A stretch of DNA of 25,490 nt, from the NCBI GenBank assembly GCA_007126465.1, contig SLBE01000046.1, positions 1 through 25,490 on the forward strand. Reading direction: 5' to 3'. The notes beneath the pieces were generated by a model, which worked only from the letters and a program-made list of their open reading frames with translations, had not been told where the DNA came from and searched no databases. Origin of the DNA: Syntrophomonadaceae bacterium (GTDB taxonomy: Bacteria > Bacillota > Dethiobacteria > DTU022). Positions within the stretch are counted from its first letter, which is position 1, and each line of letters opens with the position of its first letter. Position numbers and translations under genes: made by a program. Shown here in pieces: positions 1 through 25,490 of this stretch.

Positions 1-38
1 AATGACCAGTATAATGAAAGCAGGATTGATAGCATCAT
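1..38 (-). CDS. Second short-chain chromate transporter subunit, N-terminal fragment (runs off left edge)
   Basis: On the minus strand, TAATG overlaps the stop of the upstream CHR gene. An AGGAGG RBS lies at ~47-52 (minus). Reads MMLSILLSLYWS(F), like the N-terminus of CHR proteins before the FGGG motif. Short-chain CHR genes usually occur in pairs. Confidence 0.65.
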   Translation of the reverse strand, partial: MMLSILLSLYWS

Positions 39-604
39 TAAAAATACCTCCTGCTTAATATTAGTCCGGCCAGCCCGCCCAGAAGCAGGATCAAAATAGG
101 GTGAGCCTGGGAAACAATAGCTATTACCAGCAGGATTGCACAGAGGATTATCGCACTCCAGCCCTGCAGTATTTCGCGCCCCATTTTAATGGCAGCAGCT
201 GCAATCAGGGCAACAACAGCGGGTCTGAGTCCATAAAAAACAGCCTGGACATATTCATTGTGTCTTACTACGGGATATATAAAAGCGGCAATAATCAAAA
301 GAATTATAACGGAAGGTGCAGTGACACCAAGAGCTCCGACAAGCCCACCTACGGTACCGCGCAGGCGAATTCCGATTTGAATAGCACTGTTTAGAGCCAG
401 TTGCCCGGGCATACCCTGGGTGATAATTAAAATATCGGCAAAATCTCTCTGGGTTACCCATTTTTTGTTTTCCACTACTTCCTGCTGGATCACGGGAAGG
501 ATAGCGTATCCGCCACCAAAAGTAAAAGCGCCCACCTTGAAAAATGTGAGCAGAATTGACCAGAGTGATTCGGTTTTTGCATTAATTTCAGGCTGGGGTG
601 CCAA
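38..604 (-). CDS. chrA: Short-chain chromate transporter (CHR family)
   Basis: 188 aa hydrophobic protein with FFKVGAFTFGGGYA, the Q-x-x-PG motif (QGMPG) and GLRPAVVAL, all typical of CHR-family half-transporters. Confidence 0.9.
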   Translation of the reverse strand: MAPQPEINAKTESLWSILLTFFKVGAFTFGGGYAILPVIQQEVVENKKWVTQRDFADILIITQGMPGQLALNSAIQIGIRLRGTVGGLVGALGVTAPSVIILLIIAAFIYPVVRHNEYVQAVFYGLRPAVVALIAAAAIKMGREILQGWSAIILCAILLVIAIVSQAHPILILLLGGLAGLILSRRYF

Positions 605-635
605 TGATTGGGCCTCGCTTTCAGCGAAGTGTGGT

Positions 636-1133
636 TTATTCTGTCTCGGAGTCTTTTAAATAATTAATCGGGCCTGCCGTGTCTTCTGAGTCTTCAAAAA
701 CCCTCATAACTGCCTGCAAAGAAACTACCAGGTTTTCCCTTTCAGTTTCGTCCAGGCGTTGTGCCAGGTTGTTAAAGCGGTGTGACCTTCTTTCAAAAAC
801 CAGGCGTGAGAGCTGTCTGCCGTAAGAGGTTAGGGCTACGCGGACAATACGGCGATCATTTTCATCACCGCGCCTTTTAACCAGGTTCAAATTAACCAGC
901 CGGTTGACCAGGCGCGTGGCGGCACTTTCAGCCAGGTATATTTCCTGGCTCAGCTTGCCCATCGTCAGGTCATCGTGGAAATATAAAACCAGCAAAGCAT
1001 TGATCTGGCTGGGTGTAATGCCCAGGCCGGTCAATTCACGGCTTTCTTCAGCGTTCAGGTAATGCATCAGCTTGGGGAATATTGCCTGGATTGCTGCGGT
1101 AAATTTTTCGGCATCGCGATATTCGCTACTCAT
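636..1133 (-). CDS. MarR-family transcriptional regulator
   Basis: Winged-helix MarR signature (ITPSQINAL...LTMGKLSQ...ATRLVNRLVNLNLVKRRGDENDRRIVRVALT). Start refined to the ATG at 1133, preceded by AAGGAG. Confidence 0.9.
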   Translation of the reverse strand: MSSEYRDAEKFTAAIQAIFPKLMHYLNAEESRELTGLGITPSQINALLVLYFHDDLTMGKLSQEIYLAESAATRLVNRLVNLNLVKRRGDENDRRIVRVALTSYGRQLSRLVFERRSHRFNNLAQRLDETERENLVVSLQAVMRVFEDSEDTAGPINYLKDSETE

Positions 1134-1185
1134 GTTGCGGCTCCTTCTATTCAATTTGGTTTCCGTATGCCTGTAATATATAAAT

Positions 1186-1214
1186 AGATTAGGCTATTTA
1201 TATAAAGCTGTCAA
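1186..1214 (-). promoter_or_regulatory. Putative sigmaA promoter for marR-chr operon
   Basis: Minus strand TTGACA (1214-1209), N17, TAATCT (1191-1186). Confidence 0.55.
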
Positions 1215-1226
1215 GCTGGGGAGCAA

Positions 1227-1255
1227 TTGTTTATGACTTAACGTTTTGTTATAAT
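1227..1255 (+). promoter_or_regulatory. Putative sigmaA promoter (extended -10) for AmmeMemoRadiSam operon
   Basis: TTGTTT (1227-1232), N17, TATAAT (1250-1255), with TG at 1247-1248. Confidence 0.6.
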
Positions 1256-1353
1256 TTGATATATAAGGATTGAAAAAGAATTAAAGGCCGAAGCTCAGGC
1301 GGCCTGATTTATGTCGCCGTTCGAGCTTAACGGGCTGAAGGCAGGTGACTTTA

Positions 1354-2172
1354 ATGCTTACAATGATTGGTTTAGCTCCCCATCCGCCCATTATTATTCC
1401 TGAAATCGGCAGGGACAGGCTTGATGAAGCCGAAAAAACTGTTAACGGGATGCAAGAATTAAGCAGGCAAATGAAGGAAGCCGCGCCTGAAGTTTTGCTG
1501 GTAATAACTCCACACGGAAGGATAGTAGCGGAAGGTCCGGCTATTCAAACTGGCGGGGAATTAAAGGGAAATTTTGGACAGTTTGGTTTTCCCGGTATTA
1601 ATGTTTCACTGGAAACAGACAGAGAACTGGTTGACCTGATTGTAGAAGAGTCTGCAAAAGGCCAACTTCAGCCGCTGCTTCTTGCTGATAAAGATCCTCT
1701 CCTCCGCGGGGGAGGCAGCCTGGATCACGGTGCCATGGTTCCCCTATACTACCTGCAGCAGGCAGGCTTAAATATACCCGGAGTCCATATCACTTATAGC
1801 TTTCATCCCCTTGACCAGATTTATGATTTCGGTCGAGCCATTAAAGCAGCAGCAGAAAAGAGGGATAAGAGGGTTGCAGTTCTGGCCAGCGGAGATCTGT
1901 CTCACCGTCTTACACGGGGGGCTCCCGCAGGATATAATCCCCGTGGTGCCGAATTTGACCAGCAGCTGGTCGGATATATTCGTGATGGAGAGGTAGATAA
2001 AATATTGAACTTTGATCAGCAGCTCGCAGAAGAAGCCGGTGAATGCGGCCTGCGCTCCTTTGTAATGGCCCTTGGTATACTTGACGGGGAAAACTTTACT
2101 TCAGAGGTCATCTCTTATGAAGGACCTTTCGGTGTTGGCTATCTTGTTGCCACGCTTAAACCTTTAAAGTAG
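1354..2172 (+). CDS. amrB: AmmeMemoRadiSam system protein B (MEMO/LigB-like class III extradiol dioxygenase fold)
   Basis: APHPP N-terminus, ITPHG, LDHGAMVPL, ASGDLSHRL, GECGLRS and SYEGPFGVGY motifs. Adjacent to AMMECR1 and radical SAM genes. ORF opens at GTG 1345; ATG 1354 has AGGTG 6 nt upstream. Confidence 0.88.
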   Translation: MLTMIGLAPHPPIIIPEIGRDRLDEAEKTVNGMQELSRQMKEAAPEVLLVITPHGRIVAEGPAIQTGGELKGNFGQFGFPGINVSLETDRELVDLIVEESAKGQLQPLLLADKDPLLRGGGSLDHGAMVPLYYLQQAGLNIPGVHITYSFHPLDQIYDFGRAIKAAAEKRDKRVAVLASGDLSHRLTRGAPAGYNPRGAEFDQQLVGYIRDGEVDKILNFDQQLAEEAGECGLRSFVMALGILDGENFTSEVISYEGPFGVGYLVATLKPLK

Positions 2173-2243
2173 AAGAATTATATACTACTAAACCATACTC
2201 TTTTGCTTTGGCCTGCAGGCATTGATATGAAGAGGTGATTGAA

Positions 2244-2777
2244 GTGAATAGATCTGGAGACAATCTAAATCCTGCAATTTTAGCCAGGAGAGCACTTGAA
2301 TTTTACCTGAAGGAAGGTTCCCTGCCGGAAATACCCGGCAGCCTTCCGGCTGAGTACTACAGCAGGGCAGGAGTATTTGTTTCTTTAAAGAAAGATGACC
2401 AATTGCGCGGCTGTATCGGAACGGTAGAGCCGGTCCGTGACAACCTTGCCGAAGAAATTGCGTTCAACGCTGTTAGCGCTGCAGTGCGGGATCCGCGCTT
2501 TACTCCGGTAGATATAGAAGAGCTTCCTTCACTTTCTGTGACTGTGGATGTTTTAGGCCCGATGGAGCGAATCAGCAGCGAAGATGAGCTTGATCCTCAA
2601 CAGTATGGAGTGCTGGTGCGCAGTGGTTCGCGCAGCGGGTTGCTGCTGCCGAATCTTGAAGGTGTTAATACAGTAAAAGAACAGCTTGATATCGCCCGAC
2701 GTAAAGCTGGTATTATGCCCGGTCAAAAGGCGAATTTATACCGTTTTAAAGTCACCCGCTACGGGGAAGGCGATTAA
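2244..2777 (+). CDS. amrA: AmmeMemoRadiSam system protein A (AMMECR1 domain)
   Basis: GVFVSLKK..LRGCIGT, DPRF, GLLLPNL motifs of AMMECR1. ORF opens at 2235; GTG 2244 follows a GAGGTG RBS. Confidence 0.92.
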   Translation: MNRSGDNLNPAILARRALEFYLKEGSLPEIPGSLPAEYYSRAGVFVSLKKDDQLRGCIGTVEPVRDNLAEEIAFNAVSAAVRDPRFTPVDIEELPSLSVTVDVLGPMERISSEDELDPQQYGVLVRSGSRSGLLLPNLEGVNTVKEQLDIARRKAGIMPGQKANLYRFKVTRYGEGD

Positions 2778-2805
2778 GTTTAAAGATAAATAGGAGCTGG
2801 TTTAA

Positions 2806-3822
2806 GTGCATAAAGCCCTTTACTATGATAAGGAAAATAGCAAAATCCACTGCCGGCTCTGTCCCCGTAATTGCCTCTTGCAGGAAGGTCAGACCGGAAC
2901 ATGTGGAGTGCGCACTGTAGAGCAGGGCGAACTATACACTGCGAATTACGGAAAGCTGGCAGCGGCTAACTGGGATCCCGTTGAGAAAAAACCCCTTTAT
3001 CATTTTCACCCCGGCCGGCCGATTTTATCCCTGGGGACGTTTGGCTGCAATTTTCTCTGTTCCTTTTGCCAGAACTGGTCATTGGCCCGTGGTAATCCTT
3101 CACAGGCGGTTGATACAGTTGAACCGGAAGATGTTCTGGCCATGCTGGATAAAGCCGGTGGCCCCGAAAAAGTGCTTGGTGTTGCCTATACTTATAATGA
3201 ACCGGTAATCTGGTATGAGTTTGTTTTTGACACAGCCCGTCTTTTAAACGAAAAGGGGTACAGTAACGTTCTGGTTACCAATGGTTATATACAAAAGGAG
3301 CCGCTGCAGGATTTACTTCCCTATATCGATGCCATGAATATTGATGTCAAGGCATTCAGTGATCATTTTTATCGGGAATACTGCCGCGGCTCGAGGAAGC
3401 CTGTTATAGAAACAGTGGAAGCAGCAGTTAAAGAGTGCCATATTGAAATTACCTGTCTTCTCATACCGACCTTAAATGACAGAGAGGAAGAACAGGAAGC
3501 ACTGGTATCCTGGCTGGGAAGTCTTAGCCCGGACATAGTTCTGCATTACTCACGCTACTTCCCGCAGTACAAAATGGATTTACCGGCCACTCCGGTTAAG
3601 GTAATGGAAGAAGCTAAAAAGAGAGCGGAGAAGCATTTGAACTATGTTTACCTCGGAAATGTTAATCTACCTGGTTCAGCTGACACTAATTGCCCGTACT
3701 GCGGCAATCTCCTGGTAAATCGAAGTGGTTACCAGGCTGAAATAACCGGCCTGACCGGTGATTCCAGGTGTAATAACTGTGGCGGTATTATAAGTATTAT
3801 ATTACCGCAACCTTTATGTTAA
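2806..3822 (+). CDS. amrS: AmmeMemoRadiSam radical SAM enzyme
   Basis: CxxxCxxC (CNFLCSFC), N-terminal CRLCPRNC...CGVR, DPVEKKPLYHF, YTYNEP, C-terminal CPYCG and CNNCG. Confidence 0.93.
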   Translation: MHKALYYDKENSKIHCRLCPRNCLLQEGQTGTCGVRTVEQGELYTANYGKLAAANWDPVEKKPLYHFHPGRPILSLGTFGCNFLCSFCQNWSLARGNPSQAVDTVEPEDVLAMLDKAGGPEKVLGVAYTYNEPVIWYEFVFDTARLLNEKGYSNVLVTNGYIQKEPLQDLLPYIDAMNIDVKAFSDHFYREYCRGSRKPVIETVEAAVKECHIEITCLLIPTLNDREEEQEALVSWLGSLSPDIVLHYSRYFPQYKMDLPATPVKVMEEAKKRAEKHLNYVYLGNVNLPGSADTNCPYCGNLLVNRSGYQAEITGLTGDSRCNNCGGIISIILPQPLC

Positions 3823-3837
3823 CTTTGTAGAAGAGTT

Positions 3838-3865
3838 GCAGGTATTTGCTTCATAAAAATAGAAT
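3838..3865 (+). promoter_or_regulatory. Putative sigmaH-type promoter upstream of cdaA
   Basis: GCAGGTATT, N12, ATAGAAT resembles the Bacillus sigmaH consensus RNAGGAWWW-N11/12-RNNGAAT. Confidence 0.4.
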
Positions 3866-3932
3866 ATAGTTTTAGGCTCTTAAAGAAAACTTCTTAGAAG
3901 CCGTAAACTTTAAAAAGAGGGTTCTGTAGAAA

Positions 3933-4766
3933 GTGGCAATATTGGAAAGAATCATTGCAGCAATTCTTCAGGTCGATGTCGAATGGCTTGATATCGTTGA
4001 TATCGCTATTATATCCTACGTTATTTACCGCCTGATACTGCTTATCCGCGGAACCCGGGCCGAGCAGCTTGTTAAAGGGCTAATTGTGCTGTTACTGGCC
4101 ACGGTAATAAGCGATCAGGTCGGGCTTGATACTCTTCATTGGACACTTCGCCAGACAATGACCGTTGGTTTAATTGCTATCCCCATTGTCCTGCAGCCTG
4201 AACTGCGCAGGGCCCTGGAGCATCTAGGCCGAGGGAAAATTTTTCAGTCAACCTATTTCAGCACGAGCAGCCAGGATTTTGATAATATGCTTGACGAGCT
4301 TACCAAGGCCATTTCCGTTTTGGTGAAAAAGCGGATAGGGGCCCTGATTGTAATGGAGCGCAGCACGGGTTTAAAGGAATTTGCCGATACAGGTATTGAG
4401 GTAAATGGTCAAGTAACTGCTGAGCTACTGGTAAATATTTTCTTCCCCCGCAGCCCCCTGCATGACGGTGCGGTGATTATCCAGGGGAATCAGATTGCTG
4501 CAGCCGGATGTTATCTGCCTATGACTGAAGACCCAAACCTGAGTAAGGAACTGGGTACCAGGCATCGTGCCGGAATCGGTATTACAGAGCACTCGGATGC
4601 CCTGGCTATTATTGTTTCTGAGGAAACCGGTATTATTTCGGTTGCCAATGATGGAGTTCTTTCCCGCTATCTTGATGAGAAAAAATTGCGCAACCTGCTT
4701 GTAGAAGAATGTTCACCCGAGCGCAGCGACGGGTTTAGCCTGTGGTCCTGGAGGAGTAATAAATAA
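3933..4766 (+). CDS. cdaA: Diadenylate cyclase CdaA/DacA
   Basis: N-terminal TM helices, QPELRRALE, catalytic HDGA and GTRHRA motifs, VSEETG. Lies upstream of a YbbR gene and glmM. Confidence 0.96.
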   Translation: MAILERIIAAILQVDVEWLDIVDIAIISYVIYRLILLIRGTRAEQLVKGLIVLLLATVISDQVGLDTLHWTLRQTMTVGLIAIPIVLQPELRRALEHLGRGKIFQSTYFSTSSQDFDNMLDELTKAISVLVKKRIGALIVMERSTGLKEFADTGIEVNGQVTAELLVNIFFPRSPLHDGAVIIQGNQIAAAGCYLPMTEDPNLSKELGTRHRAGIGITEHSDALAIIVSEETGIISVANDGVLSRYLDEKKLRNLLVEECSPERSDGFSLWSWRSNK

Positions 4767-4768
4767 TT

Positions 4769-5500
4769 ATGGAAAGTTTTTTCCGCAGTAATAAATTTGT
4801 AATGGCCGTAGCAATATTTATGGCAGTAATAATGTGGCTTTTTGTCACCGGTGACAAGATTGCCCGCACTACACCTCAGCGTGAAATTTGGCGGGATGTT
4901 CCCCTCCAGGTGGAAAACCTCAGCCAGGATTACGTGGTAATTGACATTATTGAGACAGTAGATGTTACCATTGAAGGGCTCTCCGATGACTTTGAAGGCC
5001 TCACCATGCAGGAAATTGAAGTTTATGTTGACCTGGCCGATAAAGGTTCCGGAAACCACCTGGTCAGGGTCCAGGGTAATGTGCCCAGTGGTTTAAGCAT
5101 TGTTTTGATCGAACCAGAACAGGTCCGGGTAAGCCTGGAAGCCTATTATTCAGAGGATTTTGAAGTAGAAGTAAATATGATTGGAGAGCCCGCTGAAGGA
5201 TGGGAAATTGATGAGTATGAAGTCATTCCGGAAGATGTTTTAATTGGTGCCCCGGAAAGCATTTTTGAACAGGTTGATCGGGTTGTTGCTTTAGTTGATG
5301 TAACCGGAATGAGATTAATAGAAAGCGTGGAGCTATCACCGGTGGTTTACGATATCGACGGTAACCGGGTCAATGACCTGGTGATGGATCCATCACTGGT
5401 GACGGTTAGGTTGGAGTTTTCACGAATCACAGAGCCTGAGCCTGAACCGGAAGAAAATGAAGAAATTACAGAAGGTAATAATTCAGAGGAATCTAACTAA
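4769..5500 (+). CDS. cdaR: CdaA regulatory protein CdaR (YbbR-domain protein), short form with acidic tail
   Basis: N-terminal membrane anchor (A..LW.FV), YbbR-like beta repeats (VTIEG..., VYVDL..., P.QVRVSLE) and canonical position between cdaA and glmM. Confidence 0.85.
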   Translation: MESFFRSNKFVMAVAIFMAVIMWLFVTGDKIARTTPQREIWRDVPLQVENLSQDYVVIDIIETVDVTIEGLSDDFEGLTMQEIEVYVDLADKGSGNHLVRVQGNVPSGLSIVLIEPEQVRVSLEAYYSEDFEVEVNMIGEPAEGWEIDEYEVIPEDVLIGAPESIFEQVDRVVALVDVTGMRLIESVELSPVVYDIDGNRVNDLVMDPSLVTVRLEFSRITEPEPEPEENEEITEGNNSEESN

Positions 5501-5529
5501 CTATAACCAGTGAAACAGGAGGTTTGTCT

Positions 5530-6870
5530 TTGGGAAAACTATTTGGAACTGACGGAATCAGAGGGGTGGCAAACCGTGATTTAACCCCTGAACTTTTTTT
5601 TAGGATTGGCAGAATTGCAGCCTGGATGCTGGGCCGGAAACATAAAAAACCGGTATTTGTTATAGGGCGTGACACCCGTCTTTCCGGTCCCATGCTTGAA
5701 GGGTCGCTTACCGCGGGAATAACCTCTGCAGGTGGGGAGGTAAAGCTGCTTGGGATAGTCTCAACTCCTGCCATTGCTTACCTGACTGCCAACCTGAATA
5801 TTGCTGCGGGGATGGTAATATCCGCCTCACATAACCCCATTGAAGACAATGGCTTAAAAATATTTGACAGCAGGGGTTTCAAACTGCCCGATCAGATGGA
5901 ATCAGAAATTGAAAACTATTACTTTCAGGGTCTTGATGAGCTGCCGCGGCCTGAAGGTCAGAAGGTGGGACAGGCCTACCCGGACGATGCAGCGTTGGAG
6001 CAGTATTTAAAACACTTAAAAGTAAATTCTGCCAGGTTAGACGGGATGAAACTGGTCATCGACTGTGCCCACGGTGCCGTATGTAGGGTGGCAGGGCGGC
6101 TGTTAAGTGAACTTGGCGCTGATGTTAAGATGCTCCACGATGAACCGGACGGCACTTTGATTAATGTAAACTGCGGGGCTACTGATACTGCCGATTTGCA
6201 GAGAGAAGTCGTTAAGCAGGGGGCGGTGGCAGGGCTTGCCTTTGATGGTGATGCCGATCGCCTGATTGCCGTGGATGAAAAAGGCAGTGAAGTTGACGGA
6301 GATGCAATCATGTCGATCTGTGCTGTCGATATGGCCCAAAAAGGTGAATTGAAAAAAGATACCCTTGTTGCCACAGTTATGAGTAACGGCGGGCTTGATA
6401 TTCTTGCTGAAAAGCACGGCCTAAAAGTAGAGAGGACAGCAGTAGGCGACCGCTATGTTTTGGAAAAGCTCGTTTCAGGTGGCTATAACCTGGGCGGTGA
6501 ACAATCCGGACACATTATTTTTTCCGATCACGCCACCACCGGTGACGGCTTACTTACTGCCCTGCAGCTTCTAAAAGTAATGAAGGAAGATGAAAAGCCC
6601 TTATCAGAGTTGGCAGCCCGCCTGGAACGTCTCCCTCAGGTCCTGGTCAATCAGAAAGTAGAAACCAGGGATGGATGGGCTGAAAAACCTCGAATAACAG
6701 GGGCAATCAGAAAAATAGAAGACGAGCTGGGCAAACATGGTCGGATTCTGGTGCGGCCTTCCGGAACTGAAGCTAAAATAAGAGTAATGATTGAAGCACC
6801 TCTCGATAAAGAGGCCCTGCTCGAGCATGCAGAATCCCTGGCAGAAATCATCAGGGAAGAGCAGAGCTGA
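5530..6870 (+). CDS. glmM: Phosphoglucosamine mutase
   Basis: LFGTDGIRG, SASHNP (phosphoserine), FDGDADR, GGEQSGH and RPSGTE motifs. TTG 5530 is 7 nt after AGGAGG (ORF opens at 5524). Confidence 0.97.
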   Translation: MGKLFGTDGIRGVANRDLTPELFFRIGRIAAWMLGRKHKKPVFVIGRDTRLSGPMLEGSLTAGITSAGGEVKLLGIVSTPAIAYLTANLNIAAGMVISASHNPIEDNGLKIFDSRGFKLPDQMESEIENYYFQGLDELPRPEGQKVGQAYPDDAALEQYLKHLKVNSARLDGMKLVIDCAHGAVCRVAGRLLSELGADVKMLHDEPDGTLINVNCGATDTADLQREVVKQGAVAGLAFDGDADRLIAVDEKGSEVDGDAIMSICAVDMAQKGELKKDTLVATVMSNGGLDILAEKHGLKVERTAVGDRYVLEKLVSGGYNLGGEQSGHIIFSDHATTGDGLLTALQLLKVMKEDEKPLSELAARLERLPQVLVNQKVETRDGWAEKPRITGAIRKIEDELGKHGRILVRPSGTEAKIRVMIEAPLDKEALLEHAESLAEIIREEQS

Positions 6871-6978
6871 TTACTTAAACATCAAATGCGCAATTTATGT
6901 TGATATGTTACTCCTTGAGCCTGCTTAAGAAAACTGCGCAGTTATAATATATCTATGGTAGCAATGAATATTTGGCGA

Positions 6979-6987
6979 TGTTATAAT
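6979..6987 (+). promoter_or_regulatory. Putative extended -10 promoter upstream of glmS
   Basis: TG-T-TATAAT at 6979-6987. A second TATAAT lies at 6943-6948. No good -35 seen. Confidence 0.4.
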
Positions 6988-7036
6988 ACTTGAGGTTGCA
7001 GTTATTATTTCAGTAAATTTATGCGGGGGTCTGAAT

Positions 7037-8875
7037 ATGTGCGGTATTGTTGGTTATACAGGCTTTAAAGAAGCAAATACAATTCTAATAGATGGCTTAA
7101 AAAAGCTCGAATACCGTGGTTATGACTCTGCCGGCATAGCCCTGCAGCTTGAAGGTAAATTAAAGATCACTAAAGCGGCAGGATCTGTTGCCGACCTCGA
7201 AAGTAAAATGGATGAAGGAGACAGCGAGGTTAAAGTCGGAATAGGCCACACCCGCTGGGCAACCCACGGCCGCCCGACTGACGAAAACGCTCACCCCCAC
7301 TATAGCTGTTGCGAAAAATTTGCCGTTATTCACAACGGTATTATAGAAAATCATCAAGCCCTGCGTCAGTGGTTGAAAGAGGAGACAGGCCACGAATTCC
7401 GATCAGAAACCGATACCGAAGTCCTGGCTCACCTGGTGGAAGAATACTATAAAGATGATCTTCTCGAGGCAGTACGCAATGCGGTTGCCAGGGTGGAAGG
7501 CTCATATGCCATGGTAGTTATATCTTCCCATGAGCCTGAACGCCTGGTTTGTGCCCGCCAGGACAGCCCCCTGATTGTTGGGTTGGGTGAAGATGAAAAC
7601 TTTGTTGCCTCTGACATTCCGGCGCTTTTAGCCCATACAAGAAAAACTAAAATTTTGGAAGATGGTGAGTTTGCATCAATAACCCCCGAACAGGTTGAGA
7701 TTTTTGATGCGGAAGGCAAAAGCATTGATAAGGAAGTATTCGAAATTACCTGGGATATAGAATCAGCCGAAAAGGGCGGCTATGAACATTTTATGCTCAA
7801 GGAAATTATGGAGCAGCCTGCCGTGGCAAAAGAAACTATGCGCCAGCGTATTGACCCTGCCAACGGAAGAGTTAAGCTGGATGAGATCAACTTAACAGAT
7901 GAAGAAATTCAGACGTTAGATAATATATATATTGTAGCCTGCGGCACTGCCTACCATGCCGGTCTTCTTGGTAAAGCCGTGCTGGAAGATCTTGCCGGCA
8001 TACCGGTTGAAGTTGATGTCGCCTCGGAATTTCGCTACCGCAGGCCAATATTTAAAGAGAACCAGCTGGTTATAGTGATCAGCCAGTCCGGTGAAACTGC
8101 CGATACCCTGGCTGCCCTGCGGATGGCCCGGCAAAAAGGGGTAAAGGTTCTGGCCATTACCAATGTAGTAGGCAGCTCTGTATCCCGTGAAGCGGATGAA
8201 GTTCTTTACACCTGGGCTGGTCCGGAAATCGCTGTTGCCTCTACCAAGGCTTACCTGACGCAGCTTGTTGCTCTTTACCTGGTTGCTATTTATTTCGGGG
8301 AATTGAGGGGTTACCTGGCTTCCGAAAAAGCTGATGAGCTGGTCAAAGGCTTAAAAGAGCTGCCCGGGCAGCTGGAACAGGTTCTTTCTGAAGAAAGCCT
8401 GGCTAAGCTGCACAAATACTGCGAGCATCTTTCCAAGTGGGACAACGCTTTCTTTGTCGGGCGCAACCTGGACTACCCGGTAGCCAGGGAAGGAGCCCTT
8501 AAACTAAAAGAGATATCTTATATCCATGCCGAAGCTTATGCTGCAGGGGAACTTAAACACGGGCCGCTGGCCCTGATCGTAGATGGCGTGCCGGTAGTGG
8601 CATTGATAACACAAAAAGCTGTATACGACAAAACCCTGAGCAATATCCAGGAAGTTAATGCCCGTGGTGGCGCCGTATTTGCCATAACCATGGAAGGTAA
8701 TGATGATGTTGCCGAGCAGGTTGAGTCGGTATTTTATCTGCCCCCGGTTAACGATGTCCTGGCTCCGGTCCTGGCAGCAGTGCCGACCCAGTTAATTGCT
8801 TACTATACCGCCCTGGCCCGCGGCAGTTCAGTTGATAAACCCCGTAACCTGGCTAAGAGTGTTACTGTGGAGTAG
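7037..8875 (+). CDS. glmS: Glutamine--fructose-6-phosphate transaminase (isomerizing)
   Basis: MCGIVG N-terminal Cys, EYRGYDSAG, GHTRWATHG, SQSGETADT, ELKHGP and DKPRNLAKSVTVE C-terminus. Confidence 0.98.
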   Translation: MCGIVGYTGFKEANTILIDGLKKLEYRGYDSAGIALQLEGKLKITKAAGSVADLESKMDEGDSEVKVGIGHTRWATHGRPTDENAHPHYSCCEKFAVIHNGIIENHQALRQWLKEETGHEFRSETDTEVLAHLVEEYYKDDLLEAVRNAVARVEGSYAMVVISSHEPERLVCARQDSPLIVGLGEDENFVASDIPALLAHTRKTKILEDGEFASITPEQVEIFDAEGKSIDKEVFEITWDIESAEKGGYEHFMLKEIMEQPAVAKETMRQRIDPANGRVKLDEINLTDEEIQTLDNIYIVACGTAYHAGLLGKAVLEDLAGIPVEVDVASEFRYRRPIFKENQLVIVISQSGETADTLAALRMARQKGVKVLAITNVVGSSVSREADEVLYTWAGPEIAVASTKAYLTQLVALYLVAIYFGELRGYLASEKADELVKGLKELPGQLEQVLSEESLAKLHKYCEHLSKWDNAFFVGRNLDYPVAREGALKLKEISYIHAEAYAAGELKHGPLALIVDGVPVVALITQKAVYDKTLSNIQEVNARGGAVFAITMEGNDDVAEQVESVFYLPPVNDVLAPVLAAVPTQLIAYYTALARGSSVDKPRNLAKSVTVE

Positions 8876-8901
8876 GTCATATATAGTATTTATATTAGAG
8901 C

Positions 8902-8940
8902 ATACGGTATGTTTGTAACAATCAGACATGCCGTATTTGT
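8902..8940 (+). terminator. Likely intrinsic terminator after glmS
   Basis: 14-bp stem ATACGGTATGTTTG / CAGACATGCCGTAT (two G-U pairs), 7-nt loop, followed by a T-rich tract. Confidence 0.65.
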
Positions 8941-8979
8941 ATATGTATGCCATAAATAGTTAATTATACAAGTAAAAAC

Positions 8980-9008
8980 TTTACTTTAAGAAGGAAAGCA
9001 AGTATGAT
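8980..9008 (+). promoter_or_regulatory. Putative sigmaA promoter for Zn-ribbon hypothetical gene
   Basis: TTTACT (8980-8985), N17, TATGAT (9003-9008). Confidence 0.55.
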
Positions 9009-9081
9009 AATATAAAATTAAGTGCATTAGGTGTACATATGTGCAGGTAAAGGTAGTCATTACCAGGTGGCGGGTGATTAT

Positions 9082-9741
9082 ATGCATACCCATAAAGTTG
9101 ATACAGAGTTAGTTTGTTTCGTTTGTAATAAACTTACAATACACAATATTGAGTATGCTGATAATCGCATGAATAATATTACCTGCAGCACCTGTGGTGT
9201 AAAATATGAACTGGTTATCGAAGTTAGCATTTCTTATCATACTGAAAATATACTGAAACGCATTCTGACTAAACCTCACCGAATTTTAGATGAAACTCAC
9301 ACTGATTTAATTGAATTTATTTATTCTTTGCCACTAAGGGTAGTATCGAAGCCATATAGGCTGGTAAATGAAATTATTGTAGAACCAGGTCAATCTACTG
9401 ATGAATCTAAGAAAAATGAAACAGATATTTTTTGCAGCTACTGTTCAGAGCCCACCTCGCATAGTATTTATTATTTTGACAATAGAATGCAATATTCGGT
9501 TTGCTCTCAATGTGGCTTGAAAATAGAGTTTCTTTGTCTGGTAGTTAAGTACAAGAACTATCCTGAAGAATTAATGCACCGAATTGTAACTAAACCTGAA
9601 CGGATTTTGAAAGAGTTACACAGCCAGCGTTCCAGCTTGTTATACTCCATTCCGATAAGGGTTGTTACTAAGCCTTATCGCCTCCTCAGGGAATTTGTTG
9701 CCAGGATGAAAAATACAACCTCAAACAAAAGCAATTTCTAA
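9082..9741 (+). CDS. Hypothetical protein with two tandem CxxC...CxxC Zn-ribbon + helical repeats
   Basis: Two internal repeats, each CxxC-N19-CxxC followed by RI.TKP.RI and Y-S-[LI]-P-[LI]-R-V-V-[ST]-K-P-Y-R-L. ORF opens at GTG 9031; ATG 9082 is the more likely start. Confidence 0.75.
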   Translation: MHTHKVDTELVCFVCNKLTIHNIEYADNRMNNITCSTCGVKYELVIEVSISYHTENILKRILTKPHRILDETHTDLIEFIYSLPLRVVSKPYRLVNEIIVEPGQSTDESKKNETDIFCSYCSEPTSHSIYYFDNRMQYSVCSQCGLKIEFLCLVVKYKNYPEELMHRIVTKPERILKELHSQRSSLLYSIPIRVVTKPYRLLREFVARMKNTTSNKSNF

Positions 9742-9879
9742 TTAAGCTAACACAAACTTTTCCCCTATTTTCTAATAAGGTAACTAAAACAGGGATCTGT
9801 AAAGCATGATCGCTGCTTTAGAATGTGCAGAAAATGGGGCAATTGGATAATTGAGACATTAAAAGACAGTTTTTTTGTA

Positions 9880-9908
9880 TTGACAAAACAGGCAAGAGTA
9901 ATTATACT
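9880..9908 (+). promoter_or_regulatory. Near-consensus sigmaA promoter of the PTS/corrinoid/dehydrogenase operon
   Basis: TTGACA (9880-9885), N17, TATACT (9903-9908). Confidence 0.8.
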
Positions 9909-9932
9909 GAAAATGAACTAATGATTGACATG

Positions 9933-9946
9933 TGAACAGATGTGCA
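9933..9946 (+). promoter_or_regulatory. Candidate SorC/DeoR-family operator
   Basis: Imperfect palindrome TGAACA-GA-TGTGCA just downstream of the promoter. A SorC-family regulator is encoded in the operon. Confidence 0.55.
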
Positions 9947-10062
9947 ATATCAGATTATTTAGGTTTCTTCCATTCGTTGAACTTTAATAGTGTCATAACA
10001 GCTTAGCATGTGAGGGTTAAGATAAAGCTTTTAACTTTAACAAATTGAGGTGACTTCTTGTT

Positions 10063-10737
10063 ATGATGTTAGCTGATTTGAGGCAGGCAGTAATAGAAAC
10101 TGCCCGTAAGATGAAAGAATACGGGTTAGTTGAGCTGGCTGGGGGAACTGTTTGTGCTGTTGATAAAGAAACCTCACTGGTTGCAATTACTCCAAGTGGA
10201 TTGGAGTATGACAATATGCAGCCGGAAGATGTTTGTCTGGTAGATTATGATTTAAGGTTAGTGGATGGCAGGCTAAAGCCTTCAATTGCTTCAGATATGT
10301 TTACAGAAATAATTAAAGCCCGCCCTGATGTCGGCGCAGTAATACATACTCACTCAAGTTATGCAACTGCATTCGCCTCGTTAAATCGAGAAATCCCTGT
10401 TATTACCACTACGCAAGCTAACCTGGTTGGAGGAACAGTACCTGTAGTAAGGCCGCTCCACCCAGGACCACATACAAAAGAATACTTAGCGAATATTGTA
10501 AAAACTCTCGGAAACGGTAAAGCTGTTAATCTAATGTGTCATGGCCCTATAGTCGTAGGTGATGATCTGGATGACTGTTTAGCTGTTGCTGTAACCATAG
10601 AAAGCACAGCAGCGATAGCAATTAGGGCTGCAGCTCTTGGCAATCCAGTCTGTTTGAACCAGGATGATACAAAGCTTGCCTATGACTATTGCCGTAGAGC
10701 TGTAGGGCAAAAAAAACATAATGAAAGGGGGGAATAA
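10063..10737 (+). CDS. Class II aldolase/adducin-family protein (FucA/AraD-like), atypical active site
   Basis: AITPSG, KPS, RPDVGAVIHTHS (metal HxH) and xHG third His. PSIA in place of PSSE/PSSD. Confidence 0.88.
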   Translation: MMLADLRQAVIETARKMKEYGLVELAGGTVCAVDKETSLVAITPSGLEYDNMQPEDVCLVDYDLRLVDGRLKPSIASDMFTEIIKARPDVGAVIHTHSSYATAFASLNREIPVITTTQANLVGGTVPVVRPLHPGPHTKEYLANIVKTLGNGKAVNLMCHGPIVVGDDLDDCLAVAVTIESTAAIAIRAAALGNPVCLNQDDTKLAYDYCRRAVGQKKHNERGE

Positions 10738-10738
10738 T

Positions 10739-11047
10739 GTGGACCAAAAGTTAATTCTTGTTGTTTGCGGGGCAGGTATTAATACCTCCACTATGGCAGG
10801 GGAATTCATATCGGACGAAATCAGTAAGCGCAAACTTAAAAACGTTAAGGTAAAAACTGTACTTGTTAATGATTTGCCTCGCTATAAAGGTCAAAAGGAT
10901 ATGGCAATTGTTTATATGACTAAGGTTGACACTGATATGGGTGTTCCATCTTTCCAGGGTATGAACTTTCTGATTGGCACGCGTGATACAAAGCTTGAGC
11001 TGTTCGATAAAATCCTTGAATCTTTGGATGTTGAGCAGCAGGGTTAA
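10739..11047 (+). CDS. PTS galactitol-family EIIB component
   Basis: ILVVCGAGINTSTM with phosphorylatable Cys and GatB-like C-terminal F..G. GTG 10739 follows a G-rich RBS (ORF opens at 10721). Confidence 0.85.
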   Translation: MDQKLILVVCGAGINTSTMAGEFISDEISKRKLKNVKVKTVLVNDLPRYKGQKDMAIVYMTKVDTDMGVPSFQGMNFLIGTRDTKLELFDKILESLDVEQQG

Positions 11048-11086
11048 AAAAGAAGCAGTTAAAAAAATGTTTAGGAGGTTTTATCG

Positions 11087-12364
11087 ATGAGTGGAATTTA
11101 TTCTACAATTGTTGCTGGAGTTGATTGGTTTGTAGCCCTTGGTCCTTCCGTAATGATTGCAATTGTTCTCACAGTTCTTGGTACTGCTTTTGGGGCAGGT
11201 TTTTCAAAAAGCCTTCGTGGTGGGATTATTACCGGAGTTGGGTTAGCCGGTCTATTCCTGGTGGTTGACTTAATTGTTGCTGCCCTCTTACCAGCTATTA
11301 ACGCGATGGCTGAAAACTTTAACCTGCAGTTAAGGCTGGTTGATGTGGGCTGGGCTGATGCAGGGATTGCCTGGGGGTGGCCCGGGGTCGCCGGTGTTAT
11401 GCTGGGCATCATTGCTGTAAATATCATAATGGTCCTACTTAAATTAACAAAAACACTGTGGACAGATGTTTGGAGTTACTGGCATGGCCAGGTTTGCGGG
11501 GCATTTGTTTGGGTTGTAACCGGAAGCGTTACACTTGGCATTATCGCTGCAATAATTTACCTGGTTATCGGTAGCCTGTTTTCAGATATTACAGCAAAGC
11601 GCTACCAGGAGTATAATGATATGCCAGGGATTGGAGTGCCCTGCGGCCCTACTGTGCTGGCCAGTGTTTTTGCCATCCCGGTTAGCGCAGCCCTCAATAA
11701 AATTCCTGGAATTAACAAGTTAAACGCTTCACCTGAATCAATCAAGGAAAGGTTCGGGGTTTTCGGGGAAGTATCAGTTATGGGTGCAATAATTGGCCTT
11801 ATTATTGGATTACTTGCAGGCTATGGTGTCGCCGGTGCTTTGGTCCTGTCTATGCAGGTTGCTGCTATCATGCTTATTTTGCCCCGGATGGTCTCAATTA
11901 TTGCGGAAGGTTTAATACCGATCACTATGAAAGTTGCCGAATTCGTGCGTGAACGTTTTAAAGATCGCGAACTGCATGTTGGGGTTGACTGTGCTGTGTT
12001 GTTGGGGCATTCTTCGGTGATGGCTTCAGCTTTAATTCTTTTCCCCCTATCTATTCTGCTGGCTGCAGCACTACCCGGTAATGGAATGCTGCCCATAGCA
12101 AGTCTTGCGCTTATTCCATTTCTGGCTGGAGCGGTTGTACCTTTTACCAGGGGAAATGTTATTCACACCGTGATTATTGTCCTGCTGCTTCTTATTCCTT
12201 ACCTGTATGCAGCTACTAACATGTCTCCTGTTCACACTGAAACCTATGCTCAACTTGGAATGTTTACTGAGGAAATTGAAGGTGGAGCGAGGTTTGCCAG
12301 CTGGGACATGGGTGGAGATCCAATTAGCTGGATAATTAACCAGATCTTCAGGCTTTTTAGCTAA
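11087..12364 (+). CDS. PTS galactitol-family EIIC permease (GatC-like)
   Basis: 425 aa polytopic protein with LGPSVM, DVGW..AGIAWG, TKTLWTDVWSYWH, MLILPRMVSIIAEGLIP and LHVGVDCAVLLGH motifs similar to GatC. Confidence 0.9.
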   Translation: MSGIYSTIVAGVDWFVALGPSVMIAIVLTVLGTAFGAGFSKSLRGGIITGVGLAGLFLVVDLIVAALLPAINAMAENFNLQLRLVDVGWADAGIAWGWPGVAGVMLGIIAVNIIMVLLKLTKTLWTDVWSYWHGQVCGAFVWVVTGSVTLGIIAAIIYLVIGSLFSDITAKRYQEYNDMPGIGVPCGPTVLASVFAIPVSAALNKIPGINKLNASPESIKERFGVFGEVSVMGAIIGLIIGLLAGYGVAGALVLSMQVAAIMLILPRMVSIIAEGLIPITMKVAEFVRERFKDRELHVGVDCAVLLGHSSVMASALILFPLSILLAAALPGNGMLPIASLALIPFLAGAVVPFTRGNVIHTVIIVLLLLIPYLYAATNMSPVHTETYAQLGMFTEEIEGGARFASWDMGGDPISWIINQIFRLFS

Positions 12365-12428
12365 AAGGTAATGTAATATGAGTGTATTCTTCCAGGGTTC
12401 AACCTGGAAGAATACACCTTGAATAAGG

Positions 12429-12902
12429 TTGGTGAAGGATAAGGTGAAATATTTTAACGAAGACTTAATTATGACAGGCCTTCCAGCTGAAAGCAGTGAT
12501 GAAGTGATCAACAGCTTAGTAGGCAAAATGGCAGACAAAGGGTATGTTACCCCTGATTATGCTTTGGAAGTAACCGAAAGGGAAAAAAAACACCCAACCG
12601 GCCTTCCAACCCAGGAGGTTAAAGTAGCAATTCCACATGCCGGTGCAGATAACGTTATAAAGCCTGGTGTTGCTTTAGCCGTCCTAAAAAAACCGGTAGT
12701 ATTTTGCAACATGGAAAACCCTGACCAGGATTTGGATGTCAGTATTGTATTTTTACTGGCCAATAAAGATAGCGGGGATCAATTGAAAGATTTGCAGTCG
12801 CTGACAGGTCTTTTTGCTGATCCATCAATTCTTCAGCGTGTTGTTAAATCCGGCAGTGCAAAAGAAATTGCCGAATTACTTAACCAAAGATTATCTAACT
12901 AG
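12429..12902 (+). CDS. PTS EIIA component (mannitol/fructose-type EIIA_2 fold, GatA-like)
   Basis: REKKHPTGLP..VAIPH (phospho-His), F.NMENP, VFLLA. Exact start uncertain. Confidence 0.9.
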   Translation: MVKDKVKYFNEDLIMTGLPAESSDEVINSLVGKMADKGYVTPDYALEVTEREKKHPTGLPTQEVKVAIPHAGADNVIKPGVALAVLKKPVVFCNMENPDQDLDVSIVFLLANKDSGDQLKDLQSLTGLFADPSILQRVVKSGSAKEIAELLNQRLSN

Positions 12903-12919
12903 GTAAAGGATGTGGAGAA

Positions 12920-14059
12920 GTGTTAACCCCAAGAGAAAGAGTTTTAACAGCTCTTAAACACGAGGAACCTGATCGGGTTCCACTCGGGCTAGGGGCAAGT
13001 GGAGCCAGTGTTACAGATGATGTATACTTTAAATTGAAAGATTACTTTGGTATCGAGGGCGATGTTGAACCATTTCGTTCCGGCCATGGAGATAACATAT
13101 ATGACCCAAGGGTTTTTGATTGTTTAGGGGTGGACTTCAGGCATGTTTTTTTAAGATCTTCTTTAGACTTTAAGCCTCCTGTAAACGAGGATGGAAGCCT
13201 TGTTAATGAATGGGGCGTTGCTGTAAAAAAATATGGCCGTTTCTATGAGTGGGTTAGTCACCCTCTAGCAGAAGCAGATTTATCTGATCTTGATAATTAC
13301 AAGTGGCCTAAGCCATATACGGGGCAACGTCAACGTGGCTTGCAGGATACTGTTCAGGAATACTATCAAAAGAGCGATTTTGCTATAGCTTCTAGGTCAC
13401 CATCTCGAGGTTTTTTTGACCTGGGTATCCAGTTAAGGGGATTTGAGCGCTTTATGACCGATATGGTTCTTGACAAAAAATTCACTCATAAATTTATGGG
13501 TAAATTACTGGAAACTATTATCGGGTTTTATGATGTGCTCTTAGAACAAGCCGGCCCATATATACATATTGTTGAAACCCAGGATGATTACGGGCATCAA
13601 AACTCGCTGTTTTTCTCGCCGGCATTATTCCGTGAAATGATTAAGCCATACCGGGCAGAACTAAATGCTTTTATAAAGAAAAAAGCACCGCAAGCTTCAA
13701 TTTTTATTCACACATGTGGCGCTGTTAGTGAGCTAATCGAGGATTTAATTGATTGTGGTGTTGATGTTGTTAATCCTGTGCAGCCATTGGCTAAAGGTAT
13801 GGAAACGAAAAAACTAAAAGAAAGATTTGGCGGAAAAATTGTGTTTCATGGTGGGATTGATTTACAGAAAGCCCTGGCCGGATCAAAAGAAGATGTTGAG
13901 ATAGAAGTTAAAACCAGGCTTCGAGACCTGGCACCCGGCGGAGGTTATATTCTTTCCCCTGCCAATGTTGTTCAAGATGACGTGCCAGTTGAGAATATAG
14001 TCCTGTTGTTTGACCTGGCCAGGAAGTATGGTCAATACCCTATAGATATACCTGAATAA
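12920..14059 (+). CDS. Uroporphyrinogen-decarboxylase-fold protein, probable corrinoid-dependent methyltransferase (MtaA/CmuA-like)
   Basis: TPRERVLTAL.HEEPDRVP, DDYG.Q..LFFSP..FREMIKPY, HTCG (HxC), GGIDLQ, GGGYILSPAN. Lacks the HemE RQAGRY motif. A corrinoid protein gene is nearby. Confidence 0.8.
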   Translation: MLTPRERVLTALKHEEPDRVPLGLGASGASVTDDVYFKLKDYFGIEGDVEPFRSGHGDNIYDPRVFDCLGVDFRHVFLRSSLDFKPPVNEDGSLVNEWGVAVKKYGRFYEWVSHPLAEADLSDLDNYKWPKPYTGQRQRGLQDTVQEYYQKSDFAIASRSPSRGFFDLGIQLRGFERFMTDMVLDKKFTHKFMGKLLETIIGFYDVLLEQAGPYIHIVETQDDYGHQNSLFFSPALFREMIKPYRAELNAFIKKKAPQASIFIHTCGAVSELIEDLIDCGVDVVNPVQPLAKGMETKKLKERFGGKIVFHGGIDLQKALAGSKEDVEIEVKTRLRDLAPGGGYILSPANVVQDDVPVENIVLLFDLARKYGQYPIDIPE

Positions 14060-14356
14060 GGGGTGTAATTATGAAAAGGGTAACTGTGGCCGGAGGTTCA
14101 TGCGGCTGCTCCAGCCTGCGGCGTGCATCAGAAAAAATTGATCAATATTGTCGGTATAAAGGTATTGAAGTCAAAGTTTCTGTGCATAACTTATGGCAGT
14201 CTGTACACTTAGATCCCAGGGCGGACCTGGTCATACAAATGGTTCCGTTCTTTGAAGGGTTAAGTTGCCCTGTCTTAGATGGCCGTCCCTTTATTAAAGG
14301 CGACGGCGAAGACAACCTGTTACATGAGGTTGCTAAGTTGCTGGCATGAAATACCT
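13981..14356 (+). repeat. Tandem duplication, copy 1 (3' end of URO-D-fold gene + EIIB-like gene)
   Basis: Sequence from cgtgccagttgagaatatag... recurs 403 nt downstream. Confidence 0.95.
14071..14349 (+). CDS. GatB-like PTS EIIB paralog 1 with displaced Cys
   Basis: MKRVTVAGGSCGCSS...CPVLDGRPFIKGDGE aligns to the GatB fold (MKRKIIVACGG...PLVHGMPFISGIG), but has Gly at the catalytic Cys position. Confidence 0.7.
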   Translation: MKRVTVAGGSCGCSSLRRASEKIDQYCRYKGIEVKVSVHNLWQSVHLDPRADLVIQMVPFFEGLSCPVLDGRPFIKGDGEDNLLHEVAKLLA

Positions 14357-14383
14357 TGCAAGTTTAAATTAGTAACCGAACTG

Positions 14384-14756
14384 CGTGCCAGTTGAGAATA
14401 TAGTCCTGTTGTTTGATTTGGCCAGGAAGTATGGTCAATACCCTATAGATATACCTGAATAAGGGGTGTAATTATGAAAAGGGTAATTGTAGCCGGAGGT
14501 TCATGCGGTTCCAGCATGCAGCGTGCATCAGAAAGAATTGATCAATATTGTCAATATAAAGGTATTGAAGTCAAAGTTTCTGTGCATAACTTATGGCATT
14601 CTGTGCACTTAGATTCCAGGGCGGATCTGGTCATACAAATGTTTCCGTTCTTTGAAGAGTTAAACTGCCCCGTTTTAGATGGTCGCCCCTTTATTAAAGG
14701 CGACGGCGAAGAAGATCTGTTGCATGAAGTTGCTGAATTGCTGGCATAAAGTACCT
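14384..14756 (+). repeat. Tandem duplication, copy 2
   Basis: Hand alignment gives about 90% nt identity to 13981-14356, with one 3-nt deletion. Includes the last 25 codons plus stop of the URO-D-fold gene. Confidence 0.95.
14474..14749 (+). CDS. GatB-like PTS EIIB paralog 2 with displaced Cys
   Basis: Paralog of 14071-14349 (13 substitutions + 1 indel by hand count). N-terminus MKRVIVAGGSCGSS. Confidence 0.7.
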   Translation: MKRVIVAGGSCGSSMQRASERIDQYCQYKGIEVKVSVHNLWHSVHLDSRADLVIQMFPFFEELNCPVLDGRPFIKGDGEEDLLHEVAELLA

Positions 14757-14803
14757 ATGATTTGCTTTAACAAACGATGTAATTATATGTGAGGTGTTTA
14801 GAA

Positions 14804-15439
14804 ATGAAACTACTGTCTGAAATTGGCGATAAAATGATAGAAGGTAATGTTGAAGAGCTGATAGACCTGATTAATAAAGCAGAAGCTGAAGGAATTGATC
14901 AAAAGACGATTATTAATGATGGTTTAATTGCTGCCATGCTAAGCCTTGGTGAAAAATTCAAACTCAATGAAGTGTTTATACCTGATGTACTGGTTGCAGC
15001 GGCAGCAATGAAAGAAGCGATTAATCATTTAGGTTTCGATAATATTTCTGATACAGGTTCACCAAAAGGAGTAATTGTAATTGGAACGGTTCGGCATGAC
15101 ATGCATGATATTGGGAAAAACCTGGTTGCTTTACTTATGAACAGCAATGGTTTTCATGTTCATGATCTCGGTGTAGACGTGTCACCGGACAAATTCGTGG
15201 AAGCGGTAAAAGATTACAGTCCTGATATCCTGGCCCTCTCTGCTCTTTTAACAACAACACTGCCTGAAATGAGTGAGGTAATAAAAGCTTTGGGTAATGC
15301 AGGAGTTAGAAAATCTACACGGGTTTTGGTTGGCGGTGCGCCGGTAACTGAAGAATATGCCGATTCGATCGGTGCAGATGGTTATGCGCCTGATGCAACC
15401 TCTGCAGTAACTAAATCTTTAGAGATGATTGATAGCTAA
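14804..15439 (+). CDS. Corrinoid (cobalamin-binding) methyltransferase protein, MtaC/MttC-like
   Basis: N-terminal cap domain (GLIAAM..LGEKF...EVFIPDVL), DxHxxG motif DMHDIGKNLV, SALLTTT, GGAP, IGADGYAPDA. ATG 14804 follows GAGGTG. Confidence 0.93.
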   Translation: MKLLSEIGDKMIEGNVEELIDLINKAEAEGIDQKTIINDGLIAAMLSLGEKFKLNEVFIPDVLVAAAAMKEAINHLGFDNISDTGSPKGVIVIGTVRHDMHDIGKNLVALLMNSNGFHVHDLGVDVSPDKFVEAVKDYSPDILALSALLTTTLPEMSEVIKALGNAGVRKSTRVLVGGAPVTEEYADSIGADGYAPDATSAVTKSLEMIDS

Positions 15440-15498
15440 TACTGCTGCAATGAAGTGTTATCTCAATGGTTGCTGGTCAGAAAGGATTGTGAACAAAC

Positions 15499-16464
15499 AT
15501 GGTTACAAGAAAGCATAACCAGAGATTGTTATCGAAAATTGCTCACATGTATTATGAGCAAGGCTTAAGCCAGCAAATGATTGCAGAAAAATTGAGGACA
15601 TCAAGGCCAACTATAAGCAGAATGCTAGATCAAGCTCGTAAAATGGGCATAGTTAAAATATCTATCCAATCATTTAATGATCGAATAGCTAGTCTTGAAA
15701 GTGAATTAGAAAGCAAATTTTCTCTTAACGAAGTAGCTGTTATTGCAAATGATTCTATGAATAAAGCAGATCAGAAAAAGGCGCTTGGGGCAGTTGCTGC
15801 AGATATATTACAGCGAATTGTTAAAGGATCTGATGTTGTTGGGATTTCATGGGGAACAAGTTTGCGAGAAGTTATTAACGGACTTAAGCCAACACATATT
15901 CCCGGGTTAATAGCAGTTCCACTGGTTGGTGGAATGGGTCAGGATATACGCTATGAGATTCATTCAAACAGCCTTGTAGTAGATTTTTCCAGAAAACTTG
16001 GTTGTCACAGCTGGGTTTTACATGCACCGGCTATTGTTGAGAGAGAAAATTTGAAAGATGCCATCCTGGGCGAGTCTGAAAGTGGAGAAATTATGGAGCA
16101 GGCAAAAAAGGCTAATATTGGCATGGTGGGATTAGGAGCACTTAATGAATCCTCAACTATGATTCAAACCGGGTTCTTCTCTATCGATGATTTTAAAGAA
16201 ATCAGGGAAAAAGGCGCAATCGGCGAAGTCTGCTCATTTTTCTTTGATCGTAATGGTCAAGCTTGTGATATTGATATCAATAAGAGGGTTATCGGGGTAG
16301 GCCCTTATGATTTGAAAAATATTGAAACAGTCATTGCAGTTGTAGCCGGTGACAAAAAGGAAGAGGCTCTTCATGCGGCTCTAAGAGGCCAGTTTATAAA
16401 TATTTTGATTACAGATGAATTGACAGCTGAAAAGGTGCTTTTAATTGAAAGTGCTACCAGGTAG
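15499..16464 (+). CDS. SorC/DeoR-family sugar-phosphate-binding transcriptional regulator
   Basis: N-terminal HTH (IAHMYYEQGLSQQMIAEKLRTSRPTISRML..AR..GIVKI), GISWGTSL, VPLVGG, IGMVGLG and LITDE motifs. Confidence 0.93.
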   Translation: MVTRKHNQRLLSKIAHMYYEQGLSQQMIAEKLRTSRPTISRMLDQARKMGIVKISIQSFNDRIASLESELESKFSLNEVAVIANDSMNKADQKKALGAVAADILQRIVKGSDVVGISWGTSLREVINGLKPTHIPGLIAVPLVGGMGQDIRYEIHSNSLVVDFSRKLGCHSWVLHAPAIVERENLKDAILGESESGEIMEQAKKANIGMVGLGALNESSTMIQTGFFSIDDFKEIREKGAIGEVCSFFFDRNGQACDIDINKRVIGVGPYDLKNIETVIAVVAGDKKEEALHAALRGQFINILITDELTAEKVLLIESATR

Positions 16465-16520
16465 TTGGTTAACCTAAACCTTAATAATGCAAACTATCTT
16501 TATTATATGGGGGGCGTGAA

Positions 16521-17483
16521 ATGAAGCTATCGAAAAAATTAAAGCTAAGAATGTTAGAGCAAATGCTGCTAACTCGCTATTTTGAAGAAAAAGTTGATGA
16601 GCTTTTTGCCAAGGGATTGATCCATGGAACCACTCATCTTTCAATCGGAGAAGAAGCGATGGCGGCAGGACCGGTAAACGCCTTAAAAGCAGATGACTTT
16701 ATGGCCATTACTCACCGTGGGCACGGTTCCTGTATAGCTAAGGGTGCTGATATTAATATCATGATGGCTGAGTTAATGGGCAAAGAAACAGGTTATTGTA
16801 AAGGTAAAGGCGGTTCCATTCATGTTGCTAACCTGGAAGAAGGTAATCTTGGGGCAAACGGTATAGTGGGTGGTGGAATCCCTATTGCTACTGGAGCCGC
16901 ACTTGCACAGAAAATGCAAAACACCGGTAAAATTGTCCTTTGCTTTTTTGGTGATGGTGCATCTAATGAAGGAACATTTCATGAATCACTAAATATGGCC
17001 TCTATCTGGCAGTTGCCTATTGTTTACGTTTGCGTTAATAACATGTATGGGATGTCTACGTGCATTGACGATGTTTGCCCTACAAATAACATTTCTGATC
17101 GTGCATCTGCTTACCAGATGGAAGGTATTACAATCGATGGTAACGATGTTCTTGAGATGTTTGAGGTTACGAATAATGCTGTTATAAAAGCACGTAAGGG
17201 TCAGGGGCCTACGTTGATTGAAGGCTTAACTTACAGGTGGAAAGGTCATTCGAAAAGTGATGCTAACTTGTATCGGACCAGGGAAGAGATAGAAGAGTGG
17301 AAAAAGAAATGCCCAATCAAGCGCTTCCAGACCTATTTAATCGAACAAAAAATCATGTCTGAGGAAGAGATTAAAAAAATGGAAGAATCATCCCTTGAAA
17401 CAATTGAGAGGGCTGTGGAGTTTGCTGAGCAAAGTCCTTATCCCAGCTTAGATGCACTGGAAGAAGACCTCTATGCTTATTAA
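16521..17483 (+). CDS. TPP-dependent 2-oxoacid/acetoin dehydrogenase-like E1 alpha subunit
   Basis: THRGHG, GKGGSIH, TPP-binding GDGASNEG...NN, YRWKGHSKSD. Substrate not determinable from sequence. Confidence 0.92.
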   Translation: MKLSKKLKLRMLEQMLLTRYFEEKVDELFAKGLIHGTTHLSIGEEAMAAGPVNALKADDFMAITHRGHGSCIAKGADINIMMAELMGKETGYCKGKGGSIHVANLEEGNLGANGIVGGGIPIATGAALAQKMQNTGKIVLCFFGDGASNEGTFHESLNMASIWQLPIVYVCVNNMYGMSTCIDDVCPTNNISDRASAYQMEGITIDGNDVLEMFEVTNNAVIKARKGQGPTLIEGLTYRWKGHSKSDANLYRTREEIEEWKKKCPIKRFQTYLIEQKIMSEEEIKKMEESSLETIERAVEFAEQSPYPSLDALEEDLYAY

Positions 17484-17525
17484 TTGGAGTATTTAATATC
17501 TACCATAGACGGAGAGTGATGTTAC

Positions 17526-18506
17526 ATGGAAGAGATAACCTATGGCCAGGCGGTTCGTGATGCTATGAGGGAAGAACTGCAGCGTGATGAAAATGTTTTT
17601 TTGATGGGTGAAGATATAGGGGTCTACGGAGGAGCTTTCGGCATTACCTTTGGTATGATTGATGAGTTTGGACCTGACCGTGTTAGAGATACACCTATAT
17701 CCGAGGCAGCTATAGTAGGAGCTGGTGTCGGGGCAGCGATGGTTGGTATGCGCCCTATCGTTGAGATTATGTTTAGCGACTTCCTTACCCTGGCCAGTGA
17801 TCAAATTATGAATCAAGCTGCAAAAATCCATTATATGCTTGGTGGCAAAGCTAAGGTGCCCCTGGTTGTAAGAACACCAGGTGGTTCCGGAACAGGTGCA
17901 GCTGCTCAGCATTCTCAAAGCCTTGAAGCACTATTTGCCCATATACCGGGCCTTAAAGTAGTTATGCCATCTAGCCCATATGATGTTAAAGGTCTTTTGA
18001 AGACAGCAATTCGTGACGACAACCCTGTTGTTTTTTTTGAACACAAACTATTGTATTCAAAAAAAGGAGAGGTTCCGGATACAGACTATACTGTTCCCTT
18101 CGGCGAAGCAGAGATAAAACGGTCTGGATCAGATATCACAGTTTTTGCAACATCAATCATGGTACACAGGGCTCTCGAAGCAGCGGAGCAGCTGGCAAAT
18201 GAAAATATTAGTGTCGAAGTAATAGATCCAAAAACACTTGTGCCACTGGATACTGAAACCATTGTTAAATCGGTTATAAAGACCGGCCGCCTGATGATTG
18301 TTCAGGAAGCCTGTAAAAGAGGCGGATTTGCCTCTGAAGTTGTAGCAGAGGTTGTTGAAAGTGAAGCTTTTGGTTATTTAGATGCACCGATTACAAGGGT
18401 CGCCGGTAAAAATATTCCCATACCATATTCAAAAAAACTAGAAGCGGCAGCTGTTCCACAGGTAGAAGATATAGTTAAAGCAGTAAAAGAAGAGCTCTTA
18501 CAGTAG
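17526..18506 (+). CDS. TPP-dependent dehydrogenase E1 beta subunit
   Basis: [50 protein letters not shown]. Confidence 0.93.
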
Positions 18507-18518
18507 GGAGGCAGTTTG

Positions 18519-19817
18519 ATGGCAGTTGAAATACTGATGCCCAAGATGGGCATGACAATGGAAGAAGGAACAATTCTTAAGTGGGTTAAACAAATTGGCG
18601 ATGAAATTGTCAAAGGGGAAGTTGTCCTCGAGATTCAGACTGATAAGGTAAAAATGGATGTAGAGGCACCAGCTGATGGAGTGTTATTAAAAATTGTCGC
18701 AGCTGAAGGTTCCGTGGTACCGGTTAATACCCCTATTGCATATATAGGAGAAGCAGGAGAAACTGTAGCTGAAGAAGAGCAACCTGCCAGTGTAGCTGAT
18801 AGCTCATCAGCAGAAACTGCAGAAGAAGTAAAAACTCATGGCCCTGTTAAAGCAACTTCCAGCGTTGATAGTGAAAAATGTAAAGCAACGCCTGCAGCAA
18901 AAAGGATGGCTGCAGAAAAAGGAATTGATTTGCAAAATATAACTCCTGGATCGACTGATGGAATGATTAGGGTAAAAGATCTGGACGCGGTTAAAGCCAC
19001 CCCACTGGCCCAGAAGATTGCTCATGATCAGGGTATAGATCTCAGTGCTGTTAAAGGTAGTGGTGTTCATGGAAAAATCACCAAAGAAGATCTTCTTTCA
19101 GATTCTGCCATAAGAAGTAGTGATGATGAACAAAGCAGTGTAACGCCGCTGGCTGGTTTACGCAAAGTAATTGCTGAACGAATGAGTCTTTCATGGCATG
19201 AAGCTCCTCATGCATTTATCAGCCTTGAGGTGGATATGACTGCAATGGCAAATCTAAGGTCAGAAATACTAAAAGATCTGGAGGAAAAGACCGGGAACAA
19301 AGTTTCATATAACCACCTGTTAATCAAGGTAGTCGCTCGAGCATTAAGAGATAACCCGGCAGTGAATGCCAGGTTCATTGATAATGGAATAGATTTTTCT
19401 GAAGATGTAAATATTGGTGTTGCTGTTGCTGCAGAGGAAGGCTTAATTGTGCCTGTACTGCATAAAGCGGACAAATTAAACATAGAAGAGGTTGTTCTTA
19501 ATACTAATGAACTAATTGAGAAGGCTCGCAATGGTGAACTTGTATTAAAAGAGTTGGAAGGCGGGACTTTTACAATCAGTAATCTTGGTATGTTCGGTAT
19601 TACCATGTTTGGACCGATTTTGAATCCCCCGGAAGTGGGGATCCTCGGTGCAGGGAAAATAATTGACAGTCCGGTAGTGGAAAATGGAAATGTCGTGGTT
19701 AAGCCGATAATGACTTTGTCTTTATCATTTGATCACCGGGCCCTGGATGGAGCACAGGCGTCCCTCTTTTTATCGCGTGTCAGGGATTTAATGGAATCAC
19801 CGGCGAAGTTACTATAA
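18519..19817 (+). CDS. Dihydrolipoamide acyltransferase E2 (one lipoyl domain, two peripheral-subunit-binding domains)
   Basis: Lipoyl motif EIQTDKV, two ATP.A.+.A...GIDL repeats, GGTFTISNLG, catalytic DHRALDG. Confidence 0.93.
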   Translation: MAVEILMPKMGMTMEEGTILKWVKQIGDEIVKGEVVLEIQTDKVKMDVEAPADGVLLKIVAAEGSVVPVNTPIAYIGEAGETVAEEEQPASVADSSSAETAEEVKTHGPVKATSSVDSEKCKATPAAKRMAAEKGIDLQNITPGSTDGMIRVKDLDAVKATPLAQKIAHDQGIDLSAVKGSGVHGKITKEDLLSDSAIRSSDDEQSSVTPLAGLRKVIAERMSLSWHEAPHAFISLEVDMTAMANLRSEILKDLEEKTGNKVSYNHLLIKVVARALRDNPAVNARFIDNGIDFSEDVNIGVAVAAEEGLIVPVLHKADKLNIEEVVLNTNELIEKARNGELVLKELEGGTFTISNLGMFGITMFGPILNPPEVGILGAGKIIDSPVVENGNVVVKPIMTLSLSFDHRALDGAQASLFLSRVRDLMESPAKLL

Positions 19818-19860
19818 AAGAGTAATGGAAATACACAGAGCAATGGAGGACACAGATCAG

Positions 19861-21246
19861 ATGGATTATGATATTTTGGTACTGGGCGGCGGAATAGGTG
19901 GCTATGTTGCTGCAATCAGGGCTGCGAAAGGTGGGGCGAAAGTTGCCCTGGTAGAAAAAAACCATATTGGTGGAACCTGTCTTAATTATGGCTGCATTCC
20001 AACCAAGTCCCTGATACGCAGTGCAGAAGTACTAGATACAGTAAAAAATGCAAGTGATTTTGGTGTAAAAGCTACCGGGGCAGAGCTAGACCTGGAATCG
20101 GTAATTAAACGTAAAGACAATATTGTAAAAATGTTGACTGAAGGTGTTGAAGGCCTGTTAAATGCCAACCAGATTACCATTTATAACAGCATGGGTAATG
20201 TTAAGGATGCCAGGACAGTTGAAGTAAAAGATAGCAGCGGAAAGAGCTTAGACCTTACTACTAATAAATTAATTATTGCAACAGGTTCAGTAACAACAAT
20301 TCCGAATATTCCTGGCGTGGATTTGCCAGGTGTTATAACCAGCAAGGAAGTGTTGAATATAACAGATCTGCCTGAAGAGGTTTGTATCGTTGGCGGAGGA
20401 GTAATAGGATTAGAGTTTGCTTACATACTAAATGCTTTCGGGGCAAAGGTTACCGTTTTGGAATTATTGCCCGAAATATTACCTAAAGCTGAACGTGAGC
20501 TGGTCAATTATTTGCTGGATTCTTTTCGGGAAAAAGGCATTAGCATTCTTACCAAGGCCCAGGTTAATGCTATTGAAGAGAGTGAACCCGGTATGAATGT
20601 TATGTTTTACCACAACGATGAAGAAAAAACGCTTCAGTCCGGTTTAGTTTTAATGGCGGTGGGCCGTGAACCCAACCTTGCAGGTCTGGATGCTCTTAAT
20701 TTAAAAAGAAATTCAAGTAAGGGGATAATCGTAAATAGCTCCATGGAAACTTCCTTGCCTGGAGTTTATGCTATCGGAGATGTAACAGGTGGTGTCCAAC
20801 TGGCACATGTTGCAACTGCTCAGGGTATAGTAGCTGCAGAAAATGCTCTTGGTGAAGAAGCGAAATTTAATAGCAACAGCATCCCTTATTGCATTTATAG
20901 CAAACCTGAAATGGCCTGGGTAGGCTTAACGGAAGAAGAAGCAAAAGAAAAGTATGGCCGGATAAAAGTAGGCCGGTTTCCTTTTACCGGTAGTGGTAAG
21001 GCCATGGTTTATGGTGATACCTCCGGCCTGGTTAAGATGATTATAGATGAGAAATATGGTGAAATTGTCGGTCTACATCTAATTGGGCCCGAAGCGACCA
21101 ATATGATTGCCGAAGGTGTTTTGGCCAGAATGTTGGAAGCAACAGTGATTGAGCTGGCAGCTACGATTCATCCCCATCCAACGTTGTCTGAAGTTTTAAT
21201 GGAAGCTGCTCATATGACGCTTGACCAGGGCATTCATTATATTTAG
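19861..21246 (+). CDS. lpdA: Dihydrolipoyl dehydrogenase E3
   Basis: GGGIGG FAD site, redox disulfide GGTCLNYGCIPTK, GGGVIG NAD site, HPHPTLSE. ATG 19861 follows GGAGG (ORF opens at 19825). Confidence 0.95.
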   Translation: MDYDILVLGGGIGGYVAAIRAAKGGAKVALVEKNHIGGTCLNYGCIPTKSLIRSAEVLDTVKNASDFGVKATGAELDLESVIKRKDNIVKMLTEGVEGLLNANQITIYNSMGNVKDARTVEVKDSSGKSLDLTTNKLIIATGSVTTIPNIPGVDLPGVITSKEVLNITDLPEEVCIVGGGVIGLEFAYILNAFGAKVTVLELLPEILPKAERELVNYLLDSFREKGISILTKAQVNAIEESEPGMNVMFYHNDEEKTLQSGLVLMAVGREPNLAGLDALNLKRNSSKGIIVNSSMETSLPGVYAIGDVTGGVQLAHVATAQGIVAAENALGEEAKFNSNSIPYCIYSKPEMAWVGLTEEEAKEKYGRIKVGRFPFTGSGKAMVYGDTSGLVKMIIDEKYGEIVGLHLIGPEATNMIAEGVLARMLEATVIELAATIHPHPTLSEVLMEAAHMTLDQGIHYI

Positions 21247-21289
21247 CAGTTGAAACAAATATTATTGACCCTTGAAAGGATGACAGAAA

Positions 21290-21574
21290 ATGCAACAAAA
21301 TTCTGTAGAAGTACTTATTACGAATAAATCTGGGCTTCACGCAAGGCCCGCATCTCTTTTTGTACAGGAAGCAAATAAGTATAAATCCGAAATTGAGATA
21401 AATTGCAAAGACAAAACAGTTAATGCAAAAAGTATACTTAGTATACTTGGCTTGGGTGCCAATAAAGGAAGCACAATCGTTATTAGTGCTGAAGGTGAAG
21501 ATGCAGGAGTTGCTTTAAGTGGCCTAAAAGAATTTTTGGAAAAAGAATTACCCAGGGTGGATGGTGCGGAATGA
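21290..21574 (+). CDS. ptsH: Phosphocarrier protein HPr
   Basis: GLHARPA (His15) and NAKSILSIL (Ser46) motifs. Confidence 0.93.
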   Translation: MQQNSVEVLITNKSGLHARPASLFVQEANKYKSEIEINCKDKTVNAKSILSILGLGANKGSTIVISAEGEDAGVALSGLKEFLEKELPRVDGAE

Positions 21575-23301
21575 TTACTCTTAATGGAATTGGTGCATCG
21601 CCGGGGATAGTTGTTGGCAAAGCAGCTTTGATCAGGGATAGGGAAATCGAGCTGACACATGAGAAAATTATGCCAGAGGAGACAGCTCAGGAAATTGAGC
21701 GCTTCGATGCTGCCATTACAAAAGCTAAAGAGGAGATAAAGGTAATTAGGGATCAAGCTGAGCAGAATATTGGCAGTGAAGAAGCAGCTGTCTTTACTGC
21801 ACACTTGATGATATTAGATGATCCTGAATTGGTGCAGGGTGTTGTATCAAAAATCAAGAATGAGCTGATCAGTGCGGAAAATGCTGTTAATGAGGTTGTT
21901 AAAAATTATATAGAAATGCTGTCAGCTTTAGATGATGAATATATAAAAGCCAGGGTTGCCGACATCGAAGATATCGGTCAGCGTTTGCTATTGTTGCTTA
22001 CTGGTACCGAGAAAACTAACGTTGAATTAGACAAAGAAACAATCTTAATAGCGAAAGATCTGAGTCCATCAGACACTGCACAATTAAACGCTGATTTAAT
22101 CCTTGCTTTTGCAACGCAGTCCGGTTCACGTTCTTCCCATACAGCTATTCTTGCCCGATGCCTTGGAATTCCTGCCGCGGTAGGTCTTGGAGAAAAGCTA
22201 TTGGAGGTAGTGACTGAGGGTGACATAATTATTGTTGATGGCAATGATGGAGTTGTCATAGTAGATCCTGACCAAACGGTGCTTAAAGATTACCAAAGAA
22301 AAATTGAGATGGAAGAAAAAGAAAAGTTGCGTCTTACGGAATATAAGCATAAGTCAGCGACTACTGCAGATGGGCTGAGAATAAAAATAATGGGAAATAT
22401 TGGTGCAGTTAATGAAGCAGATGCTGTTTTGAAAAATGGAGGAGAAGGTTCAGGGCTATTTCGGACAGAGTTTCTTTACATGGAAAATGAAGAATCTCTA
22501 CCTTCGGAAGAACAACAGTACCTGTCATATAAAGCGGTGGCTGAGAAGATGAATGGTAAAGAAGTGGTAATTCGCACACTTGATATTGGTGGTGATAAAG
22601 AGCTTGCATCACTCAATCTGGCATGTGAAGAAAACCCTTTTCTTGGTTACAGAGCTATAAGAATATGTTTAGACCGGGAAGATATTTTTAAGCCTCAACT
22701 TAGGGCTATTTTAAGAGCGAGTGTTTTTGGTGATTTAAAAGTAATGTTTCCTATGATCGCAGGCCTTGAGGAATTAAGAAAGGCCCTGTATTTCTTGAAT
22801 GAAGCCAAGCAAGAATTGAAAAATGAAGAAATTCCATTCAAACATGATATTGAAGTTGGGATTATGATCGAGGTGCCTTCTGCTGCTTTAATGGCAGACA
22901 CACTGGCTAAAGAGGTTGACTTTTTTAGTATTGGCACCAATGATCTCGTTCAGTATACACTGGCTGCAGATCGAAATAATGAGAAAGTGTCAGCAGCATA
23001 TAACCATTATCATCCCGCTGTTTTAAAGCTGATAAAAATTGTTGCAGATGCTGCTCATAATAATGGTATATGGGTGGGGATGTGCGGTGAAGCATCCGGA
23101 GATGAGCTTTTGCTGCCACTTTGGGTTAGCTTTCGTTTTGATGAATTGAGTATGAGTTCTGTTTCTATCCTTAAAGCAAAAGAAATTATTAGCTTATGGA
23201 GTGCTAAAGAAGCAGAACTGCTATCAGAAAAAGTATTAACTGCAGATACAGCTACCGAAGTTAAACAGCTTTTAGCATCAGCTTCAAAAGATAACTCATA
23301 A
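21571..23301 (+). CDS. ptsI: PTS Enzyme I (PEP-protein phosphotransferase)
   Basis: GIGASPG, SHTAILAR (phospho-His), GLFRTEFLY, RTLDIGGDK, ENPFLGYRAIR, FSIGTNDL, GMCGE. Confidence 0.96.
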   Translation: MITLNGIGASPGIVVGKAALIRDREIELTHEKIMPEETAQEIERFDAAITKAKEEIKVIRDQAEQNIGSEEAAVFTAHLMILDDPELVQGVVSKIKNELISAENAVNEVVKNYIEMLSALDDEYIKARVADIEDIGQRLLLLLTGTEKTNVELDKETILIAKDLSPSDTAQLNADLILAFATQSGSRSSHTAILARCLGIPAAVGLGEKLLEVVTEGDIIIVDGNDGVVIVDPDQTVLKDYQRKIEMEEKEKLRLTEYKHKSATTADGLRIKIMGNIGAVNEADAVLKNGGEGSGLFRTEFLYMENEESLPSEEQQYLSYKAVAEKMNGKEVVIRTLDIGGDKELASLNLACEENPFLGYRAIRICLDREDIFKPQLRAILRASVFGDLKVMFPMIAGLEELRKALYFLNEAKQELKNEEIPFKHDIEVGIMIEVPSAALMADTLAKEVDFFSIGTNDLVQYTLAADRNNEKVSAAYNHYHPAVLKLIKIVADAAHNNGIWVGMCGEASGDELLLPLWVSFRFDELSMSSVSILKAKEIISLWSAKEAELLSEKVLTADTATEVKQLLASASKDNS

Positions 23302-23421
23302 CCATCATTTTGTTACATATTATTGGTAGCCATCAAAGCTCAAGTTAGCTTCTATATTATTTGATTTTTAATCCCGTAGTAAAATAAGCACTTTTCAAAC
23401 TAGCAAATGGAGGCACAGTTA

Positions 23422-24102
23422 ATGCCAGAAAAGGTTGCATATGTTTTAGATTTTGATGGAACTATAACAACAAAGGATATTTCAAAAGAGCTGGCAATAC
23501 ATTATAATGAGGATCAGTTTTGGATAATTCACAATGCCTATAAAAAGGGTGAGCTAGGAATGCGTGACTGGTTAGAGCAGTCAGCAGCGTTACTGCCATC
23601 TAACTATGACCAGTTAATTACAACAGCTTTGAATTATGCTACTGTTAGACCCGGATTAACAGATTTTTTGGATTATGCTGCTTCTCAATCAAGGCCGGTG
23701 GTAATTGCCAGTGATGGATTTGGGTTTTATATTGAACCAATTTTAGAATCTGCTGGCATGTTAGATAAAATTACTGGAATCTATAGAAATGATCTTGCGT
23801 TAGATGATCATTGTCTGCCCTTCGTGCGATATCTACATGGTCACAATAATTGCAAGATATGCGGTAATTGTAAGGCTAACCATGTTAATGATTTCGTAAA
23901 TAGCGGATTCCAGGTTGTATTTGTTGGAGACGGGACTAATGATATATACGGTGCTTCAGTTGCGAATTATATCGCAGCCAGGGATCGCCTTGCAGATCTT
24001 TGCAGCATTAGAGAGTTGAATTATCATTCCTGGGAAGATTATTTCGATCTGATCAAGATTAGCAATCTATTATTTTCGCAGGGATTTCAAGGTGCAAGTT
24101 GA
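23422..24102 (+). CDS. HAD-superfamily phosphatase, MtnX-like
   Basis: DFDGTIT nucleophile motif, IASDG, C..CGNCK, VGDGTND. ATG 23422 follows GGAGG (ORF opens at 23407). Confidence 0.85.
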   Translation: MPEKVAYVLDFDGTITTKDISKELAIHYNEDQFWIIHNAYKKGELGMRDWLEQSAALLPSNYDQLITTALNYATVRPGLTDFLDYAASQSRPVVIASDGFGFYIEPILESAGMLDKITGIYRNDLALDDHCLPFVRYLHGHNNCKICGNCKANHVNDFVNSGFQVVFVGDGTNDIYGASVANYIAARDRLADLCSIRELNYHSWEDYFDLIKISNLLFSQGFQGAS

Positions 24103-24180
24103 ATATTTAATTATTAACAATTAAAAACCTTGTATTGCGAAACTCTTAAGCAGATATGCAAGAGATTAAAGGAGCTAATT

Positions 24181-25490
24181 ATGACAGATATAAATGAATC
24201 TGGAGCTAAATCAAATTTTATTTACACCATGATCAGGGAAGATCTTGCCAAAGGTAGGTTGGGGGACAATCCGGTTCACACCCGCTTCCCACCCGAACCT
24301 AACGGTTACCTGCATATTGGTCATGCCAAGGCAATCCTGCTAAATTATTTTATTGCCAGGGATTTTCAGGGCAAATTTAACCTGCGTTTTGATGATACCA
24401 ACCCGATCAAAGAAGAGCAGGAATTCGTTGATTCAATTATTGACGATATACGCTGGCTTGGTGCGGATTGGGAAGATCGTCTATTTTTCAGCTCTGACTA
24501 TTTTGAAGTAAAGTATCAGTTTGCCTGCCGCCTGATCGAGGCCGGCATGGCTTACGTCTGTGATTTAAACCAGGAAGAGATCAGGGAATATCGTGGGACG
24601 CTGACCGAACCGGGAACTGAAAGCCCCTATCGTAATCGTTCTGTGGAAGAAAACCTTGAACTATTTGAACGAATGCGTAAAGGAGAATTCCCCACGGGAA
24701 GCAGGGTTCTGAGGGCTAAAATAGATATGGCTTCTGGTAACCTTAACTTGCGAGATCCTGTTATCTACCGCATTTTACATGCCGATCACCACCGCACCGG
24801 TGACAAATGGTGCATTTACCCGATGTATGATTTCGATCACCCTTTTTCTGACTGCCTGGAAGGGATTACCCATTCTCTTTGTTCGATCGAATATACCGAT
24901 CACCGCCCTCTATATGACTGGATTGTCGATCGCGCTGTCGAACTTGTGCCGGAAGTGGTAAAATATCGCTCCCGCCAGACGGAATTTGCCCGTCTTAACA
25001 TGACTCATACCGTCATGAGTAAACGCAAGCTGCGCCGACTGGTTGAAGAGAAACATGTTTCCGGATGGGATGACCCCCGCATGCCGACCATAGCCGGTCT
25101 GCGCAGAAGAGGGATAACCCCGCAGGCGATTGCTGATTTCCAGGAAAGAGTTGGGGTGTCACGGGCAGAAAGTACCGTAGACCTGGCCATGTTGGAGCAT
25201 TGCATCCGCCAGGAGCTTGAAACTACAGCCCCACGCCTGATGGCTGTTCTTGATCCGGTCAAGGTAGTGATAACCAACTGGGCGGAAGGTAAGACCGAGA
25301 TGTGCAAAATGGAGAATCTGCCCGGCAATGAGAGTGCAGGTAAGCGTGAAGTGCCCTTTAGCAGGGAGATATATATTGAACGTGATGATTTTATGGAGGA
25401 CCCTCCGAAAAAATTTCACCGCCTCAGTCCCGGTAAAGAGGTCCGCCTTAAAGGCGCTTATGTGATTTGCTGCGAAGAAGTAATCAAGGA
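24181..25490 (+). CDS. glnS: Glutamine--tRNA ligase, 5' part (runs off right edge; absent from ORF track)
   Basis: My translation from ATG 24181 (AAGGAG RBS): MTDINES...[17 protein letters not shown]...LRFDDTNP...YPMYDF...EFARLN...MSKRKL...WDDPRMPT, containing the class I HIGH and MSK motifs typical of GlnRS. Confidence 0.95.

Follow-up and report, generated by a model that had tools for sequence, protein, structure and literature searches.

How the genes of one locus come to combine sugar import, corrinoid chemistry and a thiamine-dependent dehydrogenase complex is the question raised by a window of 25,490 nt, the whole stretch of DNA that was analysed, from a Syntrophomonadaceae bacterium (SLBE01000046.1), a soda-lake anaerobe. 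A preliminary description had proposed that the genes take up, demethylate and cleave a methylated sugar or polyol. After the follow-up reported here we see roughly an even chance that a methylated sugar or polyol phosphate is demethylated by a corrinoid-dependent system coupled to a PTS. Families were assigned by Pfam and NCBIfam profiles, with the NCBIfam cut-offs, and the features of the locus are:

8872-24167, no strand: accessory island of 15,296 bp, between glmS and glnS
9031-9741, +: island-borne, AT-rich ORF of 236 aa, two internal CxxC...CxxC zinc-ribbon-like repeats
9880-9908, +: predicted sigma-70-like promoter, TTGACA-17-TATACT, 11/12 consensus positions, consensus match only
10063-10737, +: atypical class II aldolase/epimerase-family protein (Pfam Aldolase_II, 1.6e-42)
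10721-11047, +: PTS EIIB, Gat-like (PTS_IIB), canonical phospho-Cys loop VCGAGINTS
11087-12364, +: PTS EIIC, Gat/SgaT superfamily (EIIC-GAT; PF03611, 8.8e-67)
12429-12902, +: PTS EIIA, EIIA_2 type, motif IPHAG
12920-14059, +: URO-D-fold protein, putative substrate:corrinoid methyltransferase (MT1; PF01208, weak MtaA/CmuA matches)
14071-14349, +: first of two small EIIB-like proteins, GatB fold with shifted Cys, GGxCG..R loop
14352-14459, +: dead copy of the last part of the URO-D gene (3' end), 75% identical in amino acids to residues 344-379 and with two stops
14474-14749, +: second small EIIB-like protein, from a tandem duplication
14789-15439, +: corrinoid (cobalamin-binding) protein, putative methyl carrier (B12-binding_2 and B12-binding; DMHDIG for DxHxxG)
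15499-16464, +: SorC-family regulator, sugar-phosphate type; nearest Bacillus DeoR, then LsrR, both under cut-off
16521-18506, +: E1 alpha and E1 beta subunits, TPP-dependent dehydrogenase complex, GDG..NN motif
18516-19817, +: E2 acyltransferase with lipoyl domain, two E3-binding domains and catalytic domain; TDKV (lipoyl-Lys), DHRALDG
19825-21246, +: E3 dihydrolipoyl dehydrogenase (TIGR01350, 537 bits, cut-off 409)
21290-23301, +: HPr and Enzyme I (EI), general PTS proteins (profile matches)
23407-24102, +: MtnX-like HAD-IB phosphatase, the island's last gene (profile matches)

The genes behave as one transferable unit

The 15 co-oriented, closely spaced genes of the preliminary description are all there as ORFs, and the Pfam and NCBIfam assignments agree with those given to them. 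All lie on the + strand with intergenic gaps from -17 to 124 nt. The one promoter that had been claimed corresponds to the single predicted sigma-70-like site ahead of the block; no sigma-54 -24/-12 motif was found upstream of the block, and no convincing + strand terminator inside it.

The unit is wider than had been claimed. It runs from 8872 to 24167, taking in the ORF at 9031-9741 and the HAD-IB phosphatase beyond the 15 genes, and is a discrete island, transferable as one unit and, in our reading, horizontally acquired. In G001, a genome of the same genus, the island is absent and the spacing between glmS and glnS is about 30 bp. A community contig likewise has an island-free version, with position 8871 fused to 24168 via a 33-nt filler, and in G001 and the community contigs the whole block is either there or missing as one piece. 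Both junctions are spanned by independent contigs. The read depth is about 6-14 on the island as compared to up to about 150 on the flanks, and the GC content is 0.40-0.43 against 0.46-0.48 upstream. The genome G002 has the part from the corrinoid to the HAD gene, and neither EIIC nor URO-D was found in it, a gap that probably arose at the repeat during assembly or binning. In the single metatranscriptome at hand the island was barely covered and nearly silent.

A phosphotransferase system of its own

A complete PTS (EI, HPr, EIIA, EIIB and EIIC) is encoded in the island, with the phosphorylation motifs kept. The profile scores are 674 bits for EI (cut-off 342) and 96 bits for HPr (cut-off 48), which has the motif GLHARPA. 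An EI was found in only two of the 31 genomes of the order, G000 and G002, which implies that the island brings its own PTS. The EIIC is the sole EIIC-GAT match in the genome, and with 371 bits against TIGR00827 it stays under the GatC cut-off of 542. A galactitol PTS (gat operon) was rejected on this score and on the lack of a dehydrogenase or tagatose-bisphosphate aldolase gene in the island; the earlier statement that the canonical gat catabolic genes are missing holds.

The combination recurs in other anaerobes

Co-occurrence of the modules in other genomes had been named beforehand as a test, and the same combination does recur in unrelated anaerobes. The core of aldolase-family protein, EIIB, EIIC, EIIA, URO-D and small EIIB-like protein was found in nine PTS-type loci with a URO-D protein 58-70% identical, namely in C. 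sediminicola and on the metagenome contigs L001, L003, L089, L090, L125, L126, L127 and L131, although the aldolase-family gene was not seen in L127. E1/E2 genes are present in four of the ten close loci, and E1 was not seen in five of them within the DNA covered. In L126 the E1/E2 genes have NifS on one side and HPr/EI on the other. In L091, which is not of the PTS type, they lie between an Rbs-type ABC transporter and a URO-D-FGGY kinase part; URO-D, corrinoid and E1/E2 genes are present here, NifS and the small EIIB-like protein absent. L127 has a DeoC aldolase and GAPDH in the place of E1-E3. In the window and in C. sediminicola, SorC and E1-E3 stand together as a sub-block under a regulator of their own; no corrinoid gene was found in the 20.7 kb of C. 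sediminicola examined.

Relatives also have genes for a UlaD-like decarboxylase, an Rpe-like epimerase and a protein of metallo-beta-lactamase fold; the HAD-IB phosphatase was not seen in other clusters. Beside the small EIIB-like gene, seven of the ten close loci have a catalytically intact cysteine desulfurase of NifS/IscS type, which raises a sulfur-linked alternative; there is none in the window. Plain O-demethylation leaves this NifS gene unexplained.

Around the wider URO-D subfamily (71 species-representative loci) we found ABC sugar permeases, FGGY kinases and fucose-isomerase-like proteins, and also GH2, DeoR regulators and URO-D paralogues, a setting that links the subfamily to carbohydrates. 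About 15 of the 71, or about a fifth, have a corrinoid protein within 10 kb. A literature search found no paper that describes a system of PTS, corrinoid methyl transfer and E1-E3, in agreement with the earlier remark that no PTS-corrinoid methyltransferase system has been described.

The putative methyl-transfer proteins

The closest solved structure to the URO-D-fold protein is MtaA (4ay7). The His-x-Cys of the MtaA zinc site is kept, and an invariant Asn stands in the place of the third, distal zinc Cys. The scores against NCBIfam methyltransferase profiles are 20-56 bits, with cut-offs of 235-600. A methylcobamide:thiol methyltransferase of the MtaA/MtbA type was rejected on the Asn and on these scores. 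There are more than 3300 homologues, and a close structural neighbour cluster consists of URO-D fused to B12-binding domains.

The corrinoid protein, with DMHDIG at residue 104, has the cobalamin-binding protein 1y80 as its best PDB match (1.4e-54). The methyl-THF:corrinoid methyltransferase (MT II, MeTr) and the reductive activase RACo are not in the island; both are encoded elsewhere in the host genome, MeTr on contig C173 (346 bits, cut-off 259) and RACo on contig C241. The host genome has 11 B12-binding matches, and ACS is encoded in genomes of the same genus. In L125 a MeTr gene (322 bits, cut-off 259) lies directly 3' of the corrinoid gene, next to CODH/ACS, and RACo adjoins the cluster in L003, L126 and L127, the last of which also has a second URO-D of MtaA/CmuA type. 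The corrinoid gene is present in seven of the ten close loci, with MeTr or RACo alongside in four, and this adjacency supports a real methyl transfer. The methyl transfer of the preliminary description gained by these partner genes, but its substrate, and the choice between an O- and an S-linked methyl group, did not.

The two small proteins, about 91 aa long, have no Pfam match and a weak match to GatB. They had been called EIIB-like, and the AF2 model (pLDDT 92.5) confirms this for the fold, with S. aureus GatB 5gqs as the best Foldseek match (TM 0.74). Their Cys is three residues off the phospho-Cys site that GatB has where strand 1 ends, in the invariant GGxCG..R loop, and is kept in 13 homologues; three Cys are conserved in the protein.

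The aldolase-family protein and the E1-E3 complex

The aldolase-family protein falls under all NCBIfam cut-offs, the best score being 150 bits (cut-off 251). The metal-binding His triad is retained, and there is Ala at the position of AraD Asp76/FucA Glu73 and Asn at that of AraD Asp120, the same as in five orthologues. With the catalytic acids absent and the score under the cut-off, an identity as L-ribulose-5-P 4-epimerase or L-fuculose-P aldolase was rejected. Nor was the backbone rearrangement that had been ascribed to this enzyme borne out, since it lacks these AraD/FucA residues. Its best solved match is 6btd, deposited as a fuculose phosphate aldolase, an entry that we take to be the 5-deoxyribose shunt enzyme, 5-deoxyribulose-1-P aldolase.

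All the parts of a pyruvate/acetoin-type complex, E1 alpha, E1 beta, E2 and E3, are present (16521-21246). E1-beta reaches 420 bits with a cut-off of 321 for the PDH E1-beta subfamily, and E1-alpha 380 bits with a cut-off of 394. Orthologues comparable to this E1-beta were found in only four of 30 relatives, which argues that the complex is not housekeeping. G001 and G019 have an E1-beta that is 60-62% identical and no close URO-D, and the E1-beta tree is an unresolved star, in which genomes with and without a link to the cluster do not separate and no cluster-specific clade appears. Because of these two relatives and the shape of the tree, the proposed cleavage of a sugar skeleton by E1-E3 was not borne out.

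Proposed pathway and alternatives

We find it as easy to believe as to doubt that the island is a self-contained catabolic set for a carbohydrate (sugar, sugar acid or polyol) with an O- or S-linked methyl group. EI and HPr of the island would power the Gat-family EIIA, EIIB and EIIC, and the substrate would be imported and phosphorylated. The URO-D-fold enzyme, for which we infer a phospho-sugar as the substrate, would act as methyltransferase I, with Co(I) of the dedicated corrinoid protein as the presumed methyl acceptor. The MeTr and RACo of the host would unload and re-activate the corrinoid, with the methyl group entering C1/acetogenic metabolism. The atypical aldolase-family enzyme may process the demethylated skeleton and, as the most speculative step, the SorC-controlled E1-E3 might turn it into acyl-CoA and a triose-level product.

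More tentatively, the island may represent an anaerobic methylated-carbohydrate route in which a PTS, or an ABC transporter with a kinase, supplies a methylated sugar phosphate to a URO-D methyltransferase of a new kind, the methyl group moving on to cobalamin and C1 metabolism, and a dedicated E1-E3 oxidatively cleaves a ketol phosphate to acyl-CoA and triose phosphate; in a sulfur version, an EIIB-fold thiol/persulfide carrier would work with NifS. Such a route would have gone unrecognised until now and the E1-E3 reaction on a sugar-derived ketol phosphate would be new, as would, in the sulfur version, the carrier function for a PTS fold.

It is conceivable, if rather unlikely, that the substrate is a methylthio-sugar of the type of the SAM by-product 5-methylthioribose. 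The URO-D protein, which retains the thiol-type His-x-Cys of MtaA, would then use a thioether or thiol in the manner of MtsA/MtpA, and the small protein, with its invariant loop and three Cys, would handle persulfide or thiol together with the intact desulfurase that lies beside it in seven of the ten close loci; the window, however, has no NifS, and L091 has URO-D, corrinoid and E1/E2 yet neither NifS nor the small protein. E1-E3 would split a deoxy/ketol phosphate into acetyl-CoA and triose phosphate, which fits the match to 6btd, the MtnX-like phosphatase that closes the island, and the DeoC and GAPDH replacing E1-E3 in L127, so that either variant could give C2 and triose phosphate. MtnK, MtnA and RLP-type genes are nevertheless all absent, the match of the aldolase-like protein to MtnB is poor, and we know of no precedent for a PTS phosphorylating a methylthio-pentose. 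Related URO-D/corrinoid clusters (mlp) have been proposed to serve methyl-sulfur or methyl-selenium compounds (PMC10418091), whereas O-methyl sugars agree better with the GH2 and inositol-type genes that lie near members of the wider family.

The island could also be a mosaic, in which a PTS sugar operon, URO-D/corrinoid, an ordinary acetoin/pyruvate dehydrogenase with SorC, and ptsHI travel together with separate functions. We consider this fairly improbable. The sub-block with its own regulator, the E1-beta score over the PDH cut-off, the similar E1-beta in relatives without a close URO-D, the missing clade, E2 and E3 architectures that vary from cluster to cluster and the five close loci with no E1 seen in the DNA covered would all agree with it. 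But E1/E2 are found inside the operon in two further gene orders (L126 and L091), in L091 with another transporter type, E1-E3 has PTS parts on either side in the window, the block is present or absent in one piece, and PTS operons of several lineages contain corrinoid, MeTr and RACo genes. A reversed or non-methyl chemistry seems very unlikely. The URO-D protein would S-methylate a thiol from methyl-corrinoid, in detoxification or biosynthesis, a reaction known from MtaA/MtbA, its closest characterised relatives, or it would be a cofactor-independent sugar-phosphate decarboxylase or isomerase with an incidental corrinoid protein; HemE, the founder of the family, is a decarboxylase. The low share of the wider subfamily with a corrinoid gene within 10 kb, and C. 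sediminicola with none nearby, would be in line with this, but not the corrinoid gene in seven of the ten close loci with MeTr or RACo adjoining in four, the neighbouring URO-D/B12-domain fusions, or the catabolic setting, with a PTS, kinases, transporters and control by LevR or SorC.

Comparison with known systems

Like the corrinoid O-demethylase and methylotrophy systems, and MtaA/MtbA/MtsA with MtaC/MtbC, the island has a URO-D-fold methyltransferase-like protein beside a DxHxxG corrinoid protein; in relatives a pterin-binding methyl-THF methyltransferase or RACo is also present, and the host genus has Wood-Ljungdahl genes. The substrate, however, is apparently a carbohydrate imported by a PTS or phosphorylated by a kinase, where those systems use an aryl methyl ether, methanol, methylamine or methylthiol. 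Asn replaces Cys as the third zinc ligand, MT II and the activase lie outside the island, and an aldolase-family enzyme, an EIIB-like protein and E1-E3 are added, with NifS in relatives.

The Type 1 mlp clusters of Kountz and Balskus hold widespread URO-D homologues, a corrinoid protein and Ram/RACE, with no THF methyltransferase, and a methyl-sulfur/selenium role was proposed for them (PMC10418091). They have two or three Mlp paralogues and lack PTS, sugar kinase, aldolase and E1-E3, and the paper makes no mention of sugars or phosphotransferase (PMC10418091). The island, with a single URO-D gene and no RACE, is set apart from this type by its gene content.

The E. coli gat and ula systems are alike in their separate Gat/SgaT EIIA, EIIB and EIIC and in a UlaF-like class II aldolase/epimerase-family enzyme, and the UlaD-like, Rpe-like and metallo-beta-lactamase fold proteins of the relatives also recall ula. 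The island differs in lacking GatD, GatY/Z, UlaD, UlaE and UlaG, in its EIIC under the GatC cut-off and in an aldolase-family protein without the epimerase acid/base residues. With AcoABCL and the pyruvate dehydrogenase of Bacillota it shares heterotetramer-type E1 alpha/beta, lipoylated E2 and E3, but here the complex lies in PTS/corrinoid operons under a SorC regulator of sugar-phosphate type, and in this clade it is not a housekeeping enzyme. Relatives of the island have a lipoyl domain on E3 and lipoate-protein ligases nearby, presumably the Clostridium magnum Aco arrangement.

In aerobic marine bacteria a cytochrome P450 demethylates 6-O-methyl-D-galactose, an O2-dependent reaction that releases formaldehyde (PMC6292453). 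The island would solve the same problem, a methyl ether blocking sugar catabolism, but by anoxic methyl transfer to cobalamin with the methyl group conserved. The same gene combination in unrelated anaerobes points to an undescribed anoxic use of methylated sugars.

A tandem duplication

The second small EIIB-like gene and the dead URO-D fragment belong to a tandem duplication, in which 13981-14383 is copied as 14384-14786 with 89-92% identity. A variant from a microbialite metagenome has a single copy of the small EIIB-like gene.

Gene content and transcription of the block

The window is the entire 25.5-kb contig of a MAG of 1.78 Mb that is 79% complete, and its first 8.9 kb are occupied by a cdaA-cdaR-glmM-glmS operon of the Bacillota type. 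The block under study, 10063-23301, consists of 15 co-oriented genes with intergenic gaps of -17 to 124 nt. According to Pfam and NCBIfam it starts with a class II aldolase-family protein and Gat-type EIIB, EIIC and EIIA, continues with a URO-D fold protein of weak MtaA/CmuA similarity, two proteins of about 91 aa and a corrinoid protein, and ends with a SorC regulator, E1 alpha, E1 beta, E2, E3, HPr and EI. The motifs DxHxxG (corrinoid protein), GDG..NN (E1 alpha), lipoyl-Lys and DHRALDG (E2) and the phospho-Cys loop (EIIB) are all kept. The features before the block are:

8902-8936: terminator of glmS
9031-9741: ORF of 236 aa, AT-rich, at the left end of the inserted segment described below
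155 nt 5' of the first block gene: promoter-like site TTGACA-17-TATACT, a consensus match

No convincing terminator was found on the + strand within the block. Gene order, intact motifs, promoter site and the lack of an inner terminator agree, and the block of 15 co-oriented genes behind one promoter is thus correct as it was given in the preliminary description. Metatranscriptome coverage of the inserted segment was near zero.

Control by sigma-54 was rejected for the window, which has neither a -24/-12 motif upstream nor a gene for LevR, an activator present in relatives. A plain galactitol or ascorbate operon was also rejected, as GatD/GatYZ and UlaDEG are missing and the scores are sub-threshold. 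Upstream of cdaA, at 1345-3822, lies a conserved triad of LigB-family, AMMECR1 and radical-SAM genes that is unrelated to the block.

The block is part of an island

DNA comparison showed that glmS and glnS are about 30 bp apart in G001, a genome of the same genus, and 1.4 kb apart in G017, of the same family. Contigs from four public runs were compared with the window. In one of them, which comes from the same soda-lake community, 8871 is connected to 24168 through a 33-nt filler, and 15,296 bp are skipped. Contig depth is about 6-14 on the skipped segment as compared to up to about 150 on its flanks, both junctions are spanned by independent contigs from soda-lake, salt-lake and microbialite metagenomes, and the GC content is 0.40-0.43 inside as compared to 0.46-0.48 upstream. 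The unit was therefore drawn as 8872-24167, which holds, in addition to the block, the ORF at 9031-9741 with its zinc-ribbon repeats and an MtnX-like HAD phosphatase (23407-24102). An assembly chimera was rejected because both junctions recur on independent contigs in three other metagenomes.

EI was found in only two of the 31 genomes of the order, the source genome and G002, which has the same island, and an E1-beta orthologue in only four of 30 relatives. With the island, a complete PTS and a dehydrogenase complex have thus entered a clade in which both are otherwise mostly absent. Housekeeping PDH and ptsHI genes beside an unrelated sugar operon were rejected on these counts, and because the block is absent at the G001 site.

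The island-free allele, glmS-33-nt filler-glnS, coexists in the source soda-lake community, and judged by contig depth about one in ten members of the related population have the island. On the right, the island stops shortly before the ribosome-binding site of glnS, whose start codon is probably ATG 24181 and not the TTG listed at 24130. The ORF at 9031-9741 contains two internal repeats, in each of which a conserved 'TKP.RIL' segment comes after zinc-ribbon-like CxxC...CxxC motifs; it belongs to no family of Pfam or NCBIfam, and the other clusters examined showed no such gene.

Related clusters in other genomes

Among more than 3300 homologues of the URO-D protein, we surveyed ten distinct loci whose URO-D is 58-70% identical. 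Nine of the ten are of the PTS type, with a core of aldolase-like protein, EIIB, EIIC, EIIA, URO-D and small EIIB-like protein, the aldolase-like gene not being seen in one of them, L127. Most PTS-type loci are headed by a sigma-54 activator of the LevR type. The corrinoid protein was found in seven of the ten loci, HPr and/or EI in five and E1/E2 in four. A cysteine desulfurase of the NifS/IscS type, its PLP-Lys and Cys loop intact, is present in seven of ten and absent from the window. The preliminary description would have failed if its modules never co-occurred elsewhere, and these counts show that they do. Three loci bear further on the arrangement:

L126: URO-D, NifS, E1a, E1b, E2, E3, HPr, EI, LplA, corrinoid protein, second URO-D
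L091: Rbs-type ABC transporter, E1a, E1b, E2, URO-D, then FGGY kinase, Rpe-like epimerase, UlaD/HPS-like enzyme, corrinoid protein
L125: methyl-THF:corrinoid methyltransferase (MeTr; 322 bits, cut-off 259) right after the corrinoid gene; the cluster adjoins CODH/ACS

Since L091 has an ABC transporter, the association of URO-D, corrinoid protein and E1 survives a changed uptake system. RACo activases flank the clusters in L003, L126 and L127, and L127 has an additional URO-D of the MtaA/CmuA type, with a DeoC aldolase and GAPDH in place of E1-E3. The host genome itself encodes RACo, MeTr and many corrinoid proteins, supplying what the island lacks, and acetyl-CoA synthase is encoded in same-genus genomes. 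The cluster is real, conserved and mobile.

Two cluster-bearing contigs (L003 1-4018, with a weak thioredoxin-like match, and L126 20761-21032) also encode a URO-D of greater length, 450-455 aa, adjoining CobW and RACo, or a corrinoid gene; it is possibly a second methyltransferase of the system. An independent PTS link at the Chloroflexia locus L021 was rejected, as the tblastn matches to EIIC and EIIA there are not adjacent genes, and the genes around are those of an ABC transporter and of signalling proteins.

In a wider survey of 71 species-representative loci (URO-D identity 33-45%), the commonest same-strand neighbours were further URO-D paralogues (19 loci), ABC sugar permeases, FGGY kinases, fucose-isomerase-like proteins, GH2 hydrolases, DeoR regulators and GFO/IDH/MocA oxidoreductases. 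A corrinoid protein lies within 10 kb in about 15 of the 71, and in the ESM Atlas one structural neighbour cluster consists of URO-D with fused B12-binding domains. It follows that the subfamily, with thousands of members adjoining sugar genes in Chloroflexota, Bathyarchaeia, Thorarchaeota, Spirochaetes and Clostridia, is carbohydrate-linked and at least partly corrinoid-linked.

Several URO-D paralogues of 420-437 aa (34-38% identity) were observed in G002, G009, G012, G015 and other relatives. Their alignment with the window protein is interrupted, residues 2-46 matching apart, often with one in-frame stop (TAA/TAG/TGA), which could reflect an insertion, two ORFs or recoding. URO-D homologues more distant (52%) than those of the ten loci stand in tandem pairs at L128 (P0029 context) and L092, adjoining PfkB, DeoC/DUF2090-type genes, Zn-ADH, FGGY kinase and an SBP transporter. 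This set looks like inositol or deoxy-sugar-type catabolism, and may hint at methyl-cyclitol substrates.

Enzymes and the small EIIB-like proteins

The nearest solved structure to URO-D is MtaA. His-x-Cys is invariant, and an invariant Asn replaces the third zinc Cys; a phosphorylated and thus anionic substrate would fit the large number of Arg residues that are invariant. The aldolase-family protein keeps the three metal His, and in all five orthologues compared has Ala at AraD Asp76/FucA Glu73 and Asn at AraD Asp120. With these substitutions at catalytic positions it does not qualify as a canonical epimerase or aldolase, and its best structural match is one that we take to be 5-deoxyribulose-P-aldolase-like. 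E1 alpha and beta are of the PDH/Aco type. A tree of eight E1-beta sequences, made in search of a cluster-specific clade, was an uninformative star without resolution, and two relatives that lack a close URO-D have E1-beta copies 60-62% identical. The SorC regulator immediately precedes E1 in the window and in Clostridium sediminicola, a position that hints at a sugar-phosphate inducer.

The AF2 model of the small EIIB-like protein (pLDDT 92.5) shows the EIIB fold of GatB (Foldseek TM 0.74 to 5gqs). Its Cys is shifted by three residues and lies in an invariant GGxCG..R loop, and two more Cys are nearly invariant among 13 homologues. The two genes arose by a 403-bp tandem duplication (13981-14786, 89-92% identity) of the URO-D 3' end and the small gene, leaving a dead copy of the URO-D 3' end behind; a microbialite-metagenome variant has a single copy. 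Source-metagenome contigs break at the duplication, and the G002 contig ends exactly there too. An arsenosugar or selenosugar substrate, prompted by the CX5R-like three-Cys protein and the soda-lake origin, is pure speculation.

Proposed function

The cluster represents a putative corrinoid methyltransferase system of a new type, coupled to carbohydrate uptake. The best-supported reading, to which we give about an even chance, is PTS-coupled, corrinoid-dependent demethylation: a methylated carbohydrate would be taken up through the PTS, a corrinoid-dependent step would strip its methyl group, and this would pass into C1 metabolism. A methylthio-sugar version of the pathway is rather improbable; the NifS association of the relatives, the thiol-type HxC of URO-D, the structural match of the aldolase-family protein and the MtnX-like phosphatase speak for it. 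We think it just as doubtful that the block is a mosaic of modules independent of each other, and reverse or non-methyl chemistry is the least probable of all.

Sugars that carry methyl ethers or thioethers are found in algal and plant polysaccharides, in lipopolysaccharides, among cyclitols and among SAM by-products, and these groups stand in the way of ordinary sugar catabolism. Our literature search found no account of strict anaerobes removing methyl groups from sugars. The only route found for carbohydrate demethylation is an aerobic, oxygen-dependent P450 (PMC6292453). In line with the preliminary description, the full-text search found no account of a PTS joined to a corrinoid methyltransferase. 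Regarding links between PTS, corrinoid, URO-D and methylated sugars, the P450 paper and a preprint on mlp gene clusters (Kountz and Balskus, PMC10418091) were the only relevant works; the mlp clusters combine URO-D homologues, a corrinoid protein and RACE, without sugar genes.

If true, the cobalamin route of demethylation would open a new substrate class to corrinoid methyltransferases, tie methylotrophic acetogenesis in sediments and guts to the fermentation of carbohydrates, and be, as far as our literature search shows, the first link between PTS and B12 chemistry. A function for the URO-D subfamily would also annotate many genomes. Clostridium sediminicola SH18-2, listed as a strain and not as a MAG, carries the cluster, and the demethylation hypothesis is directly testable there if a culture is available.

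Follow-up and report, generated by a model that had tools for sequence, protein, structure and literature searches.

A URO-D-fold protein and a corrinoid protein encoded within a Gat-type PTS operon: candidate substrate-side half of a sugar-phosphate demethylase

We analysed a 25,490-nucleotide stretch of DNA (the window) from a Syntrophomonadaceae bacterium. The genes described between 10063 and 23301 lie on the + strand. The genes upstream of the PTS operon stand in the order cdaA-cdaR-glmM-glmS, which is typical of Bacillota, and glmS is followed by a terminator-like hairpin (8902-8936). The EII operon is preceded by a promoter-like site, TTGACA-17-TATACT (9880..9908, + strand), which is the best such site and matches 11 of 12 consensus positions, being predicted by consensus match alone. 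The operon begins with a gene for a class II aldolase/epimerase-family protein of the AraD/FucA-like type (10063..10737; PF00596, 145.9 bits) that scored below all equivalog cut-offs (best NCBIfam model NF005123, 150 against a cut-off of 251). Genes for a canonical Gat/Lac-type EIIB (10721..11047; PF02302, 25.7 bits), whose VCGAGINTS loop is invariant across 6 orthologues, a galactitol-family EIIC (11087..12364; PF03611, 226 bits; TIGR00827, 371 against a cut-off of 542) and a type 2 EIIA (12429..12902; PF00359, 101.6 bits) follow. They are succeeded by genes for a URO-D-fold protein (12920..14059), two small GatB-fold proteins, a stand-alone corrinoid protein (14804..15439) and a SorC/DeoR(Bacillus)-type sugar-phosphate-sensing regulator (15499..16464; PF04198, 239.7 bits; NF053881, 257 against a cut-off of 420). 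Further downstream are genes for E1alpha, E1beta, E2 and E3 of a complex of the 2-oxoacid/acetoin-dehydrogenase type, identified by Pfam (16521..21246), and for the general PTS proteins HPr and Enzyme I (21290..23301; PF00381 for HPr; PF02896, PF05524 and PF00391 for Enzyme I). The only terminator-like site on the + strand in a scan up to position 16700 was a weak one with a 6-pair stem at 11184-11198, within the IIC gene. The URO-D and corrinoid genes had been placed within a PTS operon by a preliminary description of this DNA, and the EIIB, EIIC and EIIA genes directly upstream bear this out. The same description had called the interval 12920-15439 a two-gene module, which needs correction: two GatB-fold genes lie between the URO-D and corrinoid genes.

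The URO-D open reading frame encodes 379 aa from a GTG start with a GGAG 4-7 nt upstream. The gene is real, since the protein has more than 3300 homologous matches and relatives in metagenomes at 97% and 84% identity, and its AF2 model has a pLDDT of 95. PF01208 assigns the protein to the URO-D family (92.2 bits against a cut-off of 23.9), matching residues 166-370 only; the first 165 residues, which carry the invariant R53, D62, D72 and R74, lie outside the match. Foldseek matched the model to MtaA and UROD structures with a probability of 1.00. The closest PDB structure was that of the corrinoid-dependent MtaA (4ay7/4ay8; TM 0.65-0.75, 20% identity). The protein keeps the HTCG (HxC) motif reported for it, at residues 264-267, and a profile alignment to MtaA (4ay7) pairs 'lhtCGav' with 'LHICGNV' (His240/Cys242). 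The alignment also pairs 'ilapan' with 'LAPGCG', placing Asn349 of the LSPAN motif (345-349) on Cys319 of MtaA; the earlier assignment of Asn to the position of the third zinc ligand is thus upheld. The zinc site of MtaA and CmuA, His-x-Cys with a distal Cys (His240, Cys242 and Cys319 in M. mazei MtaA), is therefore incomplete, H264 and C266 being present together with N349. The MtaA/CmuA models fell below their cut-offs (TIGR01463, 44.7 against 235.4; NF040654, 44.4 against 400; NF004889, 55.9 against 244). The TIGR01463 score and the missing third Cys ligand support the view, from sequence comparison, that the protein is not an MtaA-type enzyme.

The site signature of the protein is H264/C266/Q288/N349, so that amides (Gln and Asn) occupy two of the four positions that hold zinc ligands in MtaA. 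All subfamily members have His at position 264, with Cys or Asp, Gln or Glu, and Asn at the other three. Position 349 is Asn in 72 of 77 members, Ser in 4 and His in 1, and the Cys266 position is Asp in 28 of the 77. The two amide positions and this exchange of Cys266 indicate that a thiolate-rich zinc site is not conserved. The metal site had been called atypical, and it does differ from that of MtaA at Asn349; as a peculiarity of one gene the description does not hold, because this is the norm of a subfamily with more than 3300 matches. Zinc is dispensable in some MT1 enzymes of the UroD superfamily, CdmB and MtvB (PMC13222342).

The two small genes encode divergent GatB-fold proteins of 92 aa (copy 1, 14071..14349) and 91 aa (copy 2, 14474..14749) that are 86% identical. 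They lie in a tandem duplication (13981..14788, strand not assigned) of two copies of ~403 nt, which was detected by TRF (period 400, 1.9 copies, 91% matches) and by pairwise alignment (354/410 positions identical), and in which the final 75 nt of the URO-D gene were duplicated too. The copies have diverged, which argues against an assembly artefact. No Pfam model, PF02302 included, matched either copy; the GatB model NF007643 matched copy 2 (E 3e-4, 21.2 bits against a cut-off of 95) and gave no match to copy 1. An AF2 model of the family (pLDDT 95) had GatB (5gqs) as its best PDB match (TM 0.75), followed by 1iib and 1tvm. The GGSCG loop of copy 1 aligns with the VCGAG of the canonical IIB with the loop Cys kept, and Cys11-Gly12, which aligns with the canonical IIB Cys, is invariant in the small proteins. 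They are thus predicted, from the model, to have a GatB fold with a first-loop Cys; hhalign of the small family against the canonical IIB gave a probability of 12.5%. The family is rare: a search of 1.84 billion representatives returned 9 clusters at E <= 1e-10. Translational coupling of the IIB-fold gene to a gene for a NifS-like cysteine desulfurase, intact with its PLP Lys and catalytic Cys, was found in 8 relatives.

The corrinoid protein comprises a cap domain and a Rossmann domain (PF02607, 58.6 bits; PF02310, 95.6 bits). An ATG at 14804 behind a GAGG is a likelier start than a GTG at 14789, and in the resulting 211-aa form the DxHxxG motif, previously noted as intact, is DMHDIG at residues 99-104. 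The protein scored below curated cut-offs (NF047996, MtgC-like, 212.1 against 370; TIGR02370, 180.4 against 215.3), so that by sequence it has the domain pair and belongs to no named equivalog family. It is 48-50% identical to corrinoid proteins encoded beside subfamily URO-D genes in other phyla, a similarity that does not discriminate, since it is also 45-48% identical to the corrinoid proteins of other systems. The operon places a candidate MT1 of the UroD superfamily beside a cap-domain, DxHxxG corrinoid protein, with the two small genes between.

The window had been reported to lack a second methyltransferase (MT2) and a reductive activator. This proved correct: we scanned every open reading frame of at least 80 aa that was not overlapped by a larger co-located gene, and these included no pterin-binding, MttB or RACo protein; tblastn of the window with the genome's own MT2 and RACo likewise gave no match. 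The preliminary description suggested that the missing components might be supplied in trans and proposed a genome-wide check. Both were found in the source genome (79% complete), making this feasible. A pterin-binding MT2 of the methyl-THF type with similarity to CdhD is encoded beside an MTTB gene on one contig (C173:3812-4606), and a full RACo of 612 aa, with Fer2, linker, middle and ASKHA domains, on another (C241). These are candidate partners for the corrinoid protein, which would complete a three-component system genome-wide, outside the window. Of the Wood-Ljungdahl genes covered by the same proposal, neither MTHFR nor acetyl-CoA synthase was found in the search of this 79% complete genome.

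To place the URO-D protein in context, we sampled subfamily loci in 79 genomes. These were sugar loci with FGGY kinases, ribose-type ABC transporters, oxidoreductases or Gat-type PTS genes. In 28/79 loci the subfamily gene had an FGGY kinase gene no more than 7 kb away, and in 21 the two were direct neighbours (<200 nt). Ribose-type ABC transporters were present in 26 loci and GFO/IDH/MocA oxidoreductases in 19, and PfkB, ROK and SIS_2 genes also occurred. The FGGY kinases were all XylB-like and below cut-off, and so give no substrate. One locus encodes a 659-aa URO-D::PfkB fusion (L098:1001-2980). The operon order aldII-IIB-IIC-IIA-UROD-sIIB, including the position of the class II aldolase gene, was kept in five loci (L011, L012 of Clostridium sediminicola, L013, L103 and L104). 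A second PTS-linked clade (L052, L055, L056, L058 and L064) also carries a class II bisphosphate aldolase, and in three of its loci (L052, L056 and L058) HPr and Enzyme I genes again flank the URO-D gene. E1alpha and E1beta genes were found near subfamily URO-D genes in four loci (L012, L039, L057 and L063), and the E1/E2/E3 complex is possibly part of the operon's pathway. The recurrence of the PTS operon in two clades, the FGGY and PfkB kinases beside other members and the URO-D::PfkB fusion together strengthen the proposed link to sugar phosphorylation. The subfamily is present in Anaerolineae, Spirochaetota, Lachnospiraceae, Planctomycetota and Acidobacteriota, groups of anaerobic glycan degraders. 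A genome-wide search at a permissive threshold (E <= 1e-25, with 16 candidates scored in each genome), at which more distant URO-D paralogues are also picked up, listed as many as 14 matches in a single genome, a number incompatible with a single housekeeping function such as that of HemE.

The genes of characterised MT1 enzymes usually adjoin those of their corrinoid proteins. In the sample a corrinoid protein was encoded within 10 kb of the subfamily gene, often directly adjacent, in 9/79 loci, which span at least 7 lineages and all four metal-site signatures, and one further adjacency was found at L112. The remaining 70 loci had no corrinoid gene within 10 kb; among them are the C. sediminicola operon orthologous to this one and the whole second PTS-linked clade (five loci). 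RACo was encoded in 100/100 subfamily-positive genomes sampled. In Anaerolineae it was present in 81/81 positive compared to 16/40 negative genomes, in relatives in 13/13 compared to 17/28, and in Lachnospirales in 6/6 compared to 53/145. Lifestyle or genome size could account for this pattern, and genomes that are related do not count as independent samples. A 95-member cluster of putative fusions of URO-D and B12-binding domains is present in the ESM Atlas, with a TM of 0.93 to the modelled URO-D protein, compared to 0.65-0.75 for MtaA. No such fusion was found in Anaerolineae genomes, where the long open frames proved to be read-through ahead of ordinary genes, and B12-binding frames of ~500-560 aa at two loci (L106 and L107) had no similarity to the URO-D protein. 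A search for longer URO-D homologues returned only a 708-aa form and an enolase::URO-D fusion, and no B12 fusion. Since most relatives have no corrinoid gene nearby, the evidence that the subfamily depends on a corrinoid is indirect.

Collectively, these results are consistent with the URO-D and corrinoid proteins being an MT1 and its methyl carrier, the substrate-side half of a demethylase for a methylated sugar or polyol phosphorylated by the PTS; we put the probability of this at about one half. A methylated sugar or polyol would enter via EIIC, EIIB and EIIA and become phosphorylated, and with the reaction coupled to PTS uptake the true substrate would be the methylated sugar or polyol phosphate. 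The URO-D enzyme would bind this compound, and His264, Cys266, Gln288 and Asn349, probably with a divalent metal, would polarise the methyl ether oxygen. The methyl group would pass to Co(I) of the corrinoid protein, from which the pterin-binding MT2 may move it to tetrahydrofolate, with the RACo activator repairing oxidised Co(II). The class II aldolase/epimerase-like enzyme, and perhaps the E1/E2/E3 complex, would then process the freed sugar phosphate. The conserved operon, the ties to sugar kinases and transporters, the recurrent corrinoid neighbours, the putative Atlas fusions, the RACo co-occurrence, the presence of MT2 and RACo in the genome and the precedent of other MT1 enzymes in the UroD superfamily count for the demethylase reading. 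The 70 loci with no corrinoid gene nearby and the non-conserved zinc-thiolate site count against it, as does the chemistry, since alkyl methyl ethers leave far less readily than the aryl ethers cleaved by known O-demethylases. That neither MTHFR nor acetyl-CoA synthase was found in the 79% complete genome also weighs against it. Given its links to sugar kinases across many anaerobes, the subfamily may act to demethylate sugars. Somewhat more tentatively, we propose a dedicated branch of the UroD superfamily in anaerobes that removes methyl ethers from carbohydrates and passes the methyl group to a corrinoid protein, PTS-coupled here, its His/Cys(Asp)/Gln(Glu)/Asn site serving to activate the aliphatic C-O bond.

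The subfamily might instead act on sugars or sugar phosphates with no corrinoid, for example by metal-dependent isomerisation, elimination or decarboxylation in the TIM barrel, the corrinoid gene being an unrelated or accessory neighbour. The 70/79 loci speak for this, as do the tight coupling of the URO-D enzyme to sugar kinases, once by fusion, and the N-terminal 165 residues unmatched by the Pfam model; His with Cys/Asp, Gln/Glu and Asn is also closer to the hard-metal site of a sugar enzyme than to a zinc-thiolate site. However, corrinoid neighbours recur across lineages and signature classes, every subfamily-positive genome sampled encodes RACo, the putative Atlas fusions join the two domains, and the closest solved structure is that of a corrinoid-dependent enzyme. 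We regard this alternative as unlikely, though with a real share of the probability.

Distinctly improbable, in our judgement, is that the URO-D protein is an MT2 working in the MtaA direction, which would use the methylated corrinoid protein to methylate a thiol or persulfide. This acceptor might lie on the Cys-loop IIB-fold protein and be fed by the NifS-like desulfurase of the relatives, in a scheme similar to the methyl-sulfur metabolism proposed for mlp clusters. MtaA is the nearest solved structure, His-x-Cys is kept and the desulfurase coupling in 8 relatives fits, and Kountz and Balskus linked SCMT homologues to methyl-sulfur and methyl-selenide metabolism (PMC10418091). Yet the operon would then have no MT1 candidate to load the corrinoid, the thiol-activating third Cys of MtaA is Asn here and Cys266 is often Asp, every MtaA/CmuA model is far under its cut-off, the window has no NifS gene, and both NifS and the IIB-fold gene are missing from most family members.

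A role of the corrinoid protein as a B12-sensing or B12-storing accessory, or as a light or cofactor sensor modulating the operon, would suit its domain pair, common to CarH-type sensors (NF052513, E 1e-6), and its position next to the SorC regulator gene, but the protein has no DNA-binding domain, scores 212 bits for MtgC and 186 for MtbC against 28 for CarH, and resembles corrinoid proteins beside URO-D genes in other phyla; the chance of this is slight. The URO-D gene is not a true uroporphyrinogen decarboxylase (HemE), in agreement with the preliminary description: PF01208 matches it and Foldseek puts UROD structures in 3rd to 24th place, but the E-value for UROD structures is only 1.8e-4, identity to them is just 14-18%, NCBIfam lists no HemE model at E <= 0.01, and the PTS operon carries no haem genes.

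Compared to known systems, the protein shares with the methylcobamide:coenzyme M methyltransferases MtaA and MtbA (4ay7, 4ay8; TIGR01463) the TIM barrel, the His-x-Cys position and a nearby DxHxxG corrinoid gene. It differs in its 20% identity, in Asn for Cys319, in probably having Gln288 at the Glu263 position, and in belonging to a bacterial sugar operon instead of methanogenesis, with a likely direction from substrate to corrinoid (MT1) and not from corrinoid to thiol. The methanol:corrinoid methyltransferase MtaB, in which a metal ion held by Glu, Cys and Cys lets Co(I) take the methyl group by activating an aliphatic C-O bond, offers a mechanistic analogy only, its fold family and ligand set being unrelated. 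With the galactitol pathway (GatABC, GatY/Z/D) the operon shares EIIA, EIIB and EIIC of the Gat family, but all Gat equivalog models were under cut-off, and that pathway has no counterparts of the URO-D enzyme, the extra IIB-fold protein, the corrinoid protein or the relatives' NifS-like gene. The UroD superfamily includes the MT1 O-demethylases MtvB, OdmB, VdmB and MtoB (PMC13222342). As proposed for these and for CdmB, the URO-D protein here would load methyl groups onto a separate corrinoid protein; zinc is not always needed by such enzymes (PMC13222342), and their MT2 and activator may be encoded elsewhere in the genome. Their substrates are aryl methyl ethers or halomethanes, whereas the context here points to carbohydrate, and the URO-D gene lies in a PTS operon with no adjoining MT2. 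CdmB matched the family profile marginally (E 0.003).

Our literature search found no paper on corrinoid-dependent sugar demethylation or on URO-D genes in PTS operons. Hemicellulose, pectin, algal galactans and bacterial glycans commonly contain methylated sugars such as 4-O-methyl-glucuronate, 2-O-methyl-fucose, 2-O-methyl-xylose and 6-O-methyl-galactose. To our knowledge, the only route for sugar demethylation is through oxygen-dependent P450 enzymes. If correct, the demethylase reading would describe the first oxygen-independent route for the O-methyl sugars of plant, algal and microbial glycans, yielding methyl-THF from carbohydrate, and given how widespread the URO-D subfamily is among anaerobic glycan degraders, it would close a genuine gap in anaerobic carbon cycling. 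Carbohydrates would also join the substrates of corrinoid methyltransferases, and the breakdown of glycans would be tied to C1 metabolism and to the demand for B12. Among named organisms, the nearest orthologous operons belong to Bacillota, and orthologous operons are present in the cultured strains Clostridium sediminicola SH18-2 and Faecalicatena fissicatena KCTC 15010, which makes the idea directly testable.

The URO-D-fold protein (379 aa, 12920-14059) and the corrinoid protein (14804-15439) were initially described as a two-gene module. The interval instead holds four genes, as two small ORFs (14071-14349 and 14474-14749) separate the two. The forward strand carries every gene between 10063 and 23301. 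They start with a class II aldolase/epimerase-like gene (10063-10737) and the PTS genes for EIIB (10721-11047), Gat-family EIIC (11087-12364) and EIIA (12429-12902); the four genes are followed by those for a SorC-type regulator (15499-16464), E1alpha, E1beta, E2 and E3 (16521-21246), and HPr with Enzyme I (21290-23301). The best promoter-like site (9880-9908) is downstream of a terminator-like hairpin that trails glmS. From there to the end of the scan at 16700, the sole terminator-like site on the forward strand was a weak one of six pairs (11184-11198) within the IIC gene. Our leading interpretation, to which we give a probability of about one half, is that the URO-D-fold and corrinoid proteins form the MT1 and carrier half of a system that would take the methyl group off a PTS-phosphorylated sugar or polyol, with the methyltransferase from corrinoid to THF (MT2) and the activator supplied in trans.

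The URO-D-fold protein belongs to an uncharacterised branch of the family, which we sampled in 79 loci. The gene order aldolase-like, IIB, IIC, IIA, URO-D and small ORF recurs at 63-64% identity in Clostridium sediminicola and in one bin each of the Clostridiales and the Lachnospiraceae; a sigma-54/LevR-type activator usually precedes it. A second clade of the tree (Oscillospiraceae, Synergistaceae, Clostridiaceae) shares this PTS, together with genes for the small IIB-fold protein and the NifS-like enzyme. The two loci of this clade that were scanned also carry genes for a class II bisphosphate aldolase, a divergent TIM-family protein and a UPF0047 protein, which precede the URO-D gene (L052:7933-9996, L058:7897-9977) and hint that the pathway may pass through the bisphosphate of a hexose or hexitol. 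The remaining members are located in sugar loci. In 28 loci an FGGY kinase (XylB-like, under the cut-off) was found no more than 7 kb from the subfamily gene, which it adjoins (<200 nt) in 21; ribose-type ABC transporters occur in 26 loci and GFO/IDH/MocA oxidoreductases in 19, and Zn-ADH, SDR, ROK, DeoR, PfkB and SIS_2 genes are also present. An Anaerolineae locus (L098:1001-2980) encodes a 659-aa fusion of a subfamily URO-D domain with a PfkB carbohydrate kinase. Given the PTS operons, the FGGY and PfkB neighbours and the PfkB fusion, the tie of the subfamily to sugar phosphorylation is strong. We infer that, in the PTS operons, phosphorylation of the substrate must come before its contact with the enzyme. 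The domain record of another URO-D homologue, P0122 (861 aa), combines enolase N- and C-terminal domains with URO-D.

The corrinoid protein consists of cap and Rossmann domains and has the expected DxHxxG motif (DMHDIG, residues 99-104). In line with the preliminary description, no pterin-binding, MttB or RACo (reductive activator of corrinoid proteins) gene is present in the window, and a search of the genome found candidates for MT2 and the activator in trans. The MT2 candidate on contig C173 is a 264-aa pterin-binding protein with similarity to CdhD, encoded immediately upstream of an MttB-superfamily gene; contig C241 encodes a 612-aa RACo with ferredoxin, linker, middle and ASKHA domains. 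A search for Wood-Ljungdahl genes found FTHFS but no acetyl-CoA synthase or MTHFR in this bin, which comprises 1.78 Mb in 260 contigs and is 79% complete; the window makes up its contig C165. Three more corrinoid systems were seen in the genome: the MT2 and MttB-superfamily methyltransferase (C173:3812-6066); a corrinoid protein and a 359-aa URO-D protein followed by a DUF1638-GGDEF protein (C160:679-2362); and a corrinoid protein, a 412-aa URO-D protein, a GntR regulator and a second corrinoid protein (C194:7015-10491). The corrinoid gene of the orthologous Lachnospiraceae operon (L013:12574-13215) is interrupted by a single in-frame stop, which could mean that the gene is a pseudogene or is recoded, or that the sequence has an error.

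The main alternative, which we consider unlikely, is that the subfamily comprises sugar enzymes that do not depend on corrinoid. This would fit the presence of a corrinoid protein within 10 kb in just 9 of the 79 loci, with none in the C. sediminicola operon or at any of the five loci that make up the second PTS clade. However, these nine loci represent at least seven separate lineages and all four site signatures, often with the corrinoid gene directly adjoining. A tenth corrinoid-adjacent locus was met by chance, and in the ESM Atlas 95 candidate fusions of URO-D and B12-binding domains, 543 aa long, form a cluster (TM 0.93 to the window protein). All five genomes with corrinoid-free loci that were considered encode stand-alone corrinoid proteins elsewhere. 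RACo was present in every subfamily-positive genome sampled: 81/81 in the Anaerolineae class compared to 16/40 other genomes, 13/13 among relatives of the window genome compared to 17/28, and 6/6 in Lachnospirales compared to 53/145. Since the sampled genomes are mutually related, and the searches of Anaerolineae and of the relatives used loose thresholds that admitted other URO-D paralogues, this co-occurrence supports corrinoid dependence as suggestive evidence and not as statistical proof.

The sequence motifs first noted in the URO-D-fold protein were located at residues 264-267 (HTCG) and 345-349 (LSPAN). Alignment of a 30-member family profile with MtaA (PDB 4ay7) placed His264 and Cys266 on the zinc ligands His240 and Cys242, and Asn349 on Cys319, confirming that Asn takes the place of the third Cys ligand. 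The AF2 model (pLDDT 95) was closest to MtaA (TM 0.65-0.75, 20% identity), then to UROD and MetE; the protein scored far under every cut-off of the MtaA and CmuA models. More than 3300 homologues of ~380 aa were found, called, where named, uroporphyrinogen decarboxylase (family) proteins. No HemE model was among the NCBIfam matches, in agreement with the earlier exclusion of HemE; a thiol-methylating MT2 role and a regulatory corrinoid protein are likewise minor or excluded readings. Among 77 subfamily members drawn from the 79 loci, position 264 was His in all, 266 was Cys (49) or Asp (28), 288 was Gln (55) or Glu (22), and 349 was Asn (72), Ser (4) or His (1). Asp223, Asn359 and Arg74 were invariant or almost so. 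The metal site described as atypical is therefore the subfamily norm and not peculiar to this gene. MtaA and MetE have zinc-thiolate sites; the ligand set of the subfamily is harder. The UroD superfamily includes the MT1 proteins of O-demethylases (MtvB, OdmB, VdmB, MtoB) and of halomethane dehalogenases, as well as many uncharacterised clades, and zinc is not needed by CdmB or the Moorella enzyme (PMC13222342; PMC10418091). Our literature search found no paper on corrinoid-dependent carbohydrate demethylation or on a URO-D gene within a PTS operon. Unlike the subfamily, URO-D proteins of 451-454 aa retain the classical Cys ligands and are a distinct UroD branch; they are encoded with a corrinoid protein and a CobW-type metallochaperone in separate clusters of C. 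sediminicola (L090:7035-10231) and F. fissicatena (L092:5691-11267), the latter also having a RACo-like gene.

With 86% identity to each other, the two small ORFs stem from a ~403-nt tandem duplication (13981-14788), in which the final 75 nt of the URO-D gene were copied along with its ribosome-binding site. Sequence models barely detected their products. The AF2 model (pLDDT 95) was nearest to a galactitol-type EIIB (5gqs, TM 0.75), and an invariant Cys-Gly in the first loop aligns with the phospho-Cys loop of canonical EIIB. The family is rare, with nine clusters at E <= 1e-10 in 1.84 billion representatives. Eight related operons have one small IIB-fold gene followed by a NifS-like cysteine desulfurase gene, the stop codon of the first overlapping or abutting the start codon of the second, and the desulfurase retains the PLP lysine and catalytic cysteine. 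A metagenomic relative whose URO-D gene is 84% identical also has a single small gene and the desulfurase at the corresponding place (L104:4471-5890), and the window lineage has therefore lost the desulfurase gene and gained a second copy of the small one; no remnant of the former is left in the window. Translationally coupled pairs (L011:7067-8502, L012:10784-12215, L052:5462-6886, L056:7219-8638, L058:6406-7844, L064:13550-14972) belong to PTS operons in two URO-D clades, and may serve in sulfur relay, as a second phosphocarrier or in regulation.

Genes for E1/E2(/E3) of the acetoin/2-oxoacid dehydrogenase type lie beside subfamily genes in Bacillota, Chloroflexota and Planctomycetota (16521-21246 in the window, L012:15803-19100, L039:2607-3862, L057:3053-4953, L063:11149-14234), and may act on the pathway product rather than as a housekeeping PDH. 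The C. sediminicola locus with this set has a lipoate-protein ligase gene upstream of the SorC gene. Elsewhere in the window, consecutive LigB/Memo-like, AMMECR1 and radical SAM genes (1345-3822), a trio called the AmmeMemoRadiSam system, are followed by cdaA, ybbR-like, phosphoglucosamine-mutase-like (Pfam PGM_PMM domains only) and glmS-like genes. Between glmS and the promoter-like site, a stretch of 34% G+C contains a 236-aa ORF (9031-9741) with no family match; in tblastn it showed an internal repeat, and its final 67 residues are identical in the metagenomic relative L103.

Follow-up and report, generated by a model that had tools for sequence, protein, structure and literature searches.

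GatB-derived small proteins with a relocated cysteine in a PTS operon that also encodes a URO-D-fold enzyme and a corrinoid protein

What defines an EIIB protein is a single cysteine. The described proteins closest to the two small proteins reported here are the GatB-type EIIBs (structures 5gqs and 1tvm; NCBIfam model NF007643), which they resemble in length, in fold, in the residues Gln38, Glu42 and Asp51, in the motifs G-x-PF and GxGE, and in being encoded in a Gat-type PTS operon. They differ from GatB in that Gly8 stands in place of the phospho-Cys8, an invariant cysteine occupies the canonical Gly11 position and the T-S-T run is replaced. Moreover, helix 2 is missing from the structural model, Trp41 and Lys/Arg71 are new invariant or near-invariant residues, the proteins fall below the Pfam and NCBIfam cut-offs, and their genes are extra to that of a canonical EIIB beside them. 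In functional terms, the nearest precedents for reuse of an EIIB(Gat) fold come from the PRD regulators MtlR, Mga and AtxA, whose C-terminal domains have this fold outside sugar phosphorylation (5way, matched with Z 10.8). The EIIB(Gat)-like domains of Mga and AtxA serve multimerisation, and in some EIIB(Gat)-like regulator domains the cysteine matters for regulation or dimerisation (PMC8560693). These, however, are parts of large DNA-binding proteins, whereas the proteins described here are free-standing, are 91-92 amino acids long and have neither HTH nor PRD.

A second group of described systems enters the comparison through the neighbouring genes, which are of the kind found in the MtaA/MtbA/MtsA systems and their corrinoid proteins, namely, a URO-D-fold enzyme with H-x-C and an MtgC/MtbC-like corrinoid protein. 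Unlike those systems, the third zinc cysteine of the URO-D-fold enzyme is Asn and there is no second methyltransferase in the operon. To our knowledge, no MtaA/MtbA/MtsA-type system has been described with an EIIB-fold subunit, and our search of the literature for a methyltransferase system with such a subunit found none.

The DNA analysed, referred to as the window, is the whole 25,490-nucleotide stretch of contig SLBE01000046.1. It carries one long array of genes on the + strand, inside which there is no convincing terminator. The site that most resembles a promoter is at 9880-9908, and upstream of it, at 8902-8936, is a strong terminator. The first gene of the operon (10063..10737; PF00596, NCBIfam) codes for a class II aldolase/L-ribulose-5-P 4-epimerase-like protein and is followed by the gene for the canonical EIIB (10721..11047), which the first-pass annotation had called intact with the loop VCGAGINTS and which indeed has this loop and matches PF02302 with an E value of 1.8e-5. 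Next come the genes for a galactitol-type EIIC (11087..12364; PF03611, E 9e-67; TIGR00827), EIIA (12429..12902; PTS_EIIA_2, PF00359, E 5e-29) and the URO-D-fold enzyme, which is MtaA/CmuA-like (12920..14059; PF01208, E 4e-26). The two small genes are placed after these and are followed by the gene for the MtgC/MtbC-like corrinoid (B12-binding) protein (14789..15439; PF02310, PF02607, NCBIfam), whose true start, judged from the sequence, is likely to be the ATG at 14804 behind GAGGTG. The array continues with a SorC-type sugar-binding regulator (15499..16464; PF04198, E 4e-71), the E1 alpha, E1 beta, E2 and E3 genes of a PDH/acetoin-dehydrogenase-like complex (ORFs in 16521..21246), and the genes for HPr and Enzyme I (21290..23301). 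Among the last of these, E1 alpha was named by NCBIfam and HPr by PF00381. E1 beta, E2 and E3 were named by position and by the Pfam hits of their counterparts in the related loci L003 and L005 described below, and Enzyme I likewise, with its length as a further criterion and with L005 as the source of the counterpart, in each case not by a family search with the window gene. Apart from those of the operon, no PF02302 EIIB and no HPr were detected in the genome, which is 79% complete, and therefore the operon is a self-contained PTS. It has no isomerase or kinase gene. Elsewhere the genome has genes for further corrinoid proteins, for a RACo-type activator and for a pterin-binding protein, and Rfam has no RNA family in the window.

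The two small genes are at 14071..14349 and 14474..14749 on the + strand, and translation of these ORFs gives the motifs that had been read there earlier, VAGGSCGCSS in the 92-amino-acid copy 1 and VAGGSCGSS in the 91-amino-acid copy 2. Thus, the loop of copy 1, AGGSCGCSS, has an extra cysteine (the CGC form) that the AGGSCGSS loop of copy 2 does not have. The two proteins are 85% identical, both frames are intact, both genes are preceded by a Shine-Dalgarno-like GGGGTG, and copy 1 starts 11 nt after the URO-D gene. Pairwise DNA alignment shows that the two genes belong to a 403-bp tandem unit with 92% identity between the repeats. The first unit (13981..14356) begins inside the URO-D gene and is made up of the 3' end of that gene, the Shine-Dalgarno sequence and copy 1, while the second unit (14384..14756) opens with about 78 nt (14384-14462) left over from the 3' end of the URO-D gene, which are non-coding, and ends with copy 2. 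This relic is identical to the original at 88 of 90 positions and also showed up, in the gap between the small genes, as a broken match to URO-D. The duplication is not an assembly artefact, since 8% of bases and a 3-nt indel distinguish the copies. Between the two copies dN/dS is 0.23 with dS of 0.28 (91 codons) and hence both copies are under purifying selection. The same arrangement occurs in a second assembly, where one 8.5-kb contig codes for two such proteins, P0025 with 92 amino acids and the CGC insertion of copy 1, and P0002 with 91 amino acids and no insertion. The paralogues within a genome are closer to each other than the CGC forms are across genomes, and this pattern in the sequences suggests concerted evolution of the pair in which the loop difference was kept. 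In G459, a genome of the same genus, the contig ends exactly where the second duplication unit would start.

The first-pass annotation described both proteins as GatB-like EIIBs, and this is borne out by profile comparison, by hhalign and by fold, although it is invisible to Pfam. Neither protein matched PF02302 (PTS_IIB) at E<=1, nor was there a match at this threshold to any other Pfam model, PF02502 and the LMW-PTP models included. The NCBIfam GatB model NF007643 gave E values of 3e-4 and 0.027 with scores (21.2 and 14.9 bits) that do not reach its cut-off of 95, and phmmer against the PDB matched GatB alone with an E value of about 1. Profiles built from the family were more telling. The family profile retrieved canonical GatB genes (VACGTGIATS) of other genomes over their full length at E values of about 1e-17 to 1e-10, and when 43 members of the family were compared by hhalign with 13 canonical GatB proteins, the probability was 99.4% and the E value 2.6e-21 over 93 gapless columns. 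In this register the canonical Cys8 falls on Gly8 of the family and the Cys11 of the family falls on the canonical Gly11. That the two proteins are paralogues of EIIB had also been claimed, and this holds in so far as they are GatB homologues, but they are not closely related to the EIIB of the operon itself, with which BLASTP gave no alignment.

An AF2 model made on the family alignment (pLDDT 95, pTM 0.86) has the four-stranded parallel alpha/beta EIIB fold of about 90-100 residues. Its best structural match is GatB 5gqs (Foldseek E 7.5e-5, TM 0.76; VIA Z 11.3, rmsd 2.3 A over 90 residues), followed by the EIIB-like domain of MgaSpn, PtxB, IIB-Mtl and IIB-Lac, and IIB-cellobiose is among the top Foldseek matches. 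Strand 1 and helix 1 have the same limits in the AF2 models of the variant and of canonical GatB (E2-8, H12-28), so that Cys11 is predicted to be still at the anion-friendly N-terminus of the helix, while the helix at 40-46 (helix 2) is absent from the variant model and this segment now bears Trp41. On the strength of the profiles and the model, we regard the small proteins as unambiguous GatB-type EIIB homologues that have kept the fold. They are best filed as an EIIB-derived variant and not as EIIB because they fail three defining features, namely, the curated score, the position of the cysteine and the hydroxyls of the loop.

A search with one protein found 12 representative clusters (50% identity, E<=1e-3; 1.8 billion proteins) and a search with the profile found about 50 (90% identity, E<=1e-6; 5.8 billion proteins). 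None of the clusters has a Pfam domain and all the named ones are "hypothetical". The named sources are Bacillota MAGs, the human faecal isolate Clostridium sp. chh4-2 (PMC5824015) and Gottschalkiaceae strain SANA (PMC11237446). Our search of the literature found nothing on this GGxCG family, and no fused or longer forms were found in a search among longer proteins, which is weak evidence. Conservation was counted over 43 aligned members, of which 41 cover the site of the Cys loop. The replacement of the canonical phospho-Cys by Gly with a cysteine at +3, first noticed in the two window proteins, holds across the family: Gly8, Gly9 and the new Cys11 are each present in 41 of 41 covering members and Gly12 in 40 of 41. 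Gly8 takes the site of the canonical cysteine, the C-terminal end of strand 1, and Cys11 is just ahead of helix 1 in a loop rich in glycine (GGxCG). The hydroxyl run T14-S15-T16 of GatB has become (T/S/N)(T/K/S)M, with Met15 in 38 of 43 members taking the place of the run. Trp41 (43/43), Lys/Arg71 (42/43) and Pro58 (41/43) are likewise new and are on the same face as Cys11. Besides the residues named at the outset, P66 is kept from GatB, the G-x-PF motif being at P72-F73 and GxGE at G78-E79; Pro72 is found in 40 of 43 members. The further cysteines that the window copies share, and to which attention had been drawn, are not invariant, since Cys26 (in QYC) is found in 27 of 43 members and Cys65 (in CPV) in 35; Cys11 alone is. 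A metal or Fe-S site made of Cys11, Cys26 and Cys65 is therefore unlikely, and from their positions in the secondary structure Cys26 and Cys65 would be at the end of the sheet opposite to Cys11.

Pairwise identity within the family drops to about 25%. In a maximum-likelihood tree a single branch with 100/100 support parts the 43 variants, which form a long-branched clade, from 14 canonical proteins. This is consistent with the cysteine shift having arisen once. In a sample of 401 genomes of the phylum, 27 had a GatB-type match, and no canonical EIIB among these showed the shift.

The family is sparsely distributed. Scanning a collection of genome contigs found L003 alone and scanning metagenomes found L004 and L005 alone, while no GGxCG gene was found in a collection of viral contigs. 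Neither the 401 sampled genomes of the phylum nor the full set of 149 from the class contained a carrier beyond G459, making two carriers in 149 within the class. The contexts read were those of the window, of G459/L003 and of the metagenome contigs L004 and L005. G459/L003, at 79-88% identity, has the small gene, the corrinoid gene, SorC and E1 in this order. L004 and L005 belong to a different lineage (43-47% identity), and the order of genes in the L005 type is E1 beta, E2, E3, URO-D, lipoyl synthase, class II aldolase, EIIB, EIIC-Gat, EIIA, small gene, NifS, Enzyme I, HPr and a PocR-domain regulator. Here the small gene begins 4 nt after EIIA, the URO-D gene is a full-length orthologue whose product is 41% identical to that of the window, and there is no corrinoid gene on the contig. 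Thus, there are two independent contexts and both are self-contained Gat-type PTS operons with a URO-D-fold enzyme. The first-pass annotation had placed the small genes with the methyltransferase module and away from EIIA and EIIC, which is true of the window but not of L005. The gene set as such is found again in L005, with the URO-D gene in the PTS operon, but the small gene has other immediate neighbours there.

Orthologues of the URO-D gene with 35-47% identity are present in about 10% of the 401 sampled genomes of the phylum, and none of the five orthologue neighbourhoods that were examined has a GGxCG gene. These five are clusters with ABC-transporter, fucose-isomerase-like, GFO-MocA and PFK genes, with SorC and an FGGY kinase, or with transketolase-like and corrinoid genes. 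Since these non-PTS clusters carry the URO-D orthologue without the small gene, the small protein follows the PTS-linked version of the cluster and not URO-D itself. At one locus (L048) small ORFs do lie between URO-D and corrinoid genes but they are unrelated to the GGxCG family. Alignment of the window URO-D-fold enzyme to 4ay7 shows that H-x-C is present and that the third zinc cysteine of MtaA has become Asn, and Asn or His is found at this position across the URO-D clade whether the small protein is present or not. The idea that Cys11 completes the URO-D zinc site in trans is not supported because orthologues without the small gene show the same H-x-C...(N/H).

The structure-level finding is solid, whereas the function can only be inferred. 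The core of the earlier reading, that these are repurposed EIIB folds in a PTS operon that bears a methyltransferase gene, is upheld by homology, fold, conservation, selection and the recurring association; the functions suggested along with it have to be judged separately. We tentatively propose, as the best of several readings, that the small protein is a putative side-branch phospho-acceptor or sensor that is fed by the EIIA of its operon. According to this proposal the protein would have left the relay from EIIA through EIIB to the EIIC-bound sugar, a relay that the canonical EIIB would serve, but it would still be part of the PTS. It would dock on the operon's EIIA~P through the retained Gln38, Glu42, G-x-PF and GxGE, and Cys11 would accept the phosphoryl group or sense it. 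The state of the PTS and of transport would then be reported, or the phosphate passed, to a cytoplasmic partner encoded in the same operon, of which the adjoining URO-D/corrinoid methyl-transfer module seems the most likely, and the CGC and CG-S paralogues may work as a pair.

The evidence that argues for this proposal is the homology and fold shared with GatB, the retained ancestral residues, the family-wide motif and the clean split from canonical proteins in the tree. Further, in the contexts read the family is in complete-PTS operons only, and URO-D orthologues in ABC-transporter/kinase clusters are without the small gene. That the operon has the sole detected HPr and PF02302 EIIB of the genome, the low dN/dS and the two-paralogue arrangement in the second genome point the same way. 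A phosphorylation sensor, one of the functions suggested earlier, is plausible because the family is seen in PTS-type clusters only and, in L005, directly after EIIA. Against the proposal, the residue that defines EIIB chemistry is lost and the T14-S15-T16 run is replaced, the canonical Gly11, which is now Cys, is normally required for the phosphate loop, and the second cysteine of the CGC form in one paralogue points to thiol and not phosphate chemistry. In addition, the window genes are between the URO-D and corrinoid genes and not by EIIA, and the independent contexts are only two.

A bolder version of the proposal is that the GGxCG proteins are a class of EIIB-derived thiol proteins that physically couple the PTS to B12-dependent methyl transfer, with a covalent intermediate on Cys11, S-phospho or another adduct, gating or joining the demethylation of an imported sugar phosphate. 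We consider this version speculative and probably wrong as it stands, but if it is true it would link PTS signalling to corrinoid chemistry in a way that is without described precedent. The broader interest of the family is that a whole clade has moved the one cysteine that defines EIIB and has rebuilt the surface around it without giving up the fold, a clean example from nature of an active site that has migrated. Its members are linked to an uncharacterised type of operon that combines a complete PTS, a URO-D/corrinoid module and a PDH-like complex, and this type of operon may be an undescribed route by which anaerobes use methylated sugars or polyols. Once the role of the small protein is known, it would show either whether the phosphorylation state of the PTS can control B12-dependent enzymes or whether the EIIB scaffold can evolve new thiol chemistry, and it would give a name to about 50 "hypothetical" clusters, some of them from Clostridium sp. 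chh4-2 and Gottschalkiaceae SANA.

Next to the side-branch proposal, the reading that survives best, even though we think it unlikely, is that the small protein assists the URO-D/corrinoid module as a thiol partner, independently of phosphate. Cys11 would then be a low-pKa thiolate at the N-terminus of the helix, ringed by Trp and Phe, and would serve in redox, metal or methyl handling, for example in protecting or positioning the corrinoid or metal site. Several observations would fit such a partner. The small genes of the window are flanked by the URO-D and corrinoid genes and that of G459 immediately precedes the corrinoid gene, one paralogue in each of two genomes keeps the CGC dithiol, the new conserved residues are aromatic and Met-rich, and the metal site of the URO-D-fold enzyme is atypical. 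But URO-D orthologues with the same H-x-C...N/H site are in non-PTS clusters without the small protein, and in L005 the gene follows EIIA on a contig from which the corrinoid gene is absent. Further, corrinoid reduction has the RACo activator encoded elsewhere in the genome. As for methyl handling, a protein that accepts methyl groups is a dead end in catabolism, and a stoichiometric protein methyl acceptor in a catabolic pathway is unlikely and chemically unattractive. The cysteine desulfurase gene nifS beside the small gene of L005 brought up another thiol role, that of sulfur carrier. This idea is weakened because the radical-SAM gene of the same operon codes for the lipoyl synthase LipA, so that NifS most simply serves lipoylation of E2.

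Less likely still is that the small protein is a cysteine enzyme acting on the imported sugar phosphate, either as an isomerase or epimerase of the RpiB/LacAB kind or as a CX5R phosphatase, and that it supplies the step done in free-sugar pathways by the fucose-isomerase-like enzyme. The PTS operon has no isomerase or kinase gene, while the ABC-type clusters with the orthologous URO-D have fucose-isomerase-like and PFK or FGGY genes, but this argument from a missing step is weak without the identity of the substrate. The C-G-(T/S) loop at the N-terminus of the helix with the conserved Glu42 and Lys/Arg71 would suit an enzyme. LacA and LacB form a pair, which the two tandem paralogues recall; the likeness to RpiB/LacAB is one of logic only. 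There is no PF02502 match at E<=1, and these isomerases, which have a five-stranded fold with the catalytic Cys after strand 3, are not among the fold matches listed, though some similarity may exist. The low-molecular-weight phosphatases and ArsC have a related Rossmann-like fold with a cysteine at the start of helix 1. C-X5-R is found in 24 of 43 members of the family, both window copies included, and the second loop cysteine of copy 1 recalls the cysteine pairs of these enzymes. Unlike them, however, the variant clearly descends from GatB, gives no match to their sequence profiles (none to LMW-PTP at E<=1), does not have Arg17 family-wide and has no identified equivalent of their general-acid Asp. 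The match to ArsC (3t38) has a Z of 8.9 only and is inside a generic Rossmann-like background, amid many receiver domains of similar Z.

Of about the same low probability is a non-catalytic adaptor or decoy, that is, an EIIB-shaped binder of EIIA, EIIC or a regulator that tunes transport or tethers cytoplasmic enzymes to the permease. The canonical cysteine is lost, the nearest folds are those of GatB and of the EIIB-like domain of Mga, and non-phosphorylated EIIB-like domains have a precedent in dimerisation (PMC8560693). But the invariance of GGxCG and Trp41 despite an identity of about 25% suggests chemistry over docking, and the regulators differ by locus, being SorC in the window and a PocR-domain protein in L005.

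That the protein is an ordinary second EIIB, with the shifted cysteine phosphorylated and feeding the same EIIC for extra transport capacity, is quite improbable. Homology to GatB and membership of a PTS operon are in its favour and duplication would fit a dosage effect, but the operons of both lineages, those of the window and of L005, already have a canonical EIIB, the variants form a clade apart, on a long branch, in which a different surface is conserved and helix 2 is missing, and none of the canonical EIIBs in the 27 GatB-type genomes of the 401-genome sample has the shift. Finally, decay of functionless duplicates, which the lack of a Pfam match and the gene fragment left by the duplication might bring to mind, is highly improbable given the dN/dS of 0.23, the intact frames with their Shine-Dalgarno sequences, the invariant motif in about 50 clusters and the AF2 pLDDT of 95.

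The whole PTS together with its enzymes, in the operon at positions 10063-23301 of the window, looks like a self-contained catabolic island of patchy distribution. The sole HPr and the sole PF02302 EIIB that were detected in the 79%-complete genome are both encoded inside this operon, and the small GGxCG variant of EIIB is carried by only two of the 149 genomes of the class. In L005, a metagenome contig of a different lineage with a relative of the operon, genes for lipoyl synthase (LipA, 5135-5998) and a NifS-type cysteine desulfurase (9156-10289) sit amid the PTS, URO-D and E1-E3 genes, and these two presumably serve the lipoylation of E2.

Immediately 3' of the Enzyme I gene is a gene for an MtnX-like HAD-IB phosphatase (23407-24102, forward strand), which scores 82.8 bits for TIGR01489, whose cut-off is 81.55; this gene could be part of the operon or lie outside it. 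The class II aldolase-family gene of the operon also matches MtnB weakly, so it is conceivable that the substrate would be a methylthio-sugar.

The clade of the URO-D-fold enzyme of the window (12920-14059), which also includes those of L005 and of the loci L031-L044, is widespread and was found in about 10% of the sampled genomes of the phylum. The H-x-C of MtaA, a known methylcobamide:thiol methyltransferase, is kept in this clade but the third zinc Cys of MtaA is replaced by Asn or His. The nearest orthologues of the window enzyme are in ABC-sugar-transporter clusters with fucose-isomerase-like and GFO/MocA genes together with PFK or FGGY genes, and a corrinoid gene is often absent from their vicinity. 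In the window (14789-14806), ATG 14804, which has GAGGTG 8 nt upstream of it, is a more likely start codon for the corrinoid-protein gene than GTG 14789, the start given by the ORF finder.

The last ~78 nt of the URO-D gene were copied within a 403-bp tandem duplication and are present as a non-coding relic at 14384-14462. Because the relic, identical to the original at 88 of 90 positions, is far more conserved than the synonymous sites of the adjoining duplicated genes (dS 0.28), gene conversion or selection acting on the upstream region is hinted at.

Upstream of the operon, an AmmeMemoRadiSam triad of consecutive LigB/Memo-like, AMMECR1 and radical-SAM genes (1345-3822, forward strand) precedes cdaA, a ybbR-like gene, glmM and glmS (3933-8875). 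Between the glmS terminator and the promoter-like site of the operon is a 236-aa ORF (9031-9741, forward strand) whose two halves resemble each other and both carry CxxC...CxxC zinc-ribbon-like motifs; in Pfam it has only weak zinc-ribbon matches.

Follow-up and report, generated by a model that had tools for sequence, protein, structure and literature searches.

A sugar-linked E1/E2/E3 complex of the GHSKSD subfamily in a Syntrophomonadaceae bacterium: a putative dehydrogenase of phosphorylated alpha-hydroxy-ketones within a PTS island

The analyzed DNA, referred to below as the window, is the whole 25,490-nucleotide stretch from Syntrophomonadaceae bacterium (GCA_007126465.1 SLBE01000046.1:1-25490). 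Between a SorC regulator gene and ptsH/ptsI it contains four intact open reading frames on the same strand, coding for E1 alpha (E1a), E1 beta (E1b), E2, and E3 (Table 1). Each of the four products matched a Pfam or NCBIfam model from end to end. The SorC gene lies 56 nt upstream of E1a, the HPr gene is located 43 nt downstream of E3, and the HPr and Enzyme I (EI) genes overlap by 4 nt. In E1a, the sequence HGTTHLSIGEE occupies residues 35-45 and GHSKSD residues 242-247, and the TPP motif GDG-x26-NN was found. The E2 protein contains the lipoyl Lys (TDKV), the DHRALDG motif, and two E3_binding stretches in Pfam, and E3 contains the CLNYGC disulfide and the His-Glu pair. All catalytic motifs of an E1/E2/E3 complex are intact, and the E1, E2, and E3 domains and motifs of a 2-oxoacid/acetoin dehydrogenase-type complex were all found. 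The four genes are predicted to code for a complete lipoamide-dependent multienzyme complex, composed of a TPP-dependent E1 alpha/beta, a lipoyl E2, and a FAD E3. No lipoate ligase was found within the window; LipS1, LipS2, an LplA-like ligase, and a second Lpd-like gene are located on another contig (C203) of the same genome. These results bear out the first-pass annotation, which had described a full E1a/E1b/E2/E3 set downstream of SorC and upstream of ptsH/ptsI, both E1a motifs, two tandem peripheral-subunit-binding domains in E2, and the absence of a lipoate ligase from the window.

Table 1. Features of the island in the window (coordinates counted from the first nucleotide).
Feature	Position	Strand	Remarks
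Lower-GC island between glmS and glnS, 15.3 kb	8876..24129	+	Contains all parts listed below
Zinc-ribbon module, tandem duplication (CxxC...CxxC, then TKPxR...KPYR)	9031..9741	+	RefSeq family 'bh protein'
Best sigma70-like promoter match, TTGACA-17-TATACT	9880..9908	+	Upstream of the aldolase-like gene; consensus match only
Class II aldolase / L-ribulose-5-P 4-epimerase-like protein	10063..10737	+	Pfam Aldolase_II 1.6e-42
Galactitol-family PTS, IIB	10721-11047	+	Pfam PTS_IIB
Galactitol-family PTS, IIC	11087-12364	+	Pfam EIIC-GAT
Galactitol-family PTS, IIA	12429-12902	+	Pfam PTS_EIIA_2
URO-D-fold protein	12920-14059	+	
EIIB-like small paralogues (two)	14071-14349 and 14474-14749	+	
Corrinoid protein	14789-15439	+	
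SorC/DeoR-type sugar-phosphate-binding regulator	15499..16464	+	Pfam Sugar-bind 4e-71
E1 alpha, GHSKSD subfamily, 320 aa	16521-17483	+	E1_dh 2.8e-86; T37, N109, K245
E1 beta, 326 aa	17526-18506	+	Transket_pyr + Transketolase_C
E2 acyltransferase, 433 aa	18516-19817	+	Lipoyl domain, two E3-binding domains, catalytic domain
E3 dihydrolipoyl dehydrogenase, 473 aa	19825-21246	+	TIGR01350 537 bits, above cut-off 408.8
HPr	21290-21574	+	With EI, the only general PTS proteins found in the genome
Enzyme I	21571-23301	+	
HAD-IB (MtnX-like) phosphatase, last gene of the island	23407..24102	+	TIGR01489 82.8, above cut-off 81.55

The complex is a part of an island inserted between glmS and glnS. The GC content is 0.34-0.43 within the island and about 0.47 upstream of it. 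In G004-G007, four genomes of the same genus, glnS comes immediately after glmS at a distance of 0-390 bp, and the insert is shared with G002 only. E1a was found in one of the seven other genomes of the genus, and congeners that lack the island lack any E1 as well. The zinc-ribbon protein gave no match in Pfam or NCBIfam, and its single-module homologues adjoin GHSKSD complexes or DXR-II at 25 loci from several phyla. The aldolase-like protein scored below the cut-off of every NCBIfam equivalog; its homologues adjoin GHSKSD E1 at loci L028, L030, L219, L221, and L246, and DXR-II at L182. The galactitol-family PTS, the sole PTS found in this 79%-complete genome, scored 371 bits against TIGR00827 (cut-off 542), and the best NCBIfam match of the SorC regulator was B. 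subtilis DeoR, with 257 bits (cut-off 420). At many GHSKSD loci HPr or EI follows E2 or E3, and at the Anaerolineae loci an ARMT1-like phosphatase takes the position of the HAD-IB phosphatase. Promoter-like sites were no more numerous here than expected from shuffled sequences, and terminator-like sites were likewise at chance level. A 12-bp SorC/DeoR operator palindrome described for another genome was absent from the island, where a lone match with one mismatch, inside E1a, is at chance level; no shared operator emerged from the comparison of intergenic regions.

By its sequence, E1a belongs to a distinct, uncharacterized subfamily, which has a G-H-S-K/R-S-D loop, a Thr replacing the Phe of GF.HL, and Asn in G-N-L-G-A-N-G. 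The window E1a carries the loop, G-T-x-H-L, and G-N-L-G-A-N-G, and has the gene context of the subfamily, with a SorC regulator, a PTS, and the zinc-ribbon 'bh protein' adjacent. In phylogenetic trees with PdhA, BkdAA, and AcoA-type sequences, the GHSKSD sequences, including that of the window, formed one separate clade (SH-aLRT 99 in one tree, and 96 with 41 of 42 sequences in another). This clade stands apart from the PdhA, BkdAA, and AcoA-type paralogues, often of the same genomes, where AcoA-type refers to a GH[FHY]EGD loop. The loop reads [AG]HSM[SA]D in PDH-like relatives and GHFEGD or GHHEGD in the AcoR-linked ones, and the PdhA paralogues of the same Bacillales genomes have a PHTMAG loop and lie in a distant clade. 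The clade-specific residues change from hydrophobic to polar or basic (F to T37, I/M/F to N109, and E/M to K245), and their counterparts in human PDHA1 are Phe61, Phe131, and Met265. K245 comes right after the catalytic His-Ser in the phosphorylation loop; sugar-linked members all have K or R at this position, and a nested GHWTGD group, which lacks a PTS, has T. The window E1b is 61-70% identical to E1b of other GHSKSD loci, and a search for a clade-specific Arg/His cluster in E1b as a phosphate site gave nothing convincing. Thus the loop differs from the PDH and AcoA forms, as had been claimed earlier, and the phylogeny, the signature residues, and the context in more than 140 loci support the earlier view that the complex is probably neither PDH nor a classical acetoin dehydrogenase.

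Many members of the clade are auto-annotated as PDH, the protein atlas gives just generic PDH and acetoin names for the homologues, and no characterized member of the subfamily was found in literature searches. Two established identities were considered for E1a, and its sequence and context speak against both. As a PDH E1 alpha, it scored just below the cut-off of TIGR03182 (379.9, cut-off 393.85) and below that of TIGR03181 (252.2, cut-off 411.35), and it did not group with PdhA of the genomes with canonical PDH. As a classical AcoABCL component, it falls outside the GH[FHY]EGD clade, and neither AcoR nor butanediol dehydrogenase is adjacent.

The gene neighborhoods were compared across genomes. 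A gene for SorC, PTS, HPr/EI, DXR-II, or the zinc-ribbon protein was present within 10 kb in 58 of 60 GHS[KR]SD loci and in 0 of 81 loci with other loops, where loci from related genomes are non-independent samples and 37 of the loci were retrieved by a DXR-II query. For the SorC homologue taken separately, the counts were 44 of 60 and 0 of 81. A sigma54 AcoR homologue was found beside 21 of the 46 AcoA-type loci and in one of the 60 GHS[KR]SD loci, where it is the Clostridioides difficile regulator of the neighboring PTS operon. In an independent metagenome set, in which the 75-82% identical relatives P0004-P0011 were not recovered, the sugar-type context was observed in 15 of 18 loci. This data supports a tie of the GHSKSD E1 to genes for sugar or polyol uptake and phosphorylation and to SorC regulators. 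The subfamily was found in Bacillota, Chloroflexota, Alphaproteobacteria, Actinomycetota, Spirochaetota, and Caldisericota. In the Rhizobium and Priestia versions, an ABC or MFS transporter with a sugar kinase replaces the PTS, which points to a phosphorylated substrate. The related GHS[AS]FD group is sugar-linked as well.

In many genomes, a sorbitol-type PTS and DXR-II precede the complex. The oxidoreductase adjoining many complexes scored 380 bits against Brucella DXR-II (3UPY), with about 50% identity; residues K191, K193, T229, R320, and Y322 are kept, and the Thermovorax homologue has Ile at His250. In a sample of 401 genomes, 16 of 32 close DXR-II homologues were located within 9 kb of a GHS[KR]SD E1. 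This frequent pairing points to 1-deoxy-D-xylulose 5-phosphate (DXP), one of the substrates listed in the first-pass annotation. Methylerythritol is reportedly taken up by Salmonella through its sorbitol PTS (Testa et al. 2004). Pairing of a sorbitol-type PTS with DXR-II suggests a route in which methylerythritol would be converted through MEP and DXP to acetyl-CoA and glyceraldehyde-3-P (GAP); literature searches found no methylerythritol catabolic pathway. The window does not contain the gut-PTS/DXR-II/E1 operon, as DXR-II was found neither in it nor elsewhere in the 79%-complete genome, and its PTS is of the galactitol type. DXR-I and Dxs are present in the host genome. The window is a variant of the DXR-II-linked layout that lacks DXR-II and has an aldolase-like gene and a URO-D/corrinoid pair next to its galactitol-type PTS.

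Several known systems are similar to the complex in part. AcoABCL of Bacillus subtilis, Clostridium magnum, and Pelobacter carbinolicus also consists of E1 alpha/beta of the same E1 family, a lipoyl E2, and E3, and its chemistry is that proposed here, i.e., the TPP-dependent cleavage of CH3-CO-CH(OH)-R with transfer of acetyl to lipoamide and then to CoA. However, its loop is GHFEGD, it belongs to a different clade, Thr and Asn replace its hydrophobic residues in the window protein, and it is accompanied by sigma54/AcoR and butanediol dehydrogenases, whereas the GHSKSD complexes have SorC together with PTS, kinase, and DXR-II neighbors. Among solved structures, human PDHA1 (PDB 1NI4/3EXE, TIGR03182 type) scored best, with 212 bits, and has both the H-S-x-S-D loop and the TPP motif in common with the window protein; it differs in that the window protein scores below the equivalog cut-off and lies outside a central-metabolism context. 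DXS and DXR-II (DRL, Brucella abortus, PDB 3UPL/3UPY) catalyze the first two steps of the MEP pathway, and the proposed route would run both backwards; many GHSKSD complexes adjoin a DXR-II homologue in which the substrate-anchoring residues are preserved. Unlike a DXS reversal, the proposed cleavage would be oxidative and lipoamide-linked, giving acetyl-CoA and GAP, and the window has no DXR-II. Split transketolases with separate PP and Pyr subunits occur in PTS operons of the pentitol/ascorbate family, e.g., in the Listeria pentitol cluster. They resemble the proposal as TPP enzymes that cleave a ketose phosphate in a galactitol/ascorbate-family PTS operon, but they transfer a C2 unit to an aldose acceptor; the presence of E2 and E3 in the window implies oxidation to acyl-CoA.

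A further comparison is acoRABCL of C. difficile (CD0035-CD0039), which belongs to the same subfamily (57% identity; GHSKSD, GTTHL, GNLGANG). It has a SorC/DeoR-type sugar-binding regulator directly upstream and an adjacent PTS operon, but the operon is minimal, with five genes, and lacks an HPr/EI, an aldolase-like gene, and a B12 module of its own. According to a preprint (bioRxiv 10.1101/2023.07.28.551048), to which the operon was matched by organization and not by locus tag, aco is not induced by acetoin and is not needed for acetoin use, and its sole known phenotype is the repression of sporulation.

On balance, we favor the reading that the complex performs the terminal step of a horizontally acquired PTS catabolic cassette and cleaves a phosphorylated alpha-hydroxy-ketone derived from sugar, with DXP as the leading candidate. 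The cassette would be self-contained, with the SorC-type regulator sensing a sugar phosphate and the PTS importing and phosphorylating a sugar or polyol. The upstream enzymes would then form the phosphorylated alpha-hydroxy-ketone; in the window these would be the aldolase/epimerase-like protein and the URO-D/corrinoid pair, and in most relatives DXR-II or other polyol dehydrogenases. E1 would cleave the C2-C3 bond as in acetoin dehydrogenase, the acyl group would pass through lipoyl-E2 to CoA, E3 would produce NADH, and an aldose phosphate would be released. The substrate class itself is probable. DXP, which as the leading substrate of the subfamily would give acetyl-CoA and glyceraldehyde-3-P, is a tentative choice for the window and a better one for the DXR-II-linked relatives. 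The GHSKSD complexes may possibly be acetyl-transferring DXP dehydrogenases (DXP + CoA + NAD+ -> acetyl-CoA + glyceraldehyde-3-P + NADH), although we hold this more specific assignment to be rather unlikely at present. They would then be the missing catabolic exit from the intermediates of the MEP pathway. Complexes paired with a sorbitol-type PTS and DXR-II would burn 2-C-methyl-D-erythritol, and the window island, as a B12-dependent variant, would channel another sugar, possibly a methylated one, into the same intermediate.

There is an appreciable, though minor, chance that another sugar-derived carbonyl is cleaved; the substrate might also differ between contexts. Examples would be a ketose phosphate such as xylulose-5-P or L-ribulose-5-P, yielding glycolyl-CoA, or a non-phosphorylated deoxy-ketol, a diketone such as phospho-DPD, or an aldehyde, as in the conversion of lactaldehyde to lactyl-CoA. 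Such a reading agrees with the absence of DXR-II from the window, with the sugar linkage of the GHS[AS]FD group, and with the wide variety of partner enzymes (DXR-II, Zn-ADH/SDR, UlaD/UlaE-like, AldII, and FGGY kinases), among which the UlaD/UlaE-like genes of the Anaerolineae contexts would point to pentulose-5-P rather than to a 1-deoxy sugar. In addition, an acetoin-DH-like enzyme encoded in a rhamnose cluster of Caldicellulosiruptor was proposed in a published regulon study to have a role with lactaldehyde. On the other hand, the three signature residues are invariant in all contexts, which suggests one common substrate feature, no genes handling glycolyl-CoA or lactyl-CoA recur in the clusters, and pentulose-5-phosphates already need no such complex to enter the pentose phosphate pathway.

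A true pyruvate dehydrogenase, travelling with the PTS because PTS transport turns PEP into pyruvate, is unlikely. SorC would then make expression depend on the level of sugar phosphates, much as CggR controls glycolytic genes. Among the NCBIfam models, the PDH E1 alpha equivalog is indeed the best match, the loop keeps H-S-x-S-D of PDH, the complex is the sole E1 complex in this genome and in the Thermovorax and Anaerolineales relatives, and the C. difficile promoter answers to pyruvate, by repression (bioRxiv 10.1101/2023.07.28.551048). However, in Planococcus, Alkalicoccobacillus, and Alkalihalobacillus the GHSKSD complex is additional to canonical PdhA and BkdAA, in rhizobia it is plasmid-borne inside a sugar operon, and elsewhere it sits in dedicated polyol operons with DXR-II. 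Residues of the active-site channel that are conserved in PDH-like relatives are replaced, the island is dispensable, and POR-type oxidoreductases as well as a PFL-like enzyme are already present in the host. A classical acetoin (or 2,3-butanediol) dehydrogenase placed beside sugar genes by chance is very improbable. It would agree with the AcoABCL-like fold and subunit set, and with the name acetoin:DCPIP oxidoreductase that some sources give to close homologues. Against it are the separate clade, the coexistence of AcoR-linked GHFEGD-type paralogues with GHSKSD complexes in genomes G087, G209, G242, G274, and G094, the lack of both a sigma54 activator and a butanediol dehydrogenase in the island, and the C. 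difficile member, for which the preprint describes neither acetoin induction nor a role in acetoin consumption.

The sequences and their neighborhoods delineate a new, widespread, and unstudied E1 branch, which appears linked to sugar-uptake genes and not to acetoin or pyruvate genes. If our reading is true, thousands of genes auto-annotated as pyruvate or acetoin dehydrogenase E1 code for a separate enzyme with a sugar-derived substrate, and the three-residue signature offers a simple rule for their re-annotation. [quoted passage not shown] With DXP as the substrate, this distribution would be explained, including the occurrence of DXR-II alongside DXR-I, in mevalonate-only bacteria, or without isoprenoid pathway genes. 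The complex would then also define a new pathway by which methylerythritol and deoxyxylulose are catabolized, and provide a biochemical starting point for the puzzling aco phenotype of C. difficile.

The first-pass annotation had described a full E1a/E1b/E2/E3 set, and this was borne out: the four genes are intact with end-to-end model matches, and the TPP motif, lipoyl lysine, DHRALDG and redox disulfide are kept. The E1a motifs HGTTHLSIGEE and GHSKSD were found exactly as quoted there. The two peripheral-subunit-binding domains ascribed to E2 correspond to two matched E3-binding stretches. The gene order also agreed, with the complex 3' of SorC and 5' of the HPr/EI genes, and no lipoate ligase was found in the window. 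Another contig of the host genome (C203, L004:1-2897) carries a cluster of LipS1, LipS2, an LplA-like ligase and a second dihydrolipoyl dehydrogenase (Lpd)-like gene, which could serve the E2 of the island; LipS1/LipS2 is a recently described alternative lipoyl synthase pair. The stem-loop in the PTS, with 15 bp paired without mismatch and a loop of 6-8 nt (GTGTATTCTTCCAGG...CCTGGAAGAATACAC), could be an intra-operon RNA hairpin.

Features of the window; according to ORF calls and profile matches, all cassette genes (9031-24102) lie on one strand
Feature	Position	Strand	Remark
LigB-family/AMMECR1/radical-SAM triad and cdaA-ybbR-glmM-glmS block	1345-8875		ordinary-looking, conserved, unrelated to island
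Insert between glmS and glnS	8876-24129		15.3 kb
Zinc-ribbon ORF, tandem	9031-9741	+	tandemly duplicated module
Class II aldolase-like gene (AldII)	from 10063	same	AraD/UlaF-like
Galactitol-family PTS: IIB, IIC, IIA	10721-12902	same	
Stem-loop	12380-12417		in 64-nt IIC-IIA gap
URO-D-fold gene, two EIIB-like ORFs, corrinoid protein	12920-15439	same	
SorC regulator	15499-16464	same	
E1a	16521-17483	same	
E1b	17526-18506	same	
E2	18516-19817	same	
E3	19825-21246	same	
HPr and EI	21290-23301	same	
HAD-IB phosphatase	23407-24102	same	

GHSKSD is carried by all of the best 120 homologues of the window E1a. Among 80 species-representative loci, the GHSKSD E1a always pairs with GT[TMC]HL, and GF.HL accompanies other loops (GHFEGD, GHHEGD, GHTEGD, GHWTGD, AHSM[SA]D and GHVVGE). 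Three signature positions, T37, N109 and K245, reach at least 90% conservation within the clade, and their sharing with AcoA-like and PDH-like relatives does not exceed 15%; the relatives have Phe, then Ile, Met or Phe, and Glu or Met, respectively. In the alignment they correspond to Phe61, Phe131 and Met265 of human PDHA1, and Met265 directly follows the catalytic His263-Ser264 of phosphorylation loop A, which walls the substrate channel in human E1 structures. The E1a phylogeny proposed as a check placed the GHS[KR]SD rows in one clade (SH-aLRT 99 in one tree; 96 with 41 of 42 rows in another), separate from PdhA (PHTMAG), BkdAA (PHSSDD) and the AcoA-type paralogues of the same genomes; GHSKSD and AcoA-type E1 occur together in genomes G087, G209, G242, G274 and G094. 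The four-subunit machine itself is of a known kind. Its E1 subfamily is undescribed in the literature searched, where neither the subfamily nor its signature, regulation or likely substrate class was found.

Flanks were annotated within 10 kb by ORF clustering, Pfam and NCBIfam searches on representatives, and tblastn. A sugar context (SorC, PTS, HPr/EI, DXR-II homologue or zinc-ribbon protein) was found at 58 of 60 GHS[KR]SD loci and at none of the 46 AcoA-type or 35 other-loop loci; these counts include related genomes, which are not independent samples. A sigma54 AcoR homologue lies at 21 AcoA-type loci, at no other-loop locus and at a single GHS[KR]SD locus (C. difficile), where it regulates a neighbouring PTS operon. 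The partners at the 60 loci were SorC (44), glucitol-type PTS (26), galactitol-type PTS (21), zinc-ribbon protein (25), EI (18), HPr (15), aldolase-like protein (6) and DXR-II homologue (26, the only count inflated by the 37 loci gathered with DXR-II as query). Zn-ADH or SDR genes are also frequent at AcoA-type loci. In an independent metagenome set, among loci 5 kb or longer, 15 of 18 with GHS[KR]SD had a sugar context, and the only sugar-linked exceptions belonged to a related group with GHS[AS]FD and GSTHL.

The linkage recurs on annotated replicons. A Priestia plasmid carries a 'bh protein' (zinc-ribbon family), HPr, glucitol PTS and GutM on one side, and E1a, E1b, E2, lpdA, SorC, an MFS transporter, a SAF-domain oxidoreductase and an FGGY kinase on the other. 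On a Rhizobium plasmid, a PfkB kinase and a sugar ABC transporter adjoin SorC, a DXR-II-like oxidoreductase, the complex and a class II FBP aldolase; a Brevibacillus replicon links complex, SorC and PTS. In contrast, the annotated Enterococcus plasmid is of the AcoR-linked type. The architecture of PTS, AldII, complex, HPr plus zinc-ribbon was seen again in a Clostridia MAG (L028), and AldII lies beside the complex or DXR-II in L030, L182, L219, L221 and L246.

Several side families were recorded. The GHS[AS]FD E1ab group (L064, L083, L317, L320, L322) is linked to FGGY kinase, AldII, a xylose-isomerase-like barrel and SorC; no E2 homologue was detected in the flanks scanned, and this E1ab may act as a lyase or be transketolase-like. 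A GHWTGD/GHHVGD group (L035, L055, L056, L241), near or inside the GHSKSD clade, adjoins aldehyde dehydrogenase and ADP-forming acyl-CoA synthetase without PTS, and looks like a route by which gut anaerobes would gain ATP from a ketol or diol that is not phosphorylated. In Acidobacteriota (L060-L089), AHSM[SA]D PDH-like E1ab/E2 has as neighbours an AMP-binding ligase and a phosphopantetheine carrier protein, which are unusual partners of a dehydrogenase complex. The zinc-ribbon family (CxxC-x17-20-CxxC, then R[IV]xTKPxR...SLPxRVxxKPYR; 'bh protein' in RefSeq) matched no Pfam or NCBIfam model. Single-module homologues exist (e.g., L017:8790-9137, L118:8497-8826), and the protein accompanies GHSKSD complexes and also DXR-II, even in the absence of E1, in at least five phyla; a role as accessory or regulatory subunit is conceivable. 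After EI, the cassette ends with a phosphatase, MtnX-like in the window and ARMT1-like (damage-control) in Anaerolineae (L045:15280-16131), which may be a safety valve against sugar phosphate build-up.

The oxidoreductase adjoining many complexes matched Brucella abortus DXR-II (380 bits, ~50% identity) and retains G121, E174, F178, K191, K193, T229, R320, Y322 and V351; His250 is kept in the Rhizobium and Priestia homologues, and the Thermovorax one has Ile there. Of 401 genomes sampled, 34 had DXR-II homologues. Half of the close ones (16/32) lay no more than 9 kb from a GHS[KR]SD E1, and most of the remainder were found beside genes for PTS, zinc-ribbon protein, EI or SorC. The spread of DXR-II has been unexplained: it co-occurs with DXR-I, is present in mevalonate-only Chloroflexus, and is found without any other pathway gene in Finegoldia and Anaerococcus (PMC3847144). 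A 2026 review still terms it so (PMC13001223). Second copies of DXR-II homologues with zinc-ribbon, EI and galactitol-type PTS, without the E1 complex, were seen at L155-L157, L163, L164, L168, L172 and L179, in genomes that also carry the full operon.

The PTS/B12/dehydrogenase cassette is a mobile island. Directly after glmS comes glnS in four same-genus genomes; the insert, of lower GC content, is common to only one congener. E1a occurs in one of seven other same-genus genomes and sporadically across the family and order. A genome search found the only PTS, HPr and EI of the host on the island. We regard a true PDH coupled to pyruvate made by the PTS as unlikely; pyruvate oxidation is independent of the complex, given the several POR-type oxidoreductases and the PFL-like enzyme of the host. 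Classical acetoin dehydrogenase is very improbable. In C. difficile, the operon of sugar-binding regulator, E1a, E1b, E2 and lpdA encodes an E1a with 57% identity to that of the window and all three signatures. By organisation, not locus tag, it was matched to acoRABCL (CD0035-39), which according to a preprint is co-transcribed with a DeoR-type regulator, lacks sigma54 dependence and is repressed, not induced, by acetoin and pyruvate; acetoin consumption did not differ there between the acoA mutant and wild type (bioRxiv 10.1101/2023.07.28.551048).

The complex probably splits a phosphorylated sugar-derived alpha-hydroxy-ketone into acyl-CoA and aldose phosphate. Unlike its DXR-II-linked relatives, the window lacks DXR-II and glucitol PTS; their place is taken by a PTS of the galactitol type together with an AraD/UlaF-like protein and the URO-D/corrinoid pair; therefore, substrate class and DXP-type candidate are judged separately. 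Dxs and DXR-I are present in the host genome (79% complete), and DXR-II was not found in it. Another sugar-derived carbonyl compound is a possible substrate, at rather low probability. Among single candidates for this window, DXP or a closely related 1-deoxy-ketose phosphate leads, though only tentatively. DXP, with CH3-CO-CHOH-R, is the phosphorylated analogue of acetoin. Judged from the residues, the hydrophobic to polar or basic change in the channel is compatible with a DXP-like substrate, and the GHWTGD group, which has lost the Lys and has no PTS, also agrees with it. Methylerythritol would then be converted to MEP by the PTS or a kinase, MEP to DXP by DXR-II in reverse, and DXP would be cleaved by the complex to acetyl-CoA and GAP.
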